Positions 1 to 64,000 of a stretch of 64,000 nucleotides of DNA are shown here, in pieces (positions within the stretch are counted from its first letter, which is position 1; every line of letters begins with the position of its first letter). The position numbers and the translations under genes are program-made. The stretch covers positions 33,825 through 97,824 of the forward strand of contig JBMNPN010000001.1 of assembly GCA_050943615.1 (NCBI GenBank), read 5' to 3'. A model generated the notes under the pieces. It was given only the letters and a program-made list of their open reading frames with translations, was not told the origin of the DNA and ran no database searches. Source of the stretch: Coriobacteriales bacterium (lineage in GTDB: Bacteria > Actinomycetota > Coriobacteriia > Coriobacteriales > QAMH01).

Positions 1-1423
1 TGCCGTGCAGGCGAATATCCAGCGCGTGGCAGACCTGCTCGACGATTACGAAGCAGAACGCGGTCACGTGATCGGCGGCGCTGCCCAGTACTTCTCGAAT
101 CTGCTCGACATGGCGCAGCGGGGAGCCGGTGCCCGCGATTCGCTCGGCGCCATGGTCTCCGACGGCAAAGAGGCCGTGCAGATCATGACGATCCATGCTT
201 CAAAGGGGCTCGAGTTCCCCATCGTCGCCGTCGCGGAATACGATGACAGCAACATCGGCAAGGGAAGCGACGTCATCTCGCTTTCCGAGGAGGGCAAGAG
301 CTATCTTGCGCTTTCCGTGGATGCACAGGAAAAGATAAAGAAGGATTTCGATGCCGATGCCGAAGAGCCCGACACGTTCGGGGCCGCTTCGAGCCGTGCG
401 GGCTTTTCCGTGCACGCACAGCGCCTGCAACGTCGCCGTGCAGACGAGGAAAGCCAGCGGCTCCTCTACGTGGCGCTCACCCGTGCGCGCGATGTCCTCA
501 TCCTCATCGAGCACGATTCTTCCTATCTCACCAAGCAAAAACTCGGCTCTGCCCTTGGCTGTCGAGCGCTTTCGGCGGCCTTTGACGAGGAGCTTCCCCA
601 ATCGGGTGCAAAGGTGCGCACGGCGTCGGGGGCGCTCGTCTCCATGACGCTGAACGAGGTCCCCTTCGAAAGTGTCGGAGAAACGCCAGAAGAGGGAGGG
701 ACCGAAAAGGATGCGCGCATCGAGCATCCGCTCGTGCCGCTTGCCGAGCGCCCGCACATTTCCTCCTACCTCAGCATCCCACCGCTTTCCTATTCGTATT
801 CCTCGCTTGCCCGGGGAGTGCGGGAAGTGTCCGCCGCCGCCCCGCCACGCGAGGCGCTCGTGCTGCCCGAGCGCGTCATCCCGGAAAAGACCGTGAGTCC
901 ATTTGGCTCGGCCTTCCACTTGGTGGCGCAGTGGCTTGCCTGCACGGGCTCTGATGAGGGCATTGAGGCGCGCATCGGTGCAGCCGAGCGCCGCTATGTG
1001 CTCGATGCCCTCGAGCGCGAGCGGCTCGTGGATGCGCTCGATTCCTGGCGCTCGTCTAAACGTTATGCCGAGGCGCGCTCGTATCCGGAAGTCTATGCAG
1101 AGCATCACTTCTGCGTTGACCTCATGGGCCTTCCGCTCGAAGGGTACCTCGACCTCTTCTGCCTGGACCGTGATCACCGCCAGGCGCTCGTCATCGACTA
1201 CAAGACCGGCGAGAGCGGAGAGGAGTCCGAGCTGAAGGAGCGCTACCGTCTGCAGGCGGACTGCTATGCCTATGCCGTTCTCTCCGCAGCAGAGGTGACC
1301 GAAGTCGAGCTGTGCTTCGTGCGCCCGGAAGTCGACATGCAGGAAATCCGCTTTACCTACGACCAGTCAGATCTGGAGACGCTGCCCCTGCGCATCTTGG
1401 ACGCCTGCTCAACGGATGCGTGA
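1..1423 (+). CDS. UvrD/AddA-type helicase-nuclease, C-terminal part (5' end outside window)
   Basis: ORF open to the left edge. Helicase C-terminal motifs TIHASKGLEFP and LLYVALTRARD, then a RecB-type PD-(D/E)XK nuclease block (DLFCLD...LVIDYKTGE...RYRLQADCYAYA). Confidence 0.75.
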   Translation, partial: AVQANIQRVADLLDDYEAERGHVIGGAAQYFSNLLDMAQRGAGARDSLGAMVSDGKEAVQIMTIHASKGLEFPIVAVAEYDDSNIGKGSDVISLSEEGKSYLALSVDAQEKIKKDFDADAEEPDTFGAASSRAGFSVHAQRLQRRRADEESQRLLYVALTRARDVLILIEHDSSYLTKQKLGSALGCRALSAAFDEELPQSGAKVRTASGALVSMTLNEVPFESVGETPEEGGTEKDARIEHPLVPLAERPHISSYLSIPPLSYSYSSLARGVREVSAAAPPREALVLPERVIPEKTVSPFGSAFHLVAQWLACTGSDEGIEARIGAAERRYVLDALERERLVDALDSWRSSKRYAEARSYPEVYAEHHFCVDLMGLPLEGYLDLFCLDRDHRQALVIDYKTGESGEESELKERYRLQADCYAYAVLSAAEVTEVELCFVRPEVDMQEIRFTYDQSDLETLPLRILDACSTDA

Positions 1424-1464
1424 CCGTTACCTCCCGCGGGTGGGAATCTCCTCGCGCTCCTGCT

Positions 1465-2868
1465 ATGGTCAGTGCTTTGATGGCACAGGCGATCAGGAGG
1501 AGCGCCCCCGTGGGCAAGGCAGTCGATATCTCGCAGCACTTCACCATGGCTGCGCTGCTGCGCTATTGCGCGCCGAGCATAGTGGTGATGATCTTCACCT
1601 CGGCCTACGTCATCGCCGACAGCCTCTTCATCTCCAACTGCGTGGGCAAGGTCGCCTATGCGGCGGTCAACATCATCTTTCCCTTCATCCAGATACTCGG
1701 GGCGGTCGGACTCGTGTTCGGCACGGGAGGCGCCGCGCTGGTCTCGATAACACGCGGACGCGGGAGCGGGGAACTCGCAAACCGGCAGTTCTCGCTGTTC
1801 ATCTACGCCGCGATTGTCGTGGCCGCGCTCCTCGGCGCCCTCGGGTTCGCATGTATGCCCCAGGTCGCGCGCTTGCTGGGTGCAGACGAGTCCATGCTCG
1901 ACATGTGCATTTCCTACGGGCGGATCCTCATCGTCATCTTGCCCGGCTTTGTATTGCAGTATGCCTTTGAGAGCTACTTCCCCGCATCGGGAAAGCCCAA
2001 CCTCGGCATCGTGTTCTCCGTGCTGGGCGGTGTCGTCAACATCGCCCTCGATGCGCTGTTCATCATCGGCTTTGGCTGGGGGCTCACCGGAGCTGCCCTG
2101 GCAACGGACCTCGGCGTCGTGTGCGCGGGTTTTGGCCCAATCGTCTACTTTGCGCGTCCCAACGCGAGCATGCTCAGGCTCGGGCGCACGAGCTTTGATG
2201 CAAAGACGCTGAAGAAGGCCTGCATCAACGGCTCTTCCGAGATGGTGAGCAATATCGCTTTTTCCATTGTGGCAATGGTCTACAACATCCAGCTCATGAG
2301 GCTCATCGGCTCCGACGGCGTCGCCGCCTACGGCGTCCTCCTCGAGCTCTCCATGATCTTCTCGGGCGTCTTCATGGGATTTGCCATCGGCTCGACGCCG
2401 CTCATGAGTTACCAGTTCGGCGCTCGCAACACGCAAGAGATGCGCAGCATCTTCAAGAAGGGCCTGCTCGTCATCGCCGTTTCCGGTGTAGCCATGTTTC
2501 TGCTCTCGACTGTCTTTGCGCGCCCCCTCGCGTGGCTCTACGTGAGCTATGACGCCGCGCTCCTCGACCTGACCACCTATGCGCTCAGGATCTACTCGCT
2601 GTCCTTTCTCATCATGGGCTTCAACATCTGCTGCTCCTCGCTTTTCACCTCGCTTGGCAACGGGCACGTGAGCGCGCTTCTATCCGTGTTACGCACCTTC
2701 GTGTTCGAGATTGGCTCGGTGCTCGTGCTTCCGCTCTTTTTCGGCGCAGACGGTATCTGGGTCTCCGTGCTGGTCGCCGAGGTGGCAACGCTCTGCTTTT
2801 CGGTGGGCTTCGTGCGCGCCCTCGGCCCCGGCTACGGGCTGGTGCGCGGACGTGGTGACGAGCGCTAG
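1465..2868 (+). CDS. MATE family efflux transporter
   Basis: Polytopic hydrophobic protein with a MATE-like N-terminus (LLRYCAPSIVVMIFTSAYVIADSLFISN). Track start 1312 overlaps the upstream gene; the first internal ATG is at 1465. Confidence 0.85.
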   Translation: MVSALMAQAIRRSAPVGKAVDISQHFTMAALLRYCAPSIVVMIFTSAYVIADSLFISNCVGKVAYAAVNIIFPFIQILGAVGLVFGTGGAALVSITRGRGSGELANRQFSLFIYAAIVVAALLGALGFACMPQVARLLGADESMLDMCISYGRILIVILPGFVLQYAFESYFPASGKPNLGIVFSVLGGVVNIALDALFIIGFGWGLTGAALATDLGVVCAGFGPIVYFARPNASMLRLGRTSFDAKTLKKACINGSSEMVSNIAFSIVAMVYNIQLMRLIGSDGVAAYGVLLELSMIFSGVFMGFAIGSTPLMSYQFGARNTQEMRSIFKKGLLVIAVSGVAMFLLSTVFARPLAWLYVSYDAALLDLTTYALRIYSLSFLIMGFNICCSSLFTSLGNGHVSALLSVLRTFVFEIGSVLVLPLFFGADGIWVSVLVAEVATLCFSVGFVRALGPGYGLVRGRGDER

Positions 2869-4112
2869 TCCTTGCCGCCCGACTGGCTCGTGGTTCCGGT
2901 CGTGTCCGTCTTCATCTTGAGCTGCCTGCCGAACTTGAGCATGTCATCGCCAAAGCGGTCGCGGATCTTGTCGGCGGCGCTCATGACCTCGGGTTTCCCC
3001 TGCGGCAGCTCGTCTTTTTCAAAGAGGTCGAGCTGTGCTCCCCTCGAGCTGAATCCCGAGATGGTGACGCCCACGAGGCGCACGGCGTCTCCGGGGCGCC
3101 AGATCTCGTCGACAAGCTCCTTTGCAATCGGGATGAAGATGTTCTCATCGTCGACTTGCCTGGAAAACGTCCGCTGAGCCGTGCGGCGGCTCAGGTCGGA
3201 AAAGCGCAGTTTGAGCGTCACGGTATGCCCCGCGAGTCCCTTCTTGCGCAGGCGCCTTCCCACCATGGGGGCGACAAGGTCGATGGCATCTTCGATTTCC
3301 CGGCGGTCTTTGAGGTCGCGCTCGAAGGTCCGCTCGTTTCCCACTGACTTGACCGGGGAGGAGACCTCGATTTCACGACCGTCGATTCCGGCGGCGCGCC
3401 CGCACATGACGGCCGCGTTTACCCCGAAGATGGGCTCGAGCTCGACAGGGTCGCAGGCGGCGAGCTGGCCGAGTGTCTTGATACCCCGTGCGTTCAGCCG
3501 CTCGGCGCTCCTCTTGCCGATGCCGGGCAGCGCGCGTATGGGAAGCGGCGCCAGAAAGTCCGCCTCGCTTCCCGGATAGACCACGGTGAGCCCGCGGGGC
3601 TTGTCCCGCTCGCTTGCGATCTTTGCCGTCACCTTGCCGTTCGCGACGCCGATCGAGCAGGTGATGCCGAGCTTTGAGACGCGCTCCTGGATGCGCAGCG
3701 CGATCTCCACCGGGTCTTCTGCCAGGTAGCGACCCGGCGTCACGTCCAAGTAGGCCTCGTCGATCGAAACCTGCTGGAGCAGGGGAGACTCGTTTTTCAG
3801 GATGTCCATGACCTTGCCCGAGAGCTCGCGGTAGCGGTCGAAGCGCGCATGCGCCCAGATGGCATCGGGGCACAGCCGCCGTGCCTGCGCGCTCGGCATC
3901 GCGGAGTGCACGCCATAGACGCGTGCCTCATAGGAGGCAGTGGAGACGACGCCGCGTTTCTCTGCATCTCCGCCCACGATGACGGGCTTGCCGCGCCATT
4001 CGGGGTGGTCGAGCTGCTCGACGGAGGCAAAGAACGCGTCGAGGTCGACGAGGAGGAAGGCCTTCCCCTTCCAGGGAGCCGGGATGCCCGTTTTTGTTTC
4101 TCTCGTGGCCAT
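2865..4112 (-). CDS. dinB: DNA polymerase IV (Y-family)
   Basis: LLVDLDAFFASVEQ, SIDEAYLDV and the overall DinB layout; ATG at 4112. Confidence 0.9.
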   Translation of the reverse strand: MATRETKTGIPAPWKGKAFLLVDLDAFFASVEQLDHPEWRGKPVIVGGDAEKRGVVSTASYEARVYGVHSAMPSAQARRLCPDAIWAHARFDRYRELSGKVMDILKNESPLLQQVSIDEAYLDVTPGRYLAEDPVEIALRIQERVSKLGITCSIGVANGKVTAKIASERDKPRGLTVVYPGSEADFLAPLPIRALPGIGKRSAERLNARGIKTLGQLAACDPVELEPIFGVNAAVMCGRAAGIDGREIEVSSPVKSVGNERTFERDLKDRREIEDAIDLVAPMVGRRLRKKGLAGHTVTLKLRFSDLSRRTAQRTFSRQVDDENIFIPIAKELVDEIWRPGDAVRLVGVTISGFSSRGAQLDLFEKDELPQGKPEVMSAADKIRDRFGDDMLKFGRQLKMKTDTTGTTSQSGGKD

Positions 4113-4190
4113 GTTCTCATTTTAGCCTCGCCATGCACGTGTCACACGCTACAATGACTAGCGCTCAGGTTTTCGAGGGAAGGCGCTGCT

Positions 4191-4859
4191 TTGGCCCACA
4201 AACAGAAGTTCGATTATTTCGATGCGTTCGTGAAGATCTCGACGTATGGCGTCCAGTCTTCGGACAAGATCGTTTCCTTCTTTCTCGAACACTTTGACGA
4301 GACGACAAAGACCGGCTCCATCACCTCGAAGGAGACCCTGCGCTTTCTCGAGGAGCTCCACGAACTCGAGGACGCCTCAGACGACGTCGTCCACGTACTT
4401 CTCAGAAACCTCTCCAACGAGTTCGTCACCCCCATCGACCGCGAGGACATCGTCTACCTCTCAAACGCCCTCGACGACATCGTCGATGAGCTCGATGACG
4501 TGGTGCAGAGGCTCTACATGTACCACGTGAACACCATCGTGCCCGAACTGGTGGAGATGGCCCAGGTCGTGCACGAGGCGACCTGTGCCGTGCAGAAGGC
4601 CTGCGAGAAGTTCACCCACTTCAAGAAGTCCCGCTCCATCCACGAGTACATCGTCCAGATCAACGATTGCGAAGACCGCGGAGACCGCGTCTACATTCGC
4701 TCGGTGCACCGCATCTACGGCCGCTCCCAAGACGGCGCGTTCGATGGCCCGCTCGATGCCTACGGCTTCTCCCAGGTGCTCAGCTCGCTGGAACGCTGCT
4801 GCGATGCGTGCGAGGACGTCGGGGACACCATTGCGACGGTCATGATCAAGAATTCCTAG
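4191..4859 (+). CDS. DUF47 / PhoU-like helical protein
   Basis: TTG start preceded by GAGGGAAGG. N-terminus KFDYFDAF and a helical acidic repeat pattern typical of DUF47. No Pit transporter next to it. Confidence 0.7.
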   Translation: MAHKQKFDYFDAFVKISTYGVQSSDKIVSFFLEHFDETTKTGSITSKETLRFLEELHELEDASDDVVHVLLRNLSNEFVTPIDREDIVYLSNALDDIVDELDDVVQRLYMYHVNTIVPELVEMAQVVHEATCAVQKACEKFTHFKKSRSIHEYIVQINDCEDRGDRVYIRSVHRIYGRSQDGAFDGPLDAYGFSQVLSSLERCCDACEDVGDTIATVMIKNS

Positions 4860-4966
4860 TTCGAACGGCGCTTCTAATCTAACGAATTTGCTACGGACTG
4901 CGTATTCAAAGGCAGTTGGGGTAGAATCCGTGTTTGTCGCCTGCTGGCTTTTTGCCCGCGTGCGAT

Positions 4967-5051
4967 GCGGGCGTGGCGGAACTGGCAGACGCGCTGGATT
5001 TAGGTTCCAGTGGGGCAACCCGTGAAGGTTCGAGTCCTTTCGCCCGCACCA
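4967..5051 (+). tRNA. tRNA-Leu (anticodon TAG), encoded CCA
   Basis: Hand-folded cloverleaf: acceptor GCGGGCG/CGCCCGC, anticodon stem CTGGA/TCCAG with loop TTTAGGT, long variable arm, T-loop TTCGAGT, 3' ACCA. Confidence 0.9.
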
Positions 5052-5126
5052 AACAGCACTACAAGACGCACCGGGTGTGCAAGGCGCCCGTGGCAGCGAG
5101 ATGGAAAAACGAAGTTGGAGGATACG

Positions 5127-6434
5127 TTGGAAGTCACGACAAGCATCTCGGAAGATGACAAGACCCGGACCACTGTCACGGTCGAGCTGAGCCCTGAAGA
5201 GGTGAAAGAGCACGTAGACGCCTTCTTCAAGCAGCTTGCGAAGAACCGCATCCCGGGTTTCCGCCCGGGCAGGGCGCCGCGCAAGGTTCTCGAGCAGAAC
5301 TTCGGCGGTCATGACACCGTCTATTCGGAAATCGCATCCGACATGGTCAACGACGTCGCCGCCGGCGCCGCCGACAGCAAGGACATCCTGTTCATCACCG
5401 ATCCCGAGTTCGACGAGCTCCCCGAGCTCAAGGACGGCGAGTCGTTCACCTTCTCGTTTGCCGGCAAGGTAAAGCCCGATGTCGAGCTGTTGAGCTCCGA
5501 TCCGGTCGAGATCAAGATGCCGCCCGAGAAGGCGACGCCCGAAGAGATCGACGCCCAGATCGAGACGCTGCGCGCATACTACTATTCCTTCGAGGAGCAT
5601 GACGGCGCCGCCACCGACGACGACTACGTCATGGCAACGCTCGAGACCACCGAGGGCGATGGCGACAAAAAGTCCGAGGAGTACAGCAGCTCGAGCCGTC
5701 TGATTGAGCTCGATGGCTCCGGCGCGATGCCCAAGGAGCTGTGCAAGCAGCTCGTCGGCATGAAGAAGGACGAGACCAAGGAGTTCGACTGGAAAGACGA
5801 CGACGGCAAGGCCTTCCACACCAAGGCGACCGTCACCAAGGTCGAGACCAAGGTGCTTCCCGAGCTCGACCAGGACTTCGCCGAGCGCATCGGCGTGGAG
5901 TCCATCGATGCGCTGCGCGACGAGATCGAAAAGCAGCTCAACGAGAGCAAGGACAAGGTACTTCCCGACCTCAAGGAGCGCCGTTGCGTCGAGGAGCTCG
6001 CCAAGCGCGTCGCCGGCGCCGTCGACCCCGACTACGTCAGCTTCTCCCGCCAGGACATCCTGCGCGATTTCTTCAACAACCTCCAGCGTCAGGGCGTGAC
6101 GTTCGACCAGTACCTCCAGCAGCGCGGCATCACCGCCGACGATTTCCAGAAGGACCTCGACGAGGAGGCCAAGGAGAACGCCGAGCAGAGCCTGGCGCTC
6201 GACGCGCTGTTCCGCGACCGCGGAATGGAGCTCACCGAGGAGGACATCGACAAGGAGTTCCAGCTCGTCGATGACCCCGAGGGCACGCGCAAGCAGTGGG
6301 AAGAGAGCGGACGCATGTCGATGCTGCGCGAGGCGCTCCGTCGTCAGAAGGCCGTCGAATGGCTCATCGATACCGCCAAGGTCACCATCGAGGAGCCGGG
6401 CGCCGAGTCCGACGAGGACGAAGAGCAGGAATAG
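5127..6434 (+). CDS. tig: trigger factor
   Basis: TTG start 4 nt after GGAGGA. (M)[21 protein letters not shown]...[10 protein letters not shown] matches a trigger-factor N-terminus. Track start 5010 would overlap the tRNA. Confidence 0.9.
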
Positions 6435-6489
6435 GCAAGTCAGGGTTTTTGGGGAGGACCGCAAACCCGACGTGAGAAAGAAGAACGAA

Positions 6490-7128
6490 ATGACAATCTA
6501 CCAACCGATTCAAGACCCGCTGATCCCCTATGTCATCGAGCAGTCTCCGCGTGGCGAGCGCAGCTACGACATCTACTCCCGCCTGCTCAATGACCGCGTC
6601 GTCTTTCTGGGCGAGGAGGTCACCGATGCCTCGGCCAACTCCGTCGTGGCGCAGCTCCTGCACCTCGAGAGCGCAGATCCCGACAAGGACATCTCCTTCT
6701 ACATCAACTCGCCGGGCGGCTCGGTGACTGCCGGTCTGGCTATCTACGACACCATGCAGTTCATCAAGCCCGATGTCTCCACGATCTGCATCGGCCAATG
6801 CGCGTCCATGGGCGCGGTGCTGCTGGCTGCGGGCGCGCCGGGCAAGCGCTTTGCGCTTCCCAACTCCCGCATCATGATCCACCAGCCTTCCGGTGGTGCC
6901 CAGGGCAAGCAGACCGATATCCAGATCATGGCCGACGAGATCCTGAAGATTCGCGAGCAGTTGAACGGCATCCTCTCCAAGCACACCGGCCAGCCGCTCG
7001 AGAAGATCCAAGAGGACACCGAGAAGGACAACTTCATGTCGGCGCAGGAGGCCGCTGAATATGGTCTCGTCGATGACGTGATCAAGTCGCGCGCCGCCTC
7101 TGCCGCCGAGAAGAACGAAGAGAAGTAG
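6490..7128 (+). CDS. clpP: ATP-dependent Clp protease proteolytic subunit
   Basis: [26 protein letters not shown] motifs; internal ATG at 6490. Confidence 0.95.
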
Positions 7129-7141
7129 GAAGCGCTGACCC

Positions 7142-8440
<1,299 letters not shown>

Positions 8441-8453
8441 AAGTGCTTTAATA

Positions 8454-8492
8454 GCTGCTGCGGCCTTTTTTCGGGTCGCGGCAGCTTTTTGT
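8454..8492 (+). terminator. intrinsic terminator after clpX
   Basis: 12-bp stem GCTGCTGCGGCC/GGTCGCGGCAGC (two G-U pairs), 8-nt loop, then TTTTTGT. Confidence 0.7.
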
Positions 8493-8525
8493 ATGTACAG
8501 CGCAGATTTACCGAAGGATACCGAC

Positions 8526-11207
8526 ATGCCAGATATGCCCAAGACCTACGAGCCCAAGGAAGTGGAGGAGCGCATCCTCAAAAAGTGGCTCGACGGCAAG
8601 TACTACAGCCGCTCCGAGGGGACGCGCGGCGACCGCACCGTCGTCATCCCGCCGCCCAACGTCACCGGCATGTTGCATATGGGCCATGCGCTCGACGATA
8701 CCATCCAGGATACCTACATCCGCTACTCGCGCATGCGCGGCTATTCCACGCGCTGGATTCTCGGTACCGACCATGCCGGCATCGCGACGCAGACCAAGGT
8801 CGACAAGCACCTGAAGGAACAGGGTATCTCCCGTCTGGAGATCGGGCGCGAAAAGTTCGTGGAAGAGTGCCAGAAGTGGCGTAAAGAGTACGGCGGCATC
8901 ATCGTCGAGCAGATCAAGCGCATGGGCTGCTCGGTCGATTTCGACGACGAGAAGTTCACGATGTCGCCCGAATACGCGCGCGCGGTGCGCAAGGTGTTCT
9001 GCGACTGGTACCACGACGGGCTCATCTACCGGGGTAAGCGCATCGTCAACTGGTGCCCGAGCTGCTCCACCGCCATCAGCGATGACGAGGCGGAGTACAA
9101 GGACGAGAAAGGCCACCTCTGGTACCTGCGCTATCCTCTTACCGAGCCGGTCGATGGCGTGGAGTACATCACCGTGGCGACGACCCGCCCCGAGACGATG
9201 CTCGGCGACACGGGCGTGGCCGTTTCCCCCGACGATCCCGACAAGGCAAAGTTCATCGGCAAGACGGTAAAGCTTCCCATCGTGGACCGCGAGATCCCGA
9301 TTTTCTCCGACTGGCACGTAGATGCGGGCTTTGGCACCGGCTTCGTCAAGGTGACGCCCGCGCACGACCCCAACGACTATGCGATGGGACAGACCCACGA
9401 TCTGCCGCAGATCAACATCTTCGACGAGCATGCCGTCGTCGTCGACGGCTACGGCGAGTTCTCCGGGCTCGACCGCGATGCCTGCCGCGAGCGCGTCGTC
9501 GCCTGGTTCGAGGAGCACGACCTGCTCGACCACGTCGAGGACATCGAGCACTCCGTCATGCACTGCTACCGCTGCGATTCCGCGCTCGAGCCCTGGCTGT
9601 CCGAACAGTGGTTCGTCGCGGTCGACAAGCTAAAGGGCCCGGCCACCGATGTCGTCGAGAACGGAGAGGTGACCTTTCACCCGAGCCGCTGGACACAGAC
9701 GTACATGACCTGGATGGAGAACCTCAAGGACTGGTGCATCAGCCGCCAGCTGTGGTGGGGACACCGCATCCCCGTCTTCTACTGCGACGAGTGCGGCTGG
9801 CAAGACGCGCTTCTCGAGGACACGGACACCTGCCCCAAGTGCGGCGCCCACGTCCATCAGGACGAAGACGTGCTCGACACCTGGTTCTCGAGCCAGCTGT
9901 GGACCTTCGCCACGCAGGGCTGGCCCGACCATCCCGAGCAGATGGAGGGGCACCATCCCACCAAGGTGCTCGTCACGGCGCGCGACATCATCGCGCTGTG
10001 GGTGGCGCGCATGGTCATGAGCTCGCTCTACTTCACGCACGAGATCCCGTTCCACGACGTCTTCATCTACGCGACGATCCTTGCCAAGGACGGTAGCCGC
10101 ATGTCCAAGTCCAAGGGCAACGGCGTCGACCCGATGGACCTCATCGAGAAGTACGGTGCCGATGCGATGCGCTACAACCTGCTCACGCTCGTCACCAACA
10201 ACCAGGACGTCAAGTTCGACGCCAACATCGACAAGAAGACCCACAAGCTCATCGACTCGCCGCGCACGGACGCGGCGCGCAACTTTGTCACCAAGATCTG
10301 GAACGCGAGCCGCTTCGTGCTCATGAACCTCGATGGCTACGAGCCCGGCGAGCCGGAGGCGGCGACCCGCGCCGATGCCTGGATCCTCTCGCGCCTGGCA
10401 AAGCTCACGCGCTCGGTCACCGACGGCATCGAGGAGTACCGCTTTGGCGATGTGGCCCGCGAGCTCTACGGCTTTTTCTGGAACGAGTTCTGCGACTGGT
10501 ACATCGAGCTGTGCAAGGACCGCCTCAACTCCGACGATGCGGAAGAGCGCGCCGTGGCGCAGCGAAATCTCGTCTTCGTGCTCGACACCGCGCTCAGGCT
10601 CCTGCATCCGGTCATGCCATTCGTGACCGAGGCGATCTGGGAGATCCTGCCGCTTGACGATGACGCACCCGCCTTGATGGTGGCCGCCTGGCCCGAACCC
10701 GACGAACTCGCCAAGTGGATCGACGAGCCCACCGAACAGGCGATTTCGCTTGCCACCAAGATGGTCGGCTCCGTGCGTTCCACGCGTGCGCGCTATGGTA
10801 TCAGCCCGAAAACCGAGCTTTCCGTCTCCTGCCGTGCGGCCGGCGCGGATGCCGACAAGGTCTCCGGCCTGCTCGAGCAGGAGCGTCCGCTCATCAGCTC
10901 GCTTGCGCGCCTGAGCTCCTTTGAGGTCCTGCCCGCCGATGCGGCAAAGCCCGCCGAGTCCGGTGTTGATCTGGTCGAGGGCATCGAGGTCTTCACGAAG
11001 CTTACCGGCCTGGTCGACTTCGAAGAGGAGCGCGCCCGTCTGGAAAAGCGCCGCGGCAAGGCGCAAAAGGAGCTCGCCAAGCTCGACAAGAAGCTCGACA
11101 ATGAGAACTTCCTCTCCAAGGCGGCACCCGAGGCAGTCGAGAAGGTGCGCGCCGACCATGCCGAGCTCGAACGCGAGCTCGCGCTCATCGCAGCCCAGCT
11201 CGACTAG
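8526..11207 (+). CDS. valS: valine--tRNA ligase
   Basis: [12 protein letters not shown] (HIGH) and KMSKS motifs, C-terminal coiled coil. ATG 8526 has GAAGGA upstream; track start 8493 lacks an SD. Confidence 0.95.
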
Positions 11208-11278
11208 GGAGCAAGGGCACCCGCTCTCTTCGTTGGGGGCGTGACCAGCAAGGCCCAAGCTTGTAGATAAGGGCAGTC

Positions 11279-11323
11279 GACGGTCTTTTCCGCACATGCG
11301 GAAAGGGCCGTCTTTTCTTTTCG
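11279..11323 (+). terminator. intrinsic terminator after valS
   Basis: 15-bp stem GACGGTCTTTTCCGC/GCGGAAAGGGCCGTC (two G-U pairs), loop ACAT, then TTTTCTTTTCG. The track ATG 11296 lies in the loop. Confidence 0.7.
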
Positions 11324-11337
11324 AAGGGATGATGCGC

Positions 11338-12741
11338 ATGGCGCATATGAGGGAAAAGACATCCAACGGCGTGCTCTTCGCGCTGCTCTATGCAAACGCC
11401 TTTCTCGGCTCGTACTCGAACAACATCGTTAACGTCGCCCTTCCCGACATCATGGTCGAGTTCGCCGTCGATGCGACCACGGCGCAGTGGCTCGTCTCGG
11501 GTTTCATGATCGTCACGGTCATCACGGTGCTCTCCATGGCGAGCATCTACCGGCGCTTCGGGACGCGTACGCTCTTTCTTGCCGTGCAGTTCATCTTCAT
11601 CGGTGCCAACACGCTGGGGCTCCTCTCTCCGAGCTTTGCCCTCACGATGCTCGCGCGTCTGCTGCAGGGTGCGGGAACAGGCATCTCCATGCCGCTCATG
11701 ATGACGACGGTCATCCTGCTCGCCCCATCTGAAAGAAAGGGTTTTCTGCTCGGCATCGGCTCGTGCATCATCACGCTGGGCCCGGCATTTGCCCCGGTGG
11801 TCTCGGGCGCGCTCGTCACGGGTCTGGGGTGGCGGGCGATCTTCTTGCTGCCGCTCGTGCTCTCGGCGGTCCTTCTGGTGCTGGGCCTTGTCTTTGTGCG
11901 CAACGTCAACGAGACGCATCCCGGCTTGCCCGATGCGCTTTCCGCGCTGCTGCTCGCGGTGGGGATGTTCTTCGTCTCCTACGGTCTGACGCGCGTGGTC
12001 GCAAGCCCGCTCGATGGCGTCGCCTCGCTTCTGATCGGCGCTGGCGTCGTGGCGCTGTTCGCCTGGCGGCAGAAACGGGTCGCCCGCCCGCTGCTCAATC
12101 TCGCGCCCTTCAGAAACCCGCGCTTTCTTCCCTCGTGCGCGCTCGTGCTCGTGGTCCTCATGGCGACGTTCTCCATGTCCATCCTGTTGCCGCTCTACTA
12201 CGAGCAGGCCTGCGGCATGACGGCGCTCGTCGCGGGCTCGCTCATGATCGTGCCGGTGATCTGCAACACGGTGACGGGTGTGGCGGCAGGTGCGCTCTTC
12301 GACCGATTCGGGGGATGGCCGCTCATCGTGGTCGGTTTTGTCTGCATCGTCTTGGGTCAGGTGGCCATGGCCCTGAATGCGCAGGCGTTTTCCGTGCCGC
12401 TCATCATTGCGGCGGCATCGGTTGCCTACGGTGGCGTCGGACTCGCCTCGTCTCCCTCTCAGGTGCAGGGGCTGTCGGCCCTGGAGCGTAGGGACTACCC
12501 GCACGGGGTCTCGATTCTCGCGGGTGTCGTGCAGCTTGCGGGCACGCTGGCTCCGTCGCTGTACGTGAGCATCCTCGACCAGGTGCAGGCGACGCAAATT
12601 GCCGCCGGTGCCTCTGCTGCCATGGCTGGGGCAGCCGGTCTTTCCAGCGCGCTCGTCGTTGCGGCGGTCGTCTCGTTCGCCGGTCTTGCAATTGCCATTC
12701 CCTATACCTTTAAGCTCAGGAAGCATTCGAGCAGTAAGTGA
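11338..12741 (+). CDS. MFS transporter (DHA2/EmrB-like, many TMs)
   Basis: LPDIMVEFAVDATTAQWLVSGFMIV and about 14 hydrophobic segments. Start moved downstream of the terminator; 11329/11332/11347 are alternatives. Confidence 0.8.
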   Translation: MAHMREKTSNGVLFALLYANAFLGSYSNNIVNVALPDIMVEFAVDATTAQWLVSGFMIVTVITVLSMASIYRRFGTRTLFLAVQFIFIGANTLGLLSPSFALTMLARLLQGAGTGISMPLMMTTVILLAPSERKGFLLGIGSCIITLGPAFAPVVSGALVTGLGWRAIFLLPLVLSAVLLVLGLVFVRNVNETHPGLPDALSALLLAVGMFFVSYGLTRVVASPLDGVASLLIGAGVVALFAWRQKRVARPLLNLAPFRNPRFLPSCALVLVVLMATFSMSILLPLYYEQACGMTALVAGSLMIVPVICNTVTGVAAGALFDRFGGWPLIVVGFVCIVLGQVAMALNAQAFSVPLIIAAASVAYGGVGLASSPSQVQGLSALERRDYPHGVSILAGVVQLAGTLAPSLYVSILDQVQATQIAAGASAAMAGAAGLSSALVVAAVVSFAGLAIAIPYTFKLRKHSSSK

Positions 12742-12819
12742 GATGCGCGTACAACGTACGCCTGTGGCCCGGGACGGTATAATCCCTGATGTTCTTTTTT
12801 TCACCGGAAAGGGGCGTCG

Positions 12820-13533
12820 ATGGCAGAAAGCGATTTTGCGAACCTCGATTTCGAGCGCGAGAAGCGCTGCGGGTTTCCCGAGGTGATCTATGCCCAGGGA
12901 AAGGAGCCCGTGCAGGTCGTTGCCATCGCCCGTGCGCTTGTGGAAAAGCACGGCATCGCCCTTGGGACGCGGGCAAAGGACGAGGACTTTGCGGCTCTGC
13001 AGCGCGCCTTCGACGATGTGCAATGCTTCGAGCGCTCCCGTGTCTTCTTTGTCGACCGGCGCGAGAATCCCGTTAGGGGCGAGACGATCGAGGAAGTGCT
13101 CTCTTGCGCAAACCGCGCAGAAGGGCAGGTCGTCGTGGCCTGTGCGGGGACGAGCGACCTTCCCGTGGCCGAGGAGGCGGCGCTCACCGCACGCATCATG
13201 GGCTCCGCCGTCCAGATGATCACCGACGTCGGCGTTGCCGGCGTGCACCGTGTCCTCGCCTATGAAGATGACCTGCGCGCAGCGCACGCCATCGTCGTGG
13301 CCGCGGGAATGGAAGGGGCCCTCGCCTCGCTCATCGGCGGGCTCGTGGACGTCCCTGTGATTGCCGTTCCCACGAGCGTGGGCTACGGTGCGAACTTCGG
13401 CGGCCTTGCGGCGCTGCTCGGCATGCTCAACTCCTGCGCGGGCGGGGTGAGCGTCGTCAATATCGACAACGGCTTTGGTGCCGGCCAGATCGCAGACCGC
13501 ATCAACCGCCCGCCCGAGCGTTTTCGTCAATGA
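12820..13533 (+). CDS. larB: LarB-type (PurE-like) nickel-pincer cofactor biosynthesis protein
   Basis: VVACAGTSDLPVAEEA and AAGMEGALASLIGGLVDVPVIAVPTSVGYG blocks typical of LarB/AIR-carboxylase-like proteins. TATAAT at 12778-12783 upstream. Confidence 0.75.
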   Translation: MAESDFANLDFEREKRCGFPEVIYAQGKEPVQVVAIARALVEKHGIALGTRAKDEDFAALQRAFDDVQCFERSRVFFVDRRENPVRGETIEEVLSCANRAEGQVVVACAGTSDLPVAEEAALTARIMGSAVQMITDVGVAGVHRVLAYEDDLRAAHAIVVAAGMEGALASLIGGLVDVPVIAVPTSVGYGANFGGLAALLGMLNSCAGGVSVVNIDNGFGAGQIADRINRPPERFRQ

Positions 13534-13558
13534 AGGGTTACAGAAAGAGGGAAGGCCC

Positions 13559-14149
13559 ATGTCAAAGAAGCTGCTGTACGTTGATGCGTGCGTGAACCGT
13601 GATACTTCGAGGACGGAAAGGCTCGCACAGGCGCTCCTCAAGCGCCTCCTTGAAACGGGCGACTACGAACTCGAGACGCTCGTTCTGGAAGACGTGGACG
13701 TCGAGCCGCTCGACGGGACGCGCCTCAACCGTCGCACGGCGGCAGTCGAGGCATCGGACTTCGGCGACCCGATTTTCGATTACGCAAAGCAGTTCGCCGC
13801 GGTAGACGAGGTCCTCATCGCCGCGCCCTACTGGGACTTCTCGTTTCCCGCAAAGCTCAAGGCCTACTTCGAGCTCCTCTGCGCGCAGGGCGTGACCTTC
13901 TACTACTCGCCCGAGGGCATCCCGACCGGGCTCTGCAAGGCAAAGCGCGTCTGGTACGTGACCACAGTCGGCGGCTATGCGGGCGAATACGATTACGGCC
14001 TGATGCAGGTCGAGGCGCTCTGCAAGCTCTACTTTGGCATCGACGACGTCAGGAGCTTTCGGGCCGAGGGGCTCGACATCATCACCAACGACGCCGACGC
14101 GATCATGGCAGAAGCGCTCGACGTGATCGCCAAGGCGGATCTGTCCTAG
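13559..14149 (+). CDS. flavodoxin-like fold NAD(P)H oxidoreductase (AzoR/ACP phosphodiesterase-like)
   Basis: MSKKLLYVDACVN...IAAPYWDFSFPAKLKAYF pattern; ATG 13559 after AGAGGGAAGG. Confidence 0.7.
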   Translation: MSKKLLYVDACVNRDTSRTERLAQALLKRLLETGDYELETLVLEDVDVEPLDGTRLNRRTAAVEASDFGDPIFDYAKQFAAVDEVLIAAPYWDFSFPAKLKAYFELLCAQGVTFYYSPEGIPTGLCKAKRVWYVTTVGGYAGEYDYGLMQVEALCKLYFGIDDVRSFRAEGLDIITNDADAIMAEALDVIAKADLS

Positions 14150-15198
14150 AGCCCGAAGAGGCGCTGGGCGTTCCCGCCGAGGATGAGGTCCTTGTCGGTC
14201 TCGGGGATATCGAGCGTCTCGATGGCCTCGACATCGGCGCGTCCATCGAAGACGGGAATCATCGTCCCGAAGACGAAATGGTCGGCACCGCACACGTCGA
14301 CGGCGCACTCGAGCTGGCGTTTTCCCCACGTGCCGGGATGGGTGATCTCGAAGAAGAGGTTGTTCTTCACGTAACGCTCGATGCGGTCTGCTGCCGAGGC
14401 GTCGAGGCGCTTGGTCTCTTCCGTCTGCCCGGCGCGCACGCGCGGGCGCAGCAGGCCGTCGAAGGCGAACCAGGCGCCGCCCATGAACCCGTGCACGAAC
14501 TTGAGGTTGGGGAAGTCCTCGAAGATGCCGCTGTAGAGCTCGAGGCTCACGGCCGTGATGGCGTCTATCTCGCGTCCAAGCTCGCGGCGGACGTTGTTGT
14601 ACTTGGTGATGGAGGCGTAGTCGACGGGCAGGGGCACGTTTCGCACCGCGACGGGAACGTTCTCGTCGTTGAGCACCTTGAGGAGCGGCCGGAACGCCTC
14701 GTTGTCCAGGTACCACTTTCCGTAATGTGCAGAGAGCTGCATGCCGCAAAATCCGAGCTCCTTGATGCAGCGCTCGAGTTCGTGAAGGCTCGCGCGGTCG
14801 CCCCAGGGCGGCACCGTTCCCATGGCGACGATGCGCCCGTTCGACTTCTCCACAAACTTGGCGTAGGCGTCGTTTGCCATCTCGCAGAGGTCCTGCGTCA
14901 TCCACTCGCCCCAGACGGGGATGCGGATGATGGCCTTCTCGATGCCGCAGGTGTCCATGGCGGCAAGCGTCGCCTCCAGGCTGTACTCGCCTTCCACGAG
15001 CGCGGCATTGCCAAAGCCGTCGGGTTGCTCGAGGGAGATCTGCCGGCGTCCGTCTTTCAGGGTGTTGACGTGCACGTGCGGACCGCCGTTTGCGGTCGGC
15101 ACGCAGCCGATCCACTTGTCGAAGGTGTCCGGGTCTGAAAATACCCGGTCGGGGACCTTGTCCATTGCCGTGTCGATGATGAGACGTTTGGAACTCAT
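14146..15198 (-). CDS. Amidohydrolase_2 (ACMSD/LigW-type) family protein with substituted metal ligands
   Basis: C-terminal signature GADHFVFGTMIPV...LILGGNAQRLFGL and a TIM-barrel-like pattern. ATG 15198 is 6 nt after AGAGGTG (track GTG 15207 is an alternative). Confidence 0.7.
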   Translation of the reverse strand: MSSKRLIIDTAMDKVPDRVFSDPDTFDKWIGCVPTANGGPHVHVNTLKDGRRQISLEQPDGFGNAALVEGEYSLEATLAAMDTCGIEKAIIRIPVWGEWMTQDLCEMANDAYAKFVEKSNGRIVAMGTVPPWGDRASLHELERCIKELGFCGMQLSAHYGKWYLDNEAFRPLLKVLNDENVPVAVRNVPLPVDYASITKYNNVRRELGREIDAITAVSLELYSGIFEDFPNLKFVHGFMGGAWFAFDGLLRPRVRAGQTEETKRLDASAADRIERYVKNNLFFEITHPGTWGKRQLECAVDVCGADHFVFGTMIPVFDGRADVEAIETLDIPETDKDLILGGNAQRLFGL

Positions 15199-15667
15199 GA
15201 AAACCACCTCTTACAAAAACGCCAGCTTAGAGGCTGAGTTCATGCAGCTGGGTTTGGCAAGACAGCTTGCGCCTCCCTTTACGTCGAGTATATCCCCGCG
15301 TGCGCCTTCGAGGTAAGCGGGCAGGGGGTTCGCCACGGGAGCGTCTTCTTTGGCGGATGCTATTGGCATCATCGGTTATTCGAAAAACATATAAATCAAT
15401 GGGTACAATTCTTGCTGATGAACCCCTCAGGTTGGGGACAGTTTGCAGCTCGGGATTCCCGACTCGTACGCGTTGTATGAGTATTTTCCCGTAACGAATT
15501 GTCGACGTTTCCTGTTTAATACCCCCCTGATGAGGTCTTTTCGCACGATGGGGTGCATAATCTGAGGCAGTGCGGGGCATCTACGTTTGTAGAACTCTCT
15601 CGGACAGTTTGTTTTACATGATCGGGCTACCCTAGGCCAGTGGCTCGAATCTCGTTCCCGCACATGT

Positions 15668-15711
15668 GCGCCCCGTAGGTCTCCCTCTTTCCTACGGGGC
15701 GTTTTCTATTT
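15668..15711 (+). terminator. orphan intrinsic terminator (no upstream plus-strand CDS)
   Basis: Stem GCGCCCCGTAGG/CCTACGGGGCGT, 11-nt loop, then TTTTCTATTT. Confidence 0.6.
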
Positions 15712-15750
15712 CCGCGCGCCAATCTCCCCGTGCGCTAGCCATTAGGTTTG

Positions 15751-15818
15751 CGAAAACGGACATCTGCAGAGAAAAAGTGCTCGAATCGCAGTTTTTTCGC
15801 TGCAGATGTCCGTTTTCG
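15751..15818. repeat. perfect 19-bp inverted repeat with 30-nt spacer upstream of rfbG
   Basis: CGAAAACGGACATCTGCAG (15751-15769) and its exact reverse complement CTGCAGATGTCCGTTTTCG (15800-15818). No U-tract on either side. Confidence 0.8.
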
Positions 15819-15892
15819 AAATCTGCTCGGGGGCGAGCTCGTGTGGGATAATGCGGTCGTTTAGTTGCAGCGACGTGGGTTGGAGTCATGCG

Positions 15893-16963
15893 ATGGGTTC
15901 TGCTTGGAAGTCCGGATTGCTCGATTCGTATCGCGGAAAGCGGGTGCTCGTCACGGGGCACACGGGCTTCAAGGGAAGCTGGCTTTCTTTGATTCTCGCC
16001 CATGCCGGAGCGCAGGTGACCGGGTACGCGCTCGAGGAACCGACCGACCCGAGCCTCTTCGAACTCGCCCGTATCGACGAGCTTGTCGACTCACGTACCG
16101 GCGATATCCGCGACTTCGACAAGCTCGCGTCCGTCTTTGCCGAAGCGAGACCCGAATACGTCTTTCACCTGGCCGCCCAGCCCATCGTGCGCATCGGCTA
16201 CGACGAGCCGCGCCGCACCTTCGAGACCAACGTCATGGGCACGGTCAACGTACTCGAGTGCGTGCGAAGGTCGCAGGGCGTGCGCTCGGTGCTCAACGTC
16301 ACCACTGACAAGGTCTATCTCAACGCCGACGAACCCGATCACGCGTTCACGGAAGACGAGCCGCTCGACGGTTTCGATCCCTACAGTAACTCCAAGTCCT
16401 GCTCGGAGCTCGTGACGCATTCCTATGCGAAGAGCTTCTCCTTGCCGCCCGTCTCCACGGCGCGTGCGGGAAACGTCATCGGCGGCGGGGACTTTGCTCC
16501 GGAACGCCTCGTGCCCGATTGCGTGCGCGCTACGCTTGCGGGGCGTCCCATCGGGGTGCGCAACCCCGCCTCCACGCGACCGTTCCAGCACGTGCTCGAG
16601 CCGCTCGGCGCCTACCTGCTCATCGCCGCCCGCCAAGGGGAGCGCCCCGAGCTTGCCGGTGCCTACAACGTGGGACCCGACCACAGGGATGCCGTCACGG
16701 CGCAGCGCCTCGTAGAACTCTGGTGCACGCTCTGGGGCGAGGGGGCAGACTGGGCCGATGCGAGCAATCCGGATGACCCCAAGCACGAGGCCGCCTTTCT
16801 CGAGCTCGACAACTCCAAGCTCAAGGACAGCTTCGGCTGGTCTGCAACCTGGGGCATCGACCAGGCGCTCGAAAGAACCGTCAGCTGGACGAAGGACTGG
16901 GCGGCGGGCGCTGACCCGCGGATGAGCATGCTCTCTCAGATTGAGGAGTTCTTCGCATCTTGA
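15893..16963 (+). CDS. rfbG: CDP-glucose 4,6-dehydratase
   Basis: KRVLVTGHTGFKGSWL Rossmann motif, YSNSK catalytic motif. ATG 15893 is 7 nt after GGAG; track start 15806 lies inside the inverted repeat. Confidence 0.9.
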   Translation: MGSAWKSGLLDSYRGKRVLVTGHTGFKGSWLSLILAHAGAQVTGYALEEPTDPSLFELARIDELVDSRTGDIRDFDKLASVFAEARPEYVFHLAAQPIVRIGYDEPRRTFETNVMGTVNVLECVRRSQGVRSVLNVTTDKVYLNADEPDHAFTEDEPLDGFDPYSNSKSCSELVTHSYAKSFSLPPVSTARAGNVIGGGDFAPERLVPDCVRATLAGRPIGVRNPASTRPFQHVLEPLGAYLLIAARQGERPELAGAYNVGPDHRDAVTAQRLVELWCTLWGEGADWADASNPDDPKHEAAFLELDNSKLKDSFGWSATWGIDQALERTVSWTKDWAAGADPRMSMLSQIEEFFAS

Positions 16964-17006
16964 AGCGGGGTTTTCGCGGTCTATAATCCTCGAACAGGAT
17001 CTTTCG

Positions 17007-17039
17007 AAGGCGCGCGATTTTCGCGGCGCCTTTTATTTG
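17007..17039 (+). terminator. weak hairpin plus T-run between rfbG and rfbH (possible attenuator)
   Basis: AAGGCGCGCGA-TTTT-CGCGGCGCCTT with one bulge, followed by TTTTATTT. Confidence 0.35.
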
Positions 17040-17067
17040 TCTGCATTGAAAAGCAAGGAGCGAGGAC

Positions 17068-18438
17068 ATGTTCGAGGGCATGAGCGAGACGGAGGCGCGC
17101 GCACAGATCTTGGAGGTGGTCGGCGCCTATTGCGACCGCTTCCACAACCAGCAGCCCGCTTGGCGCGAGGGCGATCGCATCAACTATGCGGGGCGCGTGT
17201 ACGACCGAGACGAGATGGTCAACCTGGTCGATGCCTCCCTCGAGTTCTGGCTCACGAGCGGGGAGTGGACCAGGCGCTTCGAAGAGGGGCTTGGCAGCTA
17301 CCTCGGGCTTCCCTTCGTGAGCTTCGTGAATTCGGGAAGCTCCGCGAACCTCCTTGCCTTCCAGGCGCTCACGAGCCCGCTTCTGGGCGAGCGCGCCATC
17401 AGGCCGGGAGACGAGGTCATAACGGTCGCCGCGGGCTTTCCCACGACGGTCTCGCCGCTCGTCAACTTCGGTGCCGTCCCCGTGTTCGTGGACGTCGAGA
17501 TCCCGAGCTACAACGTCGACGTCTCCCAGCTCGAGGCGGCGCTCTCCGAAAAGACCAGGGCCGTCATGCTCGCCCACACGCTCGGCAACCCCTTTGACGT
17601 CAAGGCCCTTCGCGCGTTTTGCGATGATCATGGCCTGTGGCTCGTCGAGGACAACTGCGATGCGCTGGGAAGCACCTACACGCTCGATGGTGAAAAGCGC
17701 CTTACCGGCACCTTCGGCGACATCGCGACGAGCAGCTTCTATCCGCCGCACCACATGACCACCGGCGAGGGCGGCGCCGTCTACACCGCAAACCCTGAGC
17801 TGCACAAGATCGTGCGCTCGCTGCGCGATTGGGGGCGCGACTGCAGCTGCCCGAGCGGGCATGACAACAGCTGCGGACACCGCTGGGACGGCCAGTACGG
17901 AATTCTCCCGAAAGGCTACGACCACAAGTACGTCTACTCCCACTTTGGCTACAACCTCAAGGCGACCGACCTACAGGCCGCCATCGGCTGCGCGCAGCTC
18001 GAGAAGCTCCCGTCCTTTACCGCGGCGCGCAAGCGCAACTGGGCGCATCTGCGCGCCGCGCTCGACGGCCTCTCCGACCGCCTCGTGCTGCCCGAGCCCG
18101 AACAGGATTCCGACCCGAGCTGGTTCGGCTTCTGCATTACCGCCGCCGAGGGCGCACCGGATGCCATGACGATCACGCGCCGTCTCGAGCAGCGCGGCAT
18201 CCAGACGCGCCGCCTGTTCGCCGGCAACCTCGTCAAGCATCCCTGCTTCGATGCGCTGCGCGCGGCAGGAGAGGGCTATCGCATTATCGACCCGGCGACG
18301 CAGGAGAGCTGCCTGAACGCAGACGTCCTCGCGCAGACCGAGAGGATCATGGAGAACACGTTCTGGGTCGGGGTCTACCCGGGCATGACCGACGACAAGC
18401 TCGATTTCATGGCACGCGCTATCAGAGAGGCGCTGTAG
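17068..18438 (+). CDS. rfbH: CDP-6-deoxy-L-threo-D-glycero-4-hexulose-3-dehydrase (E1, RfbH/DdhC-type, DegT family)
   Basis: DegT/DnrJ-type fold (GDEVITVAAGFPTT, FYPPHHMTTGEGG) plus the C-x-C-x7-C motif (CSCPSGHDNSC) characteristic of the Fe-S-containing E1 dehydrase. Confidence 0.85.
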   Translation: MFEGMSETEARAQILEVVGAYCDRFHNQQPAWREGDRINYAGRVYDRDEMVNLVDASLEFWLTSGEWTRRFEEGLGSYLGLPFVSFVNSGSSANLLAFQALTSPLLGERAIRPGDEVITVAAGFPTTVSPLVNFGAVPVFVDVEIPSYNVDVSQLEAALSEKTRAVMLAHTLGNPFDVKALRAFCDDHGLWLVEDNCDALGSTYTLDGEKRLTGTFGDIATSSFYPPHHMTTGEGGAVYTANPELHKIVRSLRDWGRDCSCPSGHDNSCGHRWDGQYGILPKGYDHKYVYSHFGYNLKATDLQAAIGCAQLEKLPSFTAARKRNWAHLRAALDGLSDRLVLPEPEQDSDPSWFGFCITAAEGAPDAMTITRRLEQRGIQTRRLFAGNLVKHPCFDALRAAGEGYRIIDPATQESCLNADVLAQTERIMENTFWVGVYPGMTDDKLDFMARAIREAL

Positions 18439-18467
18439 GCGCGGCGCTTTGCGCTACGCTGTAGGAA

Positions 18468-20351
18468 ATGAAGCAGTTCTTGAGGACATATTTCTTCGCG
18501 GTCGTGTTCTTCGCACTCATGGTGTTCCGCCTCTTTCTGGGTGTGGGCATGCCGCTTTGCGTGCACGCGCAGGCAAGCTATGACGATGTCTGGGCGCTGA
18601 ACGCCGCCGACAGCATCGAAAGCGGCCAGTGGCTCGGCTCCTACAGCGATGTCGCCCTTGTGAAGAGTGTCGGCTTTCCGCTCTTCCTCGCCTTCACGCA
18701 CGTCGACTTCTTTGGCTACACGCTCGTGCTGACGCTGCTCTGGATTCTGGCATCGGTCTTTTTCGTCTGTGCCGTGCGCCCGCTCTTTCGGGGGCGCTGG
18801 GTCTTCATGCTCGCCTTTGCCCTGCTGCTCTTCTGCCCGGTCAGCTTTGCGACGGACACCTTCATGCGGGTCTATCGCAACAGCATCACGGCAGCCCAGG
18901 TGCTCATCGTCTTCGGCGGCTTCCTGGGCATGTACGTGCGCGTGAAGGGCCTGAGGACGCCCGACCCCTTGCGCCTTTCGGGAAAGCCGCTCCTCCACTC
19001 GCTGCACTCGGTCTGGCTGCGCATGCTTCCCTGGGGAATCGGCGCGGCGCTCGGTCTTGCGTGGTTCAGCGTGACGCGCGAGGACAGCCTGTGGGTCTGG
19101 CCGTTCGCACTCGTCGCCATGGTGGTGCTGTGCGTGTGCGTCGTTCGCCGTCGTTTCATTGAAAAGCACCTCATGCCGGACGGGCCGTATGATTCGACGG
19201 CTCTGGAGCACCGCTATCCAGCCGGCTTCTTGAGCCGCATCGGGACCGTCGCTGCCCTCATCGTGGCGATCTCCCCGCTTCTTGCGACGGGCATCACCGT
19301 CGGCGTCATCAGCTCGGTCAACCAGGCAAATTACGGCGTTTCCACGGTGGCAGAGATCAACTCGGGAAACTTCTCGCGCCTCGTGCGCGACCTGTATGCC
19401 ATCGCACCCGATGAAGAGCAGGAAAACCAGCGTGTCGCCTGCTCTCACGAAAGCCTCGTGCAGGCTTGCGAGCAGAGCCCGACGCTGCAATCGATTTCGT
19501 CGTATCTGGAGCGCGAGTTCTACAGCTGGGGCGATCGGATTGACGGAGACCCCGGGGACGGCCAGGTGAACGGCGGGGAGTTTCCCTGGGTCATCAGGCG
19601 CGCGGCAAATGACGCGGGCTGGTTCTCCTCTGCCACGGAGGCTGATGAGCAGTTCGGGAAAGCGGCCGACGAGCTCGAGGCCGCGTTCTCGTCAGGCGCC
19701 CTTGCGCAACGCGGCACTTGGCCCTCTTCGCTCATGACTCCCTGGGATAATCGATACGCCGGAGATTTCTGCGGCGCGCTTGCTGAGACGCTCTGGCAGA
19801 TGGCCTCGTATGCGGACGTGACCTGCGACCCCTATCCCGCTCAGGGAAGCGACGAGGGCATCTCGTACTTCGAGCAGCGCACCGATGATGTCGCCTACGA
19901 GCAGGGTGGCCCCACGCCCATCTGCTGCACGGTCGGGACGGGCATCATCTGGATCTACCGCATCCTGGGACCGGTCATCGCAGTTGTCGGCCTCATCTGC
20001 TTCATCCGGCTGATCATGCGAGCGATTCAGGCCCGCCGCCAGGCGCGGAAGGCCGAAGCCGGAGGGCGTGATTCAGCGTGCTTCATGCGCTGGTATCTTG
20101 GACCGCTCGTGCTGATGCTGTTCGGCATCGGGCTTTCCGTGGTCTGCCTTGCCTGCGGGCTTGCCTACACGCGCGTCTCGTCTTTCGTGCCGATCAGCTT
20201 CTATTATTACGGGAGTGGGGGCTACCCGCTCGTGCTCGCGTTCTGCTGTCTTGCCTTTGCGGGTATTGGGCGCGCCGGCTGGAACTATTCGAAAGACCGA
20301 CTCGAGCACAGTGACGAGAAGGACCGACAGCGGGAGGGCGAGGCCGAATGA
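18468..20351 (+). CDS. large polytopic membrane protein, possible GT-C-like glycosyltransferase/polymerase
   Basis: Many N-terminal TMs, YDD in the first predicted external loop, a central soluble segment of roughly 180 aa, three C-terminal TMs. Stop overlaps the next start (ATGA). Confidence 0.55.
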   Translation: MKQFLRTYFFAVVFFALMVFRLFLGVGMPLCVHAQASYDDVWALNAADSIESGQWLGSYSDVALVKSVGFPLFLAFTHVDFFGYTLVLTLLWILASVFFVCAVRPLFRGRWVFMLAFALLLFCPVSFATDTFMRVYRNSITAAQVLIVFGGFLGMYVRVKGLRTPDPLRLSGKPLLHSLHSVWLRMLPWGIGAALGLAWFSVTREDSLWVWPFALVAMVVLCVCVVRRRFIEKHLMPDGPYDSTALEHRYPAGFLSRIGTVAALIVAISPLLATGITVGVISSVNQANYGVSTVAEINSGNFSRLVRDLYAIAPDEEQENQRVACSHESLVQACEQSPTLQSISSYLEREFYSWGDRIDGDPGDGQVNGGEFPWVIRRAANDAGWFSSATEADEQFGKAADELEAAFSSGALAQRGTWPSSLMTPWDNRYAGDFCGALAETLWQMASYADVTCDPYPAQGSDEGISYFEQRTDDVAYEQGGPTPICCTVGTGIIWIYRILGPVIAVVGLICFIRLIMRAIQARRQARKAEAGGRDSACFMRWYLGPLVLMLFGIGLSVVCLACGLAYTRVSSFVPISFYYYGSGGYPLVLAFCCLAFAGIGRAGWNYSKDRLEHSDEKDRQREGEAE

Positions 20352-21304
20352 GCAACAGGCCACGTGTCCTCGTGCTGATGACGACCTACAACGGGCAGGC
20401 GTTCGTGCACGACCAGCTCAAGAGCATATTCAACCAGCGGGGCGTGGACGTCACGCTGCGGGTCTGCGATGACTGCTCCACGGACAACACCTTCCGCATC
20501 CTCGAGACCTGGGCTGCAAAGCATGACAACATGCAGGTTCTCAGGAACTCCGAGAACAAAGGCGTCGTGCGCAACGTGATGGACCTCGTCTACTCGGCCC
20601 CGGCGGATGAGTACGACTTCTTCGCCATCGCCGACCAGGACGACGTGTGGCATCCCAACAAGCTGCTCGAGGCGAGCCGGCGCATCTTCTCGAACACCTC
20701 GCGCCCCGAGCTCTACTACGCCGATGTTCGCAACATCGATGAGCGCGGCAGGACGATCGGCTTCGAGTACCGCCCCTACAAGGTGTGCGCCGAACATCCC
20801 GCGAGCCTGCTGCTTGTGCAGAACTGGTGCCTGGGCTGCACGCTTCTCATGAACGGCGCGCTGGTGAAGCTCCTGCGCCAGCATCCGGTCTACGACTTCG
20901 GCCGCATGTACGATGCCTGGATTCACGCCGTGGCGCTTTTCTGCGGTGGCTTTGTCTATCCCGACCTCGACCATCACTACGTGAACCGCCGCATCACCGG
21001 GCACAACACGGTGGGCATCATGAACGAGGAGCGCAGCACGGGCTATCTTGTGAAGAAGGGGACGCACTGGCTGTTTCTGGGCGAGCCCGAGGTGTCCAAG
21101 AAGCACACCGAGTTCGCGGCGGCACTGCTGCGCGAGTACAAGGACGACATGCTGCCCGAGACGGCGCGCCTGGTCGAGGACGTCGCCCTGCGGCAGGTCT
21201 CCTTCAAGTCGCGGTGGCGGCTGTTCAGGCGCAAGGACATCGTCATGCCCACCAAGACCAGGACCCGCTGGTTGCGCTGGATGGTGCTTCTCAAGCGGTT
21301 CTAG
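20348..21304 (+). CDS. glycosyltransferase family 2
   Basis: VLVLMTTYNG, CDDCSTDNT, ADQDDVW motifs. Confidence 0.85.
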   Translation: MSNRPRVLVLMTTYNGQAFVHDQLKSIFNQRGVDVTLRVCDDCSTDNTFRILETWAAKHDNMQVLRNSENKGVVRNVMDLVYSAPADEYDFFAIADQDDVWHPNKLLEASRRIFSNTSRPELYYADVRNIDERGRTIGFEYRPYKVCAEHPASLLLVQNWCLGCTLLMNGALVKLLRQHPVYDFGRMYDAWIHAVALFCGGFVYPDLDHHYVNRRITGHNTVGIMNEERSTGYLVKKGTHWLFLGEPEVSKKHTEFAAALLREYKDDMLPETARLVEDVALRQVSFKSRWRLFRRKDIVMPTKTRTRWLRWMVLLKRF

Positions 21305-21310
21305 GGAAGT

Positions 21311-21379
21311 GCATATATGCAGGTCATCGGGCCAAAGTGGGGACTCTCTTTGGCTTTCTATCTGCATATCCGCAGGTCA
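21311..21379 (+). repeat. two copies of a 16-nt direct repeat in an intra-locus gap
   Basis: GCATATATGCAGGTCA (21311-21326) and GCATATCCGCAGGTCA (21364-21379), 14/16 identical, starts 53 bp apart. Confidence 0.6.
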
Positions 21380-21543
21380 AAGCCGTGTTATTTCCGCACA
21401 GGTTTTTTATCGCCGCTTACCGTCTGCATCGCCGCTGCTGCGGGTTCTTTCGTCTGGCGCGCGCTAAGCTTGAGACATCGAATAGCTACTCGCTTGCCTT
21501 CTCGAAACGTAGTATCCGCTCATCGTTTGAAAGCTCTGTTCAC

Positions 21544-22698
21544 GTGAAAGTTCTCTTCGTGCTCTCTTTGGGGAAGCTCGACGGGGGCGCTGCTCTCGTC
21601 TGGATGAACTTGCTCGACGGCCTGCGCACGCGCGGGGTCGAGCCTTATGTCGTCATCCCCAAAGACGCCGATGGGTCGCTCACATCCGAGCTCGATCGTC
21701 GGAATATCCCCTGGCGCGCGATTTTCTACACCTGGTGGGTCACGAGCAGCTCGAATGAGACCACGCCCCTACGGCGCGTGCGGCGCATGGGCGGCAAGCT
21801 CATCAACCGCAGCACCGACCGTCAAATCGGCGCCTACATGGAAGAATGCGGCATCGAGCTCGTCTACATCTGCGATGGCACGATCACGGCAGGGCTCCAC
21901 GAGGCAAAGCGTCGTGGGATTCCCGTCGTCTGGCATATCCACGAGTTCATCCGCGACACTCCCGGCGGCGTCAAGTTCAGCGACCCGGAAGCGCACGTGG
22001 GATCGACGCTTGCCTTGGCCGATGCCATCATCACGGTCACGCGCTCCATCAAAACCGACCTGCGCACGCGCTTTCCGATGCTCCAGAACATCCATGTCGT
22101 CTACAACGGCATCCCGAAGTCCCGCATCTTCGACAAGCCCGTACGGCCCGAGGGCAAGACGGTCGTCTTCACGCTGGTGGGCAGAATCGATGAGAACAAG
22201 GGCCAGGAAGACGCGATCCGCGCGTTCATCCGCATCGCCCCGAAGTACCCAAATGCCGTGCTGCGCATCGTCGGGACGGGGGACCCAAAGCTCACCGAGC
22301 GTCTCAAGGTACTGGCGGATCGTGGCGCTGCACACGGGTGCATTGAGTTTCTGGGCTATCGCAAGGACATCCCGATTATTTGGCGCGACACCGACATCGC
22401 GCTCAACTGCTCGTATTCGGAAGGCTGCAGCATGGTGCTCTGCGAGGCCATGTCGAGCGGGTGCCTGATGCTGTGCTCGACGGCGGAGAGCAACGTCGAG
22501 CTCATCGATGGCAAGTACGGCGTGCTCTACGAGCGCACCAAGGTCGCCGATCTCGCCGAAAAGATGGCATGGGTCATCGACCATCCCGATGAATGCCAGA
22601 AGCTCGCGCTGGCAGGCAAGCGCCGCGCTCAGCGCATCTTCGACCTCGACCGGCAGATCGACCTGGTCTATCAGATTTTCACCGAGGTACTCAAATGA
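21544..22698 (+). CDS. glycosyltransferase family 4 (GT-B)
   Basis: GTG start giving (M)KVLFVLSLGKLDGGA; C-terminal E-x7-E region SEGCSMVLCEAMSSG. The track extension back to 20785 overlaps the previous gene. Confidence 0.85.
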   Translation: MKVLFVLSLGKLDGGAALVWMNLLDGLRTRGVEPYVVIPKDADGSLTSELDRRNIPWRAIFYTWWVTSSSNETTPLRRVRRMGGKLINRSTDRQIGAYMEECGIELVYICDGTITAGLHEAKRRGIPVVWHIHEFIRDTPGGVKFSDPEAHVGSTLALADAIITVTRSIKTDLRTRFPMLQNIHVVYNGIPKSRIFDKPVRPEGKTVVFTLVGRIDENKGQEDAIRAFIRIAPKYPNAVLRIVGTGDPKLTERLKVLADRGAAHGCIEFLGYRKDIPIIWRDTDIALNCSYSEGCSMVLCEAMSSGCLMLCSTAESNVELIDGKYGVLYERTKVADLAEKMAWVIDHPDECQKLALAGKRRAQRIFDLDRQIDLVYQIFTEVLK

Positions 22699-23687
22699 CA
22701 GCGGGGCCGTTCACTGTCAAAGAACAGGACCCGGAACTTGTGAGCATCGTCATCCCGGTCCACAATGCGGATGCTTATATAGGGAATTGTCTAGAATGTG
22801 TGCTTTCTCAGACGCATGACAGGCTCCAGGTCCTGCTCATCGATGACGGTTCGACTGACAAGAGCGTCCAGATCGTGGACGACGCCGCGGCGCGCGATGG
22901 GCGCGTTGCTGCAATTCACCAGCAAAACGCCGGCCCCGCCGCCGCGCGTAACGCGGGACTCGACCAGGTCAAAGGCGCCTGGGTCATGTTCGTCGATGCC
23001 GATGACGAGATCGAGGCAGACTACGTGGAGCAGATGCTCACCGTTGCCCGGGAGGACAGGGCGGACATCGTGGTGAGCGACTGCATGATCGAGGAGGATG
23101 GCGTGCGCAGCCGTTTTGGCATGATCGTTCCCAACTGCTGCTACGAGGGCGCTGCGGAAGTCTATGCCGACTTCATGCGTGACCACATCCCCTGGAGTCT
23201 CTGGGGCAAGCTCTATAGAGGTGAACTCTTCTCGGACCTGAGATTCTCCGAGGAAAACTACATCGCGGAAGATCTCGAGGCAAACGCGCGGCTCTTTGCG
23301 AAAAAGGGCATCGTGGTCTCGACGACCGATGGGGCGGGGTACTGCTATCACGTCGTCGCAGGTTCGATCGACCACAGCTTCGATGAGCGGTATCTGCGCC
23401 AGTTCTCTGTTTTCGATGACGTGACGTCGCGCGCCGTCGAAGCCGGCCTGGTCGCGCCCGACTTGGCCGCGGTTTTCTATGAGCGGCGTGTGCTCAACTG
23501 CTTTGGCAAGGCGGTAAAGGCGGACGCGCTCGACAAACGGGTCTCCCGTGCGTTTGCCGATGCCATCGCCTCCTATCGGGCAGACGCCATCGCGTGCCCG
23601 GAGGCCCCCGATTGGCTCGTGCGCCAGCTGCGCGTCTCGCGCTTCGGGATGAGCGCTCTTGCTGCTCTCTATAGAGCGCGCGGATAG
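22695..23687 (+). CDS. glycosyltransferase family 2
   Basis: VSIVIPVHNA, IDDGSTD, FVDADDEI; ATGA overlap with the previous stop. Confidence 0.85.
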   Translation: MTAGPFTVKEQDPELVSIVIPVHNADAYIGNCLECVLSQTHDRLQVLLIDDGSTDKSVQIVDDAAARDGRVAAIHQQNAGPAAARNAGLDQVKGAWVMFVDADDEIEADYVEQMLTVAREDRADIVVSDCMIEEDGVRSRFGMIVPNCCYEGAAEVYADFMRDHIPWSLWGKLYRGELFSDLRFSEENYIAEDLEANARLFAKKGIVVSTTDGAGYCYHVVAGSIDHSFDERYLRQFSVFDDVTSRAVEAGLVAPDLAAVFYERRVLNCFGKAVKADALDKRVSRAFADAIASYRADAIACPEAPDWLVRQLRVSRFGMSALAALYRARG

Positions 23688-23763
23688 GTGGCCCGCGCGT
23701 ATCTCCATTTTTCGCATTCTGAGCAGGCGATTGCCCGGATACGCGCAGGCCATGGGCGCGGGG

Positions 23764-23769
23764 TATAAT
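23764..23769 (+). promoter_or_regulatory. TATAAT -10 box positioned for a leaderless licD transcript
   Basis: GGGTATAATTGCGCGCATG: 7 nt separate the -10 box from the ATG at 23777, and there is no SD. Confidence 0.4.
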
Positions 23770-23776
23770 TGCGCGC

Positions 23777-24610
23777 ATGGTCAAGACGGTCACATCTCTA
23801 GAACAGCTGCACCAGCTCGAGCTGGAGGCGCTCTGCGCGGTTGAACGTGCGGCACGTGCCTGCGGCGTCCGCTGGTTTCTGCACGGCGGCACGCTGCTCG
23901 GCGCCATCCGCGAAGGCGGACCGCTCGCCTGGGACGACGACGTCGATATCGCCATGTTGCGCGATGACTTCGACCGCTTCTGCGCCCGTGCTCCGCGTCT
24001 GCTCGATTCGCGCTTCAAGTTGCAGTTCCCGGCGGACTTTCCCGAGTTCTTCGATTTTCTCCCGCGCGTCGTCGATACGGCCTGGCGCTTCGAGGCGGCA
24101 CGCGATGACGCTGCCGGGTTCGGAGGGCGCATCGAGCATCCGGCCATCGACATCTTCGTCTTCGAGCCGGCCTGCGTCTCGCCCGAGCGCGACCGCCTGC
24201 AATCGGCGCTTCTCCAGGCAAACTACGCCGCCGCGCTCGGGTTTCGTCCCGGGTTCTCCCACGAGGGATTCTCGGGCATCGAGCTTGCCGCATCCTACGT
24301 GCTGCCCGTCTGCGGGAAGGCCATCGGGCTTTCGGAGCTCATCGCCCAACGCGAGCGTCTGGCGAGCTGGGGGGACAGCCCGCGCATCCTGCGCATCGTA
24401 AACGAGCTTCCGACCTATGCGGACCTGCGCTGGAACAAGCGCTGGTATCTTCCCAGAGAAGACGGCAGCGAGCGGTATGCATCGTTTTCGGGGGTGCCGC
24501 TTCCCGTGCCCGTCAATGCCGAAGCGGATCTGGAAAACGTCTACGGCCCCGACTGGATGACGCCGCCGCCCCCTGAAAAGCGCGTCCCCCAGCACGCGAG
24601 CCTGTCGTAG
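23777..24610 (+). CDS. licD: LicD family phosphotransferase
   Basis: WFLHGGTLLGAIREGGPLAWDDDVDIAM, the canonical LicD/FKTN nucleotidyltransferase-fold motif. Confidence 0.85.
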   Translation: MVKTVTSLEQLHQLELEALCAVERAARACGVRWFLHGGTLLGAIREGGPLAWDDDVDIAMLRDDFDRFCARAPRLLDSRFKLQFPADFPEFFDFLPRVVDTAWRFEAARDDAAGFGGRIEHPAIDIFVFEPACVSPERDRLQSALLQANYAAALGFRPGFSHEGFSGIELAASYVLPVCGKAIGLSELIAQRERLASWGDSPRILRIVNELPTYADLRWNKRWYLPREDGSERYASFSGVPLPVPVNAEADLENVYGPDWMTPPPPEKRVPQHASLS

Positions 24611-24624
24611 AGGCGGCGTGCGCG

Positions 24625-25929
24625 ATGGCATTCGAGGTCCATTCGGTCAAGTACAACTACTTCATGAACCTGCTGCTCACGGGCTGCTCGATCCTGTTTC
24701 CGCTCATCACGTTTCCGCTGGTGAGCCGTGCTCTTTTGGCGGATGCCTATGGTCTCGTGAACTTCGCGAGCTCCACGGCGAGCTGGCTTTCTCTCATCGC
24801 GATGCTCGGCGTCAACCGCTACGGCACCCGCGAGATTGCCCGCGTGCGCGACAACCCCGCCGAGCTCGCCCGCACAACCCGCGAGATATTCGCGGTGACG
24901 CTCGCCTCGACGCTCATCGTCTTTGCCTGCTTCATCGTGAGCATCTTTCTCGTGGAGCGCTTCTCGCAAGACCGGACGCTCTTTTTTATGAACAGCATCA
25001 CCGTCATCTGCAACACGCTCGGCGTCTCGTGGTTCTTCCAGGGCATCGAGCAGTATCGCTACATCACGGTGCGCGGCGTGATCGTTCAGGCGGTCTGCCT
25101 GTTAGGCGTCATCTTCCTCGTGCACAGCCCGGGCGACTACCTCGTCTACGCCGCACTGCTCATCGCCTCGAGCGCCGTTGCCAACCTCGTGAACTTCTTT
25201 TACATGCTGCGCCTGATGCGAGAGGCGGATGCCGAGGCGTACTACACGCGCGCTCGGCTCGAGCCCAAGCGCCACATAAGGCCGCTTCTCGTCTTCTTCC
25301 TGATCGTGGCGGCCATCTCCATCTACACGATGCTCGACACCGTCATGCTCGGCTTTCTGTCGACCAACGAGCAGGTCGGCTTCTACTCGTCTGCCATCGC
25401 GGTGAAAAACGCCCTGGTGGCGCTCGTTTCGGCGCTTTCGAACGTGCTGCTGCCGCGCACGGCGAACCTCTATGCGCACGGCGAGCACCTCAAGTTCAAG
25501 AAGCTCGTCAGAAAGGCCGTGCGCGTCGTGCTGCTGCTGAGCGTCCCGCTGTCCGTGGTGGTGGCAGTGCTCGCCACGCCGCTCATGACCTGGTACGCGG
25601 GTGCCGCCTTTGCCGGTGCCGGGCCCGCGCTTTCGGTGGTTGCGCTCGCGGTGATCCCCATCGGCCTTTCGGTGATCTTCTGCGACGAGGTGCTGATTCA
25701 GATCGGGCGCGAGGCGACGTGCACGTGGATCTACCTTGCGGCCGCCATCATCGACTTCGTGGGAAACCTCGTCCTCATCCCCATCCTCGGCGCGCTCGGC
25801 GCTGCGATCTCCACCCTGTTCGTCGAGGTGCTCATCACCTTGATCGAGTTCATCTTGGTGCGCCCCTACCTGTGGGGCGGCGCGGACGGCTATGGCCGTG
25901 ACCTGCCGCCGTATCGGCCGCGCGAGTAA
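24625..25929 (+). CDS. wzx: oligosaccharide flippase (Wzx/MOP superfamily)
   Basis: About 12 TMs, N-terminus YNYFMNLLLTGCSILFPLITFPLVSRAL typical of polysaccharide biosynthesis (PST) transporters. Confidence 0.8.
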   Translation: MAFEVHSVKYNYFMNLLLTGCSILFPLITFPLVSRALLADAYGLVNFASSTASWLSLIAMLGVNRYGTREIARVRDNPAELARTTREIFAVTLASTLIVFACFIVSIFLVERFSQDRTLFFMNSITVICNTLGVSWFFQGIEQYRYITVRGVIVQAVCLLGVIFLVHSPGDYLVYAALLIASSAVANLVNFFYMLRLMREADAEAYYTRARLEPKRHIRPLLVFFLIVAAISIYTMLDTVMLGFLSTNEQVGFYSSAIAVKNALVALVSALSNVLLPRTANLYAHGEHLKFKKLVRKAVRVVLLLSVPLSVVVAVLATPLMTWYAGAAFAGAGPALSVVALAVIPIGLSVIFCDEVLIQIGREATCTWIYLAAAIIDFVGNLVLIPILGALGAAISTLFVEVLITLIEFILVRPYLWGGADGYGRDLPPYRPRE

Positions 25930-25965
25930 TCTCTTAGGTCCTCGGTATCGGACACGGGCGTCCCT

Positions 25966-26003
25966 GCAGAAAAAGCGGGCCGAGTCTGTGGCAACTCGAC
26001 CCG
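25966..26003 (-). terminator. intrinsic terminator after the propeller operon
   Basis: On the minus strand, GCGGGTCGAGT-loop-ACTCGGCCCGC (one mismatch) followed by TTTTTCT. Confidence 0.6.
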
Positions 26004-26034
26004 CCTCGCAAGCTCCCAGCTTGCTGCCTAGTGC

Positions 26035-27372
26035 CTATTCATGCTGGTAGAAGGTGACGTTTGCCGCCGTCGTCTGATCGGTCTTCTCCCCGTTGTCGGT
26101 GAGCGTCCCATCGTCGTTGATGGTCAGCGTTACCATCACATCGCTGTACAACGAGCCTACGACAAGGTATTTCCCGTCGGGGCTAATCGCGCAGCCGCGC
26201 GGCCAGTTGCAGTCGAGCTTGAGCGACTGGATGTTCTTGGGAATGCCCGTGTCCTGGTCGATCTTGAAGGCCGCCACACCCTGAAAACCGCCGTCATGGA
26301 CGCGCTCGCCGTCGACGAGGTTGTCTGAAGAGCCGCGAAAGACCGAGTAGAGGTAGGTGCCATCATCGCTCATCTTCATGTCCTGCTGCTCGAACTTGCC
26401 CCCGTCGCTTTCAGAGGGAACGTCTTTCATCCAGCTCTGAGGCACGACCTTATCGGAGCCGATTTTCTTGAGCTTGCCGTCGTCGTCATAGCTGAAGACG
26501 ATGACTTCGTTTGCGCTCTCGAAGTTGAGGTAGACCCACTTCTTGGAAGGGTGGAAGCGCACGTAGCGGGGGCTGTAGCCGGCGCCGAGGCTGAAGCTGT
26601 CGGTGGTCTGCTGCAGCTCGGGTCCGGCGGGGTTGATGTTGAGGGAGTAGATGTCACCCGTTCCTTTGTCGGCGACGATGAAGAAGCTGCCGTTGGGCTC
26701 CCAGGTCACCGTGTGCAGCTGGGAGAGGTGGTTCTTCCCGCGGTAGGGCTTGCAGTCGAGCGGCGGGTCCACGAGGGTGCCGTCGTCGTTTCGCTTGAAG
26801 AGGACCACAGATGCCGTCGGGCATTGCGGAACAATCGTCCACTTGCCGTCTTTCTTCTCGGTCGTGCAGACGCAGGGCTTTGCCGTGTGGATGGAGCAGA
26901 CCAGGTATTGCCCGGTGGGGTCGAGACTCACCATCGAAGGGTTGGAGCCATAGGAGGGCACCTGCTGCTTTTCGGTCAGGGAGCCATCTGATTCGTTGAC
27001 CTCGTAGACAAAGATGCGCCCGCCCTTTCCGGCGCTCATGCCCTTCTCTTTATCGTAGGGCTGATCGCTCTCGTCGGTGACGTAGAGGAGCTTCTTGTCA
27101 TAGTCGATGGCGATGAAGCCGACGTTGACCTCGTCGGTGATCTGCTTGGAATCGCTCATCTTGCCGGTAGAGGTATCGAAGGTGTGGACCCAGAGGCCGG
27201 CGTCTCCGCCCTTTTCGTTCCAGCATCCGGTGTAGAGAAAGGTCTTCGTCCCGCTCGACGACGAAGTGGAGCAGCCCACCAGGCCAAAGCCGGCACTCGC
27301 CACCGCGGCCCCGATGCCGAGGGCGGCGCATCCCTTGATGAAGCTTCTGCGGTCGAAATACAGTTCGCTCAT
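26035..27372 (-). CDS. lactonase-like 7-bladed beta-propeller, Tat-exported lipoprotein
   Basis: MSELYFDRRSFIKGCAALGIGAAVASAGFGLVGCS gives a twin-arginine motif plus an LVGC lipobox. Body resembles YbhE/Pgl-type lactonase propellers (PRYVRFHPSKKWVYLNFESANEVIVF). Confidence 0.75.
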   Translation of the reverse strand: MSELYFDRRSFIKGCAALGIGAAVASAGFGLVGCSTSSSSGTKTFLYTGCWNEKGGDAGLWVHTFDTSTGKMSDSKQITDEVNVGFIAIDYDKKLLYVTDESDQPYDKEKGMSAGKGGRIFVYEVNESDGSLTEKQQVPSYGSNPSMVSLDPTGQYLVCSIHTAKPCVCTTEKKDGKWTIVPQCPTASVVLFKRNDDGTLVDPPLDCKPYRGKNHLSQLHTVTWEPNGSFFIVADKGTGDIYSLNINPAGPELQQTTDSFSLGAGYSPRYVRFHPSKKWVYLNFESANEVIVFSYDDDGKLKKIGSDKVVPQSWMKDVPSESDGGKFEQQDMKMSDDGTYLYSVFRGSSDNLVDGERVHDGGFQGVAAFKIDQDTGIPKNIQSLKLDCNWPRGCAISPDGKYLVVGSLYSDVMVTLTINDDGTLTDNGEKTDQTTAANVTFYQHE

Positions 27373-27393
27373 TGTGATATCGCCTCTCAATGT

Positions 27394-28590
27394 CTAAAGC
27401 TCGAAGAACGTGATGCCGGAGCAGGTGCTCTGGTCGGCGCGCGTCCCCGTGTCGGTCAGCTTGCCGTCGCTTCCGATGGAGCAGGTCGCGACCTTGTCGC
27501 TGTACAGCGACCCGACGAGCAGGTACTTGCCATCGGGGCTGATCGCGCAGCCGCGCGGCCAGTAGATGTCGTCGAACTCGAGGCGCTGGACGGTCGTCAC
27601 CTTGCCGCTTGTCTGATCGATCTGGTAGACGGCAACACCCTGGAAGCCGCCGTCGTGGTAGCGCTTGGTCCCGACGAAGTGATCGTTCGAGCCGCGGTAG
27701 CAGCTGTAGATGAAAGTGCCCTTGTCGTTGATGCGCATGTCCTGGCTTTCAAAGCGGCTCTGCTCGTCCACGGAGTCACGTTGGTCCTGCGGAACGACCA
27801 GGTCGCTTCCTACCAGGGTCAACTTGCCTTTGCTGTCATAGGAGAAGGCGTCGAGCCGGTTTGCCGCCTCGTAGTTGACGAAGAGGAAGTTCTTCTTGGG
27901 ATGGAAGCGCACGTAGCGCGGCTTGCTGTCGGAGCCGGCATCGTATTCGCTCGCCTTGACGAGGCGCTTTTTGCTCTCGTCGACCTTGAGCGTGTAGATC
28001 AGCCCGGTGCCCTTGTCGTTGACGATGATGAAGCGCCCCTTGGGGTCCCAGACGCAGGAGTGCATGTGGGCCGGAACGTCCGCCGTCTTGTTTTTGAAGA
28101 TGTCGACCACCTCGCCGATCGTGCCATCGGAGTTCATCTCGAACAAGACGACCTCGCCATCGGCATAGCGCGGCACGATGGTCCAGGCGCCGTTCTCCTT
28201 CTTGACCTGGCAGCACATGGGGTTTGCGCCGTGGATGGAGCAGCAGCCCCACTTGCCGTCGGGGCTCTTCGTGAACATGGAGGGGTTCGACCCGAAGGAC
28301 TTCTTCTTCTGCAGCAGCTTCAGGCCGCCTTCGGAATCGACGTGGTAGACCCAGATGTTGCCTCCGCCGCCAGAGCCGATCCCTGCCTCCTCGTCGAAGG
28401 GCTGGTCGATTTCGTCGACAAAGTAGAGCAGTCGGTTGTCTTCGTCTACAAAGCAGTTGCTCGAACGAAGGACATCGCTTATCTGCTTTCCCTTTCCAAG
28501 CTCGCCGGTCTTTGCATCGTAGCTGTGAGACCACAGGCCGTCCTCGCCGCCATGCTCGCCCCAGCTACTGCAATACACTTTGATTGCCAT
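27394..28590 (-). CDS. lactonase-like 7-bladed beta-propeller, cytoplasmic paralog
   Basis: Starts MAIKVYCSSWGE after GGAAGGGAAAGAG, with no signal peptide. Shares GSNPSM, CSIH, WTIVP, PRYVRFHP and WPRGCAISPDGKYL blocks with 26035-27372. Confidence 0.75.
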   Translation of the reverse strand: MAIKVYCSSWGEHGGEDGLWSHSYDAKTGELGKGKQISDVLRSSNCFVDEDNRLLYFVDEIDQPFDEEAGIGSGGGGNIWVYHVDSEGGLKLLQKKKSFGSNPSMFTKSPDGKWGCCSIHGANPMCCQVKKENGAWTIVPRYADGEVVLFEMNSDGTIGEVVDIFKNKTADVPAHMHSCVWDPKGRFIIVNDKGTGLIYTLKVDESKKRLVKASEYDAGSDSKPRYVRFHPKKNFLFVNYEAANRLDAFSYDSKGKLTLVGSDLVVPQDQRDSVDEQSRFESQDMRINDKGTFIYSCYRGSNDHFVGTKRYHDGGFQGVAVYQIDQTSGKVTTVQRLEFDDIYWPRGCAISPDGKYLLVGSLYSDKVATCSIGSDGKLTDTGTRADQSTCSGITFFEL

Positions 28591-28806
28591 AGTCGCACTC
28601 TTTCCCTTCCTGCCGTGTTGCCTCTTTTTTACAGGCACTCTCAGGGTAGGAAGGCGCCGATAGGGGCGGCATATGATATTTTTCATAAGGCGCTTTGCAA
28701 GGGGTATGATTTTACTCATGAACATGTAGATTCGTTCAGCTGCCACCCCCTTTGGCCTAGCAAGGGGGCGCAGAGACAACGACATGGCATTTGTCCGAGG
28801 ATGCAC

Positions 28807-30294
28807 ATGAGAAGACACCGGGAAATCTCGTCAGCAGCGGGGGATGCGTATGCACGCGCATCGCATCCTTCCGCATCTGCCCTGTGCTATCTGGGCATGG
28901 GACTCTACCTTGCGTGGACGGTTGGCAACAACATCGTGCGCAAGGCCATCGGCATCCGCCAGATTCCCTCGGCGGACTTTGCCCAGATGGTCTGCAATAT
29001 GGGCGCGAGCATTGTCGTGCTGATCGTCGTCCTGCTCTGCAGCAGGAGAATCAAAACGCTTCTCTCGCGCTCCCGCTTGCAGGCGCTCGCGGTGCTTTCC
29101 CTGACGGGTGGCACGGCGCTCATGCTCGCGGTCCTTCCCCTGAATGCAATCGGTGCGGGCCAGTTCGCCGCACTTTCAGTGGTCTGTGTGGGCTCGCTCT
29201 TCCGCGGCCTGGGGTCCGCGTTCTTCTTCCTGATGTGGAACGAGGTCTACGCGCGCATGCCGCTCAAGCGCGTGAGCCTCTGGTACAGCGGGTCCTATCT
29301 GCTCTCCGTGATACTGCACGCGCTGCTCACGTACTTGCCGTCGATCGTCGCGGCCTGGATTGTCGTCGCGCTTCCCCTGGGTTCATACGGGCTGTTTCGC
29401 CAGGCGCTCAAGGAGCCTGAGGTCGAGGCGCATGACGAGAACCCCGAAGCGCGCGAGTGGACCTTTCCCGTGCGGCCGCTGGTCCTTATAGGGCTCGTCA
29501 CGTTCGTGGTCTTTTTCTGCCACCATGCTGTCGGGGACAGCTCCTCTGCTGCCGACTGGGTCGGTGGAGGTCTCGTCGCCGCCGTGAGTCTGGTGCTCTG
29601 CCTTGCCTGGAAGAATTTCTCTGCCGATCAGCTCGAGCACGTTTGCGTGCCGCTCATGGTGGCGGGGCTTCTTGTCTGGAGCGTCGGTGGGGAAGGGCTG
29701 AGCTGGGCGGTAGTGGCCCTCACGGATGCCGGCAACATCGCGTTTCGCATCTTCGTGCTCGTCATGGCCTGCAGTATCTGCTACCGCTTCAAGGTGCCGG
29801 CGCTGTGGATGTTTTCCATCGTGCGCCTGGTCATGCTCTTCTCCGAGATGCTTGCCTTGGGATTCGGGCTCTGGCGCGACATGAGCTACGGGCCGCTTGA
29901 CGTCTCCGAGGTACAGGTCATCTGCGCCGTGCTCATCTTCGTCCTCGTCGTGGTCGCCTCCGTTTCCTCGCACAACCCCTTTATAGCCGGTCACTCGTGG
30001 GCGGTGCTTCCCAAGAAGGCCAAGGGCGAGACGCGCGACGAACAGCTCTTGAGCGTCATGAGCAAAAACGAACTCATGGTCTGGAAGTGCGCCAAGGTCG
30101 CCCGCGCCCATGGACTCACGCATCGCGAGGAAGAGGTCCTGTCCTGCCTTGCAAACGACATGACCAACGCGCAGATTCAAGAGGCGCTCTTCATCAGCGT
30201 CGGAACGTGCAACACGCACATGCGCCATATCTACGAGAAGCTCGATGTCCATTCGCGCAAGGAAGCAATCGACCTGGTGAATTCCGCAGTCTGA
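28807..30294 (+). CDS. polytopic-membrane LuxR-family transcriptional regulator
   Basis: About 10 TMs followed by a C-terminal HTH (LTHREEEVLSCLANDMTNAQIQEALFISVGTCNTHMRHIYEKLDV). ATG 28807 is 6 nt after GAGG (28801 is an alternative). Confidence 0.85.
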   Translation: MRRHREISSAAGDAYARASHPSASALCYLGMGLYLAWTVGNNIVRKAIGIRQIPSADFAQMVCNMGASIVVLIVVLLCSRRIKTLLSRSRLQALAVLSLTGGTALMLAVLPLNAIGAGQFAALSVVCVGSLFRGLGSAFFFLMWNEVYARMPLKRVSLWYSGSYLLSVILHALLTYLPSIVAAWIVVALPLGSYGLFRQALKEPEVEAHDENPEAREWTFPVRPLVLIGLVTFVVFFCHHAVGDSSSAADWVGGGLVAAVSLVLCLAWKNFSADQLEHVCVPLMVAGLLVWSVGGEGLSWAVVALTDAGNIAFRIFVLVMACSICYRFKVPALWMFSIVRLVMLFSEMLALGFGLWRDMSYGPLDVSEVQVICAVLIFVLVVVASVSSHNPFIAGHSWAVLPKKAKGETRDEQLLSVMSKNELMVWKCAKVARAHGLTHREEEVLSCLANDMTNAQIQEALFISVGTCNTHMRHIYEKLDVHSRKEAIDLVNSAV

Positions 30295-30346
30295 GTGGGG
30301 TGCGTGCTCCCGGGCGCAAAGGGCCCGCCTTTTGAAGCGAGCCAGC

Positions 30347-31288
30347 TCAGAGCGATGACGATTCAGAGTAGGTGGTCGAGAAGACCTTCTTTGCAAGCTC
30401 GATGAAACGCCTGCAGCGGGCGTTGGGATGGGCGTCGCGGCGGTAGACGAATCCGATATCGACACGCGCCTGCGGCGTGGAAAGCGGGGTGAAGTGGAGC
30501 CCTTCCGTGGGGATGCCCCGGTCGGCCATGGAGATGCGGTATCCGAACGAATCGTAGAGGGAGGCCGCGTCCTTGTGGGCGAACTCGATGAGCAGGCGCA
30601 GCGCAGAGGTGCGTAACTGGACGTTTTGAAGAGGCGTTTCTCTGAACAGCCAGTTCACGTAGTCGCTCAGGTCCTTGTTCGAGTTGAAGGCAAGCGGCGT
30701 GTGCACGAGGTCGGCGCGACTGATGCTCGACTGCCCGGCAAGTGGGAACCCTTCGCGCCATATGACGCCGGTGTGCGTGCTCAAGACCAATTCGAAGGCG
30801 AGACCCTCGTCTGCTGTCAGATTCTCGACCAGGCCGTGCCTGAGCTCGAGCAGGTACAGCTCGGCCGTCTTCCCAACTTTGGCGAGCTCCATGATCTTCG
30901 CGTTCGGCTCTTCGTTTACCTGCGTGCTCGCGAGAATCCCCGTTCCCGTTGCCTGGAGCCCCGCCAATATCGACATTGCGTACTCGCTTGCCGTGACCGT
31001 GAGGTGCGGGGCGTCTTCTTGCGCCTGTGCATCGACGAGGGCGATGTCGTCGACCGCTGCTCCGATTTCTGTGACGATGCGCTGGGCATGGGGGAGGAGC
31101 GCGCGTCCCTGAGCGGTCAGGTGCACGCCCTGCCTGCTGCGCATGACGAGCTTGGTGCCGAGCTCGTTTTCGAGTGCCGTGACCGACTTGTTCAGTCCCT
31201 GTGGCGAGATGAAGAGCAGACGCGCGGCCGCGCTGAACGACTGAGCGTGGGCAAGGGCAACGAAGTAACGGATGCTTTCAGTGTTCAT
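30347..31288 (-). CDS. LysR family transcriptional regulator
   Basis: N-terminal wHTH IRYFVALAHAQSFSAAARLLFISPQGLNKSVTALENELG plus a substrate-binding domain. Confidence 0.9.
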   Translation of the reverse strand: MNTESIRYFVALAHAQSFSAAARLLFISPQGLNKSVTALENELGTKLVMRSRQGVHLTAQGRALLPHAQRIVTEIGAAVDDIALVDAQAQEDAPHLTVTASEYAMSILAGLQATGTGILASTQVNEEPNAKIMELAKVGKTAELYLLELRHGLVENLTADEGLAFELVLSTHTGVIWREGFPLAGQSSISRADLVHTPLAFNSNKDLSDYVNWLFRETPLQNVQLRTSALRLLIEFAHKDAASLYDSFGYRISMADRGIPTEGLHFTPLSTPQARVDIGFVYRRDAHPNARCRRFIELAKKVFSTTYSESSSL

Positions 31289-31435
31289 GAATCTGCCGTT
31301 CTCCTCGCATGTTCGAAAACGTCGGTTTTTCTGCGGTATAGCTACGATTCGATTTTCCCATAGCGCGCCAATGTTGCAACCATTGCTTTCATCATAGGAA
31401 TAGATAGTTTGTTTCGCTTTGGCGGGGGCCTCTCT

Positions 31436-31450
31436 ATCATTGAATCAGAT
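31436..31450. promoter_or_regulatory. ATC-N9-GAT LysR-type (T-N11-A) box
   Basis: ATCattgaatcaGAT in the divergent lysR/molybdoenzyme intergenic region, about 100 bp upstream of ATG 31549. Confidence 0.4.
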
Positions 31451-31548
31451 ATGTGCTGTTTGACAGGCTGAAGAAGGGAGGAGACCCGTTTCGGGCGAGC
31501 GCGCCTGCAATTGAGAGAGAGTTTGCACGTGGAGAGAAAGGGGCATTC

Positions 31549-33945
31549 ATGTCCAAAGACGAATCGTTTGTCTACACCTGCTGTCCGGGGTGGGGCGACC
31601 ACGAGTACTGCGTGATCAAGTCCATCGTCAAGGACGGCAAGCTCATCCGCACGGAAAAGGCCGACTACACGGGCGCCGAGGCCGATGAGGGCTACATCTG
31701 CCAGAAGGGCATCATGTCATGCCGTCAGCCCTACAATTCAAAGCGCCTCACCCACCCGCTCAAGCGCGTCGGTAAACGCGGCGAGGGCAAGTGGGAGGAG
31801 ATTAGCTGGGACCAGGCACTCGACGAGATTGCCGAAAAGCTCCTCAAGATCAGAGACGAATATGGCCCCGAATCGCTCGTGTTCTGGAACGTCACGGCCT
31901 CCATGCCGCCGAGCATGGGCCTTGCCACGCTGCTCACGAGCCGCTTCACCGGCCTGTGGGGCGCAAGCGACCCCATTCAGGGCTACGGCCTCGACAACGG
32001 CCCGTTCTACGCGTCGTTTTTCGACATGGGCAACTTCTACAAGTACATGACGACCGACCCCGCCAATTTCGACGACGCCGACCTGTTCATCGTCTGGGGT
32101 GCCAACCCGATCGAAAACCAGCAGCGCATCGCCAAGCACATCGTGGAGTGCAGAAGCCGCGGCGGCAAGATCGTCGACATCGGCCTCATCTTCGATGCGA
32201 CCGCGGGCTATGCTGACCAGTTCATTCCCATCAAACCCGGCGCCGACCCCGCGCTCTCGATGACGATGGCAAATCTCATCATCCAAAACAAGCGCTACGA
32301 CGAGGCGTTCCTGCTTGCGAACACCGTGGCGCCGTTTCTCGTGCGCGACGATGACGATATGTTCTACCGCGATAAGGACGGCAATTACGTGGTCTGGGAC
32401 ACCGAGAAGAATGCTCCGGTCTCCATGGTCGCTGGCACCAAGGACAGCCCGTCCGAGCACATGGAGCTCGATGGCGCGCACGTCATCGACGGCGTTTCCT
32501 GCAAGACGGCCTTTGCCCGTCTGCGCGAGCACGCCAGCTCCTACACGCCCGAGTGGCAGGAGCACATCACGGGCATCAAGCCCGAGGTGGTGGAAAAGCT
32601 CACCGCCGAATACGTCGATGCCCCGAACGCCTACATCTTCGGCGCGCTCGGCCTGCGCTACCAGAACCAGGGCGAGAGCTACCGCTCCTTCTACCTGCTC
32701 GGCATGCTGACCGGCAAGCTCGGGCGCCCCGGTTCGGGCGTCACCTCCGAGATGCTGCCGTCGGGCTTTCCGATGGTGTTCAACGACGGGGCCATTACCA
32801 TGCCGCTCGGCCGCGAGGGCTACAAGGGAAAGTACATGCGCCAGGCCGAGTTCATCGAGCAGGTCCAGACGCAGAAGCCCTATCCGCTCAAGGCGTTCTG
32901 GAAGACGCAGGGCAACCCCGTTCACAACTGCCCCAACCGCGGGCTCTGGATCGACAAGATCTTCCCGCAGATGGAGCTCATCGTCGACGTCGACATCTGG
33001 ATGACCGACACCGGGCAGTACGCCGACTACGTGTTGCCCGACTGCATGCCCTTCGAGCGCTACGAGCTCGTCGTCTCGGCTGCCTACAACCATATCGTCC
33101 TGCAGGAACCGGCCATCGAGCCTCCCGAGGGCTGCAAGGACCCGACCTACATCTACAGCGAGCTTGCCAAGCGCGTCGGCCTGGGCGAGTACTTCGACAA
33201 GACGGCCGAGGAGTGGATCGCGTTGAGGCTGCAATCCAAGTGGCCGTTCATCGCAAAGATCGACCCACCGCTCACCTACGAGCGCCTGAAGAAGGAGAAG
33301 ATGGTGCGCGCCGCGGTTCCGCCGGTTCACTGGGACCCCTTCATGGGCCTCGAATTCGACACGCCCTCCAAGCGCCTCGAGTTCTACAGCGAACGGCTCG
33401 TGCCCGTGCACGACCAGCTCGCGCAGTACCTCGAGCCGCTCGAGGCACCGACGCCGATGAGCCTGAAGGAGGGGCGCGCCAAGGGCAGGTACCACTTCTT
33501 CAGCGGCCGCCAGCGCTTCTTCATGCAGTCGATGTTCACCGACGACCCCGTCATGGCCGAGCTTTCCGGCGGCCACCCGACCGGGCGCATGAACCCCATC
33601 GACGCCGAAAAGGAGGGCATCGAGGATGGTGACAAGGTCGAGATCTACAACGGGCGCGGGCACGTGGTGCTCGAGATGAAGCTCGACCAGGTCATACCGC
33701 CGGGAACGGTCCAGTGCTGGTTCGGCTGGCGGCACGATGCCTTCGAAGAGGGCATGTACTCCGAGCTCATTCCCGAGCTGGGCTCCAACTACACCCTCGA
33801 TGACCGTGCCCTCAACTGGGTCAAGTGCGTCGAGGACATCAATGGCTACCAGCCGGGCTTTGGGACGGGAGGCATCGGCGGCATGGCCGGTGCCTGGGAC
33901 ACGATATGGGACTGCGCATGCGACGTGCGCAAGGTCGAGGACTAG
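31549..33945 (+). CDS. molybdopterin (bis-MGD, DMSO-reductase superfamily) oxidoreductase, catalytic subunit, no signal peptide
   Basis: MopB-type layout (HPLKRVGKRGEGKWEEISWDQALDEIAEKL, WGANPIENQ, C-terminal MGD-binding barrel). ATG 31549 after GGAGAGAAAGGGG. N-terminal Cys pattern is CC-x8-C-x29-C. Confidence 0.85.
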   Translation: MSKDESFVYTCCPGWGDHEYCVIKSIVKDGKLIRTEKADYTGAEADEGYICQKGIMSCRQPYNSKRLTHPLKRVGKRGEGKWEEISWDQALDEIAEKLLKIRDEYGPESLVFWNVTASMPPSMGLATLLTSRFTGLWGASDPIQGYGLDNGPFYASFFDMGNFYKYMTTDPANFDDADLFIVWGANPIENQQRIAKHIVECRSRGGKIVDIGLIFDATAGYADQFIPIKPGADPALSMTMANLIIQNKRYDEAFLLANTVAPFLVRDDDDMFYRDKDGNYVVWDTEKNAPVSMVAGTKDSPSEHMELDGAHVIDGVSCKTAFARLREHASSYTPEWQEHITGIKPEVVEKLTAEYVDAPNAYIFGALGLRYQNQGESYRSFYLLGMLTGKLGRPGSGVTSEMLPSGFPMVFNDGAITMPLGREGYKGKYMRQAEFIEQVQTQKPYPLKAFWKTQGNPVHNCPNRGLWIDKIFPQMELIVDVDIWMTDTGQYADYVLPDCMPFERYELVVSAAYNHIVLQEPAIEPPEGCKDPTYIYSELAKRVGLGEYFDKTAEEWIALRLQSKWPFIAKIDPPLTYERLKKEKMVRAAVPPVHWDPFMGLEFDTPSKRLEFYSERLVPVHDQLAQYLEPLEAPTPMSLKEGRAKGRYHFFSGRQRFFMQSMFTDDPVMAELSGGHPTGRMNPIDAEKEGIEDGDKVEIYNGRGHVVLEMKLDQVIPPGTVQCWFGWRHDAFEEGMYSELIPELGSNYTLDDRALNWVKCVEDINGYQPGFGTGGIGGMAGAWDTIWDCACDVRKVED

Positions 33946-33958
33946 GAGGGAGACGAAG

Positions 33959-34354
33959 ATGAACGAGGGAACGATTCTGGTCAACCTCCAGCGCTGCACG
34001 GGCTGCTGGACCTGCTCGCTTGCCTGCAAGGTGGGAAACGACCTGCCCGATGACGCCTATCGCATCACGGTGCGCACCGAGGGAAGCGGCGAGGGCATCG
34101 ACCGCCCCGCCGGCACCTGGCCCGACCTGCATATGAGCTGGATTCCCATCTGGCGTACGGACTGCACCAAGTGCCCCGAGCGTCTGAAGGAAGGCGAACC
34201 CGCCTACTGCGTGAACTCCTGTCCGAACGGCGCGCTCACCATGGGAGACGCCGCAAAAGAGGAGGTCGAGGCCCTGCGCAAGGAGGGCTTCAGGATTTTC
34301 TCGCTTCCCGCTTGGGAGAACTCCAAGAGCGAAATCTTGTACGTGAGCAAATAA
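33959..34354 (+). CDS. small 2x[4Fe-4S] ferredoxin-type subunit
   Basis: CTGCWTCSLAC (C-x2-C-x2-C-x3-C) and CTKC-x11-CVNSCP; 131 aa; ATG 13 nt after the large-subunit stop, following AGGAGGGAGA. Confidence 0.8.
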   Translation: MNEGTILVNLQRCTGCWTCSLACKVGNDLPDDAYRITVRTEGSGEGIDRPAGTWPDLHMSWIPIWRTDCTKCPERLKEGEPAYCVNSCPNGALTMGDAAKEEVEALRKEGFRIFSLPAWENSKSEILYVSK

Positions 34355-34380
34355 GAGCGTGGTTGAAGCTCGGCTCTAGA

Positions 34381-34421
34381 CCGCGGCTGCCCTCTGCCAG
34401 GGCAGCCGCGGGTTTTTCATT
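34381..34421 (+). terminator. strong intrinsic terminator after the molybdoenzyme operon
   Basis: Perfect 13-bp stem CCGCGGCTGCCCT/AGGGCAGCCGCGG, loop CTGCC, then GTTTTTCATT. Confidence 0.85.
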
Positions 34422-34541
34422 GCCTGCCCTTCTAGTCGCTAAATCGTTAACAAACTATGGCCGTTCGAGCGCATGGCCGAAAAACATCTGGTGCTAGTAT
34501 GGTTATCCAACAACTTTCGTCCCCATATGAGGCGGTGAAAC

Positions 34542-35600
34542 ATGGATCGGCAAGACCCGGTATTCGAGGGGGAGGAAAAGCGGGAGATCGAATCTCTCAC
34601 GACCGTCAAGCGCATCGAAGGCACCTTTCGAAAAGCGGAGCTCTTGCTTCCAGAGGCAGTTCGCGAATGCCCCGGCATCGCGCTGTTCGGCCGTGTCATC
34701 CGCTCTCTGGTCTTTTCCACTGACATCGCGATCATCAGAAACTGCGATGCCGACGCGGTGCTCGCGGTCTACCCGTTCACCTGCCAGCCTTCGATTACCC
34801 AGGCGCTTCTGAGCTACGCCGAGCGTCCCGTCTTCACGGGCGTCTCCGGCGCGGTGACGACGGGTGTGCGCTCGGTCGAGCTTGCCATCCAGTCGGAGAT
34901 GCAGGGCGCCAGTGCCGTCGTCGCCAACACGTCGACGCCGCCCGAGGTCATCGCCAGCATGGCGCGCAGCATCGACATTCCCGTCGTGGTCTCGATCTTC
35001 GAGCTCAACGAGTTTTCCATCGAGCAGATCAACGCGGGCGCGCAGATCGTCAACGTCACGGCGGGCAGGGATACCATGGGAGTCGTCGAGGAGCTGCGCA
35101 CGCTGTATCCCACGCTGCCGATCATCGCGAGTGGCGGAAAGACCAACGAGTCGGTCCGCGCCACCATTGCGGCAGGTGCTGATGCGGTCTCTTGGACGCC
35201 TCCGAGCCTAGCCGAGCTCGAACGCCATTCCATGGAGAAGAACGCTGCGTTGCACAAGCTGAACCGCAATGAGCCCCCTGAGGACGAGACTCCAGAGCAG
35301 CGCGAGTCCCGTCTGCTCAAGTACATATCCAACGCCGCGGGGCAGTTCTACGAAATCGACGAGGAACGTCGTCGCCAGCTGGTGAGCGAGCCTGCCCAGA
35401 GTGTGAACGAGTTCCTCTCGCGCCATCTCGACGTCACCGAGCAGACGCTCCTGCGCTCGCTGATCGCGAAGCTCTTCGAGATCTCGCAGCCTGGAACGGA
35501 TGAGGCCGCCGCCCAGCAGGCCGACCAGCCGGAAGCTCAGGGCGAATCTCAGAACCAAGTTTCAGCCGAAAACGGGAACCAACCTCCTGTGGTGACTTAA
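34542..35600 (+). CDS. TIM-barrel-like (ribulose-phosphate-binding-barrel-like) protein with acidic disordered tail, function unknown
   Basis: Alternating beta/alpha pattern ending LPIIASGGKTNESVRATIAAGADAV; the C-terminal ~110 aa are charged/low complexity. Confidence 0.55.
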   Translation: MDRQDPVFEGEEKREIESLTTVKRIEGTFRKAELLLPEAVRECPGIALFGRVIRSLVFSTDIAIIRNCDADAVLAVYPFTCQPSITQALLSYAERPVFTGVSGAVTTGVRSVELAIQSEMQGASAVVANTSTPPEVIASMARSIDIPVVVSIFELNEFSIEQINAGAQIVNVTAGRDTMGVVEELRTLYPTLPIIASGGKTNESVRATIAAGADAVSWTPPSLAELERHSMEKNAALHKLNRNEPPEDETPEQRESRLLKYISNAAGQFYEIDEERRRQLVSEPAQSVNEFLSRHLDVTEQTLLRSLIAKLFEISQPGTDEAAAQQADQPEAQGESQNQVSAENGNQPPVVT

Positions 35601-35657
35601 TAGGGCATCCGAAACCTGTTCTAAGCTGGGGTTTTCTGCGCTTATTGCGCAATGAGT

Positions 35658-35663
35658 TAGAAT
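35658..35663 (+). promoter_or_regulatory. candidate -10 box TAGAAT upstream of the TPP enzyme gene
   Basis: GTTAGAATCT 10-mer, identical to the one upstream of ppiB (51917-51926). Confidence 0.35.
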
Positions 35664-35691
35664 CTGCACTGAAGAACGACAGGGAGACTGT

Positions 35692-37560
35692 ATGCAGATT
35701 CGCTTGGCAGACTACGTAGCCGACTTCCTCGTCGACCATGGCATCACCGACTGTTTCATGGTGACCGGCGGTGGGGCGATGTATCTCGACGATGCCCTTG
35801 GGCACAAAGAAGGGCTTCACTGCACGTTCAACCACCACGAGCAGGCCTGCGCCATCGCGGCTGAAGGCTATGCGCGCATCGACAACCGCATTGCTGCGGT
35901 CTGCGTGACGACCGGCCCCGGTGGCACCAACGCGCTCACCGGCGTCGTGGGAGGGTGGCTCGACTCCATCCCGATGCTCATCATCTCGGGCCAGGTGCGC
36001 TATGACACGAGCGCCCGCGGGATGGGCGTGGACGTGCGCGCCGGCGGAGACCAGGAGTTCGACATCACGCGCTGCGTGGACTCCATGACCAAGTACTGCG
36101 AGATGATCGAAGACCCCAAGCGCATCCGCTACGCGCTCGAAAAGGCCCTCTACCTTGCCACCCACGGGCGTCCCGGTCCCTGTTGGATCGACATCCCGGT
36201 CAACTTCCAGGGCTGCACCATCGAGACCGACGAGCTCGTGTCCTACGACCCGGTAGAGGATTCAGACACACTCGCTCCCAAGGTGACGCAAGGCGTCATC
36301 GGGCGTGTGCTCGACAAGGTCGCGGCAGCCGAGCGCCCCGTCTTCTACAGCGGAAACGGCATTCGTCTGGCCGGCGCCTTCGACGAGTTCGAGCTTGCCG
36401 TGCGCCGCCTCGGGATTCCGGTCGTGACCGGCTGGGACAACATCGACATGATGTCCGATGAAGACCCACTCTACGTGGGGCGTGCCGGCATCATGGGCGA
36501 TCGCCCGGGCAATTGGGCCGTGCAGAACGCGACGCTGGTGCTGGCGGTGGGAAGCCGGCTCTCCATTCGCCAGGTCGGCTACAACTGGAAGACCTGGGCG
36601 CGCGCCGCCGAGGTCATCATGGTCGACGTCGATGCAGCCGAGCTCAAGAAACCGACGCTTCACGTCGAGGTGCCCATACAGGCAGACGCCAAGGACTTCC
36701 TCACCGCCCTCAACGCAGAGCTCGATCGTCGAGGCGTGCCCCGTCCGCGCCGTATGGTGCACGATGCGCTCATGTCTGATGCGCTCGTTGCCGATGGCGT
36801 CTGGCAGGCGCGCTGCCGCAAGTGGAAGAAGGTCGCTCCCGTCATCCAGCAGCGCCATTGGGACGACAAGCGCGATACCAACGTCTATGCCTTCATCGAC
36901 GCGCTGAGCTCGCGGCTGCCGGAAGGCTATACCACGGTCGTCGGAAACGGCAGCGCCTGCGTCGTGGGCAGCCACGCCTACCACATCAAGCCCCGCCAGC
37001 GCTTCATCATCAACTCCGCCATCGCCTCGATGGGCTATGACCTGCCCGCCGCAATCGGGGTCAGCAAGGCTCTCGGAGATACCGAGATCGTCTGCGTGAC
37101 CGGGGATGGCTCGATTCAGATGAACCTGCAGGAGCTGCAGACGATCCTCACCAACAAGCTGCCCATCAAGATCTTCGTCATCAACAACCAGGGGTACCAC
37201 TCGATCCGCCAGACCCAGAACAACCTCTTTTCCGAGCACAGCCATGTCGGCATCGGGCCGGAGAGCGGGGATTTGGGCTTCCCCAAGATGTCCAAGCTGG
37301 CAGACGCCTACGGCTACCCGTACTTCTGCTGCCATTCCAACAGCGAGCTCGACGACGTGCTCGATGCGGCCTTTGGGCAGGAGGGCGCCTGCATCACGGA
37401 GGTCTTCGTGAGTCCCGAGCAGCCCTTCGAGCCCAAGAGCGCCACTAAGCGCCTGCCCGATGGCAGCCTCTACAGCCCGCCGCTCGAGGATCTCAAGCCC
37501 TTCTTGAGCCGTGAGGAGCTCCAGCGGATCATGATCGTCCCGCTCCTTCCCGAAGAATAG
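35692..37560 (+). CDS. thiamine-diphosphate-dependent enzyme, acetolactate-synthase-like
   Basis: N-terminal Pyr domain (VTGGGAMYL, HEQACAIAAEGYARI, TTGPGGTNALTG) and C-terminal PP domain (GDGSIQMNLQELQT). Confidence 0.9.
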   Translation: MQIRLADYVADFLVDHGITDCFMVTGGGAMYLDDALGHKEGLHCTFNHHEQACAIAAEGYARIDNRIAAVCVTTGPGGTNALTGVVGGWLDSIPMLIISGQVRYDTSARGMGVDVRAGGDQEFDITRCVDSMTKYCEMIEDPKRIRYALEKALYLATHGRPGPCWIDIPVNFQGCTIETDELVSYDPVEDSDTLAPKVTQGVIGRVLDKVAAAERPVFYSGNGIRLAGAFDEFELAVRRLGIPVVTGWDNIDMMSDEDPLYVGRAGIMGDRPGNWAVQNATLVLAVGSRLSIRQVGYNWKTWARAAEVIMVDVDAAELKKPTLHVEVPIQADAKDFLTALNAELDRRGVPRPRRMVHDALMSDALVADGVWQARCRKWKKVAPVIQQRHWDDKRDTNVYAFIDALSSRLPEGYTTVVGNGSACVVGSHAYHIKPRQRFIINSAIASMGYDLPAAIGVSKALGDTEIVCVTGDGSIQMNLQELQTILTNKLPIKIFVINNQGYHSIRQTQNNLFSEHSHVGIGPESGDLGFPKMSKLADAYGYPYFCCHSNSELDDVLDAAFGQEGACITEVFVSPEQPFEPKSATKRLPDGSLYSPPLEDLKPFLSREELQRIMIVPLLPEE

Positions 37561-37572
37561 GGAGGCCGTGCG

Positions 37573-38325
37573 CTAGCCCAGCAGGTGGACGAGCTCGCCG
37601 ATGCGGCCGATGGTGACCGTGTCGGGGTATTCTTGCGTGCCGATGAGCACGGAAGGGCAACCGAAGCGGTTGGCCATGAGGATGTCGCTTCCGTAGGTGT
37701 CGCCCACGACGAGCGCCTCTTTTTCCGTGATGGAGAGCTGCGAACAGAGCATCTCGAGCATGAGCGTGTTGGGCTTGCCGATTACATAGTCCGAGCTGCG
37801 GCCCGAGCACCACTCGATGGGCGCGACCATGCCACCGCATCCCGGGAACCACTGTGCCCCCTCGCCGCGAAAAACCTTCTCCTTGTTGCAGGCGATGATG
37901 CGCTTGGCGCGCAGCGCCACGCGCACGGCATCGGTGAGCTTGGCGTAATCGAAGGCGGGGTCATAGCCGATGAAGAGGTTCTCCGCCTCGGATGCCAGGG
38001 CGGTCGAGACCCCGACCTCCTCGAATTCGCTTGCCAGGTCAGCCGACCCGCACAGGTAGATCTTTCCGAGCCCTTCTCTCTTTGCATAGAGGGCGGCCAC
38101 ATAGCCGCTCGTCACGACCTCGTCGAAGGCGCAGTCGATGTCCATCCCGGAGAGCTTCTCGTACAGCTGCGCGCGGGTCTTGGTCGAGTTGTTGGTGAGG
38201 AAGAAAACCCGTTTTCCCAGCTCGCGGCAGCGCTCGATCGCCTCGTTTGCCCCCTCGATGATGCGCGACCCATAGTAGATCGTGCCATCGAGGTCGAACA
38301 TGACCGCTTTCGTCTGCTCGAACAT
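37573..38325 (-). CDS. HAD-IIA (NagD-like) phosphatase
   Basis: FDLDGTIY, FLTNNSTK, VGDTYGSDI motifs; ATG 38325 after AAGGAAG. Confidence 0.85.
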   Translation of the reverse strand: MFEQTKAVMFDLDGTIYYGSRIIEGANEAIERCRELGKRVFFLTNNSTKTRAQLYEKLSGMDIDCAFDEVVTSGYVAALYAKREGLGKIYLCGSADLASEFEEVGVSTALASEAENLFIGYDPAFDYAKLTDAVRVALRAKRIIACNKEKVFRGEGAQWFPGCGGMVAPIEWCSGRSSDYVIGKPNTLMLEMLCSQLSITEKEALVVGDTYGSDILMANRFGCPSVLIGTQEYPDTVTIGRIGELVHLLG

Positions 38326-38359
38326 CGCATCTTCCTTTCGAACTGCCCGTGCGGACCTG

Positions 38360-38989
38360 CTAGGAGCGAGTCGCATCGATTGCCGCCCGGAATTCACGGG
38401 CGCGCTTGGTCACGCCGGCAAGGCCGTCTTCTCCGAGCTTGGTGAGCTTGCCTCCCGCCCCCAGGGCAAATGCCCCAGCGGAAATCCAGGCGGCGGCGTT
38501 GTCGATGCTTATTCCGCCCGTCGGCATGATCTTGAGGTCGGGCAGGGGCGCGTGCACCGCCTTGATGAAGCCTGGGTCAAAGGAGCTCGCGGGGAAGAAC
38601 TTGACGACCTCGCAGCCTGCCGTGTGCGCGGTGTACATCTCGTTGACGGTCATGCAGCCGGGGATATAAGGAACGCCACCCTCTGCGCAGCGTGCGAGCA
38701 CGTCTGCGCTGTAGGTGGGGGCCACGATGTAGCGGGCGCCTGCGGCAATGGCCTCTTTAGCCTGCTCGGCGGTGAGCACGGTACCCGCGCCGACGATGAG
38801 CTCGGGGCTGGCCGAAAGTTCCGAGATGGCTTCTGCGGCACCGGGCACACTGTAGGTGACCTCGATGGCGTGCACGCCACCCTGCGCGCAGGCACCTGCG
38901 ACGGAAAGGGCGGTCTTGACGTCGGGGGAGCGCAATACGGCGACAATTCCCTCATTGTGGAGCGTGTCGAAAAGCTCAGTGGTGTCCAT
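38360..38989 (-). CDS. eda: KDPG/KHG aldolase family protein
   Basis: IVAVLRSPD, HAIEVTY, GAGTVLT, VKFFPA, MPTGGI blocks; ATG 38989. Confidence 0.85.
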   Translation of the reverse strand: MDTTELFDTLHNEGIVAVLRSPDVKTALSVAGACAQGGVHAIEVTYSVPGAAEAISELSASPELIVGAGTVLTAEQAKEAIAAGARYIVAPTYSADVLARCAEGGVPYIPGCMTVNEMYTAHTAGCEVVKFFPASSFDPGFIKAVHAPLPDLKIMPTGGISIDNAAAWISAGAFALGAGGKLTKLGEDGLAGVTKRAREFRAAIDATRS

Positions 38990-39119
38990 CCCTTGCCTTC
39001 CCTCTTTCGAATGCACCGTATCTGGCGAGATTATGGCCAATACGACGCGTAATAGGACGACTCAAGTTCGTCAGGTAATAGTATCATGTGCTGCATTAGC
39101 AGATGAAAGAGGGAGACTG

Positions 39120-40109
39120 ATGAAACGAGCTGCAATCACCGGAGTGACGGGCATGATCGGCTCCGCACTCGCCGACCTGTTGTCCGAGCAGGGCGTCGAG
39201 GTAATCGCCGTTGCCAACCCCAATTCCAAGCGACTTTCCGAATCGGTGGCAGATGACGACCCGAACATTACCATCCTGCCCCTGTCGGGATCCGAATACG
39301 ATGAGTTTGCCCAAGGTCCCGTTGCCGCAAAGCTTCCGCGCTGCGATGTGTTCTTCCACCTTGCCTGGGACGGCACCTTTGGGCCCGAGCGCGCGGACGC
39401 GGAGCGCCAGGCCGCAAACGTCGAGATGTCCCTTGCCGCCGTCCGGCTGGCCGCCGCGCTGGGCTGCAAGCGCTTCGTGTTCGCGGGTAGCCAGGCCGAA
39501 TACGGAAAGCTCGAGGGCAAGTTCTCGGCAGACACGCCCTGCCATCCCATTACAGAGTACGGGAAGGCCAAGTTCGAGGCGGAGAAAAAGACCCGCGAGC
39601 TGTGCCACGAGCTGGGGCTCGAGCACATCGCCGCGCGCATCGGCTCTGCCTACGGGCCGGGCGACAACGACGGCACCGTGCTCATCCAGGCCATATGGCA
39701 TGCCTGGCACGAGGAGCCCTTTGCCTGCACGAAAGGCGAGCAGCTCTGGGACCACATCTACTGCGAGGACGCGGCCGATGCCCTGCGCCTGATGGGCGAG
39801 AAGGGCAAGGCGGATGCCGTCTATCCAGTTGGCACGGGTCATGCCGAGCCGCTGCGCGAGCACATCCAGATGGCCTGCGAGGTCTGCAACCCCGACTTCA
39901 CCCCCGACTTTGGCGCGCTTGAGTACCCTAAAGACCAGGTGATGTACTTGTGCGCGGACATCTCCCAGCTCACAAAGGACACGGGCTTCCAGGCGCTCGT
40001 TCCCTTCGAGCAGGGAATCTACCGCACGGCCGAGTGGTACCGCGACATGATCACGCGCGTTCCCGAGATGCCCTGGCAAAAGCACGGGGGGCTTGATGTC
40101 ATCGCCTAG
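39120..40109 (+). CDS. NAD-dependent epimerase/dehydratase (extended SDR)
   Basis: AAITGVTGMIGSAL Rossmann motif, YGKAK catalytic motif. Confidence 0.85.
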   Translation: MKRAAITGVTGMIGSALADLLSEQGVEVIAVANPNSKRLSESVADDDPNITILPLSGSEYDEFAQGPVAAKLPRCDVFFHLAWDGTFGPERADAERQAANVEMSLAAVRLAAALGCKRFVFAGSQAEYGKLEGKFSADTPCHPITEYGKAKFEAEKKTRELCHELGLEHIAARIGSAYGPGDNDGTVLIQAIWHAWHEEPFACTKGEQLWDHIYCEDAADALRLMGEKGKADAVYPVGTGHAEPLREHIQMACEVCNPDFTPDFGALEYPKDQVMYLCADISQLTKDTGFQALVPFEQGIYRTAEWYRDMITRVPEMPWQKHGGLDVIA

Positions 40110-41160
40110 CAGCATACCGCGCGAGACTCCCAGCGCTGCCTACCAGGACGCGCAGGCAGCGGCCGGCGCTTCTTCTCAAGCGCAGGCGGGGGAGGTGCCG
40201 AAGGCCCCCGCGCCAGAGGTTCGCAGGAAGAAGATCAGCATCCTCGTGCCCTGCTACAACGAGGAGGACAACGTCATCCCCATCAGCGAGGCCATCATCG
40301 ACGTTCTGGAACGCGAGCTTTCTGAATACGACTACGAGCTCCTCTTTATCGACAACTGCTCGACGGACCTGACCCGGCCGCGCCTGCGCCAGCTGTGCGC
40401 GGGCAACCGCAAGATCCGCGCCATCTTCAACGCCAAGAACTTCGGGCAGTTCAACTCCCCGTATTACGGCCTCATGCAGACGACGGGAGACTGCGCCATC
40501 TGCATCTGCGCCGACTTCCAGGACCCGCCCGAGCTCATTCCGCGTTTCGTGGAGGAATGGGAGAAGGGCGCGCAGATCGTCTGCGGCATCAAGACGTCCT
40601 CGCAGGAGAGCAAGTTCATGTACTGGCTGCGCACGCGCTACTACCGCTTCATCCAGAAGGCAAGCGATGTCGAGCAGATCGAGCACTTCACCGGCTTTGG
40701 GCTTTACGACCGCAGCTTTCTCGAGGTCATGCGCGGGCTGGACGACCCGACGCCGTTTCTGCGCGGTATCGTGGCCGAGCTCGGCGGCAAGCGCGTCGAC
40801 ATCGAGTACGAGCAGGCCGAGCGAAAGCACGGCAAGACCCACAACAACTGGTACACGCTCTACGATGCGGCGATGCTGAGCTTTACCTCGTATACCAAGG
40901 TGCCCCTGCGCGTGGCGACCATCGGCGGCTTTGTCATGTCGGTCTTCTTCATCCTGCTCGCCATCGTTCTCTTCATCGTCAAGCTCGTGAACTGGCATGC
41001 GTTTGCCGGGGGACAGGTCTCCATCCTCATCGTCACGCTCCTCATGGGCTCGATCATTCTCTTTTTCCTGGGATTGCTGGGAGAGTACATCATGAGCATC
41101 GCGCAGCGGGTCATGCACCGGCCCTTGGTCGTCGAAGAAGAGCGAATCAACTTCTCATGA
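40096..41160 (+). CDS. GT2 polyprenyl-phosphate glycosyltransferase (ArnC/GtrB/Ppm1-like) with two C-terminal TMs
   Basis: ISILVPCYNEEDN, IDNCSTD, CADFQDPPE plus C-terminal hydrophobic helices. Overlaps the SDR stop by 14 nt. Confidence 0.85.
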   Translation: MSSPSSIPRETPSAAYQDAQAAAGASSQAQAGEVPKAPAPEVRRKKISILVPCYNEEDNVIPISEAIIDVLERELSEYDYELLFIDNCSTDLTRPRLRQLCAGNRKIRAIFNAKNFGQFNSPYYGLMQTTGDCAICICADFQDPPELIPRFVEEWEKGAQIVCGIKTSSQESKFMYWLRTRYYRFIQKASDVEQIEHFTGFGLYDRSFLEVMRGLDDPTPFLRGIVAELGGKRVDIEYEQAERKHGKTHNNWYTLYDAAMLSFTSYTKVPLRVATIGGFVMSVFFILLAIVLFIVKLVNWHAFAGGQVSILIVTLLMGSIILFFLGLLGEYIMSIAQRVMHRPLVVEEERINFS

Positions 41161-42719
41161 AGAGGCGTTTTCTCCCACAGGAAACCACTCGCCGCTACGA
41201 TGTCATCTACCATGCCGGTGTCGGGCTGCTCATGGTCGTCGTCGGCATCTACCTCGTCTATCTGGGTGCGACGACATCCCTGTGGCTCGACGACATCTTC
41301 CAGGTCGAGTACTGCCGCTCGACCACGTTTGCGCAGATCCTCCTTATCGACCCGCTCACGCCACCGCTCTTCAACGTGTTCGTATGGTGCTGGTACCGCA
41401 TCGTGCCCTATGGCGAGATCTGGCTGCGCCTGCCCTCGATCGCCTTCGTGCTCGCGTGCCTGCCCCTGATTGCGGCGACGGGGCGGCGCATGGGCGGCAG
41501 GCGCACGGGCTTTCTCTCAGCATTCCTGCTCGCCATCAACGCCAAGGTGCTCAGCCAGATGGCGCTCAGCTTCAGGGCCTATGCGCTGCTGCTCTTCCTG
41601 TCCACGTTGCTCATCTACCTGTACGTCCGTCGCGTCCAGACGCCCAAGGACGAGGTCAGCTGGAAGCTCAGCATCGGAACCGGGCTTGCGATGCTCGCCC
41701 TCGGCTACACGCACTACTTTGGCGTGGTTCTGTGCTGCGCGTTCTTCATCATCGACCTCTACCTGGTCGTGCGACGGCGTCTCGATGGAATCCGCGCCAA
41801 GGTCTTCGTGCCGTATGCTATCGCGCTCGTCGGCTACATCCCTTGGGCCGTTGTCGCAGCGGGCGCCTTGACGCACACGGTGAACGCGACCGCCACGTCG
41901 GCTGCCTCGACGCGCTGGCATGAGGCATCGAGCAACCTGACGGTGCACGGGCTTCTCTATTGGCTGTGCGGGGAGTGCGCCGAGACGCTCGGATTCTTCC
42001 ACGTCGCGGCCATCATTGTGCTGGTCGTTGCCGTCTACCGCTGCGTGCGCCGTACCTTTGACTGGCGATCCGAAATGCCGGTGCTCGCGCTGGTCGTCAT
42101 CACCATCGTGTTCATTGCCGGGATGTGGGCCTACACGCATCTCGTGAACACGTCGTCCACGCTGTGGGTCGAGCGCTATTTCACGCCGCTCGTGCCCTGC
42201 ATCGCCCTTGCCACGGGCTGGGGCATCGCAAAGATCTTTTCCTGGATTCCCACGACCGACCCCGTTCGCTTCATCGCGGCGTTCCTGTGCGTCGTGCTGC
42301 TCGTCCCGACCACGCTCGGCACGGTGCACAACGACCTTTCCGAGGGTTCGAGCACGCGCTTCTACGCGCATCTCACGGAGTACCTCGAGAGTCGTTCCGA
42401 CATTTCGAGCGACAAGACTTGCGTGCTCGCCCTGATCGACACGACGGGGCGGGGACAGCAGATCGAGGGCTGGAAGCACTATTACTTCAATCGCAAGGAC
42501 ACGCGCGATTTCAAGGTGACCATCTGGGACGGTCTCGACCCGAGCGTCATCGTGAACCCCGAGGACCTGCTCCAGTTCGACACCATCTATGTGACGCGCC
42601 AGCACTTTGACCCGCAGCTTCCCAAGACCTACGAGCGCCTGTTCAGGGAACACTACAAGAAGCACTCCACGACAAACCCCGGTTGGGGCGAGACGACCTA
42701 CTACACGCGCATTGACTAA
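41157..42719 (+). CDS. GT-C glycosyltransferase (PMT_2 / ArnT-like)
   Basis: ATGA overlap with the GT2. Polytopic, with LWLDDIF (DD motif) in the first external loop and a C-terminal soluble domain. Confidence 0.8.
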   Translation: MKRRFLPQETTRRYDVIYHAGVGLLMVVVGIYLVYLGATTSLWLDDIFQVEYCRSTTFAQILLIDPLTPPLFNVFVWCWYRIVPYGEIWLRLPSIAFVLACLPLIAATGRRMGGRRTGFLSAFLLAINAKVLSQMALSFRAYALLLFLSTLLIYLYVRRVQTPKDEVSWKLSIGTGLAMLALGYTHYFGVVLCCAFFIIDLYLVVRRRLDGIRAKVFVPYAIALVGYIPWAVVAAGALTHTVNATATSAASTRWHEASSNLTVHGLLYWLCGECAETLGFFHVAAIIVLVVAVYRCVRRTFDWRSEMPVLALVVITIVFIAGMWAYTHLVNTSSTLWVERYFTPLVPCIALATGWGIAKIFSWIPTTDPVRFIAAFLCVVLLVPTTLGTVHNDLSEGSSTRFYAHLTEYLESRSDISSDKTCVLALIDTTGRGQQIEGWKHYYFNRKDTRDFKVTIWDGLDPSVIVNPEDLLQFDTIYVTRQHFDPQLPKTYERLFREHYKKHSTTNPGWGETTYYTRID

Positions 42720-42751
42720 ACCGTGGGAAATCCCGCGCGTAGCAAGCAGGC

Positions 42752-44674
42752 TCAGCTGAAGTCCCAGTTGCTGCTGTCCTTGTACGAGATGGTTTCGGTG
42801 GTCGTGGGGAACTGCTCGACTGACTTGTCCTCGAGCACGGCGGTCATATAATCGTGCCAGATGGGTGCCGGTATCGTGCCACCATACAGCGAAGTCGATT
42901 TTTCTGTTCGGTACCCGCACCACACTGCCGTCGAGTACTGGGGCGTGAAGCCGCAGAACCACAGGTCGCGTCCGTGCTCGGAGGTACCGGTCTTGCCCGC
43001 GCAGGGCTGGTCGGTGTCAAGCGCGGCTCCCGTTCCGGTGCCGTACTCCACGACGGTTTCCAGGATCTCGGTTGCCTTCTGCGCAACGGCTGCAGAAATC
43101 GCGCGCGTGCCTGCCGTGTACTCGTGGGTGTAGACGGTCTCGCCGGATGCGTCGACGATGTCGGTGACGCAGACGGGCTCGTGGTAGATACCTCCGTTGG
43201 CTATGGTCGCGTAGGCCGATGCCATCTCGAGCGGATTGACGCCCTGCGTGCCCAGGGTGATGGAGTCATATGCCTGCAGGTCCGAGGTGATGCCGCACGC
43301 CTTGGCGGCGTCGACGACCTTGCTTGCGCCCAGTCCGTGGCACAGGCGCGCATAGACCGTGTTCACGGAGTAGGTGGTGGCGTCGGTGATGCTCATGTCG
43401 CCGCCGCCTTCGCCCTCGGAGTTGCTGACCTCCCAATTGCTGCCGACCGTTCCTGGAGAGCTGTTGATATAGGTGTTGTCGGGGTCGACGCCGGCGGTGA
43501 GTGCGGCAAGGAGCGTGAAGGTCTTGAACGAGGACCCCGCCTGTCTGCTCATCTGGGTCGCCAAGTTGAACTTGTTCTTCTTGTAATCCCTTCCGCCGAC
43601 CATGGCGACGATGTTACCGTTTTCGGGGTCGACCGAGACGAGTGCCCCGTCCATCTCGGAACCATAGGAGGAGAGATTCGACTCGACCGCTTTGTTCGCG
43701 GCCTTCTGCGCCGTGGCGTCGAGCGTCGTGTAGACGTTCAGCCCGCCATGGGAAAGCTCCGCCTGCGAGAAGTGCCCCGAGTTGCTGAGCTGCGTTTTCA
43801 CATAGTCGACAAAGTAGGGCGCGATGTTCGAGACGCTGCCATCGGAGCCCGTTTCCTTTGCCAGCTTTGGTTTCTTGTTGATAACGCTGTCATATTGCTC
43901 TTGGGTGATATAGCCGTTCTTGAGCATTCGCTCCAGCACGATTGCACGGCGCTTTAACGCCTTCTTGTAGTGTTTGCGCGGATTGTTGGCAGTGGGGGAT
44001 TGCGGAATGCCCACGAGCATTGCCGCCTCTGAAAGCGAAAGCTCGCTTGCGTGCTTGCCGAAGTAGTCCTGGCTGGCTGCCTCGATGCCGTAGTTGCCGT
44101 CGCCGTAGTTCACGACGTTGAGGTACATCGTGAGAATGTCGTCTTTCGAGTACATCTCCTCGACCTTGAGGGCAATGTACATCTCCCGGATCTTCCTCTT
44201 GACGGTGCGGTCCTGCATCTCGTCGAGCAGCACCGTGTTGCGCACGAGCTGTTGGGTGATGGTCGAGGCTCCTTCCGAGGTCCCACCGGATGAGGCGTTC
44301 ACGAACAGCGCGCGCACGATGCCGTAGGGGTCGATGCCGTGATGGCTGTAGAAGCGCTCGTCTTCTGTCGCTACCGTTCCCTCGCGAACGTAGTCGCTCA
44401 TCTCGTCGCCATCTACGTGGATGCGGTTTTCCAGATAGAGCTTGGCGAGCACGGTCTTTCGGTCGCTGGCGTAGACGGTTGTGACACCGGAGTTGGTGTA
44501 GGAGGAGATGTTGCTGTAATCGGGAAGGTCGGAAAGCCAAGTCGAGGCAAAGCACAGGCAGGTGAACGCGCCTAGGAAGAGCACTCCGACGATGGCGCCG
44601 AAGACAACCAGGAACTTTACGGTTCGACGTTGGGCACGGTCGCGACGTCGGCGCTTTCGCTTGAGAGCTGGCAC
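42752..44674 (-). CDS. class A penicillin-binding protein (GT51 transglycosylase + transpeptidase)
   Basis: EDERFYSHHGID, GASTITQQLVRN (GT51), SSFK and KTGT transpeptidase motifs; GTG start. Confidence 0.9.
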   Translation of the reverse strand: MPALKRKRRRRDRAQRRTVKFLVVFGAIVGVLFLGAFTCLCFASTWLSDLPDYSNISSYTNSGVTTVYASDRKTVLAKLYLENRIHVDGDEMSDYVREGTVATEDERFYSHHGIDPYGIVRALFVNASSGGTSEGASTITQQLVRNTVLLDEMQDRTVKRKIREMYIALKVEEMYSKDDILTMYLNVVNYGDGNYGIEAASQDYFGKHASELSLSEAAMLVGIPQSPTANNPRKHYKKALKRRAIVLERMLKNGYITQEQYDSVINKKPKLAKETGSDGSVSNIAPYFVDYVKTQLSNSGHFSQAELSHGGLNVYTTLDATAQKAANKAVESNLSSYGSEMDGALVSVDPENGNIVAMVGGRDYKKNKFNLATQMSRQAGSSFKTFTLLAALTAGVDPDNTYINSSPGTVGSNWEVSNSEGEGGGDMSITDATTYSVNTVYARLCHGLGASKVVDAAKACGITSDLQAYDSITLGTQGVNPLEMASAYATIANGGIYHEPVCVTDIVDASGETVYTHEYTAGTRAISAAVAQKATEILETVVEYGTGTGAALDTDQPCAGKTGTSEHGRDLWFCGFTPQYSTAVWCGYRTEKSTSLYGGTIPAPIWHDYMTAVLEDKSVEQFPTTTETISYKDSSNWDFS

Positions 44675-44823
44675 GCACTCCTCGTTTCTCTTGAGTCAAC
44701 TGTTTCCCTATTATGCCCCAAAACGCCCCCACGCTCTTTTCAGGTATCGGGAAAGGCGCAACATGACGGTATACCGTAAGTAGCCAAGGAGAGGGTTTCG
44801 CGCGCTGTTGAAAAGCGGTGGCA

Positions 44824-44866
44824 TGAAAAGCGGGCCGCGGTTGGGGAAGCCCCAACCGCTGCCCGC
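44824..44866 (-). terminator. intrinsic terminator after the L,D-transpeptidase gene
   Basis: 17-bp stem (one mismatch) GCGGGCAGCGGTTGGGG/CCCCAACCGCGGCCCGC on the minus strand, followed by TTTTCAT. Confidence 0.7.
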
Positions 44867-44895
44867 TGCCTTGTCAGAGGGGTTCTATGTCCTGT

Positions 44896-46455
44896 CTAGT
44901 AGGAGACAATCTTCGATCCCCTGGGGACGTTGTTGTAGATGTACTTGGCATTGCCGATTGCCATGCGCACGCAGCCGTGGCTGACGTGTGCACCGAGCGT
45001 GCCGTCCATGACGCTGTGGGTGTTGGCGTAGTAGAGAATCGAATGGAAGAGGTAGTTGCCATAGATCTGCGTTGCGTAGTAGCAGCTATAGCCCTTCTCC
45101 TCGCCAAACGAGTAGCTCTTGGACCCGACATAGAACGTGCCGCGCACCGTGGGCGTGCTGTAGGAGCCAGGGCTGCAGACGATGAAGCGCTTCAGCTTCC
45201 AGCTGCCCTTCGATCCGTGGAAGACGGCCACGCGGCAGTTGCTGTAATCGAGCAGGATGAGCCATTTCGTGGGGCTCGAGTACTTCTGCGCCTTGCGGTA
45301 CATGATGAGCGCGCGACCGTGCAAGCTGAGCTTTTTGGTGACGTAGTTGCCCGAGGTGGAACCAGGAGCGGATTTGCCCTTGAGCACGACCTTTACCTTC
45401 AGGGCGCCCAGCGAGACGTTCTTGAACTTGGTCCCGGACTTCTCGCCGTTCTTGGCCCAGCCCAGCCAGTTGTAGTCCTCGGCGTACGTCGTGTAGTAGA
45501 TGTTGTATTTCTTGGCGAGGCTGCCGGTGAGCTTGATTCTGATCGCGCGTGCCTGAGAGCTCTTCTTGTTGATGCCCGCCGTGTCAGAGGTCCATTTTGT
45601 CCACTTGCCCTTGCGGGTCAGGACCCTGTACTTGATGCCGCCCGAAAGGGTGCTCGAGACCTTGGCGCGCATCTGCTTGATGCCGACGTTGCGCTTTGCC
45701 TTACCGGCGACCTTGCCGTTCTTCTTGTAGGAAGTCCAGCCGCCTTTGGTGGACCTGACCTGGTACTTTACAGACGGGACGGTGATGTAGTGTGCTGCGG
45801 TCTCACCCGGTGCCGCCTTGCCCTTCTTGACGAGCTTGATCTGCACGCCCTTGATGCGCAGCTTGTGAGCAGTGCCTGCCCACTGGCCATTCTTGGCCCA
45901 GCCCGTCCAGCCGAGCTTGGAGACGGAGACGCGGTAATAGACGTTGTAGTGCTTTGAGACTGCGCCCGTGAGGCGGAGCTTGAACGCGTTCTCGATCTTC
46001 TTGGAAGAGGTGCTGCCAATCCATTTGCCAGCCTTCTTGGCGGTCTTGGTCTTTGCGCCCTTGGTCTTGATGCTGTAGGTCACACCTCCGGAGATGGTGC
46101 CGCCCTTGACGCTCGAGGTAGGTGCGTAGACCTTGATTTTTCCCAGGCCGCCGCCAATCGAGTGCTTGGAGCCGTCCTTGATGGTTTTTGCCTTGCTCTT
46201 GATGCCGTCGACACGGTACTTGAAGTTCGGGGTCGTCGAATAGGGGTCGACTTCGGTCGTGGAGTCATCGTCTGTGACCGTGCCCGTATCGGTGCCTGTG
46301 CCGGAAGTGTCGGTACCGGAGGTCTCCGTGCTCGTCGTATCCGTGCCAGAGGCGGTCTCGGTGTCGGTATCTGCAAGGGCGGCTGCGGGGAGCAGCGCGC
46401 CCGCAAGGGCAATGGATAGGAAACCGGCGCAAAGTCGTGTCGTGACGTTGTTCAT
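44896..46455 (-). CDS. secreted L,D-transpeptidase (YkuD) with ChW-type repeats
   Basis: Signal peptide, Thr/Asp/Gly-rich linker, at least four repeats with the Y-x-V...GW-x-W...G-x-GT pattern, C-terminal HVSHGCVRM catalytic motif. ATG 46455 after GGAGGAGAGG. Confidence 0.85.
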   Translation of the reverse strand: MNNVTTRLCAGFLSIALAGALLPAAALADTDTETASGTDTTSTETSGTDTSGTGTDTGTVTDDDSTTEVDPYSTTPNFKYRVDGIKSKAKTIKDGSKHSIGGGLGKIKVYAPTSSVKGGTISGGVTYSIKTKGAKTKTAKKAGKWIGSTSSKKIENAFKLRLTGAVSKHYNVYYRVSVSKLGWTGWAKNGQWAGTAHKLRIKGVQIKLVKKGKAAPGETAAHYITVPSVKYQVRSTKGGWTSYKKNGKVAGKAKRNVGIKQMRAKVSSTLSGGIKYRVLTRKGKWTKWTSDTAGINKKSSQARAIRIKLTGSLAKKYNIYYTTYAEDYNWLGWAKNGEKSGTKFKNVSLGALKVKVVLKGKSAPGSTSGNYVTKKLSLHGRALIMYRKAQKYSSPTKWLILLDYSNCRVAVFHGSKGSWKLKRFIVCSPGSYSTPTVRGTFYVGSKSYSFGEEKGYSCYYATQIYGNYLFHSILYYANTHSVMDGTLGAHVSHGCVRMAIGNAKYIYNNVPRGSKIVSY

Positions 46456-46744
46456 TTTTTGCCTCTCCTCCTGCGGCCACGGGCTTGTCTTGTTTTGTCT
46501 TCGTTTGCCGCGACCGTGCATGACTTGCTGGAAACGATACTACCCGTTCTGCGCACGTTCGCGTGCGGGGTCCGCGAGTTTTTCCAAAAAAGGTCGAAAT
46601 GAAGTGATTGCCTGCCTGGCGGGCGCCTTCCCGAGATTTTGCAAGGTTTGTCCGAAAACGATTCGGGAATCCTGAAAGGTGGGCTTGCTACAGTTCAAGG
46701 CGCAGGGCGCTCAAGAGCACTCGAGTGGAGAGGATGCAGGGTCG

Positions 46745-47698
46745 ATGGGTGAGACGAAGATTTCGGGTAAACGAGCCATGAGCCGCCATATGCGCTGTCT
46801 GTTCGGCGTTCTCGCGCTGGCATTGCTCGCCGCCGTTATTGCAGGCGCTCCCTGCCCGGCGCAGGCGGCGCAAGGCACAGATGTCGTCTTCTACGAGCAG
46901 AGATCGGGCGTGTGGATCGAGCTCGCCAAGGTCGAAGACGTGAGCGCGGGGATGAGCATCGCACGGCTCTTCCGCGCAGCCGGTGCCCCCGCGCCAGAGG
47001 GCCCCAGGAAAGGAGGGTATCGCTATGACCTCATAGGCTGGTCAACTTGGCCCGGCGGTACGTGCGCAAATGTCAGCACGGTCAATCTCGCCTATGCCCA
47101 GCGGGGCCCAACGGGCCAAAGCCAACTCAAGCTCTACCCCGTTTTCTCTGCTCGCCGCGTCTTTTCCAAGGGCACCTGCACGCAGGGGATGCTGGACTAC
47201 CGGATGTCCGCGGACGGGACGGCCGCGTGCACGGGTCCGGCCGGCAGGCATCTGTCCGGCAAGGTGCGCATCCCGGCAACGGTCAGATGGCGGGGGAGGG
47301 TCTATCGCGTCACCAGGGTCTCCCATGGGGCCTTTCTGCACCAGAGGTCCCTTTCGCGTGTGTACCTGGGCGCAAACGTCAGGCTCGTGGGATCTTCGGC
47401 GTTCAGGGGCTGTGCGCATCTGAAGGCTCTCAAGGGGATGGGCAGCTTGAGAAAAATTGGCACGGGTGCCTTTCGGGGGTGCACTCGTCTTGCAAGGGTC
47501 AGGTGCCTGTCGCCTCGGCTCGTCTGCATTGGTGCGCGGGCATTCTATGGCTGCAAGCGTCTCGAGCGCGTGCGCTTTACTTCCAAGAAGCTCGCAAAGA
47601 TCGGCAAGGGGGCATTTGGACATTGTCCGCATCTGCGGAGATTTTCCCTCAAGTCGAATCGGGTACCCAGAAAGGCGCTTCTTCGCGCGGGACTGTGA
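46745..47698 (+). CDS. secreted BspA-type leucine-rich-repeat protein
   Basis: Signal peptide (LALALLAAVIAGAPCPAQA) and tandem units such as IG-x-xAF-x-GC-x-xL-x-xV. Start uncertain (46745/46778/46790). Confidence 0.65.
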   Translation: MGETKISGKRAMSRHMRCLFGVLALALLAAVIAGAPCPAQAAQGTDVVFYEQRSGVWIELAKVEDVSAGMSIARLFRAAGAPAPEGPRKGGYRYDLIGWSTWPGGTCANVSTVNLAYAQRGPTGQSQLKLYPVFSARRVFSKGTCTQGMLDYRMSADGTAACTGPAGRHLSGKVRIPATVRWRGRVYRVTRVSHGAFLHQRSLSRVYLGANVRLVGSSAFRGCAHLKALKGMGSLRKIGTGAFRGCTRLARVRCLSPRLVCIGARAFYGCKRLERVRFTSKKLAKIGKGAFGHCPHLRRFSLKSNRVPRKALLRAGL

Positions 47699-47863
47699 GC
47701 CAGGCGCGATGTCCCTTCGGCTCCGTCCCTGTCCTGCAGGACACGCACGGGTCGCGTCCACGGCTCGCAAGCGAAAAATTTTCAGTTTCCCTTAAGTGCG
47801 GGTACGTATACTCTTCACCATAGAAAAACATACGATGTGCTATTTGCGCTTTAGGGAGACCCC

Positions 47864-48535
<672 letters not shown>

Positions 48536-48544
48536 GGACCTGCC

Positions 48545-49891
48545 ATGCCCGAGGAAATGAGCATGATCAAGCACTTCCACAAGCGCTTCGTGATCACCAC
48601 GATGGCGCTGCTCGCGGTGGCGACGTTCGTCATTTTCACGGCAGTTGTCGTGACGGAGTACAACCTCACCCTCAGGCAGGTGAACGAAAAGCTCGAGCAC
48701 GCCGTCAAGTCCATGGGCAATGTGATCTCGACTGATGGCGGCACGGGCACGAGTGGCTACAACGACAACTCGGACAACAAAGACGACCTGTTCAAGTCCG
48801 ATGTCGCGGGGATCGTGATCGCGACTCCGAGCATCACCATCTCAGACGACGCCACCATCTCGGTGTCGAGCGGTGGATATCGCGTCAACTCGACCGACAC
48901 CATCAGCTCCAACGAGATCCTCAGCGCCATGCAGGAAGTGGTCCCGCGGTTCTCCCAAGAGAACACGAACGTGGTGACCGGGACGTTGAAGGACTACGAC
49001 TACTACTACCGAGGCGAAGTGAAGAACGGCACGTATGCCATCGCCTTCATTCCCAAAAGCGAGTTCTGGGGTCCCTTCGGCCAGCGTCTCGCCACGATCT
49101 ACGGCTCCTGGGTCCTGCTCATGATCGCGATGTTCATCATCACGTTCTACCTATCTCGCTATGTGGCACGCCCGGTTGAGAAGGCTTGGAGCGACCAGCA
49201 GCGCTTCGTGGGCGATGCGAGTCACGAGCTCAAGACGCCGCTCACGGTCATCTTGGCCGACACGAGCATTCTCATGGACAATCCCGACAAGACGGTGACC
49301 GAGCAGATGACCTGGGTCGAGGGCATTCATTCCGAAGCGGAATCCATGCAGCACCTCACCGAAGACCTGCTCACGCTCGCACAGGCGGATGCCGGCGTCG
49401 ACATGAAGCAGGTCATGGGCACGGTTGATTTCAGCTCGATTGTCGAAGGCCAGGTGCTGCAGTTCGATGCCGTCGCCTTTGAACGCGGCCTCACCATTGC
49501 CGATGACGTCGAGCCGGCGCTCACGGTGATGGGCGATTCGATGCGCCTGGAGAACATGGTCAAGACGCTGCTCGAGAACGCGTGCAAATATGCTCCCACC
49601 TCGACGGAGATCGGCGTGAAGCTCGAGCGGGCCAAGGGAAACGCGCAACTCACGATCCACAACGGGGGCGACCCGATTCCCAAGGAGGACCTGCCCCATC
49701 TGTTCGACCGCTTCTACCGCTCCGACAAGGCGCGCACGCACGAGGGAGAGGCGACGAGCTTTGGGCTGGGGCTCTCCATTGCCAAGTCGACCGCCGAACT
49801 CCATGATGGGACCATCTCCGTGAAATCCGATGCGGACGGGACGGACTTCATCGTGAAGATTCCGCTTGCCAAGCAGGCTAAGAAAAACTGA
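48545..49891 (+). CDS. sensor histidine kinase
   Basis: Two TMs flanking an extracytoplasmic domain, H-box FVGDASHELKTPL, N/G boxes. Confidence 0.9.
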   Translation: MPEEMSMIKHFHKRFVITTMALLAVATFVIFTAVVVTEYNLTLRQVNEKLEHAVKSMGNVISTDGGTGTSGYNDNSDNKDDLFKSDVAGIVIATPSITISDDATISVSSGGYRVNSTDTISSNEILSAMQEVVPRFSQENTNVVTGTLKDYDYYYRGEVKNGTYAIAFIPKSEFWGPFGQRLATIYGSWVLLMIAMFIITFYLSRYVARPVEKAWSDQQRFVGDASHELKTPLTVILADTSILMDNPDKTVTEQMTWVEGIHSEAESMQHLTEDLLTLAQADAGVDMKQVMGTVDFSSIVEGQVLQFDAVAFERGLTIADDVEPALTVMGDSMRLENMVKTLLENACKYAPTSTEIGVKLERAKGNAQLTIHNGGDPIPKEDLPHLFDRFYRSDKARTHEGEATSFGLGLSIAKSTAELHDGTISVKSDADGTDFIVKIPLAKQAKKN

Positions 49892-50088
49892 GTCTCGGAC
49901 GTGGGCGGATGCGCCCGTTTACCGAGCGTTAGATGCTGCCTAGTAGTGCGTTTGGGCACAAGCGTGTAAAGTACGCACTGCGCCGACGTTGGCAGGCCTG
50001 TACCTGCTGTTTCGGCACGATACGAAGAGACGAGGAACAAGAGAGAGCGGCTTTCACACGAGAGCCGAAAACGATCAGGAGGTACATC

Positions 50089-50256
50089 ATGGCAGTGAAG
50101 ATCAACACTGACGAGTGCATTGCATGCGGGGCCTGCGCCGACGCGTGCCCGGTGAGCGCTTTGACCGTCAACGAGCATGCCGAGGTCAACGAGGACGAGT
50201 GCATCGAGTGCGGCGCCTGCGTCGACACCTGCCCGGTGAGCGCCCTCTCGCTGTAG
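50089..50256 (+). CDS. 2x[4Fe-4S] ferredoxin (55 aa)
   Basis: CIACGACADACP and CIECGACVDTCP; ATG after AGGAGG. Confidence 0.85.
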   Translation: MAVKINTDECIACGACADACPVSALTVNEHAEVNEDECIECGACVDTCPVSALSL

Positions 50257-50290
50257 CGGCAACGCCATAAGTTTTATAGCAAGCTTTGTG

Positions 50291-50317
50291 AGAGCCCGCC
50301 TCGTGCGGGCTCTTTTC
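50291..50317 (+). terminator. intrinsic terminator after ferredoxin
   Basis: AGAGCCCGC-CTCGT-GCGGGCTCT followed by TTTC. Confidence 0.65.
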
Positions 50318-50336
50318 ACGGAAAGGCACGTGCGTC

Positions 50337-51668
50337 ATGAAGACCGAGAAACTCCAGATCGATGCGCTCGCCTATGGCGGGGACGGCGTCGGACATCTGT
50401 CCGACGGGCGCGCGTGCTTTGTCGCCGGGGCGTTTCCGGGCGACACGGTCGAGGTGGCGCTTTTCGAGGACAAGGAGCGCTTTGCCCGCGGTCGCGTCGA
50501 GTCATTTGCCGAGCGGTCGGCCGAACGCGTCAAACCCACTTGCCCGCTTGCCGCCGATGGGACATGCGGCGGCTGCCCCTGGGCGCCGCTCTTCTACGAG
50601 CGGCAGCTTTTCTGGAAGCGCCAGGCGCTCGTGGACGCCCTCGTCCACATCGCCAAGTTCGACGCCTCGAAGGCAGAGGAGCTGGTCGAGCCCTGTGTCG
50701 CGAGCAACCGCACGTGGGGGTACCGCAACAAGGTCGAGTTCGTGTCCGGGCTCGATGTCGCGGGACGCTTCACGCTCGGCATGCACGCCCGGAGCTCAAA
50801 TTTCGTGCCCCTCTCGTCATGCAAGCTCTGCGATGCCAGAATCGAGAAGGCCCCCAAGGCGCTGACCGGGGCCTTGCGCTACGCGATGGGAGACCTCGAC
50901 CTCAAGATCGAGCGCGTCGGCGTGCGCTTCTCGCGGCGCACGCACGATACGGAAATCGCGATCTGGACTGCGCCGGGGCGCTTTCCCCGCGCAGCCATGG
51001 CCCGAGTCCTTTCCGAGGCGCTGCCTGTCAAGCACGCCGGTGTCACGCGCGTGCTCGTCAAGGGGGATGCCAAGAAGCGCAAGATCGCCGGGGTCGAATC
51101 GCTTGCCGGGCACGGCTACTGGACCGAACGGATCGCCGGGCGCACGATGGCGCTTTCCGCGCCGAGCTTCTTTCAGGTGAACACGGCGCAGGCCGAGCGC
51201 CTCGTCGACCTCGTGATGGAGTTTCTCGAGCCGGATGGGCTGGATTCCGTGCTCGACCTGTACTCGGGCGCGGGGACTTTCACGCTGCCGCTCGCGGAGC
51301 GTGCAGGAGTCGTGCGAGCCGTCGAGATGGAAGGTTCTTCCGTGCGCGACCTGCGCCGCAACCTCGATCGCAACAACTTGGCCGCAGAGGTCATCGGCGG
51401 CGATGTGGAACGCGAGCTCGCCGATCTCGGGATGGTCGACAAGGTCGTCGTGGACCCGCCGCGCAGCGGCCTGGGCGGCAAGGTCGTCTCTGCGCTCGTC
51501 GCCACGCGTGCCGCGCGCATCGCCTATGTGAGCTGCAATCCGACTACGCTTGCCCGGGACCTCAAAGGGCTCTGCGCGGCGGGGTATGAGCTTGTCCGCG
51601 CGGTGCCGGTCGACCTGTTTCCCCAGACCTATCATGTCGAGACGGTCTGCCTGCTTGCGCGTGATTAG
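50337..51668 (+). CDS. RumA/TrmA-family 23S rRNA (uracil-5)-methyltransferase
   Basis: N-terminal TRAM domain, Cys cluster CPLAADGTCGGCPW, SAM-binding DLYSGAGTF, VDPPRSG, YVSCNP. Confidence 0.85.
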   Translation: MKTEKLQIDALAYGGDGVGHLSDGRACFVAGAFPGDTVEVALFEDKERFARGRVESFAERSAERVKPTCPLAADGTCGGCPWAPLFYERQLFWKRQALVDALVHIAKFDASKAEELVEPCVASNRTWGYRNKVEFVSGLDVAGRFTLGMHARSSNFVPLSSCKLCDARIEKAPKALTGALRYAMGDLDLKIERVGVRFSRRTHDTEIAIWTAPGRFPRAAMARVLSEALPVKHAGVTRVLVKGDAKKRKIAGVESLAGHGYWTERIAGRTMALSAPSFFQVNTAQAERLVDLVMEFLEPDGLDSVLDLYSGAGTFTLPLAERAGVVRAVEMEGSSVRDLRRNLDRNNLAAEVIGGDVERELADLGMVDKVVVDPPRSGLGGKVVSALVATRAARIAYVSCNPTTLARDLKGLCAAGYELVRAVPVDLFPQTYHVETVCLLARD

Positions 51669-51741
51669 CGAAAAGCGGGAATGCACCGCCAGCAGACGCG
51701 GCGTTGTCCTCGTCGTCAAATGCATTAAAATGCCATGTCGT

Positions 51742-51818
51742 GTCCCCTTAGCTCAGCTGGATAGAGCGTCTGCCTCCGGAGCAGAAGGTCGCGGGTTCGA
51801 ATCCCACAGGGGGCACCA
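51742..51818 (+). tRNA. tRNA-Arg (anticodon CCG), encoded CCA
   Basis: Hand-folded: acceptor GTCCCCT/AGGGGGC, D-arm GCTC/GAGC, anticodon stem TCTGC/GCAGA with loop CTCCGGA, T-loop TTCGAAT (one C-A mismatch in the T stem). Confidence 0.85.
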
Positions 51819-51915
51819 GACCTTACCTTTTCGCAAAAAAAGATGCATATCAGGTCCCGCGAAGAGCGCGTCGGACGTTTTTTGCGTGCGGATTTATGCG
51901 AAGATGTGAATGCAC

Positions 51916-51924
51916 TGTTAGAAT
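51916..51924 (+). promoter_or_regulatory. extended -10 promoter (TGtTAGAAT) upstream of ppiB
   Basis: TGTTAGAAT lies 70 nt upstream of ATG 51995. Confidence 0.4.
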
Positions 51925-51994
51925 CTACACGATTATGTCCTGAACAAGCGGCCTTTCGCGTGCAACCGCGTCCGGCCAATACAGGAGGCACCAA

Positions 51995-52525
51995 ATGGCT
52001 CTCTACACACCTGAGTACAAGCCCAATGGCAAGGAAATCGCCGTCATCGTCACCGATGAGGGCACGATTCGCGTCCAGCTCCATGGCGAAGATGCCCCCA
52101 TTCACGTGGGCAATTTCGTCGAGCTCGCCCAGAAGGGCTTCTACGATGGACTCAAGTTCCACCGCTACGTTCCCGGTTTCGTCATCCAGGGCGGCTGCCC
52201 CAACACCCGCAACATGACCCCCGAGCAGGTCGCCGCTGGCGGTTCTGGTCCCGACGGCCGTCCCGGCACCGGCGGTCCCGGCTACTCCATCAAAGGCGAG
52301 TGGCGCACCAACCCGCATAACTCCCACGAGGACGGCACGCTCGCCATGGCGCGCAGCTCGATGCCGGATTCTGCGGGCTCGCAGTTCTACTTCTGCCTCG
52401 GCCCCCAGCATTTCCTCGACACCGACTACACGGTCTTCGGTGACACGATCGAGGGCCTCGACGTGATCGGCAAGCTCCGTGCCGGCAGCGTCATCGAGAG
52501 CATCACGATCGAGAACGCGAACTAA
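51995..52525 (+). CDS. ppiB: cyclophilin-type peptidyl-prolyl isomerase
   Basis: FHRYVPGFVIQGG, SQFYF motifs; AGGAGG SD. Confidence 0.9.
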   Translation: MALYTPEYKPNGKEIAVIVTDEGTIRVQLHGEDAPIHVGNFVELAQKGFYDGLKFHRYVPGFVIQGGCPNTRNMTPEQVAAGGSGPDGRPGTGGPGYSIKGEWRTNPHNSHEDGTLAMARSSMPDSAGSQFYFCLGPQHFLDTDYTVFGDTIEGLDVIGKLRAGSVIESITIENAN

Positions 52526-52567
52526 CAGGATTCGAATCGAGCATTTGCCTTAAGGGGTACCCACACT

Positions 52568-54679
52568 ATGGACGTCGGAATATTCAAGGAAGCTCAAGAA
52601 GCATACGCGCGCGGCGACTTCGACTCGGCGCTCGATGGCTTCATAGAGTGCACGCGCAGCGCAAATGAGCTGTCCCCTTCCGATTTGAGCAAGTTCTACC
52701 ATCTGATCGGCAATTGCTATGTCAAGCTCGGCGACCCTGTCGATGCCGCCTCGGCGTATTCGTATGCCCTGGCGGGCAGCTCCGAAAAGCGAAAGCCGTC
52801 GCTGTACGTGAATCTCGGCACGGCGCTTCTCGGGACCAAGGAATACGATAAGGCGCTCACCGCCTTCACGCGCGCGCTCGACTACCCGGTCTACACCACG
52901 CCCTACAAGGCCTATGCAGGTGTCGGCGCCGCCCAGCTCAAGCTCGGCAACATGACCGAGGCCGGTGCAGCCTATCGCGAGGCGGCACTCGACCCCGCCA
53001 ATCCCGACCCGGCAAAGGCGCTCGTCAATCTCGGCGTCTGCTTTATGGAGCTGGGACGCGCAGGCGATGCCGCCAAGACCTACGAGACGGCCCTCGAGTT
53101 CGACCTGGCTCCGACGGCACGTGCCAAGGCACTTGCCAACCTCGGCCAGGCCTATCTGGCGGAAGGGCGCGTCAACAAGGCGCTCTCCGCATTCGACGAG
53201 GCGCTTTCTGACGATACCTACCAGCTTTCCCCGATGGCGCGCCACGATTACGACATCGCGCTCACGTTGAAGGAAAAGCTCGACGCCCGCATGCCCGGCG
53301 TGCTCGATACGGGCTTTATCCCCAAGGTCGAGCCCGCAAAGGCAGAAGAGGACAAGGACAAGGCAGTCGAGGGCCCGACGACGATGGAGCTCGACAAGAG
53401 CGGGCATCTGCCCGTCTTCGGCGAGCCCGGCTTCGATCCCTTTGCCCCGCGCACGATCGATCCCGAGCAGCTCAAGGAAAAGGAAGAGGAACCCGAGGAG
53501 GATTCCGAAAAGTCCGCTGATGGGGCATCCGATGAGGGCGAGTCCGAGGAAGGTGCAAAAGAGGCATCTGAAGGGGAAGCGCCCGAGGAGGAAATCCCCG
53601 AGGAAGAGCCTTCCGAAGAGGAGGAACCGCCAGAACCCGAAAGCGAGACGGTTCGAGAAGAGCCGGTATCCGAGGAGTCCGAGGAGCCCGAGGCGTCCGC
53701 AGAGGCTGCAGAGCCCCGTCGCGTCAACGACGATGGCGTTGACGAAGAGGAGCTCGAGGCGGCGCTCGAGGAACTCGGCATTGCAACGCACGACGACCGC
53801 CGCGCGGGCGCGAGCGACAGCGTCGAACACGAGCAGGCACGCCAAGACGCCGACGAGCTGGGTCCGGACCCGGATGCGACCATGGTCCTCGTGCCCGATG
53901 AGGCTTCCACGGCAGAGACGGTCCTCATCCCTGCGGTCGAGCCCAACTCCGATCTGGAGATCCCGACCGAGGAGAATCCCGTCATCACGGAATCCGAAGA
54001 TGAGGCCGAGGATGAGCAGGAAGAGCCCGCGGAGTCGGGAGAAGAGGACCCCGACAAGACCGACGTGCTCGCGCATCCGGTTTCTACCGGCATCCCAGAC
54101 GAGGAGCTCGAGGTCGAGGGACAGACCTTTGACGACGACATCATCGATTCCGGCGAGCCGCTCGTCGACCTCGATGCAACCGACACGCACATGCCCTCTC
54201 CGGAGAACACGGAGTTCTTCGATAGAACCGAAGAGCAGATTGTCGAAGATGCCCGCGAGGACCGCAAGAAGGCGCGCAAATCCCGTGGCGTCGGGCTGAA
54301 GGTCGCCATCCTGATTGTCGTGCTCGCCATCCTCGTCGTGGGCGCCGGCGCCGTTGCCTATGTCCTCGGGTATGGCTATCCGATGCAGGAAGACATCGCG
54401 CGCGACTTCTTTGCCGCTGCGCAAAGCGGCAGCGACACGTCGCAGTACTGGGCAAGCGATGTCGACGAGAGCTCCCAGAATTCCCAAATGGCGGTTCTTG
54501 GCGATTTGACCTCGTACAATGTCGAGGCGGTCTCGCGCAGCATGTCGCAGACGACCGTTTACGTCAAGGGCACGCTCTCGGAGGGCGGTCAGGTCGACTA
54601 CGAGCTGGTCATGAGCCGCAACGGCATTTCTTGGGCCATCGAGTACATCGAGCTCTACTTCCCCAGCCAAGACCAATAG
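52568..54679 (+). CDS. TPR-repeat protein with long acidic linker, one TM and a small C-terminal domain
   Basis: N-terminal ~230 aa of 34-residue A/Y/G-patterned repeats, ~260 aa rich in E/D/P, TM VAILIVVLAILVVGAGAVAYVLG. Confidence 0.75.
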   Translation: MDVGIFKEAQEAYARGDFDSALDGFIECTRSANELSPSDLSKFYHLIGNCYVKLGDPVDAASAYSYALAGSSEKRKPSLYVNLGTALLGTKEYDKALTAFTRALDYPVYTTPYKAYAGVGAAQLKLGNMTEAGAAYREAALDPANPDPAKALVNLGVCFMELGRAGDAAKTYETALEFDLAPTARAKALANLGQAYLAEGRVNKALSAFDEALSDDTYQLSPMARHDYDIALTLKEKLDARMPGVLDTGFIPKVEPAKAEEDKDKAVEGPTTMELDKSGHLPVFGEPGFDPFAPRTIDPEQLKEKEEEPEEDSEKSADGASDEGESEEGAKEASEGEAPEEEIPEEEPSEEEEPPEPESETVREEPVSEESEEPEASAEAAEPRRVNDDGVDEEELEAALEELGIATHDDRRAGASDSVEHEQARQDADELGPDPDATMVLVPDEASTAETVLIPAVEPNSDLEIPTEENPVITESEDEAEDEQEEPAESGEEDPDKTDVLAHPVSTGIPDEELEVEGQTFDDDIIDSGEPLVDLDATDTHMPSPENTEFFDRTEEQIVEDAREDRKKARKSRGVGLKVAILIVVLAILVVGAGAVAYVLGYGYPMQEDIARDFFAAAQSGSDTSQYWASDVDESSQNSQMAVLGDLTSYNVEAVSRSMSQTTVYVKGTLSEGGQVDYELVMSRNGISWAIEYIELYFPSQDQ

Positions 54680-54766
54680 CGCAAGCAGGTACTTACGGCC
54701 CCGGGGCGTGCGGTCCGTGTGCATCGGGGCCGATTGCATGAAATGGACACGAAAGGAAAGCGAACA

Positions 54767-55174
54767 ATGGCAATCGAGAGAACCTACAACATGATCAAGC
54801 CCGACGGCGTGCGCAACCACCACATCGGCGAGATCATCACCCGCATCGAGCGTGTGGGGCTTACCATCGAGCGCATGGAGCTCGGCATGGTGACCAAGGA
54901 ACAGGCAGAGGCCAACTACGGCGAGCACAAGGGCAAGCCCTTCTACGACGGTCTCATCTCCTACATCACCTCCGGCCCGGTTGTGAAGATGGTCGTCTCC
55001 GGCGAAAACGCCGTCGCCACGATGCGCAAGCTCATGGGCGCGACCAATTGCGCCGATGCCGCTCCCGGCACCATCCGCGGCGATTTTGGCCTGACGGTCG
55101 ACGAAAACGTCATTCACGGCAGCGATTCTGTCGAGTCCGCCAAACGAGAGATTGCGGTGTTCTTCGGAGAGTAG
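54767..55174 (+). CDS. ndk: nucleoside diphosphate kinase
   Basis: ERTYNMIKPDG, NVIHGSD catalytic His motif. Confidence 0.95.
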   Translation: MAIERTYNMIKPDGVRNHHIGEIITRIERVGLTIERMELGMVTKEQAEANYGEHKGKPFYDGLISYITSGPVVKMVVSGENAVATMRKLMGATNCADAAPGTIRGDFGLTVDENVIHGSDSVESAKREIAVFFGE

Positions 55175-55200
55175 CTCCGCTCATCCCCGCAAGGAGGGGC

Positions 55201-55252
55201 AGGGGCCCGGGCGCGTCCGATGCAATGCACGGCGTGCCCGGGCCCCTTTTCA
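55201..55252 (+). terminator. intrinsic terminator after ndk
   Basis: Perfect 12-bp outer stem AGGGGCCCGGGC/GCCCGGGCCCCT followed by TTTTCAGG. Confidence 0.75.
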
Positions 55253-55311
55253 GGTTCTCGGGTGCGCATTGGCCGAGCTGCGGAAAGACTCATTGGCGTG
55301 CGATTCGTTAT

Positions 55312-55420
55312 TTGACAATGCCGTGGATTGTGGTTACTTTCGTAATTCAGGCTTTCGCACGGGATGCGGTGCACGTAGGCGTGCTAAACTTTTTCATCCC
55401 TGCTGCAAGTAGCGTACAAT
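55312..55420 (+). promoter_or_regulatory. candidate mreB promoter region
   Basis: TTGACA (55312-55317), 17 nt, TACTTT (55335-55340); a second -10-like TACAAT at 55415-55420. Confidence 0.35.
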
Positions 55421-55480
55421 GCAGGAGCTCGAACCGAAACGAACGAAAAACGCAGGCTGGAGTTGGAGTAAGGAGCGGCA

Positions 55481-56521
55481 ATGTCGCTGTCAGATAGACT
55501 CTTTGGCAATTTCGGTAGCGATATGGCTATCGACCTGGGGACTGCCAACACATTGGTCTCCGTCAGAGGACAGGGAATCGTCATCAACGAACCCTCTGTC
55601 GTCGCAATAGAAAAGCAGGAGCAGCGCGTGCTCGCGGTCGGCGCCGCGGCAAAGGAGATGCTCGGCCGCACTCCGGGCAGCATCGTCGCCGTGCGCCCGC
55701 TCAAAGACGGCGTGATTGCCGACTTCGACGTGACCGAGGCGATGCTGCGCTATTTCATCAACAAAGCACAGGGCAAGCGCATGCCCTGGCATCCCAAGCC
55801 GCGTGTGGTCGTATGCGTTCCGAGCGGTGTCACGAGCGTCGAGAAGCGCGCCGTCTTCGAGGCGACCATCACCGCCGGTGCTCGCCAGGCCTTCCTCATC
55901 GAAGAGCCCATGGCCGCCGCTATCGGCGCCGGGCTTCCCGTCGACAGCCCGACCGGCTCGATGGTCGTCGACATCGGAGGCGGCACCACCGAAGTCGCTG
56001 TCATCTCCATGGGCGGCATTGTCAAATCGACTTCGATCCGCATCGCGGGCGACGCCTTTGACACGGCGGTCGTCCAGTATGCGAAGACCCACTACAACTT
56101 GGCCATCGGAGAGAGAACCGCCGAGGAAATCAAGATCACGATCGGTTCTGCGGCACCGCTCGTCGAGGAGGTCGACGTCGAGGTCCGTGGTCGCGACCTG
56201 CTCTCCGGTCTGCCGCGTACCGTGCGCATCGAGAGCGAAGACGTGCGCGAGGCGCTCGAAGAGCCGGTCAGCAAGATGATCCAGGCCGTCAAGGACACGA
56301 TGGACGAGACACCGCCTGACCTGGCGAGCGACCTCATGGAGTACGGCATCACCCTGACGGGCGGTGGCGGCATGCTCCGTGGCCTCGACGAGCGCCTGCG
56401 AAACGAGATAGGCGTTCCGGTCCATGTTTCCGAAACGGCGCTCATAAACGTCGTCGAAGGCTGCGCGGCCGTCCTCGAATCCCCCGACTTCCTCTCGCAG
56501 CCATACATGCAGCAGAGGTAA
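55481..56521 (+). CDS. mreB: rod shape-determining protein MreB
   Basis: DLGTANTLV, EPMAAAIGAG, DIGGGTTE actin-fold motifs; AAGGAG SD. Confidence 0.95.
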   Translation: MSLSDRLFGNFGSDMAIDLGTANTLVSVRGQGIVINEPSVVAIEKQEQRVLAVGAAAKEMLGRTPGSIVAVRPLKDGVIADFDVTEAMLRYFINKAQGKRMPWHPKPRVVVCVPSGVTSVEKRAVFEATITAGARQAFLIEEPMAAAIGAGLPVDSPTGSMVVDIGGGTTEVAVISMGGIVKSTSIRIAGDAFDTAVVQYAKTHYNLAIGERTAEEIKITIGSAAPLVEEVDVEVRGRDLLSGLPRTVRIESEDVREALEEPVSKMIQAVKDTMDETPPDLASDLMEYGITLTGGGGMLRGLDERLRNEIGVPVHVSETALINVVEGCAAVLESPDFLSQPYMQQR

Positions 56522-56527
56522 CGTTAC

Positions 56528-57682
56528 ATGCCAGGGCTATCGTTCGCTAACAGCCAAACCCAGCAGCGACGCCCGGGCCGTTGGTGGATTCCGGTCGTCC
56601 TCATAATCTTGTCCGTCGCGCTGATCACGCTGTCCGTGCGCTTTGACAACGGCGGCCCGTTCGCCGTTGCCCGCGATGCCGTGCAATCGGTGACCAAGCC
56701 CGTCCAGGTGGCCTGCTCGGGGCTCTCGACGCCGTTCAAGAGCCTGCAAAACGTCGGCACTTCCGACGAGGTCGCCCAGCTCGAGCAGGAAAACGAGCAG
56801 CTTCAGACGCTCGTGGCAGAGCTCGAGGAATACCGCCAGCAGGACCAGCGCCTCACCTCGCTTATCAAGCTCTCCGATACTTATGGGCTCGAGTACACGA
56901 GTGCCGAGGTCGTTGGGACGACGAGCGGTTGGAACCGCACGGCCACGATCAACAAGGGGTCTGCCGACGGCATCCAGGTCGGCATGGGCGTCATGAGCTC
57001 GTGCGGGCTGTACGGCCAGGTCGAGTCTGTCACGGAAAACCAGAGCGTGGTACGTCTCGTCAACGATGCGAACAGCTCCGTTTCCGCCATGGTGCAGAGC
57101 TCGCGTGCGCGCGGCATCCTGACGGGCTCCTACGATGGAACCCTCACGCTCTCCTACGTCTCTGTGGAAAAGAAGGTGGGCGAGGGCGACATCGTCATCT
57201 CGTCCGGACAGGGAGGAACCTATCCGCGTGGATTGGTTATCGGGACGGTGAAAAGTGTTGACACGGATTCCTCCAAGCTCTATTACCGCATAACCGTTGA
57301 CCCGATCTACAACATCGATTCGTGTGAGGAGGTTATGGTGCTGACGGGAAATGAGTCCTCGACGCAGAGTCTTCTCGACGAGAAGGCAATAGAGCAGATC
57401 AGAAGCGGCAGCACCGCCTCGGTCTCATCGTCGTCGAGTTCCTCGAGTTCCGATGCGAGCGCAGACTCGAGCTCTTCTGCATCGGCATCCTCGAGCTCGT
57501 CTTCTGCAGACTCGTCTACGTCGAGCTCCTCGTCTTCCGACTCCTCGTCGTCTTCGAGTTCTTCGTCTACGTCGAGTTCGGGGTCTTCATCATCTTCGAG
57601 CTCCTCTTCCAGCACCGATAACAACGGAAACCAGACGGAAAACCTCACCGCCAAGAGCTCTTCGGGAGGTTCCAGTGGCTAA
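56528..57682 (+). CDS. mreC: rod shape-determining protein MreC with ~90-aa Ser-rich tail
   Basis: N-terminal TM, coiled coil (ENEQLQTLVAELEEYRQQ), beta-barrel region (GIQVGMGV, GDIVISSGQGGTYPRGLVIGTV). Confidence 0.85.
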   Translation: MPGLSFANSQTQQRRPGRWWIPVVLIILSVALITLSVRFDNGGPFAVARDAVQSVTKPVQVACSGLSTPFKSLQNVGTSDEVAQLEQENEQLQTLVAELEEYRQQDQRLTSLIKLSDTYGLEYTSAEVVGTTSGWNRTATINKGSADGIQVGMGVMSSCGLYGQVESVTENQSVVRLVNDANSSVSAMVQSSRARGILTGSYDGTLTLSYVSVEKKVGEGDIVISSGQGGTYPRGLVIGTVKSVDTDSSKLYYRITVDPIYNIDSCEEVMVLTGNESSTQSLLDEKAIEQIRSGSTASVSSSSSSSSSDASADSSSSASASSSSSSADSSTSSSSSSDSSSSSSSSSTSSSGSSSSSSSSSSTDNNGNQTENLTAKSSSGGSSG

Positions 57683-58232
57683 GCCCGTCGTCTACCTCAT
57701 TACCTTTATCGTCTGCATATTTCTGCAGATGGGCGTTGCCCCTGCCATCGCGATTGCGGGCATACAGCCGGACTTTCTCGTGATCCCGGTCCTGCTCGTC
57801 GCGCTGTACTCGGGCGTCGGCCTCGGTTCGCTTACGGGCTTTCTCCTCGGGCTCTTCTTCGACCTGTCCGTGAGCGGGACCGTGGGGTGCATGGCGCTCG
57901 TCTTCACGATCGTCGCCTGCATCGTCGCGGCCATCGGCCAGGGTATGGAGACGCGGGCACCGCTTCTTGCCTGCCTCATCGCCCTGTGCTCGTCGTTTGC
58001 CATCGAGATTCTCTATGGCATTGCCGTGGCGCTCACCAACCCGGATGCCGGCGGCGTGGGCGTCGCGCTGTTGACCAGCTCGCTCCCAACGGCACTGTAC
58101 ACGACCGTATTCGCCTGCATCGCCCTCGTGACGATAGGGCTCGTCATGGCGGGGGACGCGCCTGCGGCGCACGGGCGCCTGGGCGGTTCCAGTCGCAACT
58201 CCATCCCCCGCATGCAATCTCGTCTCAAGTAG
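57675..58232 (+). CDS. mreD: rod shape-determining protein MreD
   Basis: GTG start after GGGAGGT, overlapping the mreC stop. Five or so TMs, position conserved between mreC and mrdA. Confidence 0.7.
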   Translation: MAKPVVYLITFIVCIFLQMGVAPAIAIAGIQPDFLVIPVLLVALYSGVGLGSLTGFLLGLFFDLSVSGTVGCMALVFTIVACIVAAIGQGMETRAPLLACLIALCSSFAIEILYGIAVALTNPDAGGVGVALLTSSLPTALYTTVFACIALVTIGLVMAGDAPAAHGRLGGSSRNSIPRMQSRLK

Positions 58233-58246
58233 GGAGCGCGACTAGT

Positions 58247-60286
58247 ATGACTGCAGCTGTGGGCGCGGCGATTATCGTCCTGCTCTTCATCGCGGCTATA
58301 TGCCTGCTCGTGCTCGTCGTGCGCTCGGGCAACAAAAAGTCCTCGCGCATCTCTCTGAACAAGCGTAGCGCCAAGGACCTTCCTACCGGCGTCGAATCGC
58401 TTTCCGGCTCGGAAGGCGAAGGGGGCACGATGGTCCGTCGCCGCTCCTTCATCACCATGGGCATCATCGGCACGGCGCTGGGTGTTCTGGCTGTCAAGCT
58501 CTGGTCCATGCAGGTGATCTCGGGCAGTTCCTATTCGGCCAAGGCAGACGCCAACCGCATCACCGAGTACACGACCATCGCTCCCCGTGGCCGCATCTTC
58601 GACCGCAACGGCGTCGAACTGGTGGGCAATCGATCGACCTTTGCCGTGCTCGCCAATTCCGAGGTCCAGGACAATCGCGAGGTCGTGAACCGCCTTTCCA
58701 ACGTGCTCGGCATCCCGCGCCAGACCGTGCAGCAGCTTGCCGAGTCCGAATCAGAGGGCGCGCAGGCAGACCGCGTCATCGCCCTGGACGTTGACGAGCG
58801 TGCCGTCGCCTATATCTCGGAGCACCCGAGCGCCTTTCCGGGGGTGAGCATCGAGGGGCGCACCGTGCGCACCTATCCCAAGGGGACGCTCGCCGCCCAC
58901 GTGCTCGGATACACGGGCACCATTTCCGAGTCCGAGCTCGCGAACCAGAGCAACGGCATTTCCTACGAATCGGGTGATATCGTCGGCAAGGACGGCGCCG
59001 AGCAGGCTTTCGAGGCCTATCTGCAGGGCGATCGCGGCGTCAAGCGCGTGGAGATCAACGCGGCGGGCGAAGTCGTCTCCACCGTCGATTCCATCGATCC
59101 GGTACAGGGAAACGATATCCGCCTCACAATCGATGCCAAGGTTCAGAAAGTCGCCGAGGATGCCCTCAAGAGGGCGTTTTCCGATGCCCACAAAGCGGGC
59201 TACCCCAATGCTTCTGCTGGCGCGATTGTCTGCATGAACGCAAAAACCGGCGAGATCATCGCCATGGCGTCGTATCCTACCTACAACCCCGCCGAATTCG
59301 TCAACGGCATCTCGTCGGATACCTGGGAGGAGATGACCGCCGAGGACTCCGGCTATCCGCTCTCCAACCGCTGCATCGCAGGCCAGTACCCAGCCGCCTC
59401 GACCTTCAAGGGGTTCACCGGCCTTGCGGGCCTGCAATACGGCTTTGCCACGACCAGCAGCGTCTGGGACTGCAAGGGGACGTGGACGGGGTTTGGCAAG
59501 AAGTGGCCGCAGAAGTGCTGGAACACGAGCGGACACGGGCTCATCAACTTCCACAACGGCATCGTGGAGTCCTGCGACGTCGTCTTCTACGAGATCGCGA
59601 AGCGCTTCTACAACTACGACAAGAACGAGACCGCGCTCCAGGACTACCTCAAGAGCTGGGGCTTTGGCTCCAAGACTGGAATCGAGCTTTCCGGAGAGGC
59701 TGAAGGCCGCGTGCCGACGCCCGAGTGGAAGAAGAAGTACAACCGCGATGCCCCGGAAAGCCAGGCGTGGCTGCCCGGCGACCTCTCGAACCTCATCATC
59801 GGCCAGGGAGACCTGCTCGTGACACCGTTGCAGATCTGCTGCGGGTACGCGGGGCTTGCGACGGGCAAGGTTCCCAAGCCCGTGCTGCTCCACTCCGTGC
59901 TCTCGAGCGATGACCAGAGCGTCGTCGTCGATGGCGCGACGTACCGTGGAAACGTGGTCAACCCGGATTTCACCCAGAAGAACATCAAGATCATGCGCAG
60001 TGGCTTTCGCGGCGTCGTGGCCGATGGCTCGGTCAAGAGCATCTTCTCGGGCCTCGGCGTGAAGATCTCGGGAAAGACCGGTACCGCCGAGGTCGCCGGC
60101 AAGGACAACTATGGCTGGTTCGTGGGCTATGGACCGAGCGACGACCCCGAGTACGTCTGCGCATGCTGCATCGAGGAGGGCGGAGCCGGCGCGACCTGCG
60201 CTGCCCCCGCTGTTCGCTCGGTGCTCGCCAAAGCGCTCGGAAAGAGCTCGCAGCACGTTTCCGGCTCGACGACCTCGGAGCGCTGA
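58247..60286 (+). CDS. mrdA: penicillin-binding protein 2 (elongation transpeptidase)
   Basis: PRGRIFDRNG, STFK, SGH, KTGTAE motifs. An alternative internal start at 58430 also has an SD. Confidence 0.85.
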   Translation: MTAAVGAAIIVLLFIAAICLLVLVVRSGNKKSSRISLNKRSAKDLPTGVESLSGSEGEGGTMVRRRSFITMGIIGTALGVLAVKLWSMQVISGSSYSAKADANRITEYTTIAPRGRIFDRNGVELVGNRSTFAVLANSEVQDNREVVNRLSNVLGIPRQTVQQLAESESEGAQADRVIALDVDERAVAYISEHPSAFPGVSIEGRTVRTYPKGTLAAHVLGYTGTISESELANQSNGISYESGDIVGKDGAEQAFEAYLQGDRGVKRVEINAAGEVVSTVDSIDPVQGNDIRLTIDAKVQKVAEDALKRAFSDAHKAGYPNASAGAIVCMNAKTGEIIAMASYPTYNPAEFVNGISSDTWEEMTAEDSGYPLSNRCIAGQYPAASTFKGFTGLAGLQYGFATTSSVWDCKGTWTGFGKKWPQKCWNTSGHGLINFHNGIVESCDVVFYEIAKRFYNYDKNETALQDYLKSWGFGSKTGIELSGEAEGRVPTPEWKKKYNRDAPESQAWLPGDLSNLIIGQGDLLVTPLQICCGYAGLATGKVPKPVLLHSVLSSDDQSVVVDGATYRGNVVNPDFTQKNIKIMRSGFRGVVADGSVKSIFSGLGVKISGKTGTAEVAGKDNYGWFVGYGPSDDPEYVCACCIEEGGAGATCAAPAVRSVLAKALGKSSQHVSGSTTSER

Positions 60287-60292
60287 TCGAAG

Positions 60293-61525
60293 ATGCCCGC
60301 ACTCACGTTCAAACGACAGCCGGCCGTGCACCTGCGCAGCGGAGAGAAGAAGGTCCGCAGCACCGGCAACTCGCGTATCAACATGTCCCTGCTCATCGTC
60401 GTCGTGCTGCTCACCATCTGCGGTCTCGTGACCGTGTACTCGGCAACGCTGACCGACTCCGACTACTCGTTCTGGCGCCAGGTCGCTGGCGTTGGGGCCG
60501 GTGTCGTGATCATGGTGCTCGTCTTCATCTTCGACTATCGCAGGTTCTCAGATTGGCTCGTCCCACTCATCATCCTCGACGTCGTGCTGATCCTGCTCCC
60601 GGCACTGCCGGGCATTGGCATGGAAGTGAACGGCGCACGGTCCTGGGTCAAGCTCGGACCGGTGCAGTTCCAGCCCTCTGAGTTCGCCAAGCCCGTCACC
60701 ATCCTGATGATGGCCGCCGCAGTCGCGCGCTACAAGGGCAACCTCTCGGGCGGGCTCGACTACCTCAAGATGCTGGGCCTGCTCTTCATCCCGTTCGTGC
60801 TGCTCGTGCGCGAGGACCTCGGCTCGGCGCTCGTGATCCTCATGATTGGCTTCTTCGTCCTGTTCGTGGGAGGCACGGCACGGCGCTGGATCATCGTCAC
60901 CATCATGGGGCTTGCTCTCGCGGTTGCCGCCGTGTTCGGGCTCAATGCCCTGATCAGCGATTGGACGGGCGGGGAAACGCAGATCATCAAGTCCTACCAG
61001 ATGAGCCGCCTGATGGTCTTTCTGGACCCGAACAATGCCGATTACGCCGATGATGCCTACAACTTGAACCAGGCCGAGATCGCCGTCGGAAGCGGCGAGA
61101 TCTTCGGGAAGGGCTTTGGCAATGCGACGCAGTCCTCCGGCGGCTTTCTGCCCGAATCGGCGACCGACTTCATCTTCTGCGTCTTTGCCGAGCAGTTCGG
61201 GTTTGCCGGCTGCTTTATCTTGCTTGCGCTCTACCTCGCCCTCATGGCGGTTGCGCTCAATATCGGGCTGAAGTCGTCGGATCTGTTCGGAACGCTCATC
61301 AGTGCGGGTATCATTGGCATGTGGCTGTTCCAGGTGCTCGAGAATATCGGCATGGACCTCGGGTTGATGCCCATTACCGGTATTCCGCTTCCGTTCATGA
61401 GCTATGGCTCGTCGTTCATGCTCACGAACTTCTTCTGTGTGGGATTGCTTTTGTCCATCTGGGCACGTCGAGGCGACATCGGCGCGCGCAGGGGCAAGGG
61501 AAGGGGTGTACGACTCAATGTCTGA
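60293..61525 (+). CDS. rodA: SEDS peptidoglycan polymerase RodA
   Basis: FQPSEFAKP, TDFIF, PLPFMSYGSS motifs. Confidence 0.9.
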   Translation: MPALTFKRQPAVHLRSGEKKVRSTGNSRINMSLLIVVVLLTICGLVTVYSATLTDSDYSFWRQVAGVGAGVVIMVLVFIFDYRRFSDWLVPLIILDVVLILLPALPGIGMEVNGARSWVKLGPVQFQPSEFAKPVTILMMAAAVARYKGNLSGGLDYLKMLGLLFIPFVLLVREDLGSALVILMIGFFVLFVGGTARRWIIVTIMGLALAVAAVFGLNALISDWTGGETQIIKSYQMSRLMVFLDPNNADYADDAYNLNQAEIAVGSGEIFGKGFGNATQSSGGFLPESATDFIFCVFAEQFGFAGCFILLALYLALMAVALNIGLKSSDLFGTLISAGIIGMWLFQVLENIGMDLGLMPITGIPLPFMSYGSSFMLTNFFCVGLLLSIWARRGDIGARRGKGRGVRLNV

Positions 61526-62573
61526 GATGCCGATTGACTTCAAGGGACTGCTGGATTCGGTGGCCAACGTGGGACAGGAGCGCGATGTTCCCGTCTACGT
61601 GGACCTCGTCTTCGACCCGACGGCAAGCGACCGCCTCATCGACGAGGTGCTCGCCGCGTTCTCCGAGAGCGATTCGGAGGCCTTCGTGGAAAAGCTCGTG
61701 CTCGAGACCACGGTTCCCGACCTTCCCGTTCCCTGCGACCTGTGCGTGATCGTGGGCGGGGATTCGCTGCTTTTGGGCGACGTCGCCGCCGCAGCGCGCT
61801 CCAAGGGCATCCCCGCCGTCGTCGCCATCGAGCGCGGCAAGACCTACTTTTCGCATGACCCCAAGGCCGCCCAGGCCTTCGTGGATGCGACGATCGCCGC
61901 AAACGAGACGCCGCGCGTCAAGACCGCGGCGGGCACGGCGAGCGCGCAGATGCAGACCGTCGGTAGGGGCATTCCCGTCGACGACATCATCGACATCGAC
62001 CTCAACGCCATCGAGGACCGTCCGCTCGAGGAGCTCGGCGAATGGATCGTCTCCAACGCCCCGGCAAAGCGCATCGCGATGGCGGCGGACTTCCCCTTCC
62101 TGCGCCATCCGCTCGCTGCCGATATCATCCGCCGTGCGACGATCCAGAACGGCGCGGTGAGCGTCGTCTTCTTCGTGCCGGGCGCCGACATGCCCGTCAT
62201 CACGCTCAACCAGGTCAAGATGGCGCTGCAGATCGCCGCGGCCTACGGAAACCCCATGGGAAGCGCGCGCATCAAGGAAGTCGCCGCGATCGTCGCGGGC
62301 GGCTTTGGCTTCAGGGGCATCGCCCGCAAGCTCGTCTCGCTCGTGCCGGTGCTGAGCTGGGCGATCAAGCCTGCCGTATCCGCATCGGGCACCTTTGCCA
62401 TGGGACAGGCGGCCATCGGCTATTACGAAGGTGGGCTCAAGCAGGGCGACCTTGCCCATGCCGGTTCCAACGCCGTGCAGATTGCAAGCGACGGCATCGA
62501 CAAGACGGCCGAGGTCGTGGAAAAGGTCTTCGACGGGTTCCTCGCGCACCGTCCGCGCAAGAAAGCGTACTAG
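61518..62573 (+). CDS. hypothetical protein (DUF697-like hydrophobic C-terminal half)
   Basis: ATG overlaps the rodA end by 8 nt, after GGGAAGGGG. C-terminal region VVFFVPGADMPVITLNQVKMALQIAAAYG... Confidence 0.55.
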   Translation: MSEMPIDFKGLLDSVANVGQERDVPVYVDLVFDPTASDRLIDEVLAAFSESDSEAFVEKLVLETTVPDLPVPCDLCVIVGGDSLLLGDVAAAARSKGIPAVVAIERGKTYFSHDPKAAQAFVDATIAANETPRVKTAAGTASAQMQTVGRGIPVDDIIDIDLNAIEDRPLEELGEWIVSNAPAKRIAMAADFPFLRHPLAADIIRRATIQNGAVSVVFFVPGADMPVITLNQVKMALQIAAAYGNPMGSARIKEVAAIVAGGFGFRGIARKLVSLVPVLSWAIKPAVSASGTFAMGQAAIGYYEGGLKQGDLAHAGSNAVQIASDGIDKTAEVVEKVFDGFLAHRPRKKAY

Positions 62574-62628
62574 CAACTCCGTTCTCAACATGCCCGGATT
62601 TTGCGGGCTCTTATGATAGGGAAGGTCC

Positions 62629-64000
62629 ATGTCAGCTTCTGATGGGTTCCAGGTGAACCACGGCCTCTGGGAGCGCTTTGCCCCGCTGCTCTCGAGCGTC
62701 GAGAAACCGTCGCGCTACCTCGGGCAGGAGTGGGGGAGCGTCGAGCCCTCCGATAAGCCGGACGCCGACTACCACGCCGTCGTCATCTATCCCGACACCT
62801 ACGAGATCGGGCAGGCCAACCAGGCACTCGCCATCCTCTACGACGAGCTCAACCGCGACGAGCGCATCTACTGCGAGCGCGCGTTTCTGCCGTGGGTCGA
62901 CCTGAGCGCCCTCATGCGGGAGCAGGGGCTGCCGTTGGCATCCCTCGAGAGCTTCACGCCGCTTTCGGACTTCGACTTCGTCGGCATCACGCTGCCCCAC
63001 GAGCTTGCCGCGACCAACGTGCTCGAGGTGCTCGACCTGGGCGGCATCCCGCTGCATGCAGACGAGCGCGGACAGGACGACCCGCTCGTCTTCGCCGGCG
63101 GGCCGTGCGCCTTCAATCCCGAGCCCTTCGCGCCGTTCTTCGACGCGATTTTCATCGGGGCAGGCGAAAGCGCAGACCGAGAGGTGGCGCTGCTGCACCG
63201 CACGCTCAAGGGCCAGGGCGCGACGCGCGCGGAAATCCTGCACGAGCTCTCCCAGGTCGAGGGGCTCTACGTCCCGAGCCTCTATTCGCCGAGCGAGCAC
63301 GTTGCCACCGGTGCTGGCGCCGATGCGCCTGTCTACCAGACGGTCGCGCCGATAGAGGAAGACGTTCCCGCCGTGGTCGTGAAACGGCTGGCCTCCGATT
63401 TTGCGGCGACCAACCCGCTCCCGCGCCCCGTGGTCCCGTACTGCGAGCTCGTCCATGACCGCCTGTCCATCGAGATCCTGCGCGGCTGCAATCGCGGCTG
63501 CCGGTTCTGCCAGGCGGGCATGATCTATCGGCCGGTGCGCGAGCGCTCGGCCGACAGCGTGATAGCCGCCGTGGCCCAGGGCCTTGCCTGCACGGGCTAC
63601 GACGAGGTCTCGCTCACCTCGCTTTCCTCCACGGACCACTCCAACATCGCGAACATGCTCAGGCGCCTGGACCGCCGTTTCGAGGGGACGGGCAAGAGCG
63701 TGAGCCTGCCCAGCCAGCGCGTCGATGCCTTTGGCATCGAGCTCGCCCGTCTCGTGGCAGGCGAGAAGAAGGGCGGCATCACGCTCGCTCCCGAGGCGGG
63801 AACGCAACGCCTGCGCGACATCATCAACAAGGGCGTCACCGAAAAGGATCTCTTCACGGCCGTGACCAGTGCCTTCGAGGCAGGATGGCGCCGTCTCAAG
63901 CTCTACTTCATGATCGGGTTGCCCGGCGAGACGGACGAGGACGTCGCCGGCATCGGGGATTTGTGCCGCAGAGTCTATGCGGCGGCCAAGGACTCCGTTC
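62629..64000 (+). CDS. B12-binding-like/radical SAM family protein (3' end outside window)
   Basis: Not in the ORF track because it is open at the window end. My translation from ATG 62629 gives MSASDGFQVNHGLWERF...EILRGCNRGCRFCQAG (C-x3-C-x2-C). Confidence 0.8.
   Translation, partial: MSASDGFQVNHGLWERFAPLLSSVEKPSRYLGQEWGSVEPSDKPDADYHAVVIYPDTYEIGQANQALAILYDELNRDERIYCERAFLPWVDLSALMREQGLPLASLESFTPLSDFDFVGITLPHELAATNVLEVLDLGGIPLHADERGQDDPLVFAGGPCAFNPEPFAPFFDAIFIGAGESADREVALLHRTLKGQGATRAEILHELSQVEGLYVPSLYSPSEHVATGAGADAPVYQTVAPIEEDVPAVVVKRLASDFAATNPLPRPVVPYCELVHDRLSIEILRGCNRGCRFCQAGMIYRPVRERSADSVIAAVAQGLACTGYDEVSLTSLSSTDHSNIANMLRRLDRRFEGTGKSVSLPSQRVDAFGIELARLVAGEKKGGITLAPEAGTQRLRDIINKGVTEKDLFTAVTSAFEAGWRRLKLYFMIGLPGETDEDVAGIGDLCRRVYAAAKDSV

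Follow-up and report, generated by a model that had tools for sequence, protein, structure and literature searches.

The window, by which the whole analysed stretch of 64,000 nucleotides is meant, carries two groups of genes, those of rfbG and rfbH and of a TPP enzyme, which lie 17 kb apart (Table 1). The first group starts with rfbG and rfbH, described in the initial annotation as an adjacent CDP-glucose 4,6-dehydratase and E1 with an Fe-S motif. This assignment holds, as both proteins exceed the NCBI curated cut-offs, and the side-by-side arrangement is the usual operon order and no coincidence. RfbG displays a GHTGFKG Rossmann motif at residue 22 and the catalytic Y-x3-K as YSNSK at residue 164. 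RfbH matches the Yersinia E1 structure (PDB 3BCX) with 480 bits across residues 5-452. Its residues Cys197, Cys259, Cys261 and Cys269 align with C193, C251, C253 and C261 of Yersinia E1, the four-cysteine [2Fe-2S] motif C-x57-C-x-C-x7-C, with the CSCPSGHDNSC motif extending from residue 259 to 269 (nt 17842-17874). His228, located in YPPHH, aligns with the catalytic His220 that replaces the aminotransferase Lys. The catalytic His and the four cluster cysteines are kept in the window RfbH and in 81-83 of 83 relatives.

Table 1. Features of the locus, with window coordinates.
Feature	Position	Strand	Evidence or remark
Non-coding leader, candidate regulatory RNA of operon	15545-15715	+	Upstream of rfbG; conserved with L099
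rfbG, CDP-glucose 4,6-dehydratase (Eod)	15893-16963	+	TIGR02622 394.8 bits, curated cut-off 278.45
rfbH, E1, PMP/[2Fe-2S] CDP-4-keto-6-deoxyglucose 3-dehydrase	17068-18438	+	NF011936 670.7 bits, cut-off 423
627-aa membrane protein, ~9 TM segments and large loop	18468-20351	+	Counterpart L095 12441-14180; position conserved in relatives
GT2a, GT2 glycosyltransferase	20348-21304	+	PF00535; 55% identical to gene after rfbH in Coriobacteriaceae locus L010
GT4 glycosyltransferase, start uncertain	21337-22698	+	Gene call and Pfam Glyco_transf_4/Glycos_transf_1 in L001
GT2b, GT2 glycosyltransferase	22695-23687	+	PF00535 1.7e-35; gene call in L001
LicD-family phosphotransferase	23777-24610	+	PF04991 8e-19
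Wzx-type (Polysacc_synt) flippase	24625-25929	+	PF01943 and MurJ; ~9 TM
Insertion splitting the locus, outside the pathway	26035-34354 (8.3 kb)		No counterpart in L093, L095, L097
Gene content of the insertion: two lactonase-like beta-propellers (-), LuxR-type membrane regulator (+), LysR (-), molybdopterin oxidoreductase and 4Fe-4S protein (+)			Pfam
TIM-barrel protein, elsewhere annotated "dioxygenase" or "beta/alpha-barrel"	34542-35600	+	Place kept just upstream of TPP
YerE-like ThDP-dependent carboligase (TPP enzyme)	35692-37560	+	TPP_enzyme_N/M/C domains PF02776, PF00205, PF02775
HAD-IIA (NagD/PNPase-type) sugar phosphatase	37573-38397	-	TIGR01460 128 bits, cut-off 100; PDB 3QGM 8e-34
Eda-type class I KDPG/KHG aldolase	38360-39040	-	TIGR01182 173 bits, cut-off 156; PDB 1WA3 1e-41
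Extended SDR, predicted YerF-like side-chain ketoreductase	39120-40109	+	PF01370; GVTGMIG, YGKAK motifs
GT2c, GtrB/ArnC/PgfS-type GT2, predicted polyprenyl-phosphate glycosyltransferase	40096-41160	+	Full-length match GtrB 5EKP 144 bits
PMT_2-family GT-C membrane glycosyltransferase	41157-42719	+	PF13231 32 bits, cut-off 26; 8 TM; directly downstream of GT2c; L093 same position

The locus was compared with 80 RfbH loci from distinct species-level genomes. The 627-aa membrane protein that follows rfbH found no Pfam or NCBIfam match. Donors of the LicD family are CDP-activated, and LicD genes lie directly behind rfbH in 21 other loci. At the far end of the second group, the match of GT2c to GtrB spans residues 47-347; ArnC (9HWJ) is matched with 105 bits, the best NCBIfam model is PgfS, and two C-terminal TM segments extend from residues 270 to 307 and 309 to 338. 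GT2c is 58-66% identical to the GT2 that follows TPP-SDR in other phyla, and GtrB-type GT2 genes accompany rfbH in 44 of the 80 loci. The PMT_2 GT-C protein is predicted to move the sugar from the lipid carrier onto a surface acceptor.

The TPP enzyme and the SDR lie downstream at the positions previously given. Orthologs of the SDR are found directly behind TPP in L016, L031, L046, L057 and L093. The TIM-barrel gene occurs too in one relative without any glycan genes, and is probably a backbone gene. The HAD phosphatase has the same position in L093 and is 43% identical to the HAD protein adjoining TPP in L027, while the Eda aldolase is conserved in L093 and Eda-like genes adjoin rfbH or TPP in L027, L058, L013 and L069. 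Eda and HAD together adjoin TPP only in L027, L058, L093/L094 and the window. Of the 28 TPP-bearing loci, 13 carry an aldolase of some kind (HMGL/BphI-like, HpcH-like or Eda-like), in many cases together with a kinase or a HAD phosphatase. The Eda aldolase is the predicted source of an alpha-keto-acid donor; Eda and HAD could also be ordinary catabolic genes.

The TPP enzyme has the ThDP-binding motif GDG at residue 471, with VINNQG behind it. Its best solved-structure match is JanthE from Janthinobacterium sp. HH01 (PDB 8RPH/8RPI/8RPJ), with 405 bits (8RPH) and 37.7% identity over the full length, compared with 216 bits and 28.5% for PpYerE and ~205 bits and 27.4% for AHAS. Identity to PpYerE is barely above that to AHAS, and the YerE-like call rests on the JanthE match, the tree and the synteny. 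In a neighbour-joining tree rooted on Gcl, whose comparison set included E. coli IlvB and IlvI and At AHAS, the enzyme clusters with JanthE and PpYerE, apart from IlvB, IlvI and the plant AHAS (bootstrap 99/100). The comparison of YerE with IlvB proposed in the initial annotation therefore places it in the YerE-like clade; the RfbH-linked TPP enzymes of other loci share the clade with JanthE. The window enzyme falls under every NCBIfam cut-off for ALS, Xsc and Gcl, with ALS scores at about half of the cut-offs (TIGR00118, 308.6 bits versus 538.35), and all 25 of the ThDP-enzyme models among the matches listed, mostly ALS, score below their own cut-offs. No IlvN/IlvH small regulatory subunit adjoins the gene, whose flanks encode the TIM-barrel protein and the HAD phosphatase, and there is no ilv context. 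Thus, the window enzyme shares the three-domain ThDP/FAD fold family with AHAS (IlvB/IlvI/IlvG) but belongs to a separate clade. In vitro, JanthE takes ketones and long alpha-keto acids as substrates (PMC12188165); its ThDP motif has an unusual CDG in place of the canonical GDG observed here. As the physiological substrates of JanthE are unknown, likeness to it does not establish the function of the window enzyme, which is predicted to branch CDP-4-keto-3,6-dideoxyglucose at C4 by adding an acyl group.

Orthologs of the TPP enzyme are present downstream of rfbH in 28 of the 80 loci, mostly within 5 kb (usually 0-4.5 kb away and on the same strand), and those adjoining rfbH are 57-59% identical to it. 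Behind them there usually come orthologs of the window SDR and of the GtrB-type GT2, the complete order F-G-H-TPP-SDR-GT2 being displayed by L016, L006 and L008. In the closest relatives, L093/L095, L096 and L097, all genes of the window set form one unbroken locus from rfbF to PMT_2, 65-82% identical to the window in nucleotide sequence, and in L093, L095 and L097 the TIM-barrel gene and TPP come 0.2-1.3 kb after the Wzx gene. As both window halves are contiguous in these relatives, the segment separating them in the window represents an insertion. The initial annotation had suggested that the distant TPP enzyme and the SDR could be YerE/YerF-type partners of Eod and E1, and both clade membership and synteny support this. 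The rfbGH and TPP groups probably belong together as the two halves of an accessory glycan locus of the cell envelope in a Coriobacteriia/Eggerthellaceae-like bacterium, a locus that would encode a branched-3,6-dideoxyhexose pathway. Such a sugar had been expected to be a rarity in a Gram-positive anaerobe; at the gene level this is not so, the cassette being frequent in anaerobic Firmicutes and Coriobacteriia, although we know of no sugar structure from these organisms.

No glucose-1-phosphate cytidylyltransferase and no E3 were found in the window by tblastn with Salmonella RfbF and RfbI and three actinobacterial RfbF sequences (best E ~0.5), and no NTP_transferase or Fer2/FNR domain occurs among the Pfam-scanned window ORFs. 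The previously noted absence of RfbF and E3 thus stands, and it extends across contig positions 26689-102036 (~75 kb of the 102-kb contig). An RfbI (E3) homolog at E<1 is missing from the window and from 80/80 related RfbH loci, as it is from the L093 and L095 gene lists, revealing that lack of E3 is normal for the clade and not the anomaly it had seemed. The lack of rfbF is a trait of the window lineage, since in the nearest relatives genes for GtrA (-) and RfbF (TIGR02623, 409.8 bits) directly precede rfbG. The cytidylyltransferase that supplies CDP-glucose must be encoded elsewhere, its gene being found neither in the window nor in the ~75 kb of contig.

The locus might, accordingly, be read as a decaying remnant, from whose 5' end rfbF and gtrA have disappeared and which the insertion has broken in two, leaving rfbGH substrate-less and no branched sugar produced. 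Homology to the nearest relatives begins only at window position 15929, the window holds no rfbF or gtrA remnant, and database searches directed at the same sample yielded no rfbF; with both genes flanking rfbG in the closest relatives and gone here, the pathway may lack its substrate in this strain. Decay is nevertheless unlikely, as every ORF is intact with catalytic residues kept, and the window-lineage genes are still under purifying selection. Values of dN/dS are 0.11-0.31 for rfbG, rfbH, TPP, SDR, GT2c, Eda and HAD; they include 0.18 for rfbG (versus L098) and 0.11 for rfbH, and the comparison with a 95%-identical variant gives 0.11-0.18, that with L099 0.27-0.29. L099 shares the rfbF-less junction (amidohydrolase/rfbG) with the window while carrying a clearly different rfbG/rfbH allele (amino-acid identity of 93% for the amidohydrolase and 73% for RfbG), which argues that the architecture is stable and maintained. 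In addition, rfbF is unlinked in 8 of the 42 loci with full flanks. A plain, unbranched CDP-dideoxyhexose of the paratose or abequose type, made by RfbG, RfbH and the SDR as C4 ketoreductase and installed by the cluster GTs or LicD while TPP serves otherwise, is an improbable product, even though six loci (L009, L024, L071, L076, L081 and L082) have an SDR 32-39% identical to that of the window without TPP and the order F-G-H-LicD-GT2 occurs without TPP in 21 loci. The window SDR is nearer (43-45% identity) to the SDRs that directly follow TPP genes in L016, L031, L046 and L077; TPP, SDR and GT2c co-occur in ~20 loci as well as in the contiguous relatives, and the TPP enzyme belongs to a ketone-accepting clade.

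It could further be argued that the TPP enzyme is a central-metabolism acetolactate synthase or carboligase, working with Eda and HAD and near rfbGH by chance, considering that acetolactate synthases head its NCBIfam matches (308 bits), that Eda and HAD-IIA proteins are common catabolic enzymes and that unrelated genes separate the two groups in the window. This reading, already disfavoured, is highly improbable in view of ALS, Xsc and Gcl scores far under the cut-offs, the missing small subunit, a clade that lies apart from IlvB, IlvI and AHAS, and a linkage to rfbH that is repeated in 28 genomes, with an unbroken arrangement in the nearest relatives.

The product of the preferred branched-sugar pathway is most likely, judging from gene content, a carbon-branched 3,6-dideoxyhexose. 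RfbG, assigned by an equivalog model, would convert CDP-D-glucose to CDP-4-keto-6-deoxy-D-glucose by oxidation and dehydration, and RfbH, whose catalytic residues are present, would remove the 3-OH with PMP and the [2Fe-2S] cluster, with electrons that would come from a general ferredoxin or flavodoxin reductase and not from a dedicated E3. The donor may be a functionalised alpha-keto acid generated by the Eda-type aldolase and HAD phosphatase, or pyruvate directly. Clade and synteny suggest that the YerE-like enzyme decarboxylates this donor and transfers the acyl group to C4, after which the SDR would reduce the side-chain ketone in a YerF-like manner. GT2c would then load the sugar on undecaprenyl phosphate for transfer outside the membrane by the PMT_2 GT-C; the acceptor may be a protein or else a glycopolymer, possibly the one made by GT2a, GT4, GT2b, LicD and Wzx. 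A yersiniose-type sugar had been suggested initially. Branching is supported, while yersiniose itself is probably not the product, because an aldolase and a phosphatase lie between TPP and SDR, suggesting a longer branch and a donor that may not be pyruvate.

In Yersinia, the ALS-like YerE and the reductase YerF turn CDP-4-keto-3,6-dideoxyhexose into yersiniose. The Yersinia pseudotuberculosis yersiniose A system (DdhA-D/AscA-D, YerE and YerF) resembles the window in having an Eod, an E1 that shares its catalytic His and its Fe-S cysteines with the window RfbH, a YerE-clade ThDP carboligase with an adjoining NAD(P)H-dependent SDR, and the same predicted acceptor, CDP-4-keto-3,6-dideoxy-D-glucose. 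It differs from the window, which lacks E3 (AscD/RfbI) and a cytidylyltransferase in the locus, has a TPP enzyme at the stated 28.5% identity to the YerE homolog PpYerE, contains the aldolase and phosphatase, and would rely on a GtrB-like GT2 and GT-C for delivery, rather than O-unit assembly, in a Gram-positive-type actinobacterial host that has no LPS. Longer branches are made by the erwiniose (ErwE/F/I/J), caryophyllose (MMAR_2331-2333) and gastriose (MygE/F/I) clusters, with which the window shares a three-part logic: in the scheme of Steitz et al. 2022, a functionalised alpha-keto acid comes from an aldolase, is joined to the 4-keto-3,6-dideoxy sugar by a YerE-like enzyme, and the resulting branch is completed by a reductase (PMC9306805). 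Their genes lie with CDP-sugar genes, as in the window locus, but their aldolases are class II (BphI/HMGL-like, HpaI/citrate-lyase-like), similar to the HMGL- or HpcH-like aldolases of related Firmicutes loci. This contrasts with the class I Eda-type aldolase of the window, whose pairing with a HAD-IIA phosphatase implies a phosphorylated intermediate. Operation without a dedicated E3, as proposed for the window RfbH, is known from SpnQ of spinosyn forosamine biosynthesis, an E1-type PMP/[2Fe-2S] 3-dehydrase that draws its electrons from general reductase pairs of the ferredoxin or flavodoxin kind (PMC8987622); the substrate of SpnQ is a dTDP-2,6-dideoxy sugar of secondary metabolism, whereas the window RfbH is much nearer to CDP-specific E1. 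As for delivery, GtrA/GtrB/GtrC, ArnC/ArnT and S. mutans PgfS/PgfM1 likewise comprise a GtrB/ArnC/PgfS-type GT2 with two C-terminal TM helices and then a PMT_2 GT-C. The GtrA flippase is missing from the window itself and present in its relatives L095/L096 and in 12 other loci. The known three-component systems use UDP-sugars, while a CDP-dideoxyhexose is the only activated sugar encoded near the window genes; to our knowledge, no GtrB-family enzyme uses a CDP-sugar.

Yersiniose, erwiniose, caryophyllose and other acyl-branched dideoxyhexoses of bacterial surfaces are immunodominant and in some cases immunomodulatory; most known examples come from the LPS of Gram-negative bacteria and the lipooligosaccharides of mycobacteria. 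The branching logic is encoded in about a third of the sampled RfbH loci, from gut and rumen Firmicutes and Coriobacteriia, where it is tied to lipid-carrier/GT-C delivery without E3, and a class of unusual surface epitopes on abundant commensals is thus predicted. These loci offer candidates for new ketone-accepting ThDP biocatalysts, for E1 reduction in strict anaerobes and for CDP-sugar use by GtrB-type enzymes. A bolder and doubtful proposal is an undescribed sugar, a 3,6-dideoxyhexose with a C4 polyhydroxyalkyl chain from a KDPG/KDG-type alpha-keto acid made by the class I Eda and trimmed by HAD; it would be the first CDP-activated donor shown to reach undecaprenyl phosphate through a GtrB-family enzyme, and would decorate a surface protein or cell-wall polymer outside the cytoplasm, with E1 reduced by general ferredoxin or flavodoxin in place of E3. 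If true, the frequency of GtrB-like genes in RfbH loci (44/80) would point to a general, unrecognised display route for dideoxyhexoses in Gram-positive gut anaerobes. For the present contig, the genes constitute a well-explained accessory glycan locus and not a new principle.

The leader upstream of rfbG, which we infer to be part of the rfbG/rfbH system, matched no Rfam family. Its folding energy is -58.8 kcal/mol (z = -3.57), and it closes with a hairpin that resembles a terminator (15669-15701) and a T-run, the hairpin displaying one compensatory pair relative to L099.

RfbG (Eod) and RfbH (E1, the 3-dehydrase) both score above the NCBIfam cut-offs for their families, which bears out the identities proposed in the initial annotation. 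RfbH aligns with the Yersinia E1 crystal structure (PDB code 3BCX; 480 bits), with His228 at the position of the catalytic His220 and Cys197, Cys259, Cys261 and Cys269 at those of C193, C251, C253 and C261. The CSCPSGHDNSC motif reported earlier spans residues 259-269, and its cysteines align with cluster cysteines of 3BCX. The 627-residue membrane protein that follows RfbH has no Pfam or NCBIfam match; a counterpart of 508-579 residues lies directly after rfbH in L095, L096 and L097, which are relatives of the window locus, and candidate roles for the protein are polymerase, ligase or novel GT-C-like enzyme. The G+C content of the window is 62%, and homologs of one of its backbone genes, named from Slackia, Adlercreutzia and Eggerthellaceae, are 55-61% identical. 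Together with the LuxR-type membrane regulator and the molybdopterin oxidoreductase, these homologs suggest, indirectly, that the organism is Coriobacteriia/Eggerthellaceae-like. Upstream of rfbG, the segment 12820-15198 also encodes a 237-residue protein with an AIR-carboxylase domain in its C-terminal half and, just before rfbG on the minus strand, an Amidohydro_2 protein.

Features of the glycan locus and of the segment inserted into it (window coordinates)
Feature	Position	Strand	Remarks
rfbG	15893-16963		TIGR02622, 394.8 bits (cut-off 278.45)
rfbH	17068-18438		NF011936, 670.7 bits (cut-off 423)
627-aa membrane protein	18468-20351	same as rfbH	about 9 TM segments, loop of about 200 residues
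GT2, GT4, GT2, LicD, Wzx-type flippase	series ends 25929	same as rfbH	after 627-aa protein
LicD	23777-24610		present in window and its relatives
Lactonase-like 7-bladed beta-propellers (two paralogs)	26035-27372, 27394-28785	minus	in insertion
Membrane-anchored LuxR-type regulator	about 28900-30294		in insertion
LysR regulator	30347-31288	minus	in insertion
Molybdopterin oxidoreductase	31453-33945		in insertion
4Fe-4S protein	33737-34354		in insertion; partner of molybdopterin oxidoreductase
TIM-barrel protein	34542-35600		precedes TPP
TPP enzyme	35692-37560
HAD phosphatase, Eda-type aldolase	between TPP and SDR	minus
SDR	39120-40109
GT2 (GT2c)	40096-41160		after SDR
PMT_2-type GT-C protein	41157-42719		after GT2c; class A PBP next

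Longer contigs from relatives, reached via TIM-barrel-gene and RfbG homologs, revealed that the window genes, those of the insertion excepted, are contiguous and collinear in L093/L095 (one 152-kb ENA scaffold), L094, L096 and L097, at 65-82% nucleotide identity. In these genomes the 5' part reads GtrA (minus strand), RfbF, RfbG, RfbH, membrane protein, GT2, GT4, GT2, LicD and Wzx, and the 3' part reads acyltransferase (not in all), TIM barrel, TPP, HAD and Eda (both minus strand), SDR, GT2, PMT_2 and PBP (minus strand). Judged by gene order, the two gene groups of the window are halves of one locus. Homology of the window to these relatives starts at 15929, just inside rfbG; where they carry RfbF (TIGR02623, 409.8 bits, cut-off 300.25; 60% identical to Salmonella RfbF) and GtrA, the window has a 680-nt non-coding stretch and the amidohydrolase gene. 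Segment 1-9004 of L095, upstream of rfbF, is a large cell-wall polysaccharide region comprising rmlA, rmlB and rmlC, the UDP-galactopyranose mutase gene glf, and genes for a HipA-like kinase and for a CTP_transf_3-HAD fusion with a DUF6716 protein; the window lineage lacks it at that position.

Window positions 26035-34354 have no counterpart in the collinear relatives and thus constitute an insertion (8.3 kb relative to L093 and L097), which resembles the regulator-plus-reductase modules typical of Eggerthellaceae, here within the glycan locus. The window, L093 and L097 have the TIM-barrel gene midway through the glycan locus. In L092, a further relative, it (1093-2100) lies directly between AIRC-domain and PBP genes with no glycan genes around it, which indicates that the whole glycan locus is accessory and that its genes flank a probable backbone gene on either side. 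Eggerthellaceae widely encode homologs of the TIM-barrel protein, under the names "dioxygenase" or "beta/alpha barrel"; at least 2419 of the 8000 candidates scored are homologs at E ≤ 1e-5. Because of this distribution and of the arrangement in L092, a place for the protein in the donor pathway was rejected, and its gene is probably a backbone gene.

The enzyme encoded by the TPP gene is YerE-like. Its best NCBIfam models are acetolactate synthases, with scores far below their cut-offs (TIGR00118, 308.6 versus 538), and it also falls below those of the sulfoacetaldehyde acetyltransferase (Xsc) and glyoxylate carboligase models. The best match among solved structures is JanthE (PDB code 8RPH; 405 bits over the full length, 37.7% identity), which has been characterised as a YerE-like enzyme that accepts ketones (PMC12188165); scores are 216 bits for PpYerE, the YerE homolog (PDB code 5AHK), and about 205 bits for plant AHAS. 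A neighbour-joining tree was built from 34 sequences, namely the window enzyme, 27 RfbH-linked enzymes, JanthE, PpYerE and a small outgroup of E. coli IlvB, IlvI and Gcl and Arabidopsis AHAS; YpYerE, ErwE and MMAR_2332 lay outside this set. In 99 of 100 bootstraps, all RfbH-linked enzymes cluster with JanthE and PpYerE in a single clade that excludes IlvB, IlvI and AHAS. The canonical GDG...NN ThDP motif is present and no AHAS small subunit lies beside the gene; together with the tree and the model scores, this separates the enzyme from bona fide IlvB and Xsc. Over 200 YerE-like enzymes were reportedly predicted by Krug et al. in 2024.

Scanning 185,579 species-representative genomes for RfbH gave 589 confirmed relatives, the best 80 of which (62-69% identical to window RfbH) belong chiefly to Lachnospiraceae, Oribacterium, Selenomonas and Oscillospiraceae, with a few from Eggerthellaceae, Coriobacteriaceae or Atopobiaceae. 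With ORFs called mechanically, a TPP gene of the same clade was found in 28 of these 80 loci, typically 0-4.5 kb 3' of rfbH on the same strand and usually followed by SDR and GT2 genes. One of them, L016, is a gapless rfbF-rfbG-rfbH-TPP-SDR-GT2 series whose last three products are 57%, 43% and 63% identical to the window proteins. Cultured species with this cassette include Pygmaiobacter massiliensis (L077), Selenomonas bovis DSM 23594 (L021) and Oscillibacter valericigenes An890 (L066). The predicted branched-sugar cassette is common at the gene level, and the earlier proposal that the TPP enzyme and SDR act as YerE/YerF-type partners of Eod and E1 is vindicated and much strengthened, as a prediction, by clade and recurrent synteny. 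An aldolase adjoins the TPP gene in 13 of the 28 loci (nine HMGL/BphI-like, two HpcH/HpaI-like, two Eda-like), often accompanied by HAD phosphatases, a PfkB kinase or a methyltransferase; L027 (rfbH-Eda-TPP-HAD) has a trio matching that of the window. RfbH identity to the window is about 64% whether a locus is TPP-linked, LicD-linked or of another kind, and was therefore discarded as a predictor of cassette type.

Another cassette that recurs, rfbF-rfbG-rfbH-LicD-GtrB-like GT2, is found in 21 loci from Oribacterium, Lachnospiraceae and Succinatimonas (L020, L028, L033, L035, L037, L039-L041, L043, L044, L048, L051, L052, L054-L056, L061, L068, L070, L078 and L079; for example L035, 7993-13374). 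These 21 loci have no TPP gene and no adjacent SDR of the queried types. LicD-family enzymes use CDP-activated donors, and LicD may therefore transfer dideoxyhexose-1-phosphate from the CDP-sugar.

Family membership and catalytic residues are established for RfbG, RfbH, Eda and the HAD phosphatase. On the basis of its clade and of synteny, the TPP enzyme would add an acyl group at C4 of CDP-4-keto-3,6-dideoxy-D-glucose and the SDR, which was compared with sequences other than YerF and ErwF, would reduce the side-chain ketone, the reactions described for YerE/YerF and ErwE/ErwF (PMC9306805, PMC12247030). An adjacent aldolase is a published sign of a donor longer than pyruvate (PMC9306805), and an aldolase and a phosphatase lie between TPP and SDR in the window and L093. 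The window aldolase is a class I Eda-type enzyme (TIGR01182, 173 bits, cut-off 156) and its partner a HAD-IIA phosphatase; this pairing points to a KDPG/KDG-like donor and to a polyhydroxyalkyl branch, the weakest step of the scheme.

GT2c matches GtrB (PDB code 5EKP) and ArnC over their full length, has two C-terminal TM helices and finds its best NCBIfam model in PgfS. Among the best 80 of the 589 loci, a GtrB/ArnC/PgfS-type GT2 lies within 10 kb of rfbH in 44 and GtrA near rfbH in 12; a large multi-TM protein is encoded in 22 of the 23 TPP-plus-GT2 loci. These recurrent genes, the GtrB/ArnC match and the neighbouring PMT_2 GT-C gene suggest delivery on a lipid carrier, in which GT2c would pass the CDP-sugar to undecaprenyl phosphate and extracytoplasmic transfer to a polymer or protein would follow. 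The gene neighbourhoods hint that handing CDP-dideoxyhexoses to a polyprenyl-phosphate carrier is common among Gram-positive anaerobes. We know of no GtrB-family enzyme that uses a CDP-sugar.

RfbF (glucose-1-phosphate cytidylyltransferase) and E3 (the RfbI/AscD-type reductase), which the initial annotation had found missing, are indeed absent from the window. No GC3-supported ORF has an NTP_transferase or Fer2/FNR architecture in Pfam, and tblastn of the window with Salmonella RfbF and RfbI (sequences from locus L083), three actinobacterial RfbF and GtrA returned nothing better than E ~0.5 and, relaxed to E = 100, only noise. Gene lists for positions 26689-102036 of the 102-kb metagenome contig (Ga0591956_0000728) contain neither rfbF nor E3. 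In one metagenome-contig scan, RfbF of the nearest relative matched no contig of the window's sample (JGI 3300064082), and a protein search gave no high-identity JGI match, the sole candidate (P0351) coming from other samples. Among the best 80 of the 589 RfbH loci, RfbF is present in 55 and E3 in none. The missing E3 has a precedent in SpnQ, an E1-type dehydrase reduced by general ferredoxin or flavodoxin reductase pairs (PMC8987622), and E1 of the window would likewise be reduced by a general ferredoxin/flavodoxin system. A Flavodoxin_2/FMN-reductase-like gene (13559-14149), 1.7 kb upstream of rfbG and also present in L099, encodes a conceivable electron donor.

That the rfbF-less locus is a remnant in decay is unlikely. 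The upstream sequence or junction of the window is shared by L098, a 95%-identical variant, and the more distant L099, which has the same rfbF-less arrangement (amidohydrolase on the minus strand, 640-nt spacer, rfbG); different rfb alleles at one such junction are expected of a maintained, diversifying surface-glycan locus. All ORFs of the locus are intact, and Nei-Gojobori dN/dS is low for rfbG and rfbH (0.18 and 0.11 against L098; 0.27 and 0.29 against L099) and for TPP, SDR, GT2c, Eda and HAD (0.17-0.31 against L093). rfbF is unlinked elsewhere too, in 8 of the 42 loci with at least 8 kb on both sides. On these grounds the favoured reading is a working pathway supplied by a cytidylyltransferase whose gene lies elsewhere. 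Between L099 (396-4219) and the window (14146-18054), identity drops sharply at the amidohydrolase/rfbG junction, from 93% for the amidohydrolase to 73% for RfbG and 81% for RfbH, which suggests that recombination has replaced one allele of the glycan locus by another, as happens at O-antigen loci.

The 680-nt spacer before rfbG contains a block of about 170 nt (15545-15715), conserved in L099, with a -10-like GGGTGCATAAT and a predicted multi-branched fold (-58.8 kcal/mol, z = -3.57). It includes a GC-rich hairpin (15669-15701) with a T-run after it; L099 retains the hairpin, with one compensatory pair. Rfam assigned the leader to no family, giving sub-threshold chance matches only; the block, which precedes the glycan operon, could serve as a leader or attenuator or could encode an sRNA. 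A 29-nt inverted repeat (15748-15776/15793-15821, 93% complementary) is not conserved in L099.

Systems that make an acyl-branched 3,6-dideoxyhexose with Eod/E1, YerE-like and YerF-like enzymes and sometimes an aldolase are already known. In contrast with every characterised one, the window lacks E3; it further differs from them in its class I aldolase with a phosphatase, in predicted delivery via GtrB and a GT-C enzyme, and in its host group. No paper combining rfbH with Eggerthella was found in the literature. Two genes next to the glycan locus are conserved in L092: 44896-46521 (minus strand) encodes a surface protein with ChW repeats and a YkuD L,D-transpeptidase domain, and 46679-47698 a BspA-type leucine-rich-repeat protein.

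Follow-up and report, generated by a model that had tools for sequence, protein, structure and literature searches.

A LysR-linked two-gene MopB operon in a Coriobacteriales bacterium, organised like the gut catechol dehydroxylases and apparently distinct from them

Catechol dehydroxylases and the layout of the locus

Substrate-induced, cytoplasmic two-subunit catechol dehydroxylases have been reported from the same bacteria as the locus examined here (PMC7028382, PMC12771579), with the cytoplasmic ‘Gordonibacter-type’ enzymes described in 2020 (PMC7028382). The Gordonibacter-type enzymes (Dodh, Cldh/(-)-Eddh, Gp Hcdh, Gs Vadh, and Eadh1-3) share with the MopB operon their bacterial family, the lack of a signal peptide, and a catalytic subunit of ~770–800 aa followed just downstream by a small Fe-S partner, and share with the MopB family a dedicated adjacent regulator for each enzyme and many paralogues per genome. 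The architecture (cytoplasmic, a small Fe-S partner, its own regulator) is therefore already known. A second group, the Eggerthella-type enzymes (Dadh, Cadh, and El Hcdh), likewise consists of substrate-induced MopB enzymes from the same bacterial family but, unlike the system here, these are Tat-exported proteins of 950–1200 aa organised as three subunits with a four-cluster beta subunit and a membrane anchor. In E. lenta, the steroid 21-dehydroxylase cluster Elen_2451-2454 is described as encoding FdhD, a 4Fe-4S ferredoxin, a molybdopterin oxidoreductase, and an SPFH protein, and as carrying out reductive dehydroxylation of a non-phenolic hydroxyl (PMC11835702).

Within the window (the whole 64,000-nt stretch of DNA that was analysed), three ORFs lie where an earlier note had placed them, and Pfam agreed on their identities: a divergent LysR-type transcriptional regulator gene (30347–31288, minus strand, 313 aa; HTH_1, 8.1e-17; LysR_substrate, 1.8e-9), the gene for a MopB-type (bis-pyranopterin guanine dinucleotide) catalytic subunit (31549–33945, plus strand, 798 aa; PF00384, 2.1e-42; PF01568, 1e-15), and the gene for a small electron-transfer subunit (33959–34354, plus strand, 131 aa; 4Fe-4S dicluster matches to Fer4_9, Fer4, and Fer4_11). 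All three genes of the module are real and intact. The MopB stop and the small-subunit start are 13 nt apart, with an AGGAGGG ribosome-binding site overlapping the MopB stop codon, and the two-gene operon is followed by a strong intrinsic terminator (34381–34421, plus strand), the stem of which (34381–34411; 13 bp, 11 G-C pairs, 5-nt loop) starts 27 nt past the small-subunit stop and leads into GTTTTTCATT. The 260-bp divergent intergenic region read from the sequence (31289–31548) should hold the promoter and operator; no promoter was found there in a sigma-70 consensus scan.

The ATG at 31549, with AAAGGGG 5 nt on its 5' side, is judged to be the true MopB start, as the same N-terminal start (M-x-(E)-E-S-F/Y-V-Y-T) is present in 118/120 listed homologues and the other two are fragments; the mis-called start that the earlier note had allowed for was not borne out. 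Neither a twin-arginine motif nor a hydrophobic stretch occurred in the 32-codon extension upstream to GTG 31453, and the note's claim of a cytoplasmic enzyme without a Tat signal held even there. Kyte-Doolittle maxima over 19 residues (MopB, 1.06; small subunit, 0.85; downstream 352-aa ORF, 1.47) indicate that none of the three is a membrane anchor. No Tat signal, transmembrane segment, or anchor gene was found at the MopB operon; the note had likewise claimed that no anchor subunit is encoded nearby. That this location makes the enzyme non-respiratory, as the note further supposed, does not follow, since ATP production is reportedly supported by Gp Hcdh, itself a two-subunit enzyme (PMC11585353).

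Catalytic and electron-transfer subunits

The MopB subunit has 1951 homologues, the best of them 84% identical, and its AlphaFold2 model (pLDDT 90.5, pTM 0.92) resembled PcrA (4ydd; Foldseek TM 0.82), EbdA (2ivf; 0.80), NXR (0.80), and acetylene hydratase (0.70). Against PDB chains, the family profile scored 317 bits for PcrA and at most 232 for every other chain (PsrA, 232; acetylene hydratase, 226; EbdA, 221; transhydroxylase alpha subunit, 127), and the best NCBIfam match was TIGR03479 (313 bits, cut-off 985). By profile and fold, MopB is closest to the type II DMSO-reductase enzymes (PcrA, EbdA). Tight clustering with a characterised family, named in the earlier note as grounds for abandoning its reading, did not appear in the NCBIfam, PDB, or Gordonibacter-type profile comparisons.

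On sequence comparison, the alpha subunit belongs among those type II-like members of the DMSO reductase superfamily in which Asp is the predicted metal ligand. The residue in question, Asp149 (codon 31993–31995, plus strand), is the predicted Mo/W ligand; it is invariant in 46 family members and is Asp in 129/134 related cluster representatives; the alignment that the note had recommended for locating the metal ligand sets it opposite FdhH SeCys140, acetylene hydratase Cys141, the Asp of EbdA ‘VDIG’, and PcrA Asp170. Type II subunits (PcrA, EbdA, NarG, and NxrA; TIGR03479) have in common with MopB this predicted Asp ligand, a Lys/Arg relay after FS0, and one non-Cys FS0 ligand each (His in NarG and EbdA, predicted Asp in MopB). 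Identity is only ~22% (22–23% to PcrA), however, and the MopB operon differs in being cytoplasmic, without a Tat signal or gamma heme subunit, in its FS0 spacing (C-x4-D-x3-C compared to H-x3-C-x3-C), in a beta subunit with two clusters instead of four, and in having Pro, Ile, and Ser aligned with Phe164, Tyr165, and Trp461 of the PcrA gate.

The FS0 loop (T10-C-C-P-G-W-G-D-H-E-Y-C21; 31576–31611, plus strand) has C12, D17, and C21 as its predicted ligands, with the fourth, C51, and the relay lysine K53 in a C-Q-K motif (31699–31707, plus strand). C12, P13, G14, G16, D17, and C21, as well as C51 and K53, are invariant in the 46 family members, and from the conserved ligand positions the motif reads C12-x4-D17-x3-C21-x29-C51; aligned to FdhH, C12 corresponds to C8, C21 to C15, C51 to C42, and K53 to K44 in ‘LCLKG’. 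The earlier note was right that the motif is non-canonical, but its reading as CC-x8-C-x29-C relied on Cys11, in place of which most homologues have Ala, Ser, or Thr; the distinguishing feature is a Cys-to-Asp change at the second ligand position. Position 17 is Cys in 122/134 cluster representatives and Asp in 6/134 (position 12: Cys, 120/134; His, 5/134), and FS0 is therefore probably built from three Cys and one Asp, with Asp17 probably replacing the usual second Cys as a cluster ligand. His18 (at least 90% conserved) or Cys791 is an alternative for this role, and a [3Fe-4S] cluster is possible instead. Cys791 (33919–33921, plus strand) lies near the C-terminus in W-D-(C/S)-x-C-(D/N)-(V/I)-R-K and is invariant in the family; it is kept in a sister clade having Cys at position 17, and is Cys in only 41/134 of the wider representatives. 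Model confidence across the FS0 loop was only 64 (pLDDT), and the Pfam FS0 domain model PF04879 had no match in MopB at E ≤ 0.01.

The small subunit is the minimal two-cluster partner that the earlier note had described, with exactly eight Cys, all invariant in 73 sequences, in group A (C13-x2-C16-x2-C19-x3-C23; 33995–34027, plus strand) and group B (C69-x2-C72-x11-C84-x3-C88-P; 34163–34225, plus strand), predicted to hold two [4Fe-4S] clusters. In the alignment to PsrB/ArrB, residues 6–57 match Cys group I and residues 67–116 match group IV, with no counterpart of groups II and III. At 131 aa with 8 Cys, compared to ~200–290 aa and 16 Cys in the four-cluster DmsB/PsrB/ArrB-type subunits, the beta subunit is by sequence a DmsB/PsrB-type protein that retains only the first and the last Cys group, the two that build FS1 and FS2 in NarH. 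The small-subunit gene lies 3' of the MopB gene at every locus with downstream DNA.

Regulator, candidate operator, and family distribution

A homologous LysR gene was divergently upstream of 24/59 family genes having enough upstream DNA, and a tandem-MarR regulator was beside another 13/59. Identity between the LysR here and those of other family genes is 52–63% in the HTH domain and only 30–36% in the effector domain. No NCBIfam equivalog was found for the LysR (best, PcaQ; 66 bits, cut-off 304), though it has a weak NCBIfam match to a selenium-metabolism-associated model. An alignment of 15 upstream regions contained conserved blocks, and a candidate LysR operator, GCAACCATTGCTTTC (31376–31390), is an imperfect match to the palindrome GCAACC-N3-GGTTGC, which lines up upstream of LysR-linked orthologues (e.g. 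GCAACCATAGGTTGC at L017 and CAACCATCGGTTG at L001). A strict regular expression for the palindrome matched only 5/23 LysR-linked regions, against 0.2 expected by shuffling, and 0/13 MarR-linked regions, which is no more than suggestive of a LysR operator.

The MopB clade is multiplied in gut Eggerthellaceae, with several family paralogues per genome, tandem arrays (L004, L021, and L035), and two members in Gs 28C. The conserved module consists of the regulator, alpha, and beta genes only. In the neighbourhood comparison, no FdhD or SPFH gene adjoined family members and no maturation chaperone gene lay near the module, nor was a transporter gene conserved beside it in family loci, unlike in many Gordonibacter-type clusters.

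Proposed function and comparison with known systems

On balance, the product of the operon is probably a bis-pyranopterin oxidoreductase containing Mo (or W), a soluble alpha-beta enzyme of the cytoplasm that is under LysR control and reduces a small organic substrate. The invariance of all eight Cys in the electron-transfer subunit favours redox chemistry, and the most likely function is that of an inducible reductive deoxygenase or dehydroxylase acting on a small organic molecule, probably diet- or host-derived. Electrons from a soluble low-potential donor, which could be a ferredoxin with H2 or formate as the ultimate electron source, would enter at the exposed beta cluster and pass from FS2 to FS1, FS0 (three Cys and Asp), K53, the pterin, and Mo. 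There, an O atom or OH group would be removed from the substrate, in formal terms an EbdA-type hydroxylation run backwards; the LysR effector domain would sense the substrate or product and switch the operon on. The reductive direction is our inference, as oxyanion reductases and oxidative hydroxylases are both represented among the nearest solved structures.

One more Gordonibacter-type catechol dehydroxylase, removing a para-hydroxyl from a catechol, would account for the shared taxa, the cytoplasmic alpha and small Fe-S beta subunits, the one regulator per enzyme (including a LysR at Gs Vadh; PMC11887054), and the distant homology of the small subunits (25–31% identity). This is nonetheless unlikely, as Gordonibacter-type enzymes from the same loci reach only 141–167 bits against the MopB family profile, below PcrA, PsrA, acetylene hydratase, and EbdA, and the first 250 residues of MopB show 27–29% identity to catechol dehydroxylases of either type. 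Further, none of 419 catechol dehydroxylase homologues in a list published in 2025 contained GWGDH, ICQKG, or FVYTAC, even though Ellagibacter DSM 104140 and Gs 28C, both of which encode the family studied here, are represented in that list, and a positive control (SAPGCHDGCGV) was found four times.

A cytoplasmic oxyanion reductase of the nitrate, chlorate, perchlorate, or selenate type, serving assimilation or detoxification, would fit PcrA as the best match by sequence and fold, the Asp ligand as in NarG and PcrA, and the weak selenium-associated match of the LysR, but is made very unlikely by the altered gate residues, the low identity to PcrA, the missing four-cluster beta subunit and chaperone gene, and the many paralogues per genome, whose individual LysR or MarR regulators diverge fast, a pattern typical of specialisation on organic substrates and not on a few oxyanions. 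Similarly improbable is a non-redox or redox-neutral enzyme, whether a hydratase resembling acetylene hydratase or a hydroxyl transferase resembling pyrogallol transhydroxylase. The cytoplasmic location and missing signal would agree with this, as would the place of acetylene hydratase among the better PDB matches and the smaller Fe-S beta subunit that transhydroxylase likewise has, but acetylene hydratase is a monomer with a Cys metal ligand, whereas the beta subunit here is always present and translationally coupled, and the low-scoring transhydroxylase alpha subunit (PDB 4v4c) has a Ser ligand and no FS0. Among the roles listed in the earlier note (hydroxylase, transhydroxylase, hydratase, dehydroxylase), the dehydroxylase fits best, and the Asp ligand and the presence of FS0 leave hydratase and transhydroxylase the least favoured. 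Oxidative catalysis by an anaerobic hydroxylase or dehydrogenase of the EbdA kind, with electrons passing outward through the beta subunit, would agree with EbdA as the second-best fold match and with the Asp ligand common to type II hydroxylases; there is little likelihood of this, given the lack of a heme-b gamma subunit, Tat export, a four-cluster beta subunit, or an obvious high-potential acceptor encoded near the operon, and a host lineage whose members are gut anaerobes with well-known reductive transformations (PMC7028382; bioRxiv 2022.12.26.521950).

The reductive deoxygenase or dehydroxylase proposed here can be set beside the described dehydroxylases by their N-termini and neighbours. 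The Gordonibacter-type motif, W-S-x-P-G-C/D-H-x-x-C, differs from that of the MopB family, though its homologues alternate Cys and Asp at the equivalent FS0 position (PGCHP, n = 55; PGDHP, n = 13), and Gordonibacter-type clusters usually carry LuxR regulators and MFS transporters, compared to LysR or tandem-MarR in the MopB family. The Eggerthella-type N-terminus ‘TCCRGCGKMEC’ has a CC doublet like the MopB subunit, but its FS0 is the canonical all-Cys C-x2-C-x4-C. Compared by description, Elen_2451-2454 likewise belongs to this bacterial family and joins a Mo enzyme to a small 4Fe-4S protein, but differs in gene order and in its FdhD and SPFH partners (PMC11835702). Overall, the MopB operon is built like those of the gut catechol dehydroxylases, yet by its predicted protein sequences it appears not to be one of them.

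Architecture of the two-gene operon

The locus comprises a LysR-type regulator of 313 aa (30347–31288, − strand), a MopB catalytic subunit of 798 aa (31549–33945, + strand) and a small Fe-S subunit of 131 aa (33959–34354, + strand), three reading frames that an earlier note had placed correctly. The regulator belongs to the LysR family by its N-terminal HTH_1 and C-terminal LysR substrate-binding domains and by its divergence from its predicted target, the catalytic subunit gene, from which it is separated by a 260-bp spacer; this arrangement in the sequence points to a dedicated LysR regulator for the enzyme operon. The catalytic subunit matches PF00384 (2.1e-42) and PF01568 (1e-15), both above their gathering scores, which assigns it to the MopB/DMSO reductase superfamily, and the small subunit has 4Fe-4S dicluster matches. 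The two enzyme genes are 13 nt apart, with the AGGAGGG ribosome-binding site of the second overlapping the stop codon of the first. Because a terminator (34381–34421, + strand; GC-rich 13-bp stem followed by a run of T) closes off the second gene 27 nt past its end, the operon consists of exactly two genes.

The MopB reading frame is already open from a GTG at 31453, which would extend the protein by 32 codons. The ATG at 31549 is shared by 118 of the 120 listed homologues (M-x-E-E-S-F/Y-V-Y-T; the other two are fragments), has a purine-rich ribosome-binding site just 5′ of it and, judged by these features, is the true start. An upstream start or a concealed Tat signal was ruled out by the homologue starts, the ribosome-binding site and the sequence of the extension, whose 32 codons hold no twin-arginine motif. 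A 19-residue hydrophobicity scan of MopB, the small subunit and the next downstream ORF found no membrane-helix stretch. The start, Tat and hydrophobicity checks thus bear out the earlier description of a signal-less enzyme of two subunits with no anchor, and neither of the objections foreseen with it, a mis-called start or a signal peptide revealed by an upstream start, holds in view of the homologue starts and the missing twin-arginine motif.

All eight cysteines of the small subunit are invariant in 73 sequences and fall into two groups. By alignment, residues 6–57 match Cys group I of PsrB and ArrB and residues 67–116 match group IV, whereas DmsB/PsrB-type subunits possess four groups (16 Cys) that bind the four beta-subunit clusters FS1–FS4. 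Groups I and IV of NarH-type proteins jointly build FS1 and FS2, the clusters closest to the catalytic subunit in NarGHI. Since groups I and IV alone align, the small subunit amounts to a four-cluster protein that retains the proximal part, one half, of its wire and whose last cluster would lie open to a soluble partner.

Metal ligand and FS0 site of the catalytic subunit

To find the Mo-ligand residue the earlier note had proposed an alignment, and this picked out the invariant Asp149, which aligns with SeCys140 of FdhH (U-H-G-P there versus D-N-G-P in the window MopB), Cys141 of acetylene hydratase (AH), the Asp of EbdA ‘VDIG’ and Asp170 of PcrA. Of 134 representatives (full-length sequences of the nearest 50%-identity clusters in a library of 1.84 billion proteins), 129 have Asp here, and Asp149 is the predicted Mo/W ligand, corresponding to the Asp ligand of type II enzymes. 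No curated NCBIfam model or equivalog reached its cut-off with the window MopB; the best was the type II DMSO reductase alpha subunit (TIGR03479; 312.6 bits versus a cut-off of 984.75). A profile of the MopB family, the clade formed by the window catalytic subunit and its close homologues, was scored against PDB proteins and gave PcrA 317 bits, followed by PsrA (232 bits), AH (226 bits), EbdA (221 bits), FdhH (220 bits) and pyrogallol transhydroxylase (127 bits). An AlphaFold2 model (pLDDT 90.5, pTM 0.92) had its best fold matches in PcrA (TM 0.82), EbdA (0.80) and nitrite oxidoreductase (0.80), with AH and FdhH trailing (TM ~0.70). Identity to PcrA is 22–23%; where PcrA has its gate residues Phe164, Tyr165 and Trp461, the window MopB has Pro, Ile and Ser in the alignment. 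By sequence, the window MopB is a type II-like enzyme and not an orthologue of any solved one; the tight clustering with a characterised family that the earlier note had considered was not seen, given the missed NCBIfam cut-offs and the low identity to PcrA. Type II enzymes (NarG/PcrA/EbdA) have a four-cluster beta subunit (three [4Fe-4S] and one [3Fe-4S]) and a gamma heme subunit or Tat export, whereas the window operon has no Tat motif, transmembrane segment or further subunit ahead of its terminator. Names drawn from cluster membership for the wider clade were absent in nine of ten clusters, the tenth being ‘molybdopterin-dependent oxidoreductase [Chloroflexota bacterium]’.

The usual domain of FS0, the Fe-S cluster of the catalytic subunit, carries four cysteines (C-x2-C-x3-C-x26-34-C), and its Pfam model, PF04879, did not match the window MopB at E ≤ 0.01. 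In 46 aligned MopB family members C12, P13, G14, G16, D17, C21, C51 and K53 are invariant and W15 and H18 are each at least 90% conserved. Aligned to E. coli FdhH, C12, C21 and C51 correspond to the cluster ligands C8, C15 and C42 and K53 to the relay lysine K44, with no partner residue for the second ligand C11. Asp17 is exactly four residues ahead of C21, the spacing of the second to the third FS0 ligands, so that three ligand positions (C12, C21, C51) are Cys and the second is Asp. The earlier note had read the motif as CC-x8-C-x29-C; its non-canonical nature and later cysteines stand, but the first Cys of the pair falls away, as Cys11 is usually Ala, Ser or Thr in homologues. The conserved positions suggest that the cluster site is probably kept in variant form. 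The 134 representatives mostly have Cys at position 17 (122, against six with Asp) and at position 12 (120, against five with His), and practically all have it at positions 21 and 51; the sister clade, exemplified by the second gene of homologue locus L021 (594 bits), reads C-Q-G-F-G-C-H-E-H-C where the MopB family reads C-P-G-W-G-D-H-E-Y-C. Because the representatives and the sister clade normally carry C-x4-C-x3-C, the family motif C-x4-D-x3-C-x29-C is best described as a Cys-to-Asp ligand exchange. The same alternation occurs among homologues of Gordonibacter-type catechol dehydroxylases, both in published sequences (PGCHP 55 times, PGDHP 13 times; Supplementary Table 4 of PMC11887054) and in the surveyed loci L031 (14352–16646), L052 (1632–3947) and L078 (14206–16686), while Dodh of that type carries Cys at the equivalent position. 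A conserved Cys-to-Asp exchange at an FS0 ligand recurs in two enzyme families of gut Eggerthellaceae.

From its spacing and conservation, we infer that Asp17 serves as the fourth FS0 ligand; His18 or the invariant C-terminal Cys791 could take that place instead, or the cluster could be a [3Fe-4S] one. The FS0 loop is the least confident part of the AlphaFold model (pLDDT 64), and a literature search returned no report of an Asp-ligated FS0. Cys791 (C789-A-C791, 33913–33921) is invariant within W-D-(C/S)-x-C-(D/N)-(V/I)-R-K and is also found in the sister clade with its all-Cys FS0; conceivable roles are cluster ligation, contact between subunits and a structural function. Overall, the conserved residues trace an apparently intact electron path from beta FS2 and FS1 through alpha FS0 (C12, D17, C21, C51) and K53 to the pterin and the Asp149-ligated Mo/W.

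Distribution, genomic context and regulators

The best match to the window MopB among 5.8 billion clusters has 84% identity, which suggests that the source species is missing from the collections searched. Nearly all relatives belong to the Eggerthellaceae or Coriobacteriales and come from gut samples (human, Hadza, ruminant, rodent). The nearest cultured carriers are Ellagibacter isourolithinifaciens DSM 104140 (80%; NZ_WAJR01000019.1), Gordonibacter sp. 28C (71% and 53%; NZ_PPTR01000013.1, NZ_PPTR01000001.1) and Adlercreutzia species (47–59%). A single 80%-identical orthologue cluster contains 1707 sequences, and at E ≤ 1e-30 the matches comprise 980 representative clusters. Genomes hold several paralogues, at times in tandem. 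Such arrays (L004, 1861–4314 and 6410–8923; L021, 179–2575, 4691–7357 and 7995–10388; L035, 3820–6234 and 7830–10388) mix MopB family paralogues with a sister-clade gene, each gene then having its own small Fe-S subunit, and recall the hypervariable gene clusters for catechol dehydroxylases known from Eggerthella.

When all ORFs of 79 related loci were clustered, only two conserved partners emerged, the downstream small subunit and the upstream divergent regulator; no conserved transporter, anchor, FdhD or chaperone gene was found nearby. The genes flanking the operon, considered as further partners, do not travel with the module. Directly past the terminator is a 352-aa ORF (34542–35600) with no Pfam domain and a weak match to a KDPG/KHG aldolase subfamily (2e-5; 24 bits versus a cut-off of 238), followed by a TPP-dependent acetolactate-synthase-like gene (35692–37560). 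Upstream are two paralogous ‘Lactonase, 7-bladed beta-propeller’ genes in tandem (PF10282; 26035–27390 and 27394–28818, − strand); the N-terminus of the first looks like a Tat/lipoprotein signal (RRSFIKGCAALGIGAAV...LVGC). They diverge from the gene of a LuxR/GerE regulator (~497 aa, multiple transmembrane segments, end at 30294; whole region 26035–30294). Regulators of this class, DadR-like LuxR proteins with 10–12 transmembrane segments, are normally described beside reductases, not secreted beta-propeller proteins (PMC9734109). The window has a G+C content of ~62% and looks chromosomal; several ORFs resemble housekeeping genes. By eye from their N-termini, these are presumably ClpX (7142–8440), ValS (8493–11207) and MreB (55481–56521), the last followed by cell-shape genes.

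A homologous divergent LysR regulator was present at 24 of the 59 MopB family genes with enough upstream DNA, and a further 13 had instead a regulator of ~300 aa with two MarR-type winged-helix domains. The tandem-MarR design, an unusual architecture paired with the same enzyme family, was found ~100–320 nt upstream of the MopB gene at L023, L030–L034, L037, L038, L040, L048, L050, L066 and L067. Beside catalytic subunits 75–84% identical to that of the window (L001, L013, L016, L017, L019), the LysR proteins are 33–40% identical to the window LysR overall, with 52–63% in the HTH and 30–36% in the effector domain, pointing to either much faster evolution in the sensor than in the enzyme or replacement of the sensor. 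Many of the upstream regions linked to LysR share an aligned palindrome, GCAACC-N3-GGTTGC, of which the window has a degenerate copy (31376–31390); since the strict pattern fits only 5 of 23 LysR-linked regions, this candidate operator is suggestive, a lead.

Proposed chemistry and relation to known molybdenum enzymes

As the beta subunit is obligatory and its cysteines are invariant, the enzyme is likely redox-active. It would act as a reductase fed by a soluble donor of low potential and take an oxygen atom or a hydroxyl group off a small organic compound, which may also be the inducer of the operon. Such reductive deoxygenation is suggested by the oxygen-atom transfer and hydroxylation carried out by the Asp-ligated type II group, by the specialisation of the host lineage in reductive transformations (PMC7028382; bioRxiv 2022.12.26.521950) and by a parallel to the catechol dehydroxylases, namely the abundance of paralogues and the fast-evolving one-component regulator that accompanies each of them. 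We tentatively suggest, as a possibility well short of an even chance, that the operon encodes a third, unrecognised class of substrate-inducible cytoplasmic Mo-enzyme in gut Coriobacteriia, nearer in evolution to the type II enzymes EbdA and PcrA than to either class of catechol dehydroxylase, with chemistry beyond the known classes and an Asp-retuned FS0. If so, that chemistry might include the reverse of EbdA-type hydroxylation, a reductive loss of aliphatic or benzylic hydroxyls, or the loss of oxygen functions other than those of catechols, and the Cys-to-Asp exchange would retune the FS0 potential.

Against the reductive deoxygenase reading, the resemblance to type II enzymes could also indicate an oxyanion reductase, which the replaced PcrA gate residues and the half-size beta subunit make improbable, or an oxidative hydroxylase in the manner of EbdA, for which there is an equally slim chance in so reductive a lineage. 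A hydratase or transhydroxylase, two of the roles favoured by the earlier note, would suit a cytoplasmic enzyme with no anchor but is just as doubtful: AH has an all-Cys FS0, a monomeric form without an electron-transfer subunit and, as its W ligand, Cys141 at the position of Asp149 in the window MopB, whereas the MopB family is always accompanied by a beta subunit, and pyrogallol-phloroglucinol transhydroxylase combines an alpha subunit without FS0 with a three-cluster beta, in contrast to the FS0 positions and two-group beta found here. A true catechol dehydroxylase, somewhat less remote but still unlikely, would account for the lineage and the operon design. However, the Gordonibacter-type enzymes within the studied loci scored 141–167 bits to the MopB family profile, under PcrA, PsrA, AH and EbdA, and identity to either catechol dehydroxylase type is 27–29% across the first 250 residues. 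A 2025 study took all Coriobacteriia PF00384 proteins in UniProt and kept the two similarity-network clusters with characterised enzymes, 419 sequences (PMC11887054); in its table, which lists the first 400 residues of each and includes Ellagibacter DSM 104140 and Gordonibacter sp. 28C, the motifs GWGDH, ICQKG and FVYTAC had no occurrences, while a control motif from a listed protein had four. Membership of the catechol dehydroxylase families was rejected on the profile scores and this absence.

Gut Eggerthellaceae possess dozens of Mo enzymes that decide the bioactivity of diet and host compounds (dopamine, lignans, catechins, urolithins, corticoids), so far sorted into Eggerthella-type and Gordonibacter-type catechol dehydroxylases. 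The Eggerthella type (Dadh-like) has a Tat signal, a four-cluster beta and a membrane anchor, none of which occurs in the window operon. Dodh-type Gordonibacter enzymes were described in 2020 as lacking a Tat signal, smaller than the Eggerthella enzymes, adjoining a small 4Fe-4S protein and thought soluble (PMC7028382); Gp Hcdh is a two-subunit enzyme of 770 aa (PMC11585353), Eadh1–3 of the urolithin pathway are of this type (PMC12771579) and the Gs Vadh cluster includes a LysR-type regulator (PMC11887054). With these precedents, neither the LysR pairing nor the cytoplasmic two-subunit design is new, so that the earlier note's interpretation is supported in part but overlooks that this kind of enzyme was already known in these bacteria. 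The window MopB shares with the Gordonibacter type the missing Tat signal, a length of ~770–800 aa, a small Fe-S partner and an origin in Coriobacteriia (PMC7028382, PMC11887054). The E. lenta steroid 21-dehydroxylase cluster, given in a commentary as FdhD, ferredoxin, molybdopterin oxidoreductase and SPFH protein (Elen_2451–2454; PMC11835702), differs in that the MopB family has neither FdhD nor SPFH genes as conserved neighbours. A literature search on lunularin-type dehydroxylases yielded nothing relevant. If active on non-catechol substrates, members could explain orphan gut transformations, for example the conversion of 5-(3′,4′-dihydroxyphenyl)-4-hydroxyvaleric acid to the corresponding valeric acid, credited to uncharacterised gut bacteria (PMC11887054). 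The window locus belongs to a large, widespread group and lends itself well to a search for its substrate with the present expression tools for these organisms. Its sequence indicates Gordonibacter-type genetic and subunit logic, yet it is not a member of the Gordonibacter-type family; what is new here is a widespread, uncharacterised clade outside both catechol dehydroxylase classes, whose enzymes are predicted to be type II-like, to bind their metal through Asp, to carry an Asp substitution in FS0 and to pair with an electron-transfer subunit of half the size.

What the first reader, a model, noticed from the sequence alone, without database searches (positions are those of the whole stretch)
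39120..42719. Translationally coupled SDR / polyprenyl-phosphate GT2 / PMT-ArnT-like GT-C module
The three genes overlap: a 14-nt overlap at 40096-40109 and an ATGA overlap at 41157-41160. The logic matches ArnA/ArnC/ArnT or Ppm1/Pmt. A nucleotide sugar is modified, loaded onto a polyprenyl phosphate by a GT2 with two C-terminal TMs, flipped, and transferred outside by a GT-C with a DD motif (LWLDDIF) in its first loop. The extracytoplasmic acceptor (protein Ser/Thr, lipoglycan or wall polymer) is unknown. The window itself encodes several exported proteins with Ser/Thr-rich tracts, namely the MreC tail and the L,D-transpeptidase linker, which would be plausible protein acceptors.
Basis: partly seen in the sequence, partly recalled or inferred. 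Interest (0 to 1): 0.55.

Follow-up and report, generated by a model that had tools for sequence, protein, structure and literature searches.

The report
Lipid-linked branched-sugar surface glycosylation module
The three overlapping genes are real and most likely load a sugar onto a membrane lipid carrier and attach it to the cell surface, but the sugar is probably an unusual branched dideoxy-sugar made by a larger neighbouring pathway, a route that none of the literature searches found described.

Summary
An SDR (39120-40109), a GtrB/ArnC-type GT2 with two C-terminal TM helices (40096-41160) and a GT-C (41157-42719) lie head to tail. They are joined by an ATGA overlap and, if the ATG at 40096 is the start, a 14-nt overlap.

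The three-component logic is supported: a polyprenyl-phosphate sugar synthase plus an extracytoplasmic GT-C.

The ArnA/GalE-like reading of the SDR is not supported. Its family sits, across Clostridia, archaea and Proteobacteria, after CDP-glucose 4,6-dehydratase, the RfbH 3-dehydrase and a YerE-like ThDP enzyme, often with a pyruvate aldolase, and directly before this GT2 clade.

The window holds most of these parts:
- CDP-glucose 4,6-dehydratase, 15806-16963
- RfbH, 17068-18438
- a YerE-like ThDP enzyme, 35692-37560 (JanthE, E 3e-120)
- a KDPG-type aldolase plus HAD phosphatase, divergent from the SDR and conserved beside it in all eight relatives

The cytidylyltransferase (DdhA) and the E3 reductase were not found.

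Best reading: a yersiniose/erwiniose-type acyl-branched 3,6-dideoxyhexose is reduced by the SDR, moved to undecaprenyl phosphate by the GT2, and transferred outside by the GT-C. The acceptor is unresolved; the adjacent Wzx-type wall polymer and Ser-rich envelope proteins are both candidates. This is a new variant of a known kind. Interest is moderate.

The parts
39120..40109 (+). Extended SDR, proposed NADPH-dependent side-chain ketoreductase (YerF/ErwF-like) of a branched CDP-dideoxyhexose pathway
   Evidence: Pfam Epimerase 120 bits. S124/Y147/K151 triad and TGxTGxxG motif. No acidic residue at the end of beta2; the family consensus there is R-P-x-S-K-R. Family neighbours: ThDP enzyme directly upstream in 24/33 groups, E1 within 6 kb in 19/25, DdhA within 8 kb in 22/25.
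40096..41160 (+). GtrB/ArnC-class GT2, polyprenyl-phosphate sugar synthase; an alternative start is the GTG at 40195
   Evidence: PDB 5EKE/5EKP (sll0501 GtrB) E 5e-41; ArnC E 3e-29. NCBIfam PgfS 164 bits and ArnC 123 bits, both below cutoff. TM helices at 280-298 and 310-328. Motifs FIDNCSTD at 84 and CADFQDPPE at 138. Homologues 58-84% identical lie directly downstream of the SDR family in 24/40 groups.
41157..42719 (+). GT-C glycosyltransferase (PMT_2-type, GT-C_A fold) with a C-terminal extracytoplasmic alpha/beta domain
   Evidence: Pfam PMT_2 32.1 bits against 26.1; all 21 homologues hit PMT_2. AlphaFold model pLDDT 86, pTM 0.86. Foldseek best matches: ArnT 5EZM E 1e-8, then STT3/PglB/AglB, DPY19, Pmt4, Emb. 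D45 is invariant in LWLD[DE].
38360..39040 (-). KDPG/KHG-type (Eda) class I pyruvate aldolase, divergent from the SDR; the true start is probably the ATG at 38989
   Evidence: Pfam Aldolase 143 bits; TIGR01182 173 bits against 156. Present next to the SDR in all 8 related contigs. Homologues are 207-213 aa.
37573..38325 (-). HAD-IIA phosphatase, co-directional with the aldolase
   Evidence: TIGR01460 129 bits against 100. 67-75% identical copies lie next to the aldolase in all 8 related contigs.
35692..37560 (+). YerE-like ThDP-dependent carboligase (acetolactate-synthase fold)
   Evidence: Three TPP domains. All NCBIfam acetolactate synthase models score far below their cutoffs. PDB 8RPH JanthE, a characterised YerE-like enzyme, scores E 3e-120 and 405 bits, against 216 bits for the best acetolactate synthase. 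It is 62-75% identical to Clostridia enzymes that sit between E1 and the SDR.
34542..35600 (+). Unknown soluble protein, conserved directly upstream of the ThDP gene in Coriobacteriia; alternating beta/alpha pattern, weak similarity to the Eda barrel
   Evidence: No Pfam or NCBIfam hit. 57% identical copies in L005 and L104. Weak hits to HisF/IMPDH barrels. The single-sequence model was unusable.
15806..16963 (+). CDP-glucose 4,6-dehydratase (DdhB/RfbG)
   Evidence: TIGR02622 395 bits against a cutoff of 278. 57% identical to the gene that precedes E1-ThDP-SDR-GT2 in L057.
17068..18438 (+). RfbH/E1, CDP-6-deoxy-4-hexulose 3-dehydrase
   Evidence: NF011936 671 bits against a cutoff of 423. 65% identical to E1 in L057 and L103.
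18468..25929 (+). Rest of a Wzx-type wall-glycan operon: a membrane protein of about 8-12 hydrophobic segments, GT2 (20348-21304), unknown ORF, GT2 (22593-23687), LicD (23777-24610), Wzx flippase (24625-25929). Candidate acceptor polymer and candidate flippase.
   Evidence: Pfam. Hydropathy. Colinear and contiguous with U352-ThDP in L104.

Best explanation
The SDR/GT2/GT-C trio is the delivery end of a longer pathway that builds an acyl-branched 3,6-dideoxyhexose of the yersiniose/erwiniose/caryophyllose kind and attaches it to an envelope acceptor from a lipid-linked donor.

Proposed steps:
1. CDP-glucose 4,6-dehydratase (15806-16963) and the RfbH 3-dehydrase (17068-18438) make CDP-4-keto-3,6-dideoxyglucose.
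2. The Eda-type aldolase (38360-39040) condenses pyruvate with a phosphorylated aldehyde, canonically glyceraldehyde-3-P giving KDPG. The HAD-IIA phosphatase (37573-38325) removes the phosphate, before or after ligation.
3. The YerE-like ThDP enzyme (35692-37560) decarboxylates the keto acid and joins it to C4 of the keto sugar.
4. The SDR (39120-40109) reduces the side-chain carbonyl with NADPH.
5. The GtrB-like GT2 (40096-41160) transfers the finished sugar from its nucleotide to undecaprenyl phosphate.
6. An unidentified flippase turns the lipid-linked sugar outward. No GtrA gene is in the window, and the Wzx-like gene at 24625-25929 is a candidate.
7. The GT-C (41157-42719) transfers the sugar, with D45 as the likely catalytic base, to an extracytoplasmic acceptor. 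The most likely acceptor is the wall polymer made by the adjacent Wzx/LicD operon.

Basis of each step. Shown by homology and structure prediction: the family assignments of all the enzymes. Shown by comparative genomics: their recurrent linkage. Inferred: the substrates, the order of steps, the CDP donor for the GT2, the side-chain identity and the acceptor.
For: Family assignments:
- GT2 matches GtrB and ArnC structures over the full length.
- GT-C has the GT-C_A fold with an invariant loop-1 Asp.
- CDP-glucose 4,6-dehydratase and RfbH pass the NCBIfam equivalog cutoffs.
- The ThDP enzyme hits the YerE-like JanthE at E 3e-120, twice the score of any acetolactate synthase.
- The SDR has an NADP-type motif.

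Linkage, from 80 metagenome loci holding SDR relatives, collapsed to 49 groups:
- ThDP gene directly upstream in 24/33.
- E1 within 6 kb in 19/25.
- Glucose-1-P cytidylyltransferase within 8 kb in 22/25.
- This GT2 clade directly downstream in 24/40.
- A pyruvate aldolase (HMGL, HpcH or Eda type) within 8 kb in 15/25.
- A HAD phosphatase (6/25) or a PfkB kinase (2/25) within 8 kb in some.

Specific loci:
- Clostridia locus L103 reads DdhA-DdhB-E1-x-GT87-ThDP-SDR-GT2.
- An archaeal locus (L019) and proteobacterial and Paenibacillus plasmids (L101, L102) show the same theme, with transketolase-type ThDP enzymes and GT2/GtrA.
- In Coriobacteriia, L104 has E1...Wzx-U352-ThDP contiguous and L005 has Wzx-AT3-U336-ThDP-HAD-Eda-SDR-GT2-GT-C contiguous. 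The window's pieces are therefore one locus split by an insertion.
- The aldolase-HAD pair flanks the SDR in all 8 related contigs, spanning GC 39-66%.

Precedent: the scheme of aldolase + ThDP enzyme + NAD(P)H reductase + ddh genes is the published signature of acyl-branched sugar clusters (PMC9306805).
Against: - No enzyme here has been assayed.
- GtrB-class enzymes characterised so far use UDP- or GDP-sugars. A CDP donor is an assumption.
- In 6 of the 8 Coriobacteriia contigs no ThDP, E1 or dehydratase gene lies within the ~8 kb of sequence fetched on either side of the trio.
- The window's ThDP gene is 72-77% identical to Clostridia genes, so it may be a recent arrival rather than an ancestral partner.
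- The cytidylyltransferase (DdhA) was not found in the window. No E3 reductase (DdhD) was seen among the annotated genes, but it was not specifically searched for.
- One relative (L016) lacks the GT2 between the SDR and the GT-C.
- The aldolase-HAD adjacency could be inherited synteny, since PBP1A, a two-component system and other genes are also syntenic.
- The dehydratase/RfbH genes could instead feed Leloir transferases of the Wzx operon.
Confidence: 0.55

Rival explanations
1. The SDR is a UDP-sugar 4-epimerase or decarboxylase that makes a common sugar (Gal, GalNAc, GalA or a pentose). The GT2 makes the Und-P-sugar. The GT-C O-glycosylates Ser/Thr-rich disordered tails of envelope proteins such as MreC, the L,D-transpeptidase or PBP1A, as GtrB/PgtC2 and the Pgf system do in streptococci.
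For: - The best solved relatives of the SDR are UDP-hexose 4-epimerase 4ZRM (E 1e-20) and the UDP-GlcA epimerase MoeE5.
- The best NCBIfam hit of the GT2 is PgfS.
- MreC has a ~90-aa poly-Ser tail and the L,D-transpeptidase has a T/S-rich linker.
- PBP1A is adjacent in 7 of 8 contigs, and in L001 it carries a Gly/Ser-rich tail.
- Streptococcal Ser/Thr tails, including that of PBP1a, are glycosylated by such systems (PMC12041528).
- 6 of 8 relatives have no ThDP gene in the sequence fetched around the trio.
Against: - The PDB matches of the SDR are remote, and no epimerase equivalog model is reached.
- The SDR family is bound to CDP-dideoxyhexose and ThDP genes and has an NADP-type motif.
- The streptococcal protein transferases are YfhO-type, not PMT_2-type.
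- The window's own PBP1A has no Ser/Thr tail.
- PgfS membership fails, 164 bits against a cutoff of 500.
- The acceptor half of this model (protein) could still be true even if the sugar is the branched one.
Confidence: 0.2
2. The SDR is a plain C4-ketoreductase (CDP-abequose/paratose-synthase-like) that makes an unbranched 3,6-dideoxyhexose. That sugar is loaded on Und-P and transferred by the GT-C. The ThDP enzyme, the aldolase and the HAD phosphatase are unrelated neighbours.
For: - The SDR family co-occurs with ddhA, ddhB and rfbH even where the ThDP enzyme is of another type or is placed differently.
- 6 of 8 Coriobacteriia contigs show no ThDP gene in the sequence fetched around the trio.
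- 9 of 33 groups lack a ThDP gene directly upstream.
Against: - A ThDP enzyme (YerE-like or transketolase-type) accompanies the SDR in most loci, and in the window itself.
- This reading leaves the aldolase+HAD pair, conserved in all 8 contigs, unexplained.
- It also leaves unexplained the independent recruitment of three different pyruvate-aldolase families.
Confidence: 0.15
3. The three genes are neighbours but not one pathway. The SDR serves cytoplasmic sugar-nucleotide synthesis for the Wzx-dependent polymer. The GT2/GT-C pair independently adds a common hexose, as in Gtr-type glucosylation.
For: - L016 has the SDR and the GT-C without the GT2.
- In 16 of 40 groups the SDR is not followed by the GT2.
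Against: - Start/stop overlaps or gaps of at most 67 nt join the trio in 7 of 8 contigs.
- The specific GT2 clade (58-84% identity) follows this SDR family across phyla.
- GtrA-SDR and GT2/GtrA fusions tie the SDR family to lipid-carrier biochemistry.
Confidence: 0.1

Closest known systems
Three-component extracytoplasmic glycosylation systems (GtrA/GtrB/GtrC of Shigella/Salmonella phages; CsbB/GtcA/YfhO; GacI/J/K/L; ArnC/ArnT)
   Same: A GT2 with two C-terminal TM helices makes a polyprenyl-phosphate monosaccharide, and a GT-C enzyme uses it outside the membrane. The operon is tight. The GT2 aligns over its full length with the GtrB and ArnC structures.
   Different: The sugar-supply genes point to a CDP-activated, ThDP-branched dideoxyhexose rather than UDP-Glc, UDP-GlcNAc or Ara4FN. 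No GtrA or small flippase gene is in the locus. The GT-C belongs to a narrow PMT_2-type clade: 23 close clusters in the word-indexed search and 262 representatives at E<=1e-30 in the profile search. It is not a GtrC, YfhO or ArnT orthologue.
Acyl-branched sugar pathways: yersiniose (YerE/YerF), erwiniose (ErwE/F/I/J), caryophyllose (MMAR_2331-2333), gastriose (PMC9306805)
   Same: The enzyme set matches: ddh-type dehydratase and 3-dehydrase, a YerE-like ThDP carboligase, an NAD(P)H reductase beside it, and a pyruvate aldolase that supplies a longer keto-acid donor.
   Different: In the described cases the CDP-sugar is used by cytoplasmic Leloir transferases for LPS or LOS. Here, and in many Clostridia loci, the reductase is followed by a GtrB-like GT2 and a GT-C, implying a lipid-linked donor. 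The aldolase is of the KDPG (class I) type and is paired with a phosphatase, which suggests a phosphorylated, polyhydroxylated donor. The hosts are Gram-positive gut anaerobes.
Pentofuranose three-component systems (Citrobacter youngae O1/O2; GT136; PMC11127046) and mycobacterial DPA/arabinan synthesis
   Same: A lipid-linked monosaccharide donor, a GT-C for post-polymerisation side-chain addition, an auxiliary SDR that sets the sugar identity, and a HAD-family phosphatase step.
   Different: Those donors are made from PRPP by a UbiA-type synthase, not by a GT2. The SDR there epimerises the lipid-linked pentose. The flippase is MATE-type.
Streptococcus mutans Pgf system and GtrB/PgtC2 protein O-glycosylation (PMC12041528, PMC5856776)
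   Same: An epimerase-family SDR, a GtrB-like GT2 and GT-C genes lie in one cluster. The targets are Ser/Thr-rich tails of envelope proteins, including PBP1a, and such tails exist in this window.
   Different: The Pgf and PgtC transferases are YfhO-type. PgfS equivalog membership fails, 164 bits against 500. The sugars there are GalNAc or Glc from UDP donors.
ArnT (GT83) and protein O-mannosyltransferases (GT39)
   Same: The same GT-C_A fold. ArnT is the best structural match. The acidic pair after TM1 resembles the DE motif.
   Different: Identity is 11-16%. The model has no MIR domain. The PMT (PF02366) model is hit only weakly by 2 of 21 members, and PMT_4TMC is not hit at all. There are no arnA/B/D or ppm1 partners. 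Lipid A is not expected as an acceptor in this actinobacterial lineage (general knowledge, not tested here).

Membership tests
GtrB/ArnC-class polyprenyl-phosphate glycosyltransferases (GT2) | GT-A catalytic domain with acidic motifs, matching solved members over the full length | tested here: met
   Pfam GT2 84 bits. 5EKE/5EKP E 5e-41 over residues 46-346; ArnC 9HWJ E 3e-29 over 45-345. Motifs FIDNCSTD and CADFQDPPE are present.
GtrB/ArnC-class polyprenyl-phosphate glycosyltransferases (GT2) | Two C-terminal transmembrane helices | tested here: met
   Hydropathy peaks at 280-298 and 310-328, inside the region aligned to the GtrB and ArnC structures.
GtrB/ArnC-class polyprenyl-phosphate glycosyltransferases (GT2) | Makes a polyprenyl-phosphate monosaccharide from a nucleotide sugar | not testable with these tools
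   Needs a membrane assay with labelled nucleotide sugars.
PgfS (S. mutans) equivalog | Score at or above the NCBIfam NF047588 cutoff | tested here: not met
   164 bits against a cutoff of 500.
ArnC equivalog / Arn pathway | ArnC model cutoff reached, and arnA/arnB/arnD partners present | tested here: not met
   123 bits against 529. No formyltransferase or deformylase was found among the genes annotated between 11296 and 52525 and at 55481-61525. The only DegT-family protein is RfbH, not an ArnB-type aminotransferase.
GT-C fold, class A (ArnT/STT3/PMT/DPY19-like) | Multi-helix membrane domain with the conserved N-terminal module, recognised by structure comparison | tested here: met
   Model pLDDT 86, pTM 0.86. 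Foldseek probability 1.00 to ArnT, STT3, PglB, AglB, DPY19, ALG9, Pmt4 and Emb, with TM up to 0.56.
GT-C fold, class A (ArnT/STT3/PMT/DPY19-like) | Invariant acidic residue in the first extracytoplasmic loop | tested here: met
   D45 is invariant in 21 sequences; position 46 is D or E. It lies directly after TM1. The catalytic role is inferred.
Protein O-mannosyltransferase Pmt (GT39) | PMT (PF02366) and PMT_4TMC domains; a Ppm1-type polyprenyl-P-mannose synthase partner | tested here: not met
   Only PMT_2 is hit. PF02366 is hit weakly by 2 of 21 members, and PMT_4TMC is not among the families hit. No PDB sequence hit to the PMT structures. The partner GT2 matches DPMS only over its N-terminal 120 residues.
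YfhO-type GT-C (LTA or protein glycosylation in Firmicutes) | PF09586 YfhO domain | tested here: not met
   No YfhO hit in any of the 21 members.
YerE-like ThDP carboligases (window 35692-37560) | Closer to characterised YerE-like enzymes than to acetolactate synthase; placed in a deoxy-sugar cluster | tested here: met
   JanthE 8RPH E 3e-120 and 405 bits end to end, against 216 bits for the best acetolactate synthase. JanthE is described as YerE-like in PMC12188165. Acetolactate synthase equivalog cutoffs are missed by more than 200 bits. Homologues sit between E1 and the SDR.
Acyl-branched 3,6-dideoxyhexose pathway (yersiniose/erwiniose type) | Genes for CDP-4-keto-3,6-dideoxyglucose (ddhA, ddhB, ddhC/rfbH, ddhD) | tested here: inconclusive
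   ddhB (395 bits against 278) and rfbH (671 against 423) are present. ddhA was not found in the window. No ddhD/E3 was recognised among the annotated genes, but I ran no search aimed at it.
Acyl-branched 3,6-dideoxyhexose pathway (yersiniose/erwiniose type) | NAD(P)H reductase partnered with the ThDP enzyme (YerF/ErwF role) | tested here: inconclusive
   Adjacency statistics (24/33) and an NADP-type motif fit the role. No direct comparison with YerF or ErwF sequences was possible. In the window the two genes are 1.5 kb apart, separated by the aldolase/HAD pair.
Acyl-branched 3,6-dideoxyhexose pathway (yersiniose/erwiniose type) | Pyruvate aldolase that supplies a gamma-hydroxy-alpha-keto acid donor | tested here: inconclusive
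   An Eda-type aldolase is present and conserved next to the SDR. Aldolases of three families recur in related loci (15/25). The substrate is unknown.

The most novel reading that the evidence does not exclude
A so far undescribed glycosylation route, widespread in gut Clostridia and Coriobacteriia. A CDP-activated, ThDP-built acyl-branched 3,6-dideoxyhexose is handed to undecaprenyl phosphate by a dedicated GtrB-like clade, the first such enzyme to use a CDP-sugar. GT-C enzymes then add it to wall polymers or Ser-rich envelope proteins after export. In this window the side chain would derive from KDPG/KDG, giving a new 11-carbon sugar.
Probability: 0.4. Interest if true: 0.7.

Novelty: new variant of a known kind. 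Interest (0 to 1): 0.5.

Why it matters
If correct, this links two fields that have been studied apart. One is ThDP-dependent branched-sugar biosynthesis, known from LPS/LOS of Yersinia, Pectobacterium and mycobacteria and from antibiotics. The other is lipid-carrier/GT-C post-export glycosylation.

- It would extend the donor range of GtrB-class enzymes to CDP-sugars.
- It predicts rare, strongly antigenic branched dideoxy-sugars on the surface of abundant gut anaerobes (Lachnospiraceae, Ruminococcaceae, Coriobacteriales), where wall glycans are almost uncharted.
- The gene signature (rfbH, YerE-like ThDP enzyme, this SDR, this GT2 clade) is simple enough to mine genomes with. That makes the question testable with a handful of recombinant enzymes.
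- The ThDP enzymes of this class are also sought-after biocatalysts for tertiary alcohols.

If only the generic reading holds, this is one more three-component system with an unknown acceptor, which is ordinary.

Tried and rejected
1. Cross-phylum transfer of the five-gene block. L010 is labelled Acutalibacteraceae and has 40% GC. However, L017 (41% GC) carries the same block together with PBP1A (55% identity), Fer4, a TRAM methyltransferase and a PPIase, in the order seen in Coriobacteriales. The low-GC copies are therefore probably low-GC Coriobacteriia or a mis-binned contig. I dropped the claim.
2. GtrA flippase. tblastn with two GtrA sequences found nothing in the window.
4. Sequence and profile searches of the GT-C against PDB gave no meaningful hit.
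5. U352 (34542-35600): no family hit, and the single-sequence AlphaFold model had pLDDT 41, which is unusable.
6. The plasmid collection searched with the ThDP enzyme returned only true acetolactate synthases at ~30% identity. With the SDR as query it gave two informative distant loci.
7. The promoter/terminator scan of 37400-43000 showed nothing above shuffles that bears on the operon.
8. Literature searches for Coriobacteriia GT-C systems, for yersiniose outside Gram-negatives and antibiotics, and for branched sugars combined with GtrB or undecaprenyl phosphate found no description of this combination.
9. The supplement of PMC9306805, which might have given ErwF and YerF sequences, is not held.
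10. PBP1A as a conserved Ser/Thr-tailed acceptor. The tail is present in L001 but absent in the window and in L005.

Full report
**1. Observation**

The window is a 62% GC contig of a Coriobacteriales MAG. The GT-C, SDR, GT2, ThDP and HAD proteins are found at 100% identity under that NCBI label.

- SDR: 39120-40109, with a GAGGGAG ribosome-binding site.
- GT2: 40096-41160.
- GT-C: 41157-42719.

The ATGA overlap is certain. The 14-nt overlap needs the ATG at 40096. Public gene callers agree with that start. But the first ~45 residues are low-complexity and absent from homologues, and the GTG at 40195 is a credible alternative start.

The other details also check out:
- The two C-terminal TM helices of the GT2.
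- The LWLDDIF motif after TM1 of the GT-C.
- The Ser-rich tails of MreC and the L,D-transpeptidase.

**2. What the three proteins are**

*GT2.* It aligns over its whole length, membrane helices included, with Synechocystis GtrB (E 5e-41) and ArnC (E 3e-29). It reaches no NCBIfam equivalog cutoff: PgfS 164 bits against 500, ArnC 123 against 529. It is therefore a GtrB/ArnC-class polyprenyl-phosphate sugar synthase of its own clade.

*GT-C.*
- It passes Pfam PMT_2 narrowly, 32 bits against 26.
- It has no sequence-level match in the PDB.
- A model built from 21 homologues is confident, with pLDDT 86 and pTM 0.86.
- The model matches ArnT best (E 1e-8, TM 0.54), then STT3/PglB/AglB, DPY19, ALG9, Pmt4 and Emb. 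This is the GT-C_A fold.
- D45 in the first outside loop is invariant.
- The close family is small: 23 clusters at 48-100% identity in the word-indexed search, which then falls to E 1e-9. The exhaustive profile search instead finds a graded wider family: a next hit at 340 bits, 262 representatives at E<=1e-30, and about 11,000 in the PMT_2 superfamily.
- The fold does not tell the acceptor.

*SDR.* It is an extended SDR with an intact S-Y-K triad. It has only remote similarity to solved epimerases and reaches no equivalog model.

**3. Surroundings in relatives**

In eight distinct contigs, with GC from 39 to 66%, the block HAD-IIA(-) / Eda aldolase(-) <> SDR / GT2 / GT-C is conserved.
- One contig (L016) lacks the GT2.
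- One contig (L018) has a RelB gene inserted.
- PBP1A follows the block in seven of the eight.

I first read the 39-41% GC copies, one of which is labelled Acutalibacteraceae, as a cross-phylum transfer. L017 shows extended Coriobacteriales synteny, so I withdrew that reading.

**4. The turn: what the SDR family keeps company with**

SDR relatives at 40-47% identity are abundant in Lachnospiraceae and other Clostridia, and also occur in a Methanobacteriaceae MAG. First contexts showed an acetolactate-synthase-like ThDP enzyme, an HMGL-like aldolase, GtrA, the same GT2 clade and assorted GT-C genes. One protein is a GtrA-SDR fusion.

I fetched 80 metagenome loci, clustered all their ORFs and collapsed near-duplicates to 49 groups. 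The neighbours of the SDR were:

| Neighbour | Frequency |
|---|---|
| ThDP gene directly upstream | 24/33 |
| RfbH-type 3-dehydrase within 6 kb | 19/25 |
| Glucose-1-P cytidylyltransferase within 8 kb | 22/25 |
| This GT2 clade directly downstream | 24/40 |
| Pyruvate aldolase (HMGL, HpcH/HpaI or Eda type) within 8 kb | 15/25 |
| HAD-IA phosphatase within 8 kb (it sits between aldolase and ThDP gene in the full set) | 6/25 |

The typical gene order is DdhA-DdhB-E1-[aldolase-HAD]-ThDP-SDR-GT2-(GT-C). The Clostridia locus L103 is a clean example and also carries a GT87 GT-C.

More distant SDR relatives (32% identity) on a Methylovirgula plasmid and a Paenibacillus plasmid lie among rfbF, rfbG, rfbH, a split transketolase (another ThDP enzyme), and GT2 plus GtrA.

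**5. The window has most of the same parts**

- 15806-16963 passes the CDP-glucose 4,6-dehydratase equivalog model (395 bits against 278), and 17068-18438 passes RfbH (671 against 423).
- These two genes head a Wzx-type operon with a multi-pass membrane protein (about 8-12 hydrophobic segments), two GT2 genes, LicD and Wzx.
- The ThDP enzyme at 35692-37560 matches JanthE (PDB 8RPH) at E 3e-120 and 405 bits, against 216 bits for the best acetolactate synthase. JanthE is described as a YerE-like enzyme (PMC12188165).
- The ThDP enzyme is also 62-75% identical to the Clostridia enzymes that sit between E1 and the SDR.
- In the Coriobacteriia contig L104, E1-membrane protein-GT2-GT4-GT2-LicD-Wzx-U352-ThDP are contiguous. 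In L005, Wzx-AT3-U336-ThDP-HAD-Eda-SDR-GT2-GT-C are contiguous.
- The window's 15.8-26 kb and 34.5-42.7 kb are therefore one glycan locus. It is interrupted by an ~8.6 kb insertion carrying two lactonase-like propellers, LysR and a molybdopterin oxidoreductase.
- Not found: the cytidylyltransferase DdhA. No E3 reductase (DdhD) was recognised either, although I ran no search aimed at it.

**6. Mechanism**

The published signature of acyl-branched sugar clusters is: ddh genes, a YerE-like ThDP carboligase, an adjacent NAD(P)H reductase, and a pyruvate aldolase that makes a gamma-hydroxy-alpha-keto acid donor (PMC9306805).

The present locus fits that signature, with two additions:
- A phosphatase is paired with a KDPG-type aldolase. 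This suggests a phosphorylated donor such as KDPG, which becomes KDG.
- A GtrB-like GT2 plus a GT-C follow the reductase. This suggests the finished sugar is moved to undecaprenyl phosphate and added outside the membrane.

The SDR family lacks the acidic residue at the end of beta2 and carries R-P-x-S-K-R there. In extended SDRs this motif goes with NADP(H) reductases rather than NAD-bound epimerases. That rule is established SDR knowledge; applying it here is inference.

An SDR acting within a lipid-carrier system has a precedent in Citrobacter youngae O2 (PMC11127046).

The flippase is unknown. No GtrA gene is in the window. A relative of the GT-C is fused to a Wzx-like MOP transporter (P0207), which makes the Wzx-like gene at 24625-25929 a candidate.

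The acceptor is unknown:
- The co-located Wzx/LicD polymer is my first choice, by analogy with Gtr, Gac and LTA glycosylation.
- Ser-rich tails of envelope proteins remain possible, by analogy with streptococci (PMC12041528).

**7. Weak points**

- Nothing has been assayed.
- A CDP donor for a GtrB-class enzyme has no precedent that I know of.
- Six of the eight Coriobacteriia contigs show no ThDP or ddh gene in the ~8 kb fetched on either side of the trio.
- The window's ThDP gene looks recently acquired from Clostridia, at 72-77% identity.
- DdhA was not found in the window, and no E3 reductase was recognised.
- The aldolase/HAD adjacency might be plain synteny.
- I could not align the SDR with YerF or ErwF.

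I put 0.55 on the full model and about 0.85 on the generic three-component reading.

**8. Comparison and novelty**

The module works like the Gtr, Arn, CsbB-YfhO and Gac systems, and its supply side works like the yersiniose and erwiniose pathways.

It is not a member of any of these:
- Pmt/GT39: no PMT_4TMC hit, and only weak PF02366 hits in 2 of 21 members.
- ArnT/Arn: no Arn partners.
- Pgf: the PgfS cutoff is missed, and the GT-C is not YfhO-type.

My literature searches found no description of a branched dideoxyhexose delivered through a polyprenyl-phosphate/GT-C route.

I rate it a new variant of a known kind, with moderate interest.

Noticed in passing
window 26035-33945: An ~8.6 kb stretch carries two 7-bladed 'lactonase' beta-propeller genes (minus strand), a LysR regulator and a molybdopterin oxidoreductase. 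It interrupts a glycan operon that is contiguous in relatives L104 and L005, so it looks like an insertion.
   Followed up: partly
window 56528-57682: MreC ends in about 90 residues of almost pure serine, outside the membrane. It lies in an mreB-mreC-PBP2-rodA cluster.
   Followed up: partly
window 44896-46521 (minus strand): An L,D-transpeptidase with ChW repeats and a Thr/Ser/Asp/Gly-rich linker after the signal peptide. It is next to a BspA-type LRR protein (46679-47698).
   Followed up: no
window 34542-35600; L005 1641-2651; L104 7964-8962: A soluble protein with no family hit is conserved immediately upstream of the YerE-like ThDP gene, in Coriobacteriia only. It has an alternating beta/alpha pattern and weak similarity to the Eda, HisF and IMPDH barrels. 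It may be a second aldolase-like enzyme.
   Followed up: partly
L016 1092-3772: In one relative the SDR is followed directly by the GT-C (57-nt gap), with no GT2 between them.
   Followed up: partly
L010, L003, L017: Copies of the five-gene block occur on 39-41% GC contigs, one of them in a MAG labelled Acutalibacteraceae. Synteny in L017 points to low-GC Coriobacteriia, so the label may reflect a mis-binned contig or a transfer.
   Followed up: partly
L007 546-1919 (P0064); P0207; L102 8950-10857 and 14116-15159: Several domain fusions link the parts: GtrA-SDR, a Wzx-like MOP flippase fused to a GT-C related to the window's, a 636-aa SDR-family protein (about twice the usual length) lying directly before a transketolase C-terminal-domain gene, and a bifunctional GT2/GtrA.
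   Followed up: partly
window 35692-37560: The ThDP enzyme is 72-77% identical to many Clostridia proteins, whereas the neighbouring SDR (~45%) and GT2 (~64%) are much less similar to their Clostridia counterparts. This suggests recent horizontal acquisition of the ThDP gene.
   Followed up: partly
P0158-P0160 and many others: Most of the wider relatives of the GT-C are ~700 aa and carry a ~220-residue N-terminal extension with no Pfam match.
   Followed up: no
L018 3756-4034: A RelB antitoxin gene is inserted in the divergent region between the aldolase and the SDR.
   Followed up: no
L001 9685-11919: The PBP1A next to the module in this relative has a ~100-residue Gly/Ser/Asp-rich C-terminal tail. 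The window's PBP1A (42752-44674) lacks it.
   Followed up: partly
L036; L041, L053, L078, L085, L019: In some Firmicute and archaeal loci the aldolase (Eda or HpcH type) is paired with a PfkB-family kinase instead of a phosphatase. The direction of the phosphate step in the side-chain supply is therefore unclear.
   Followed up: no
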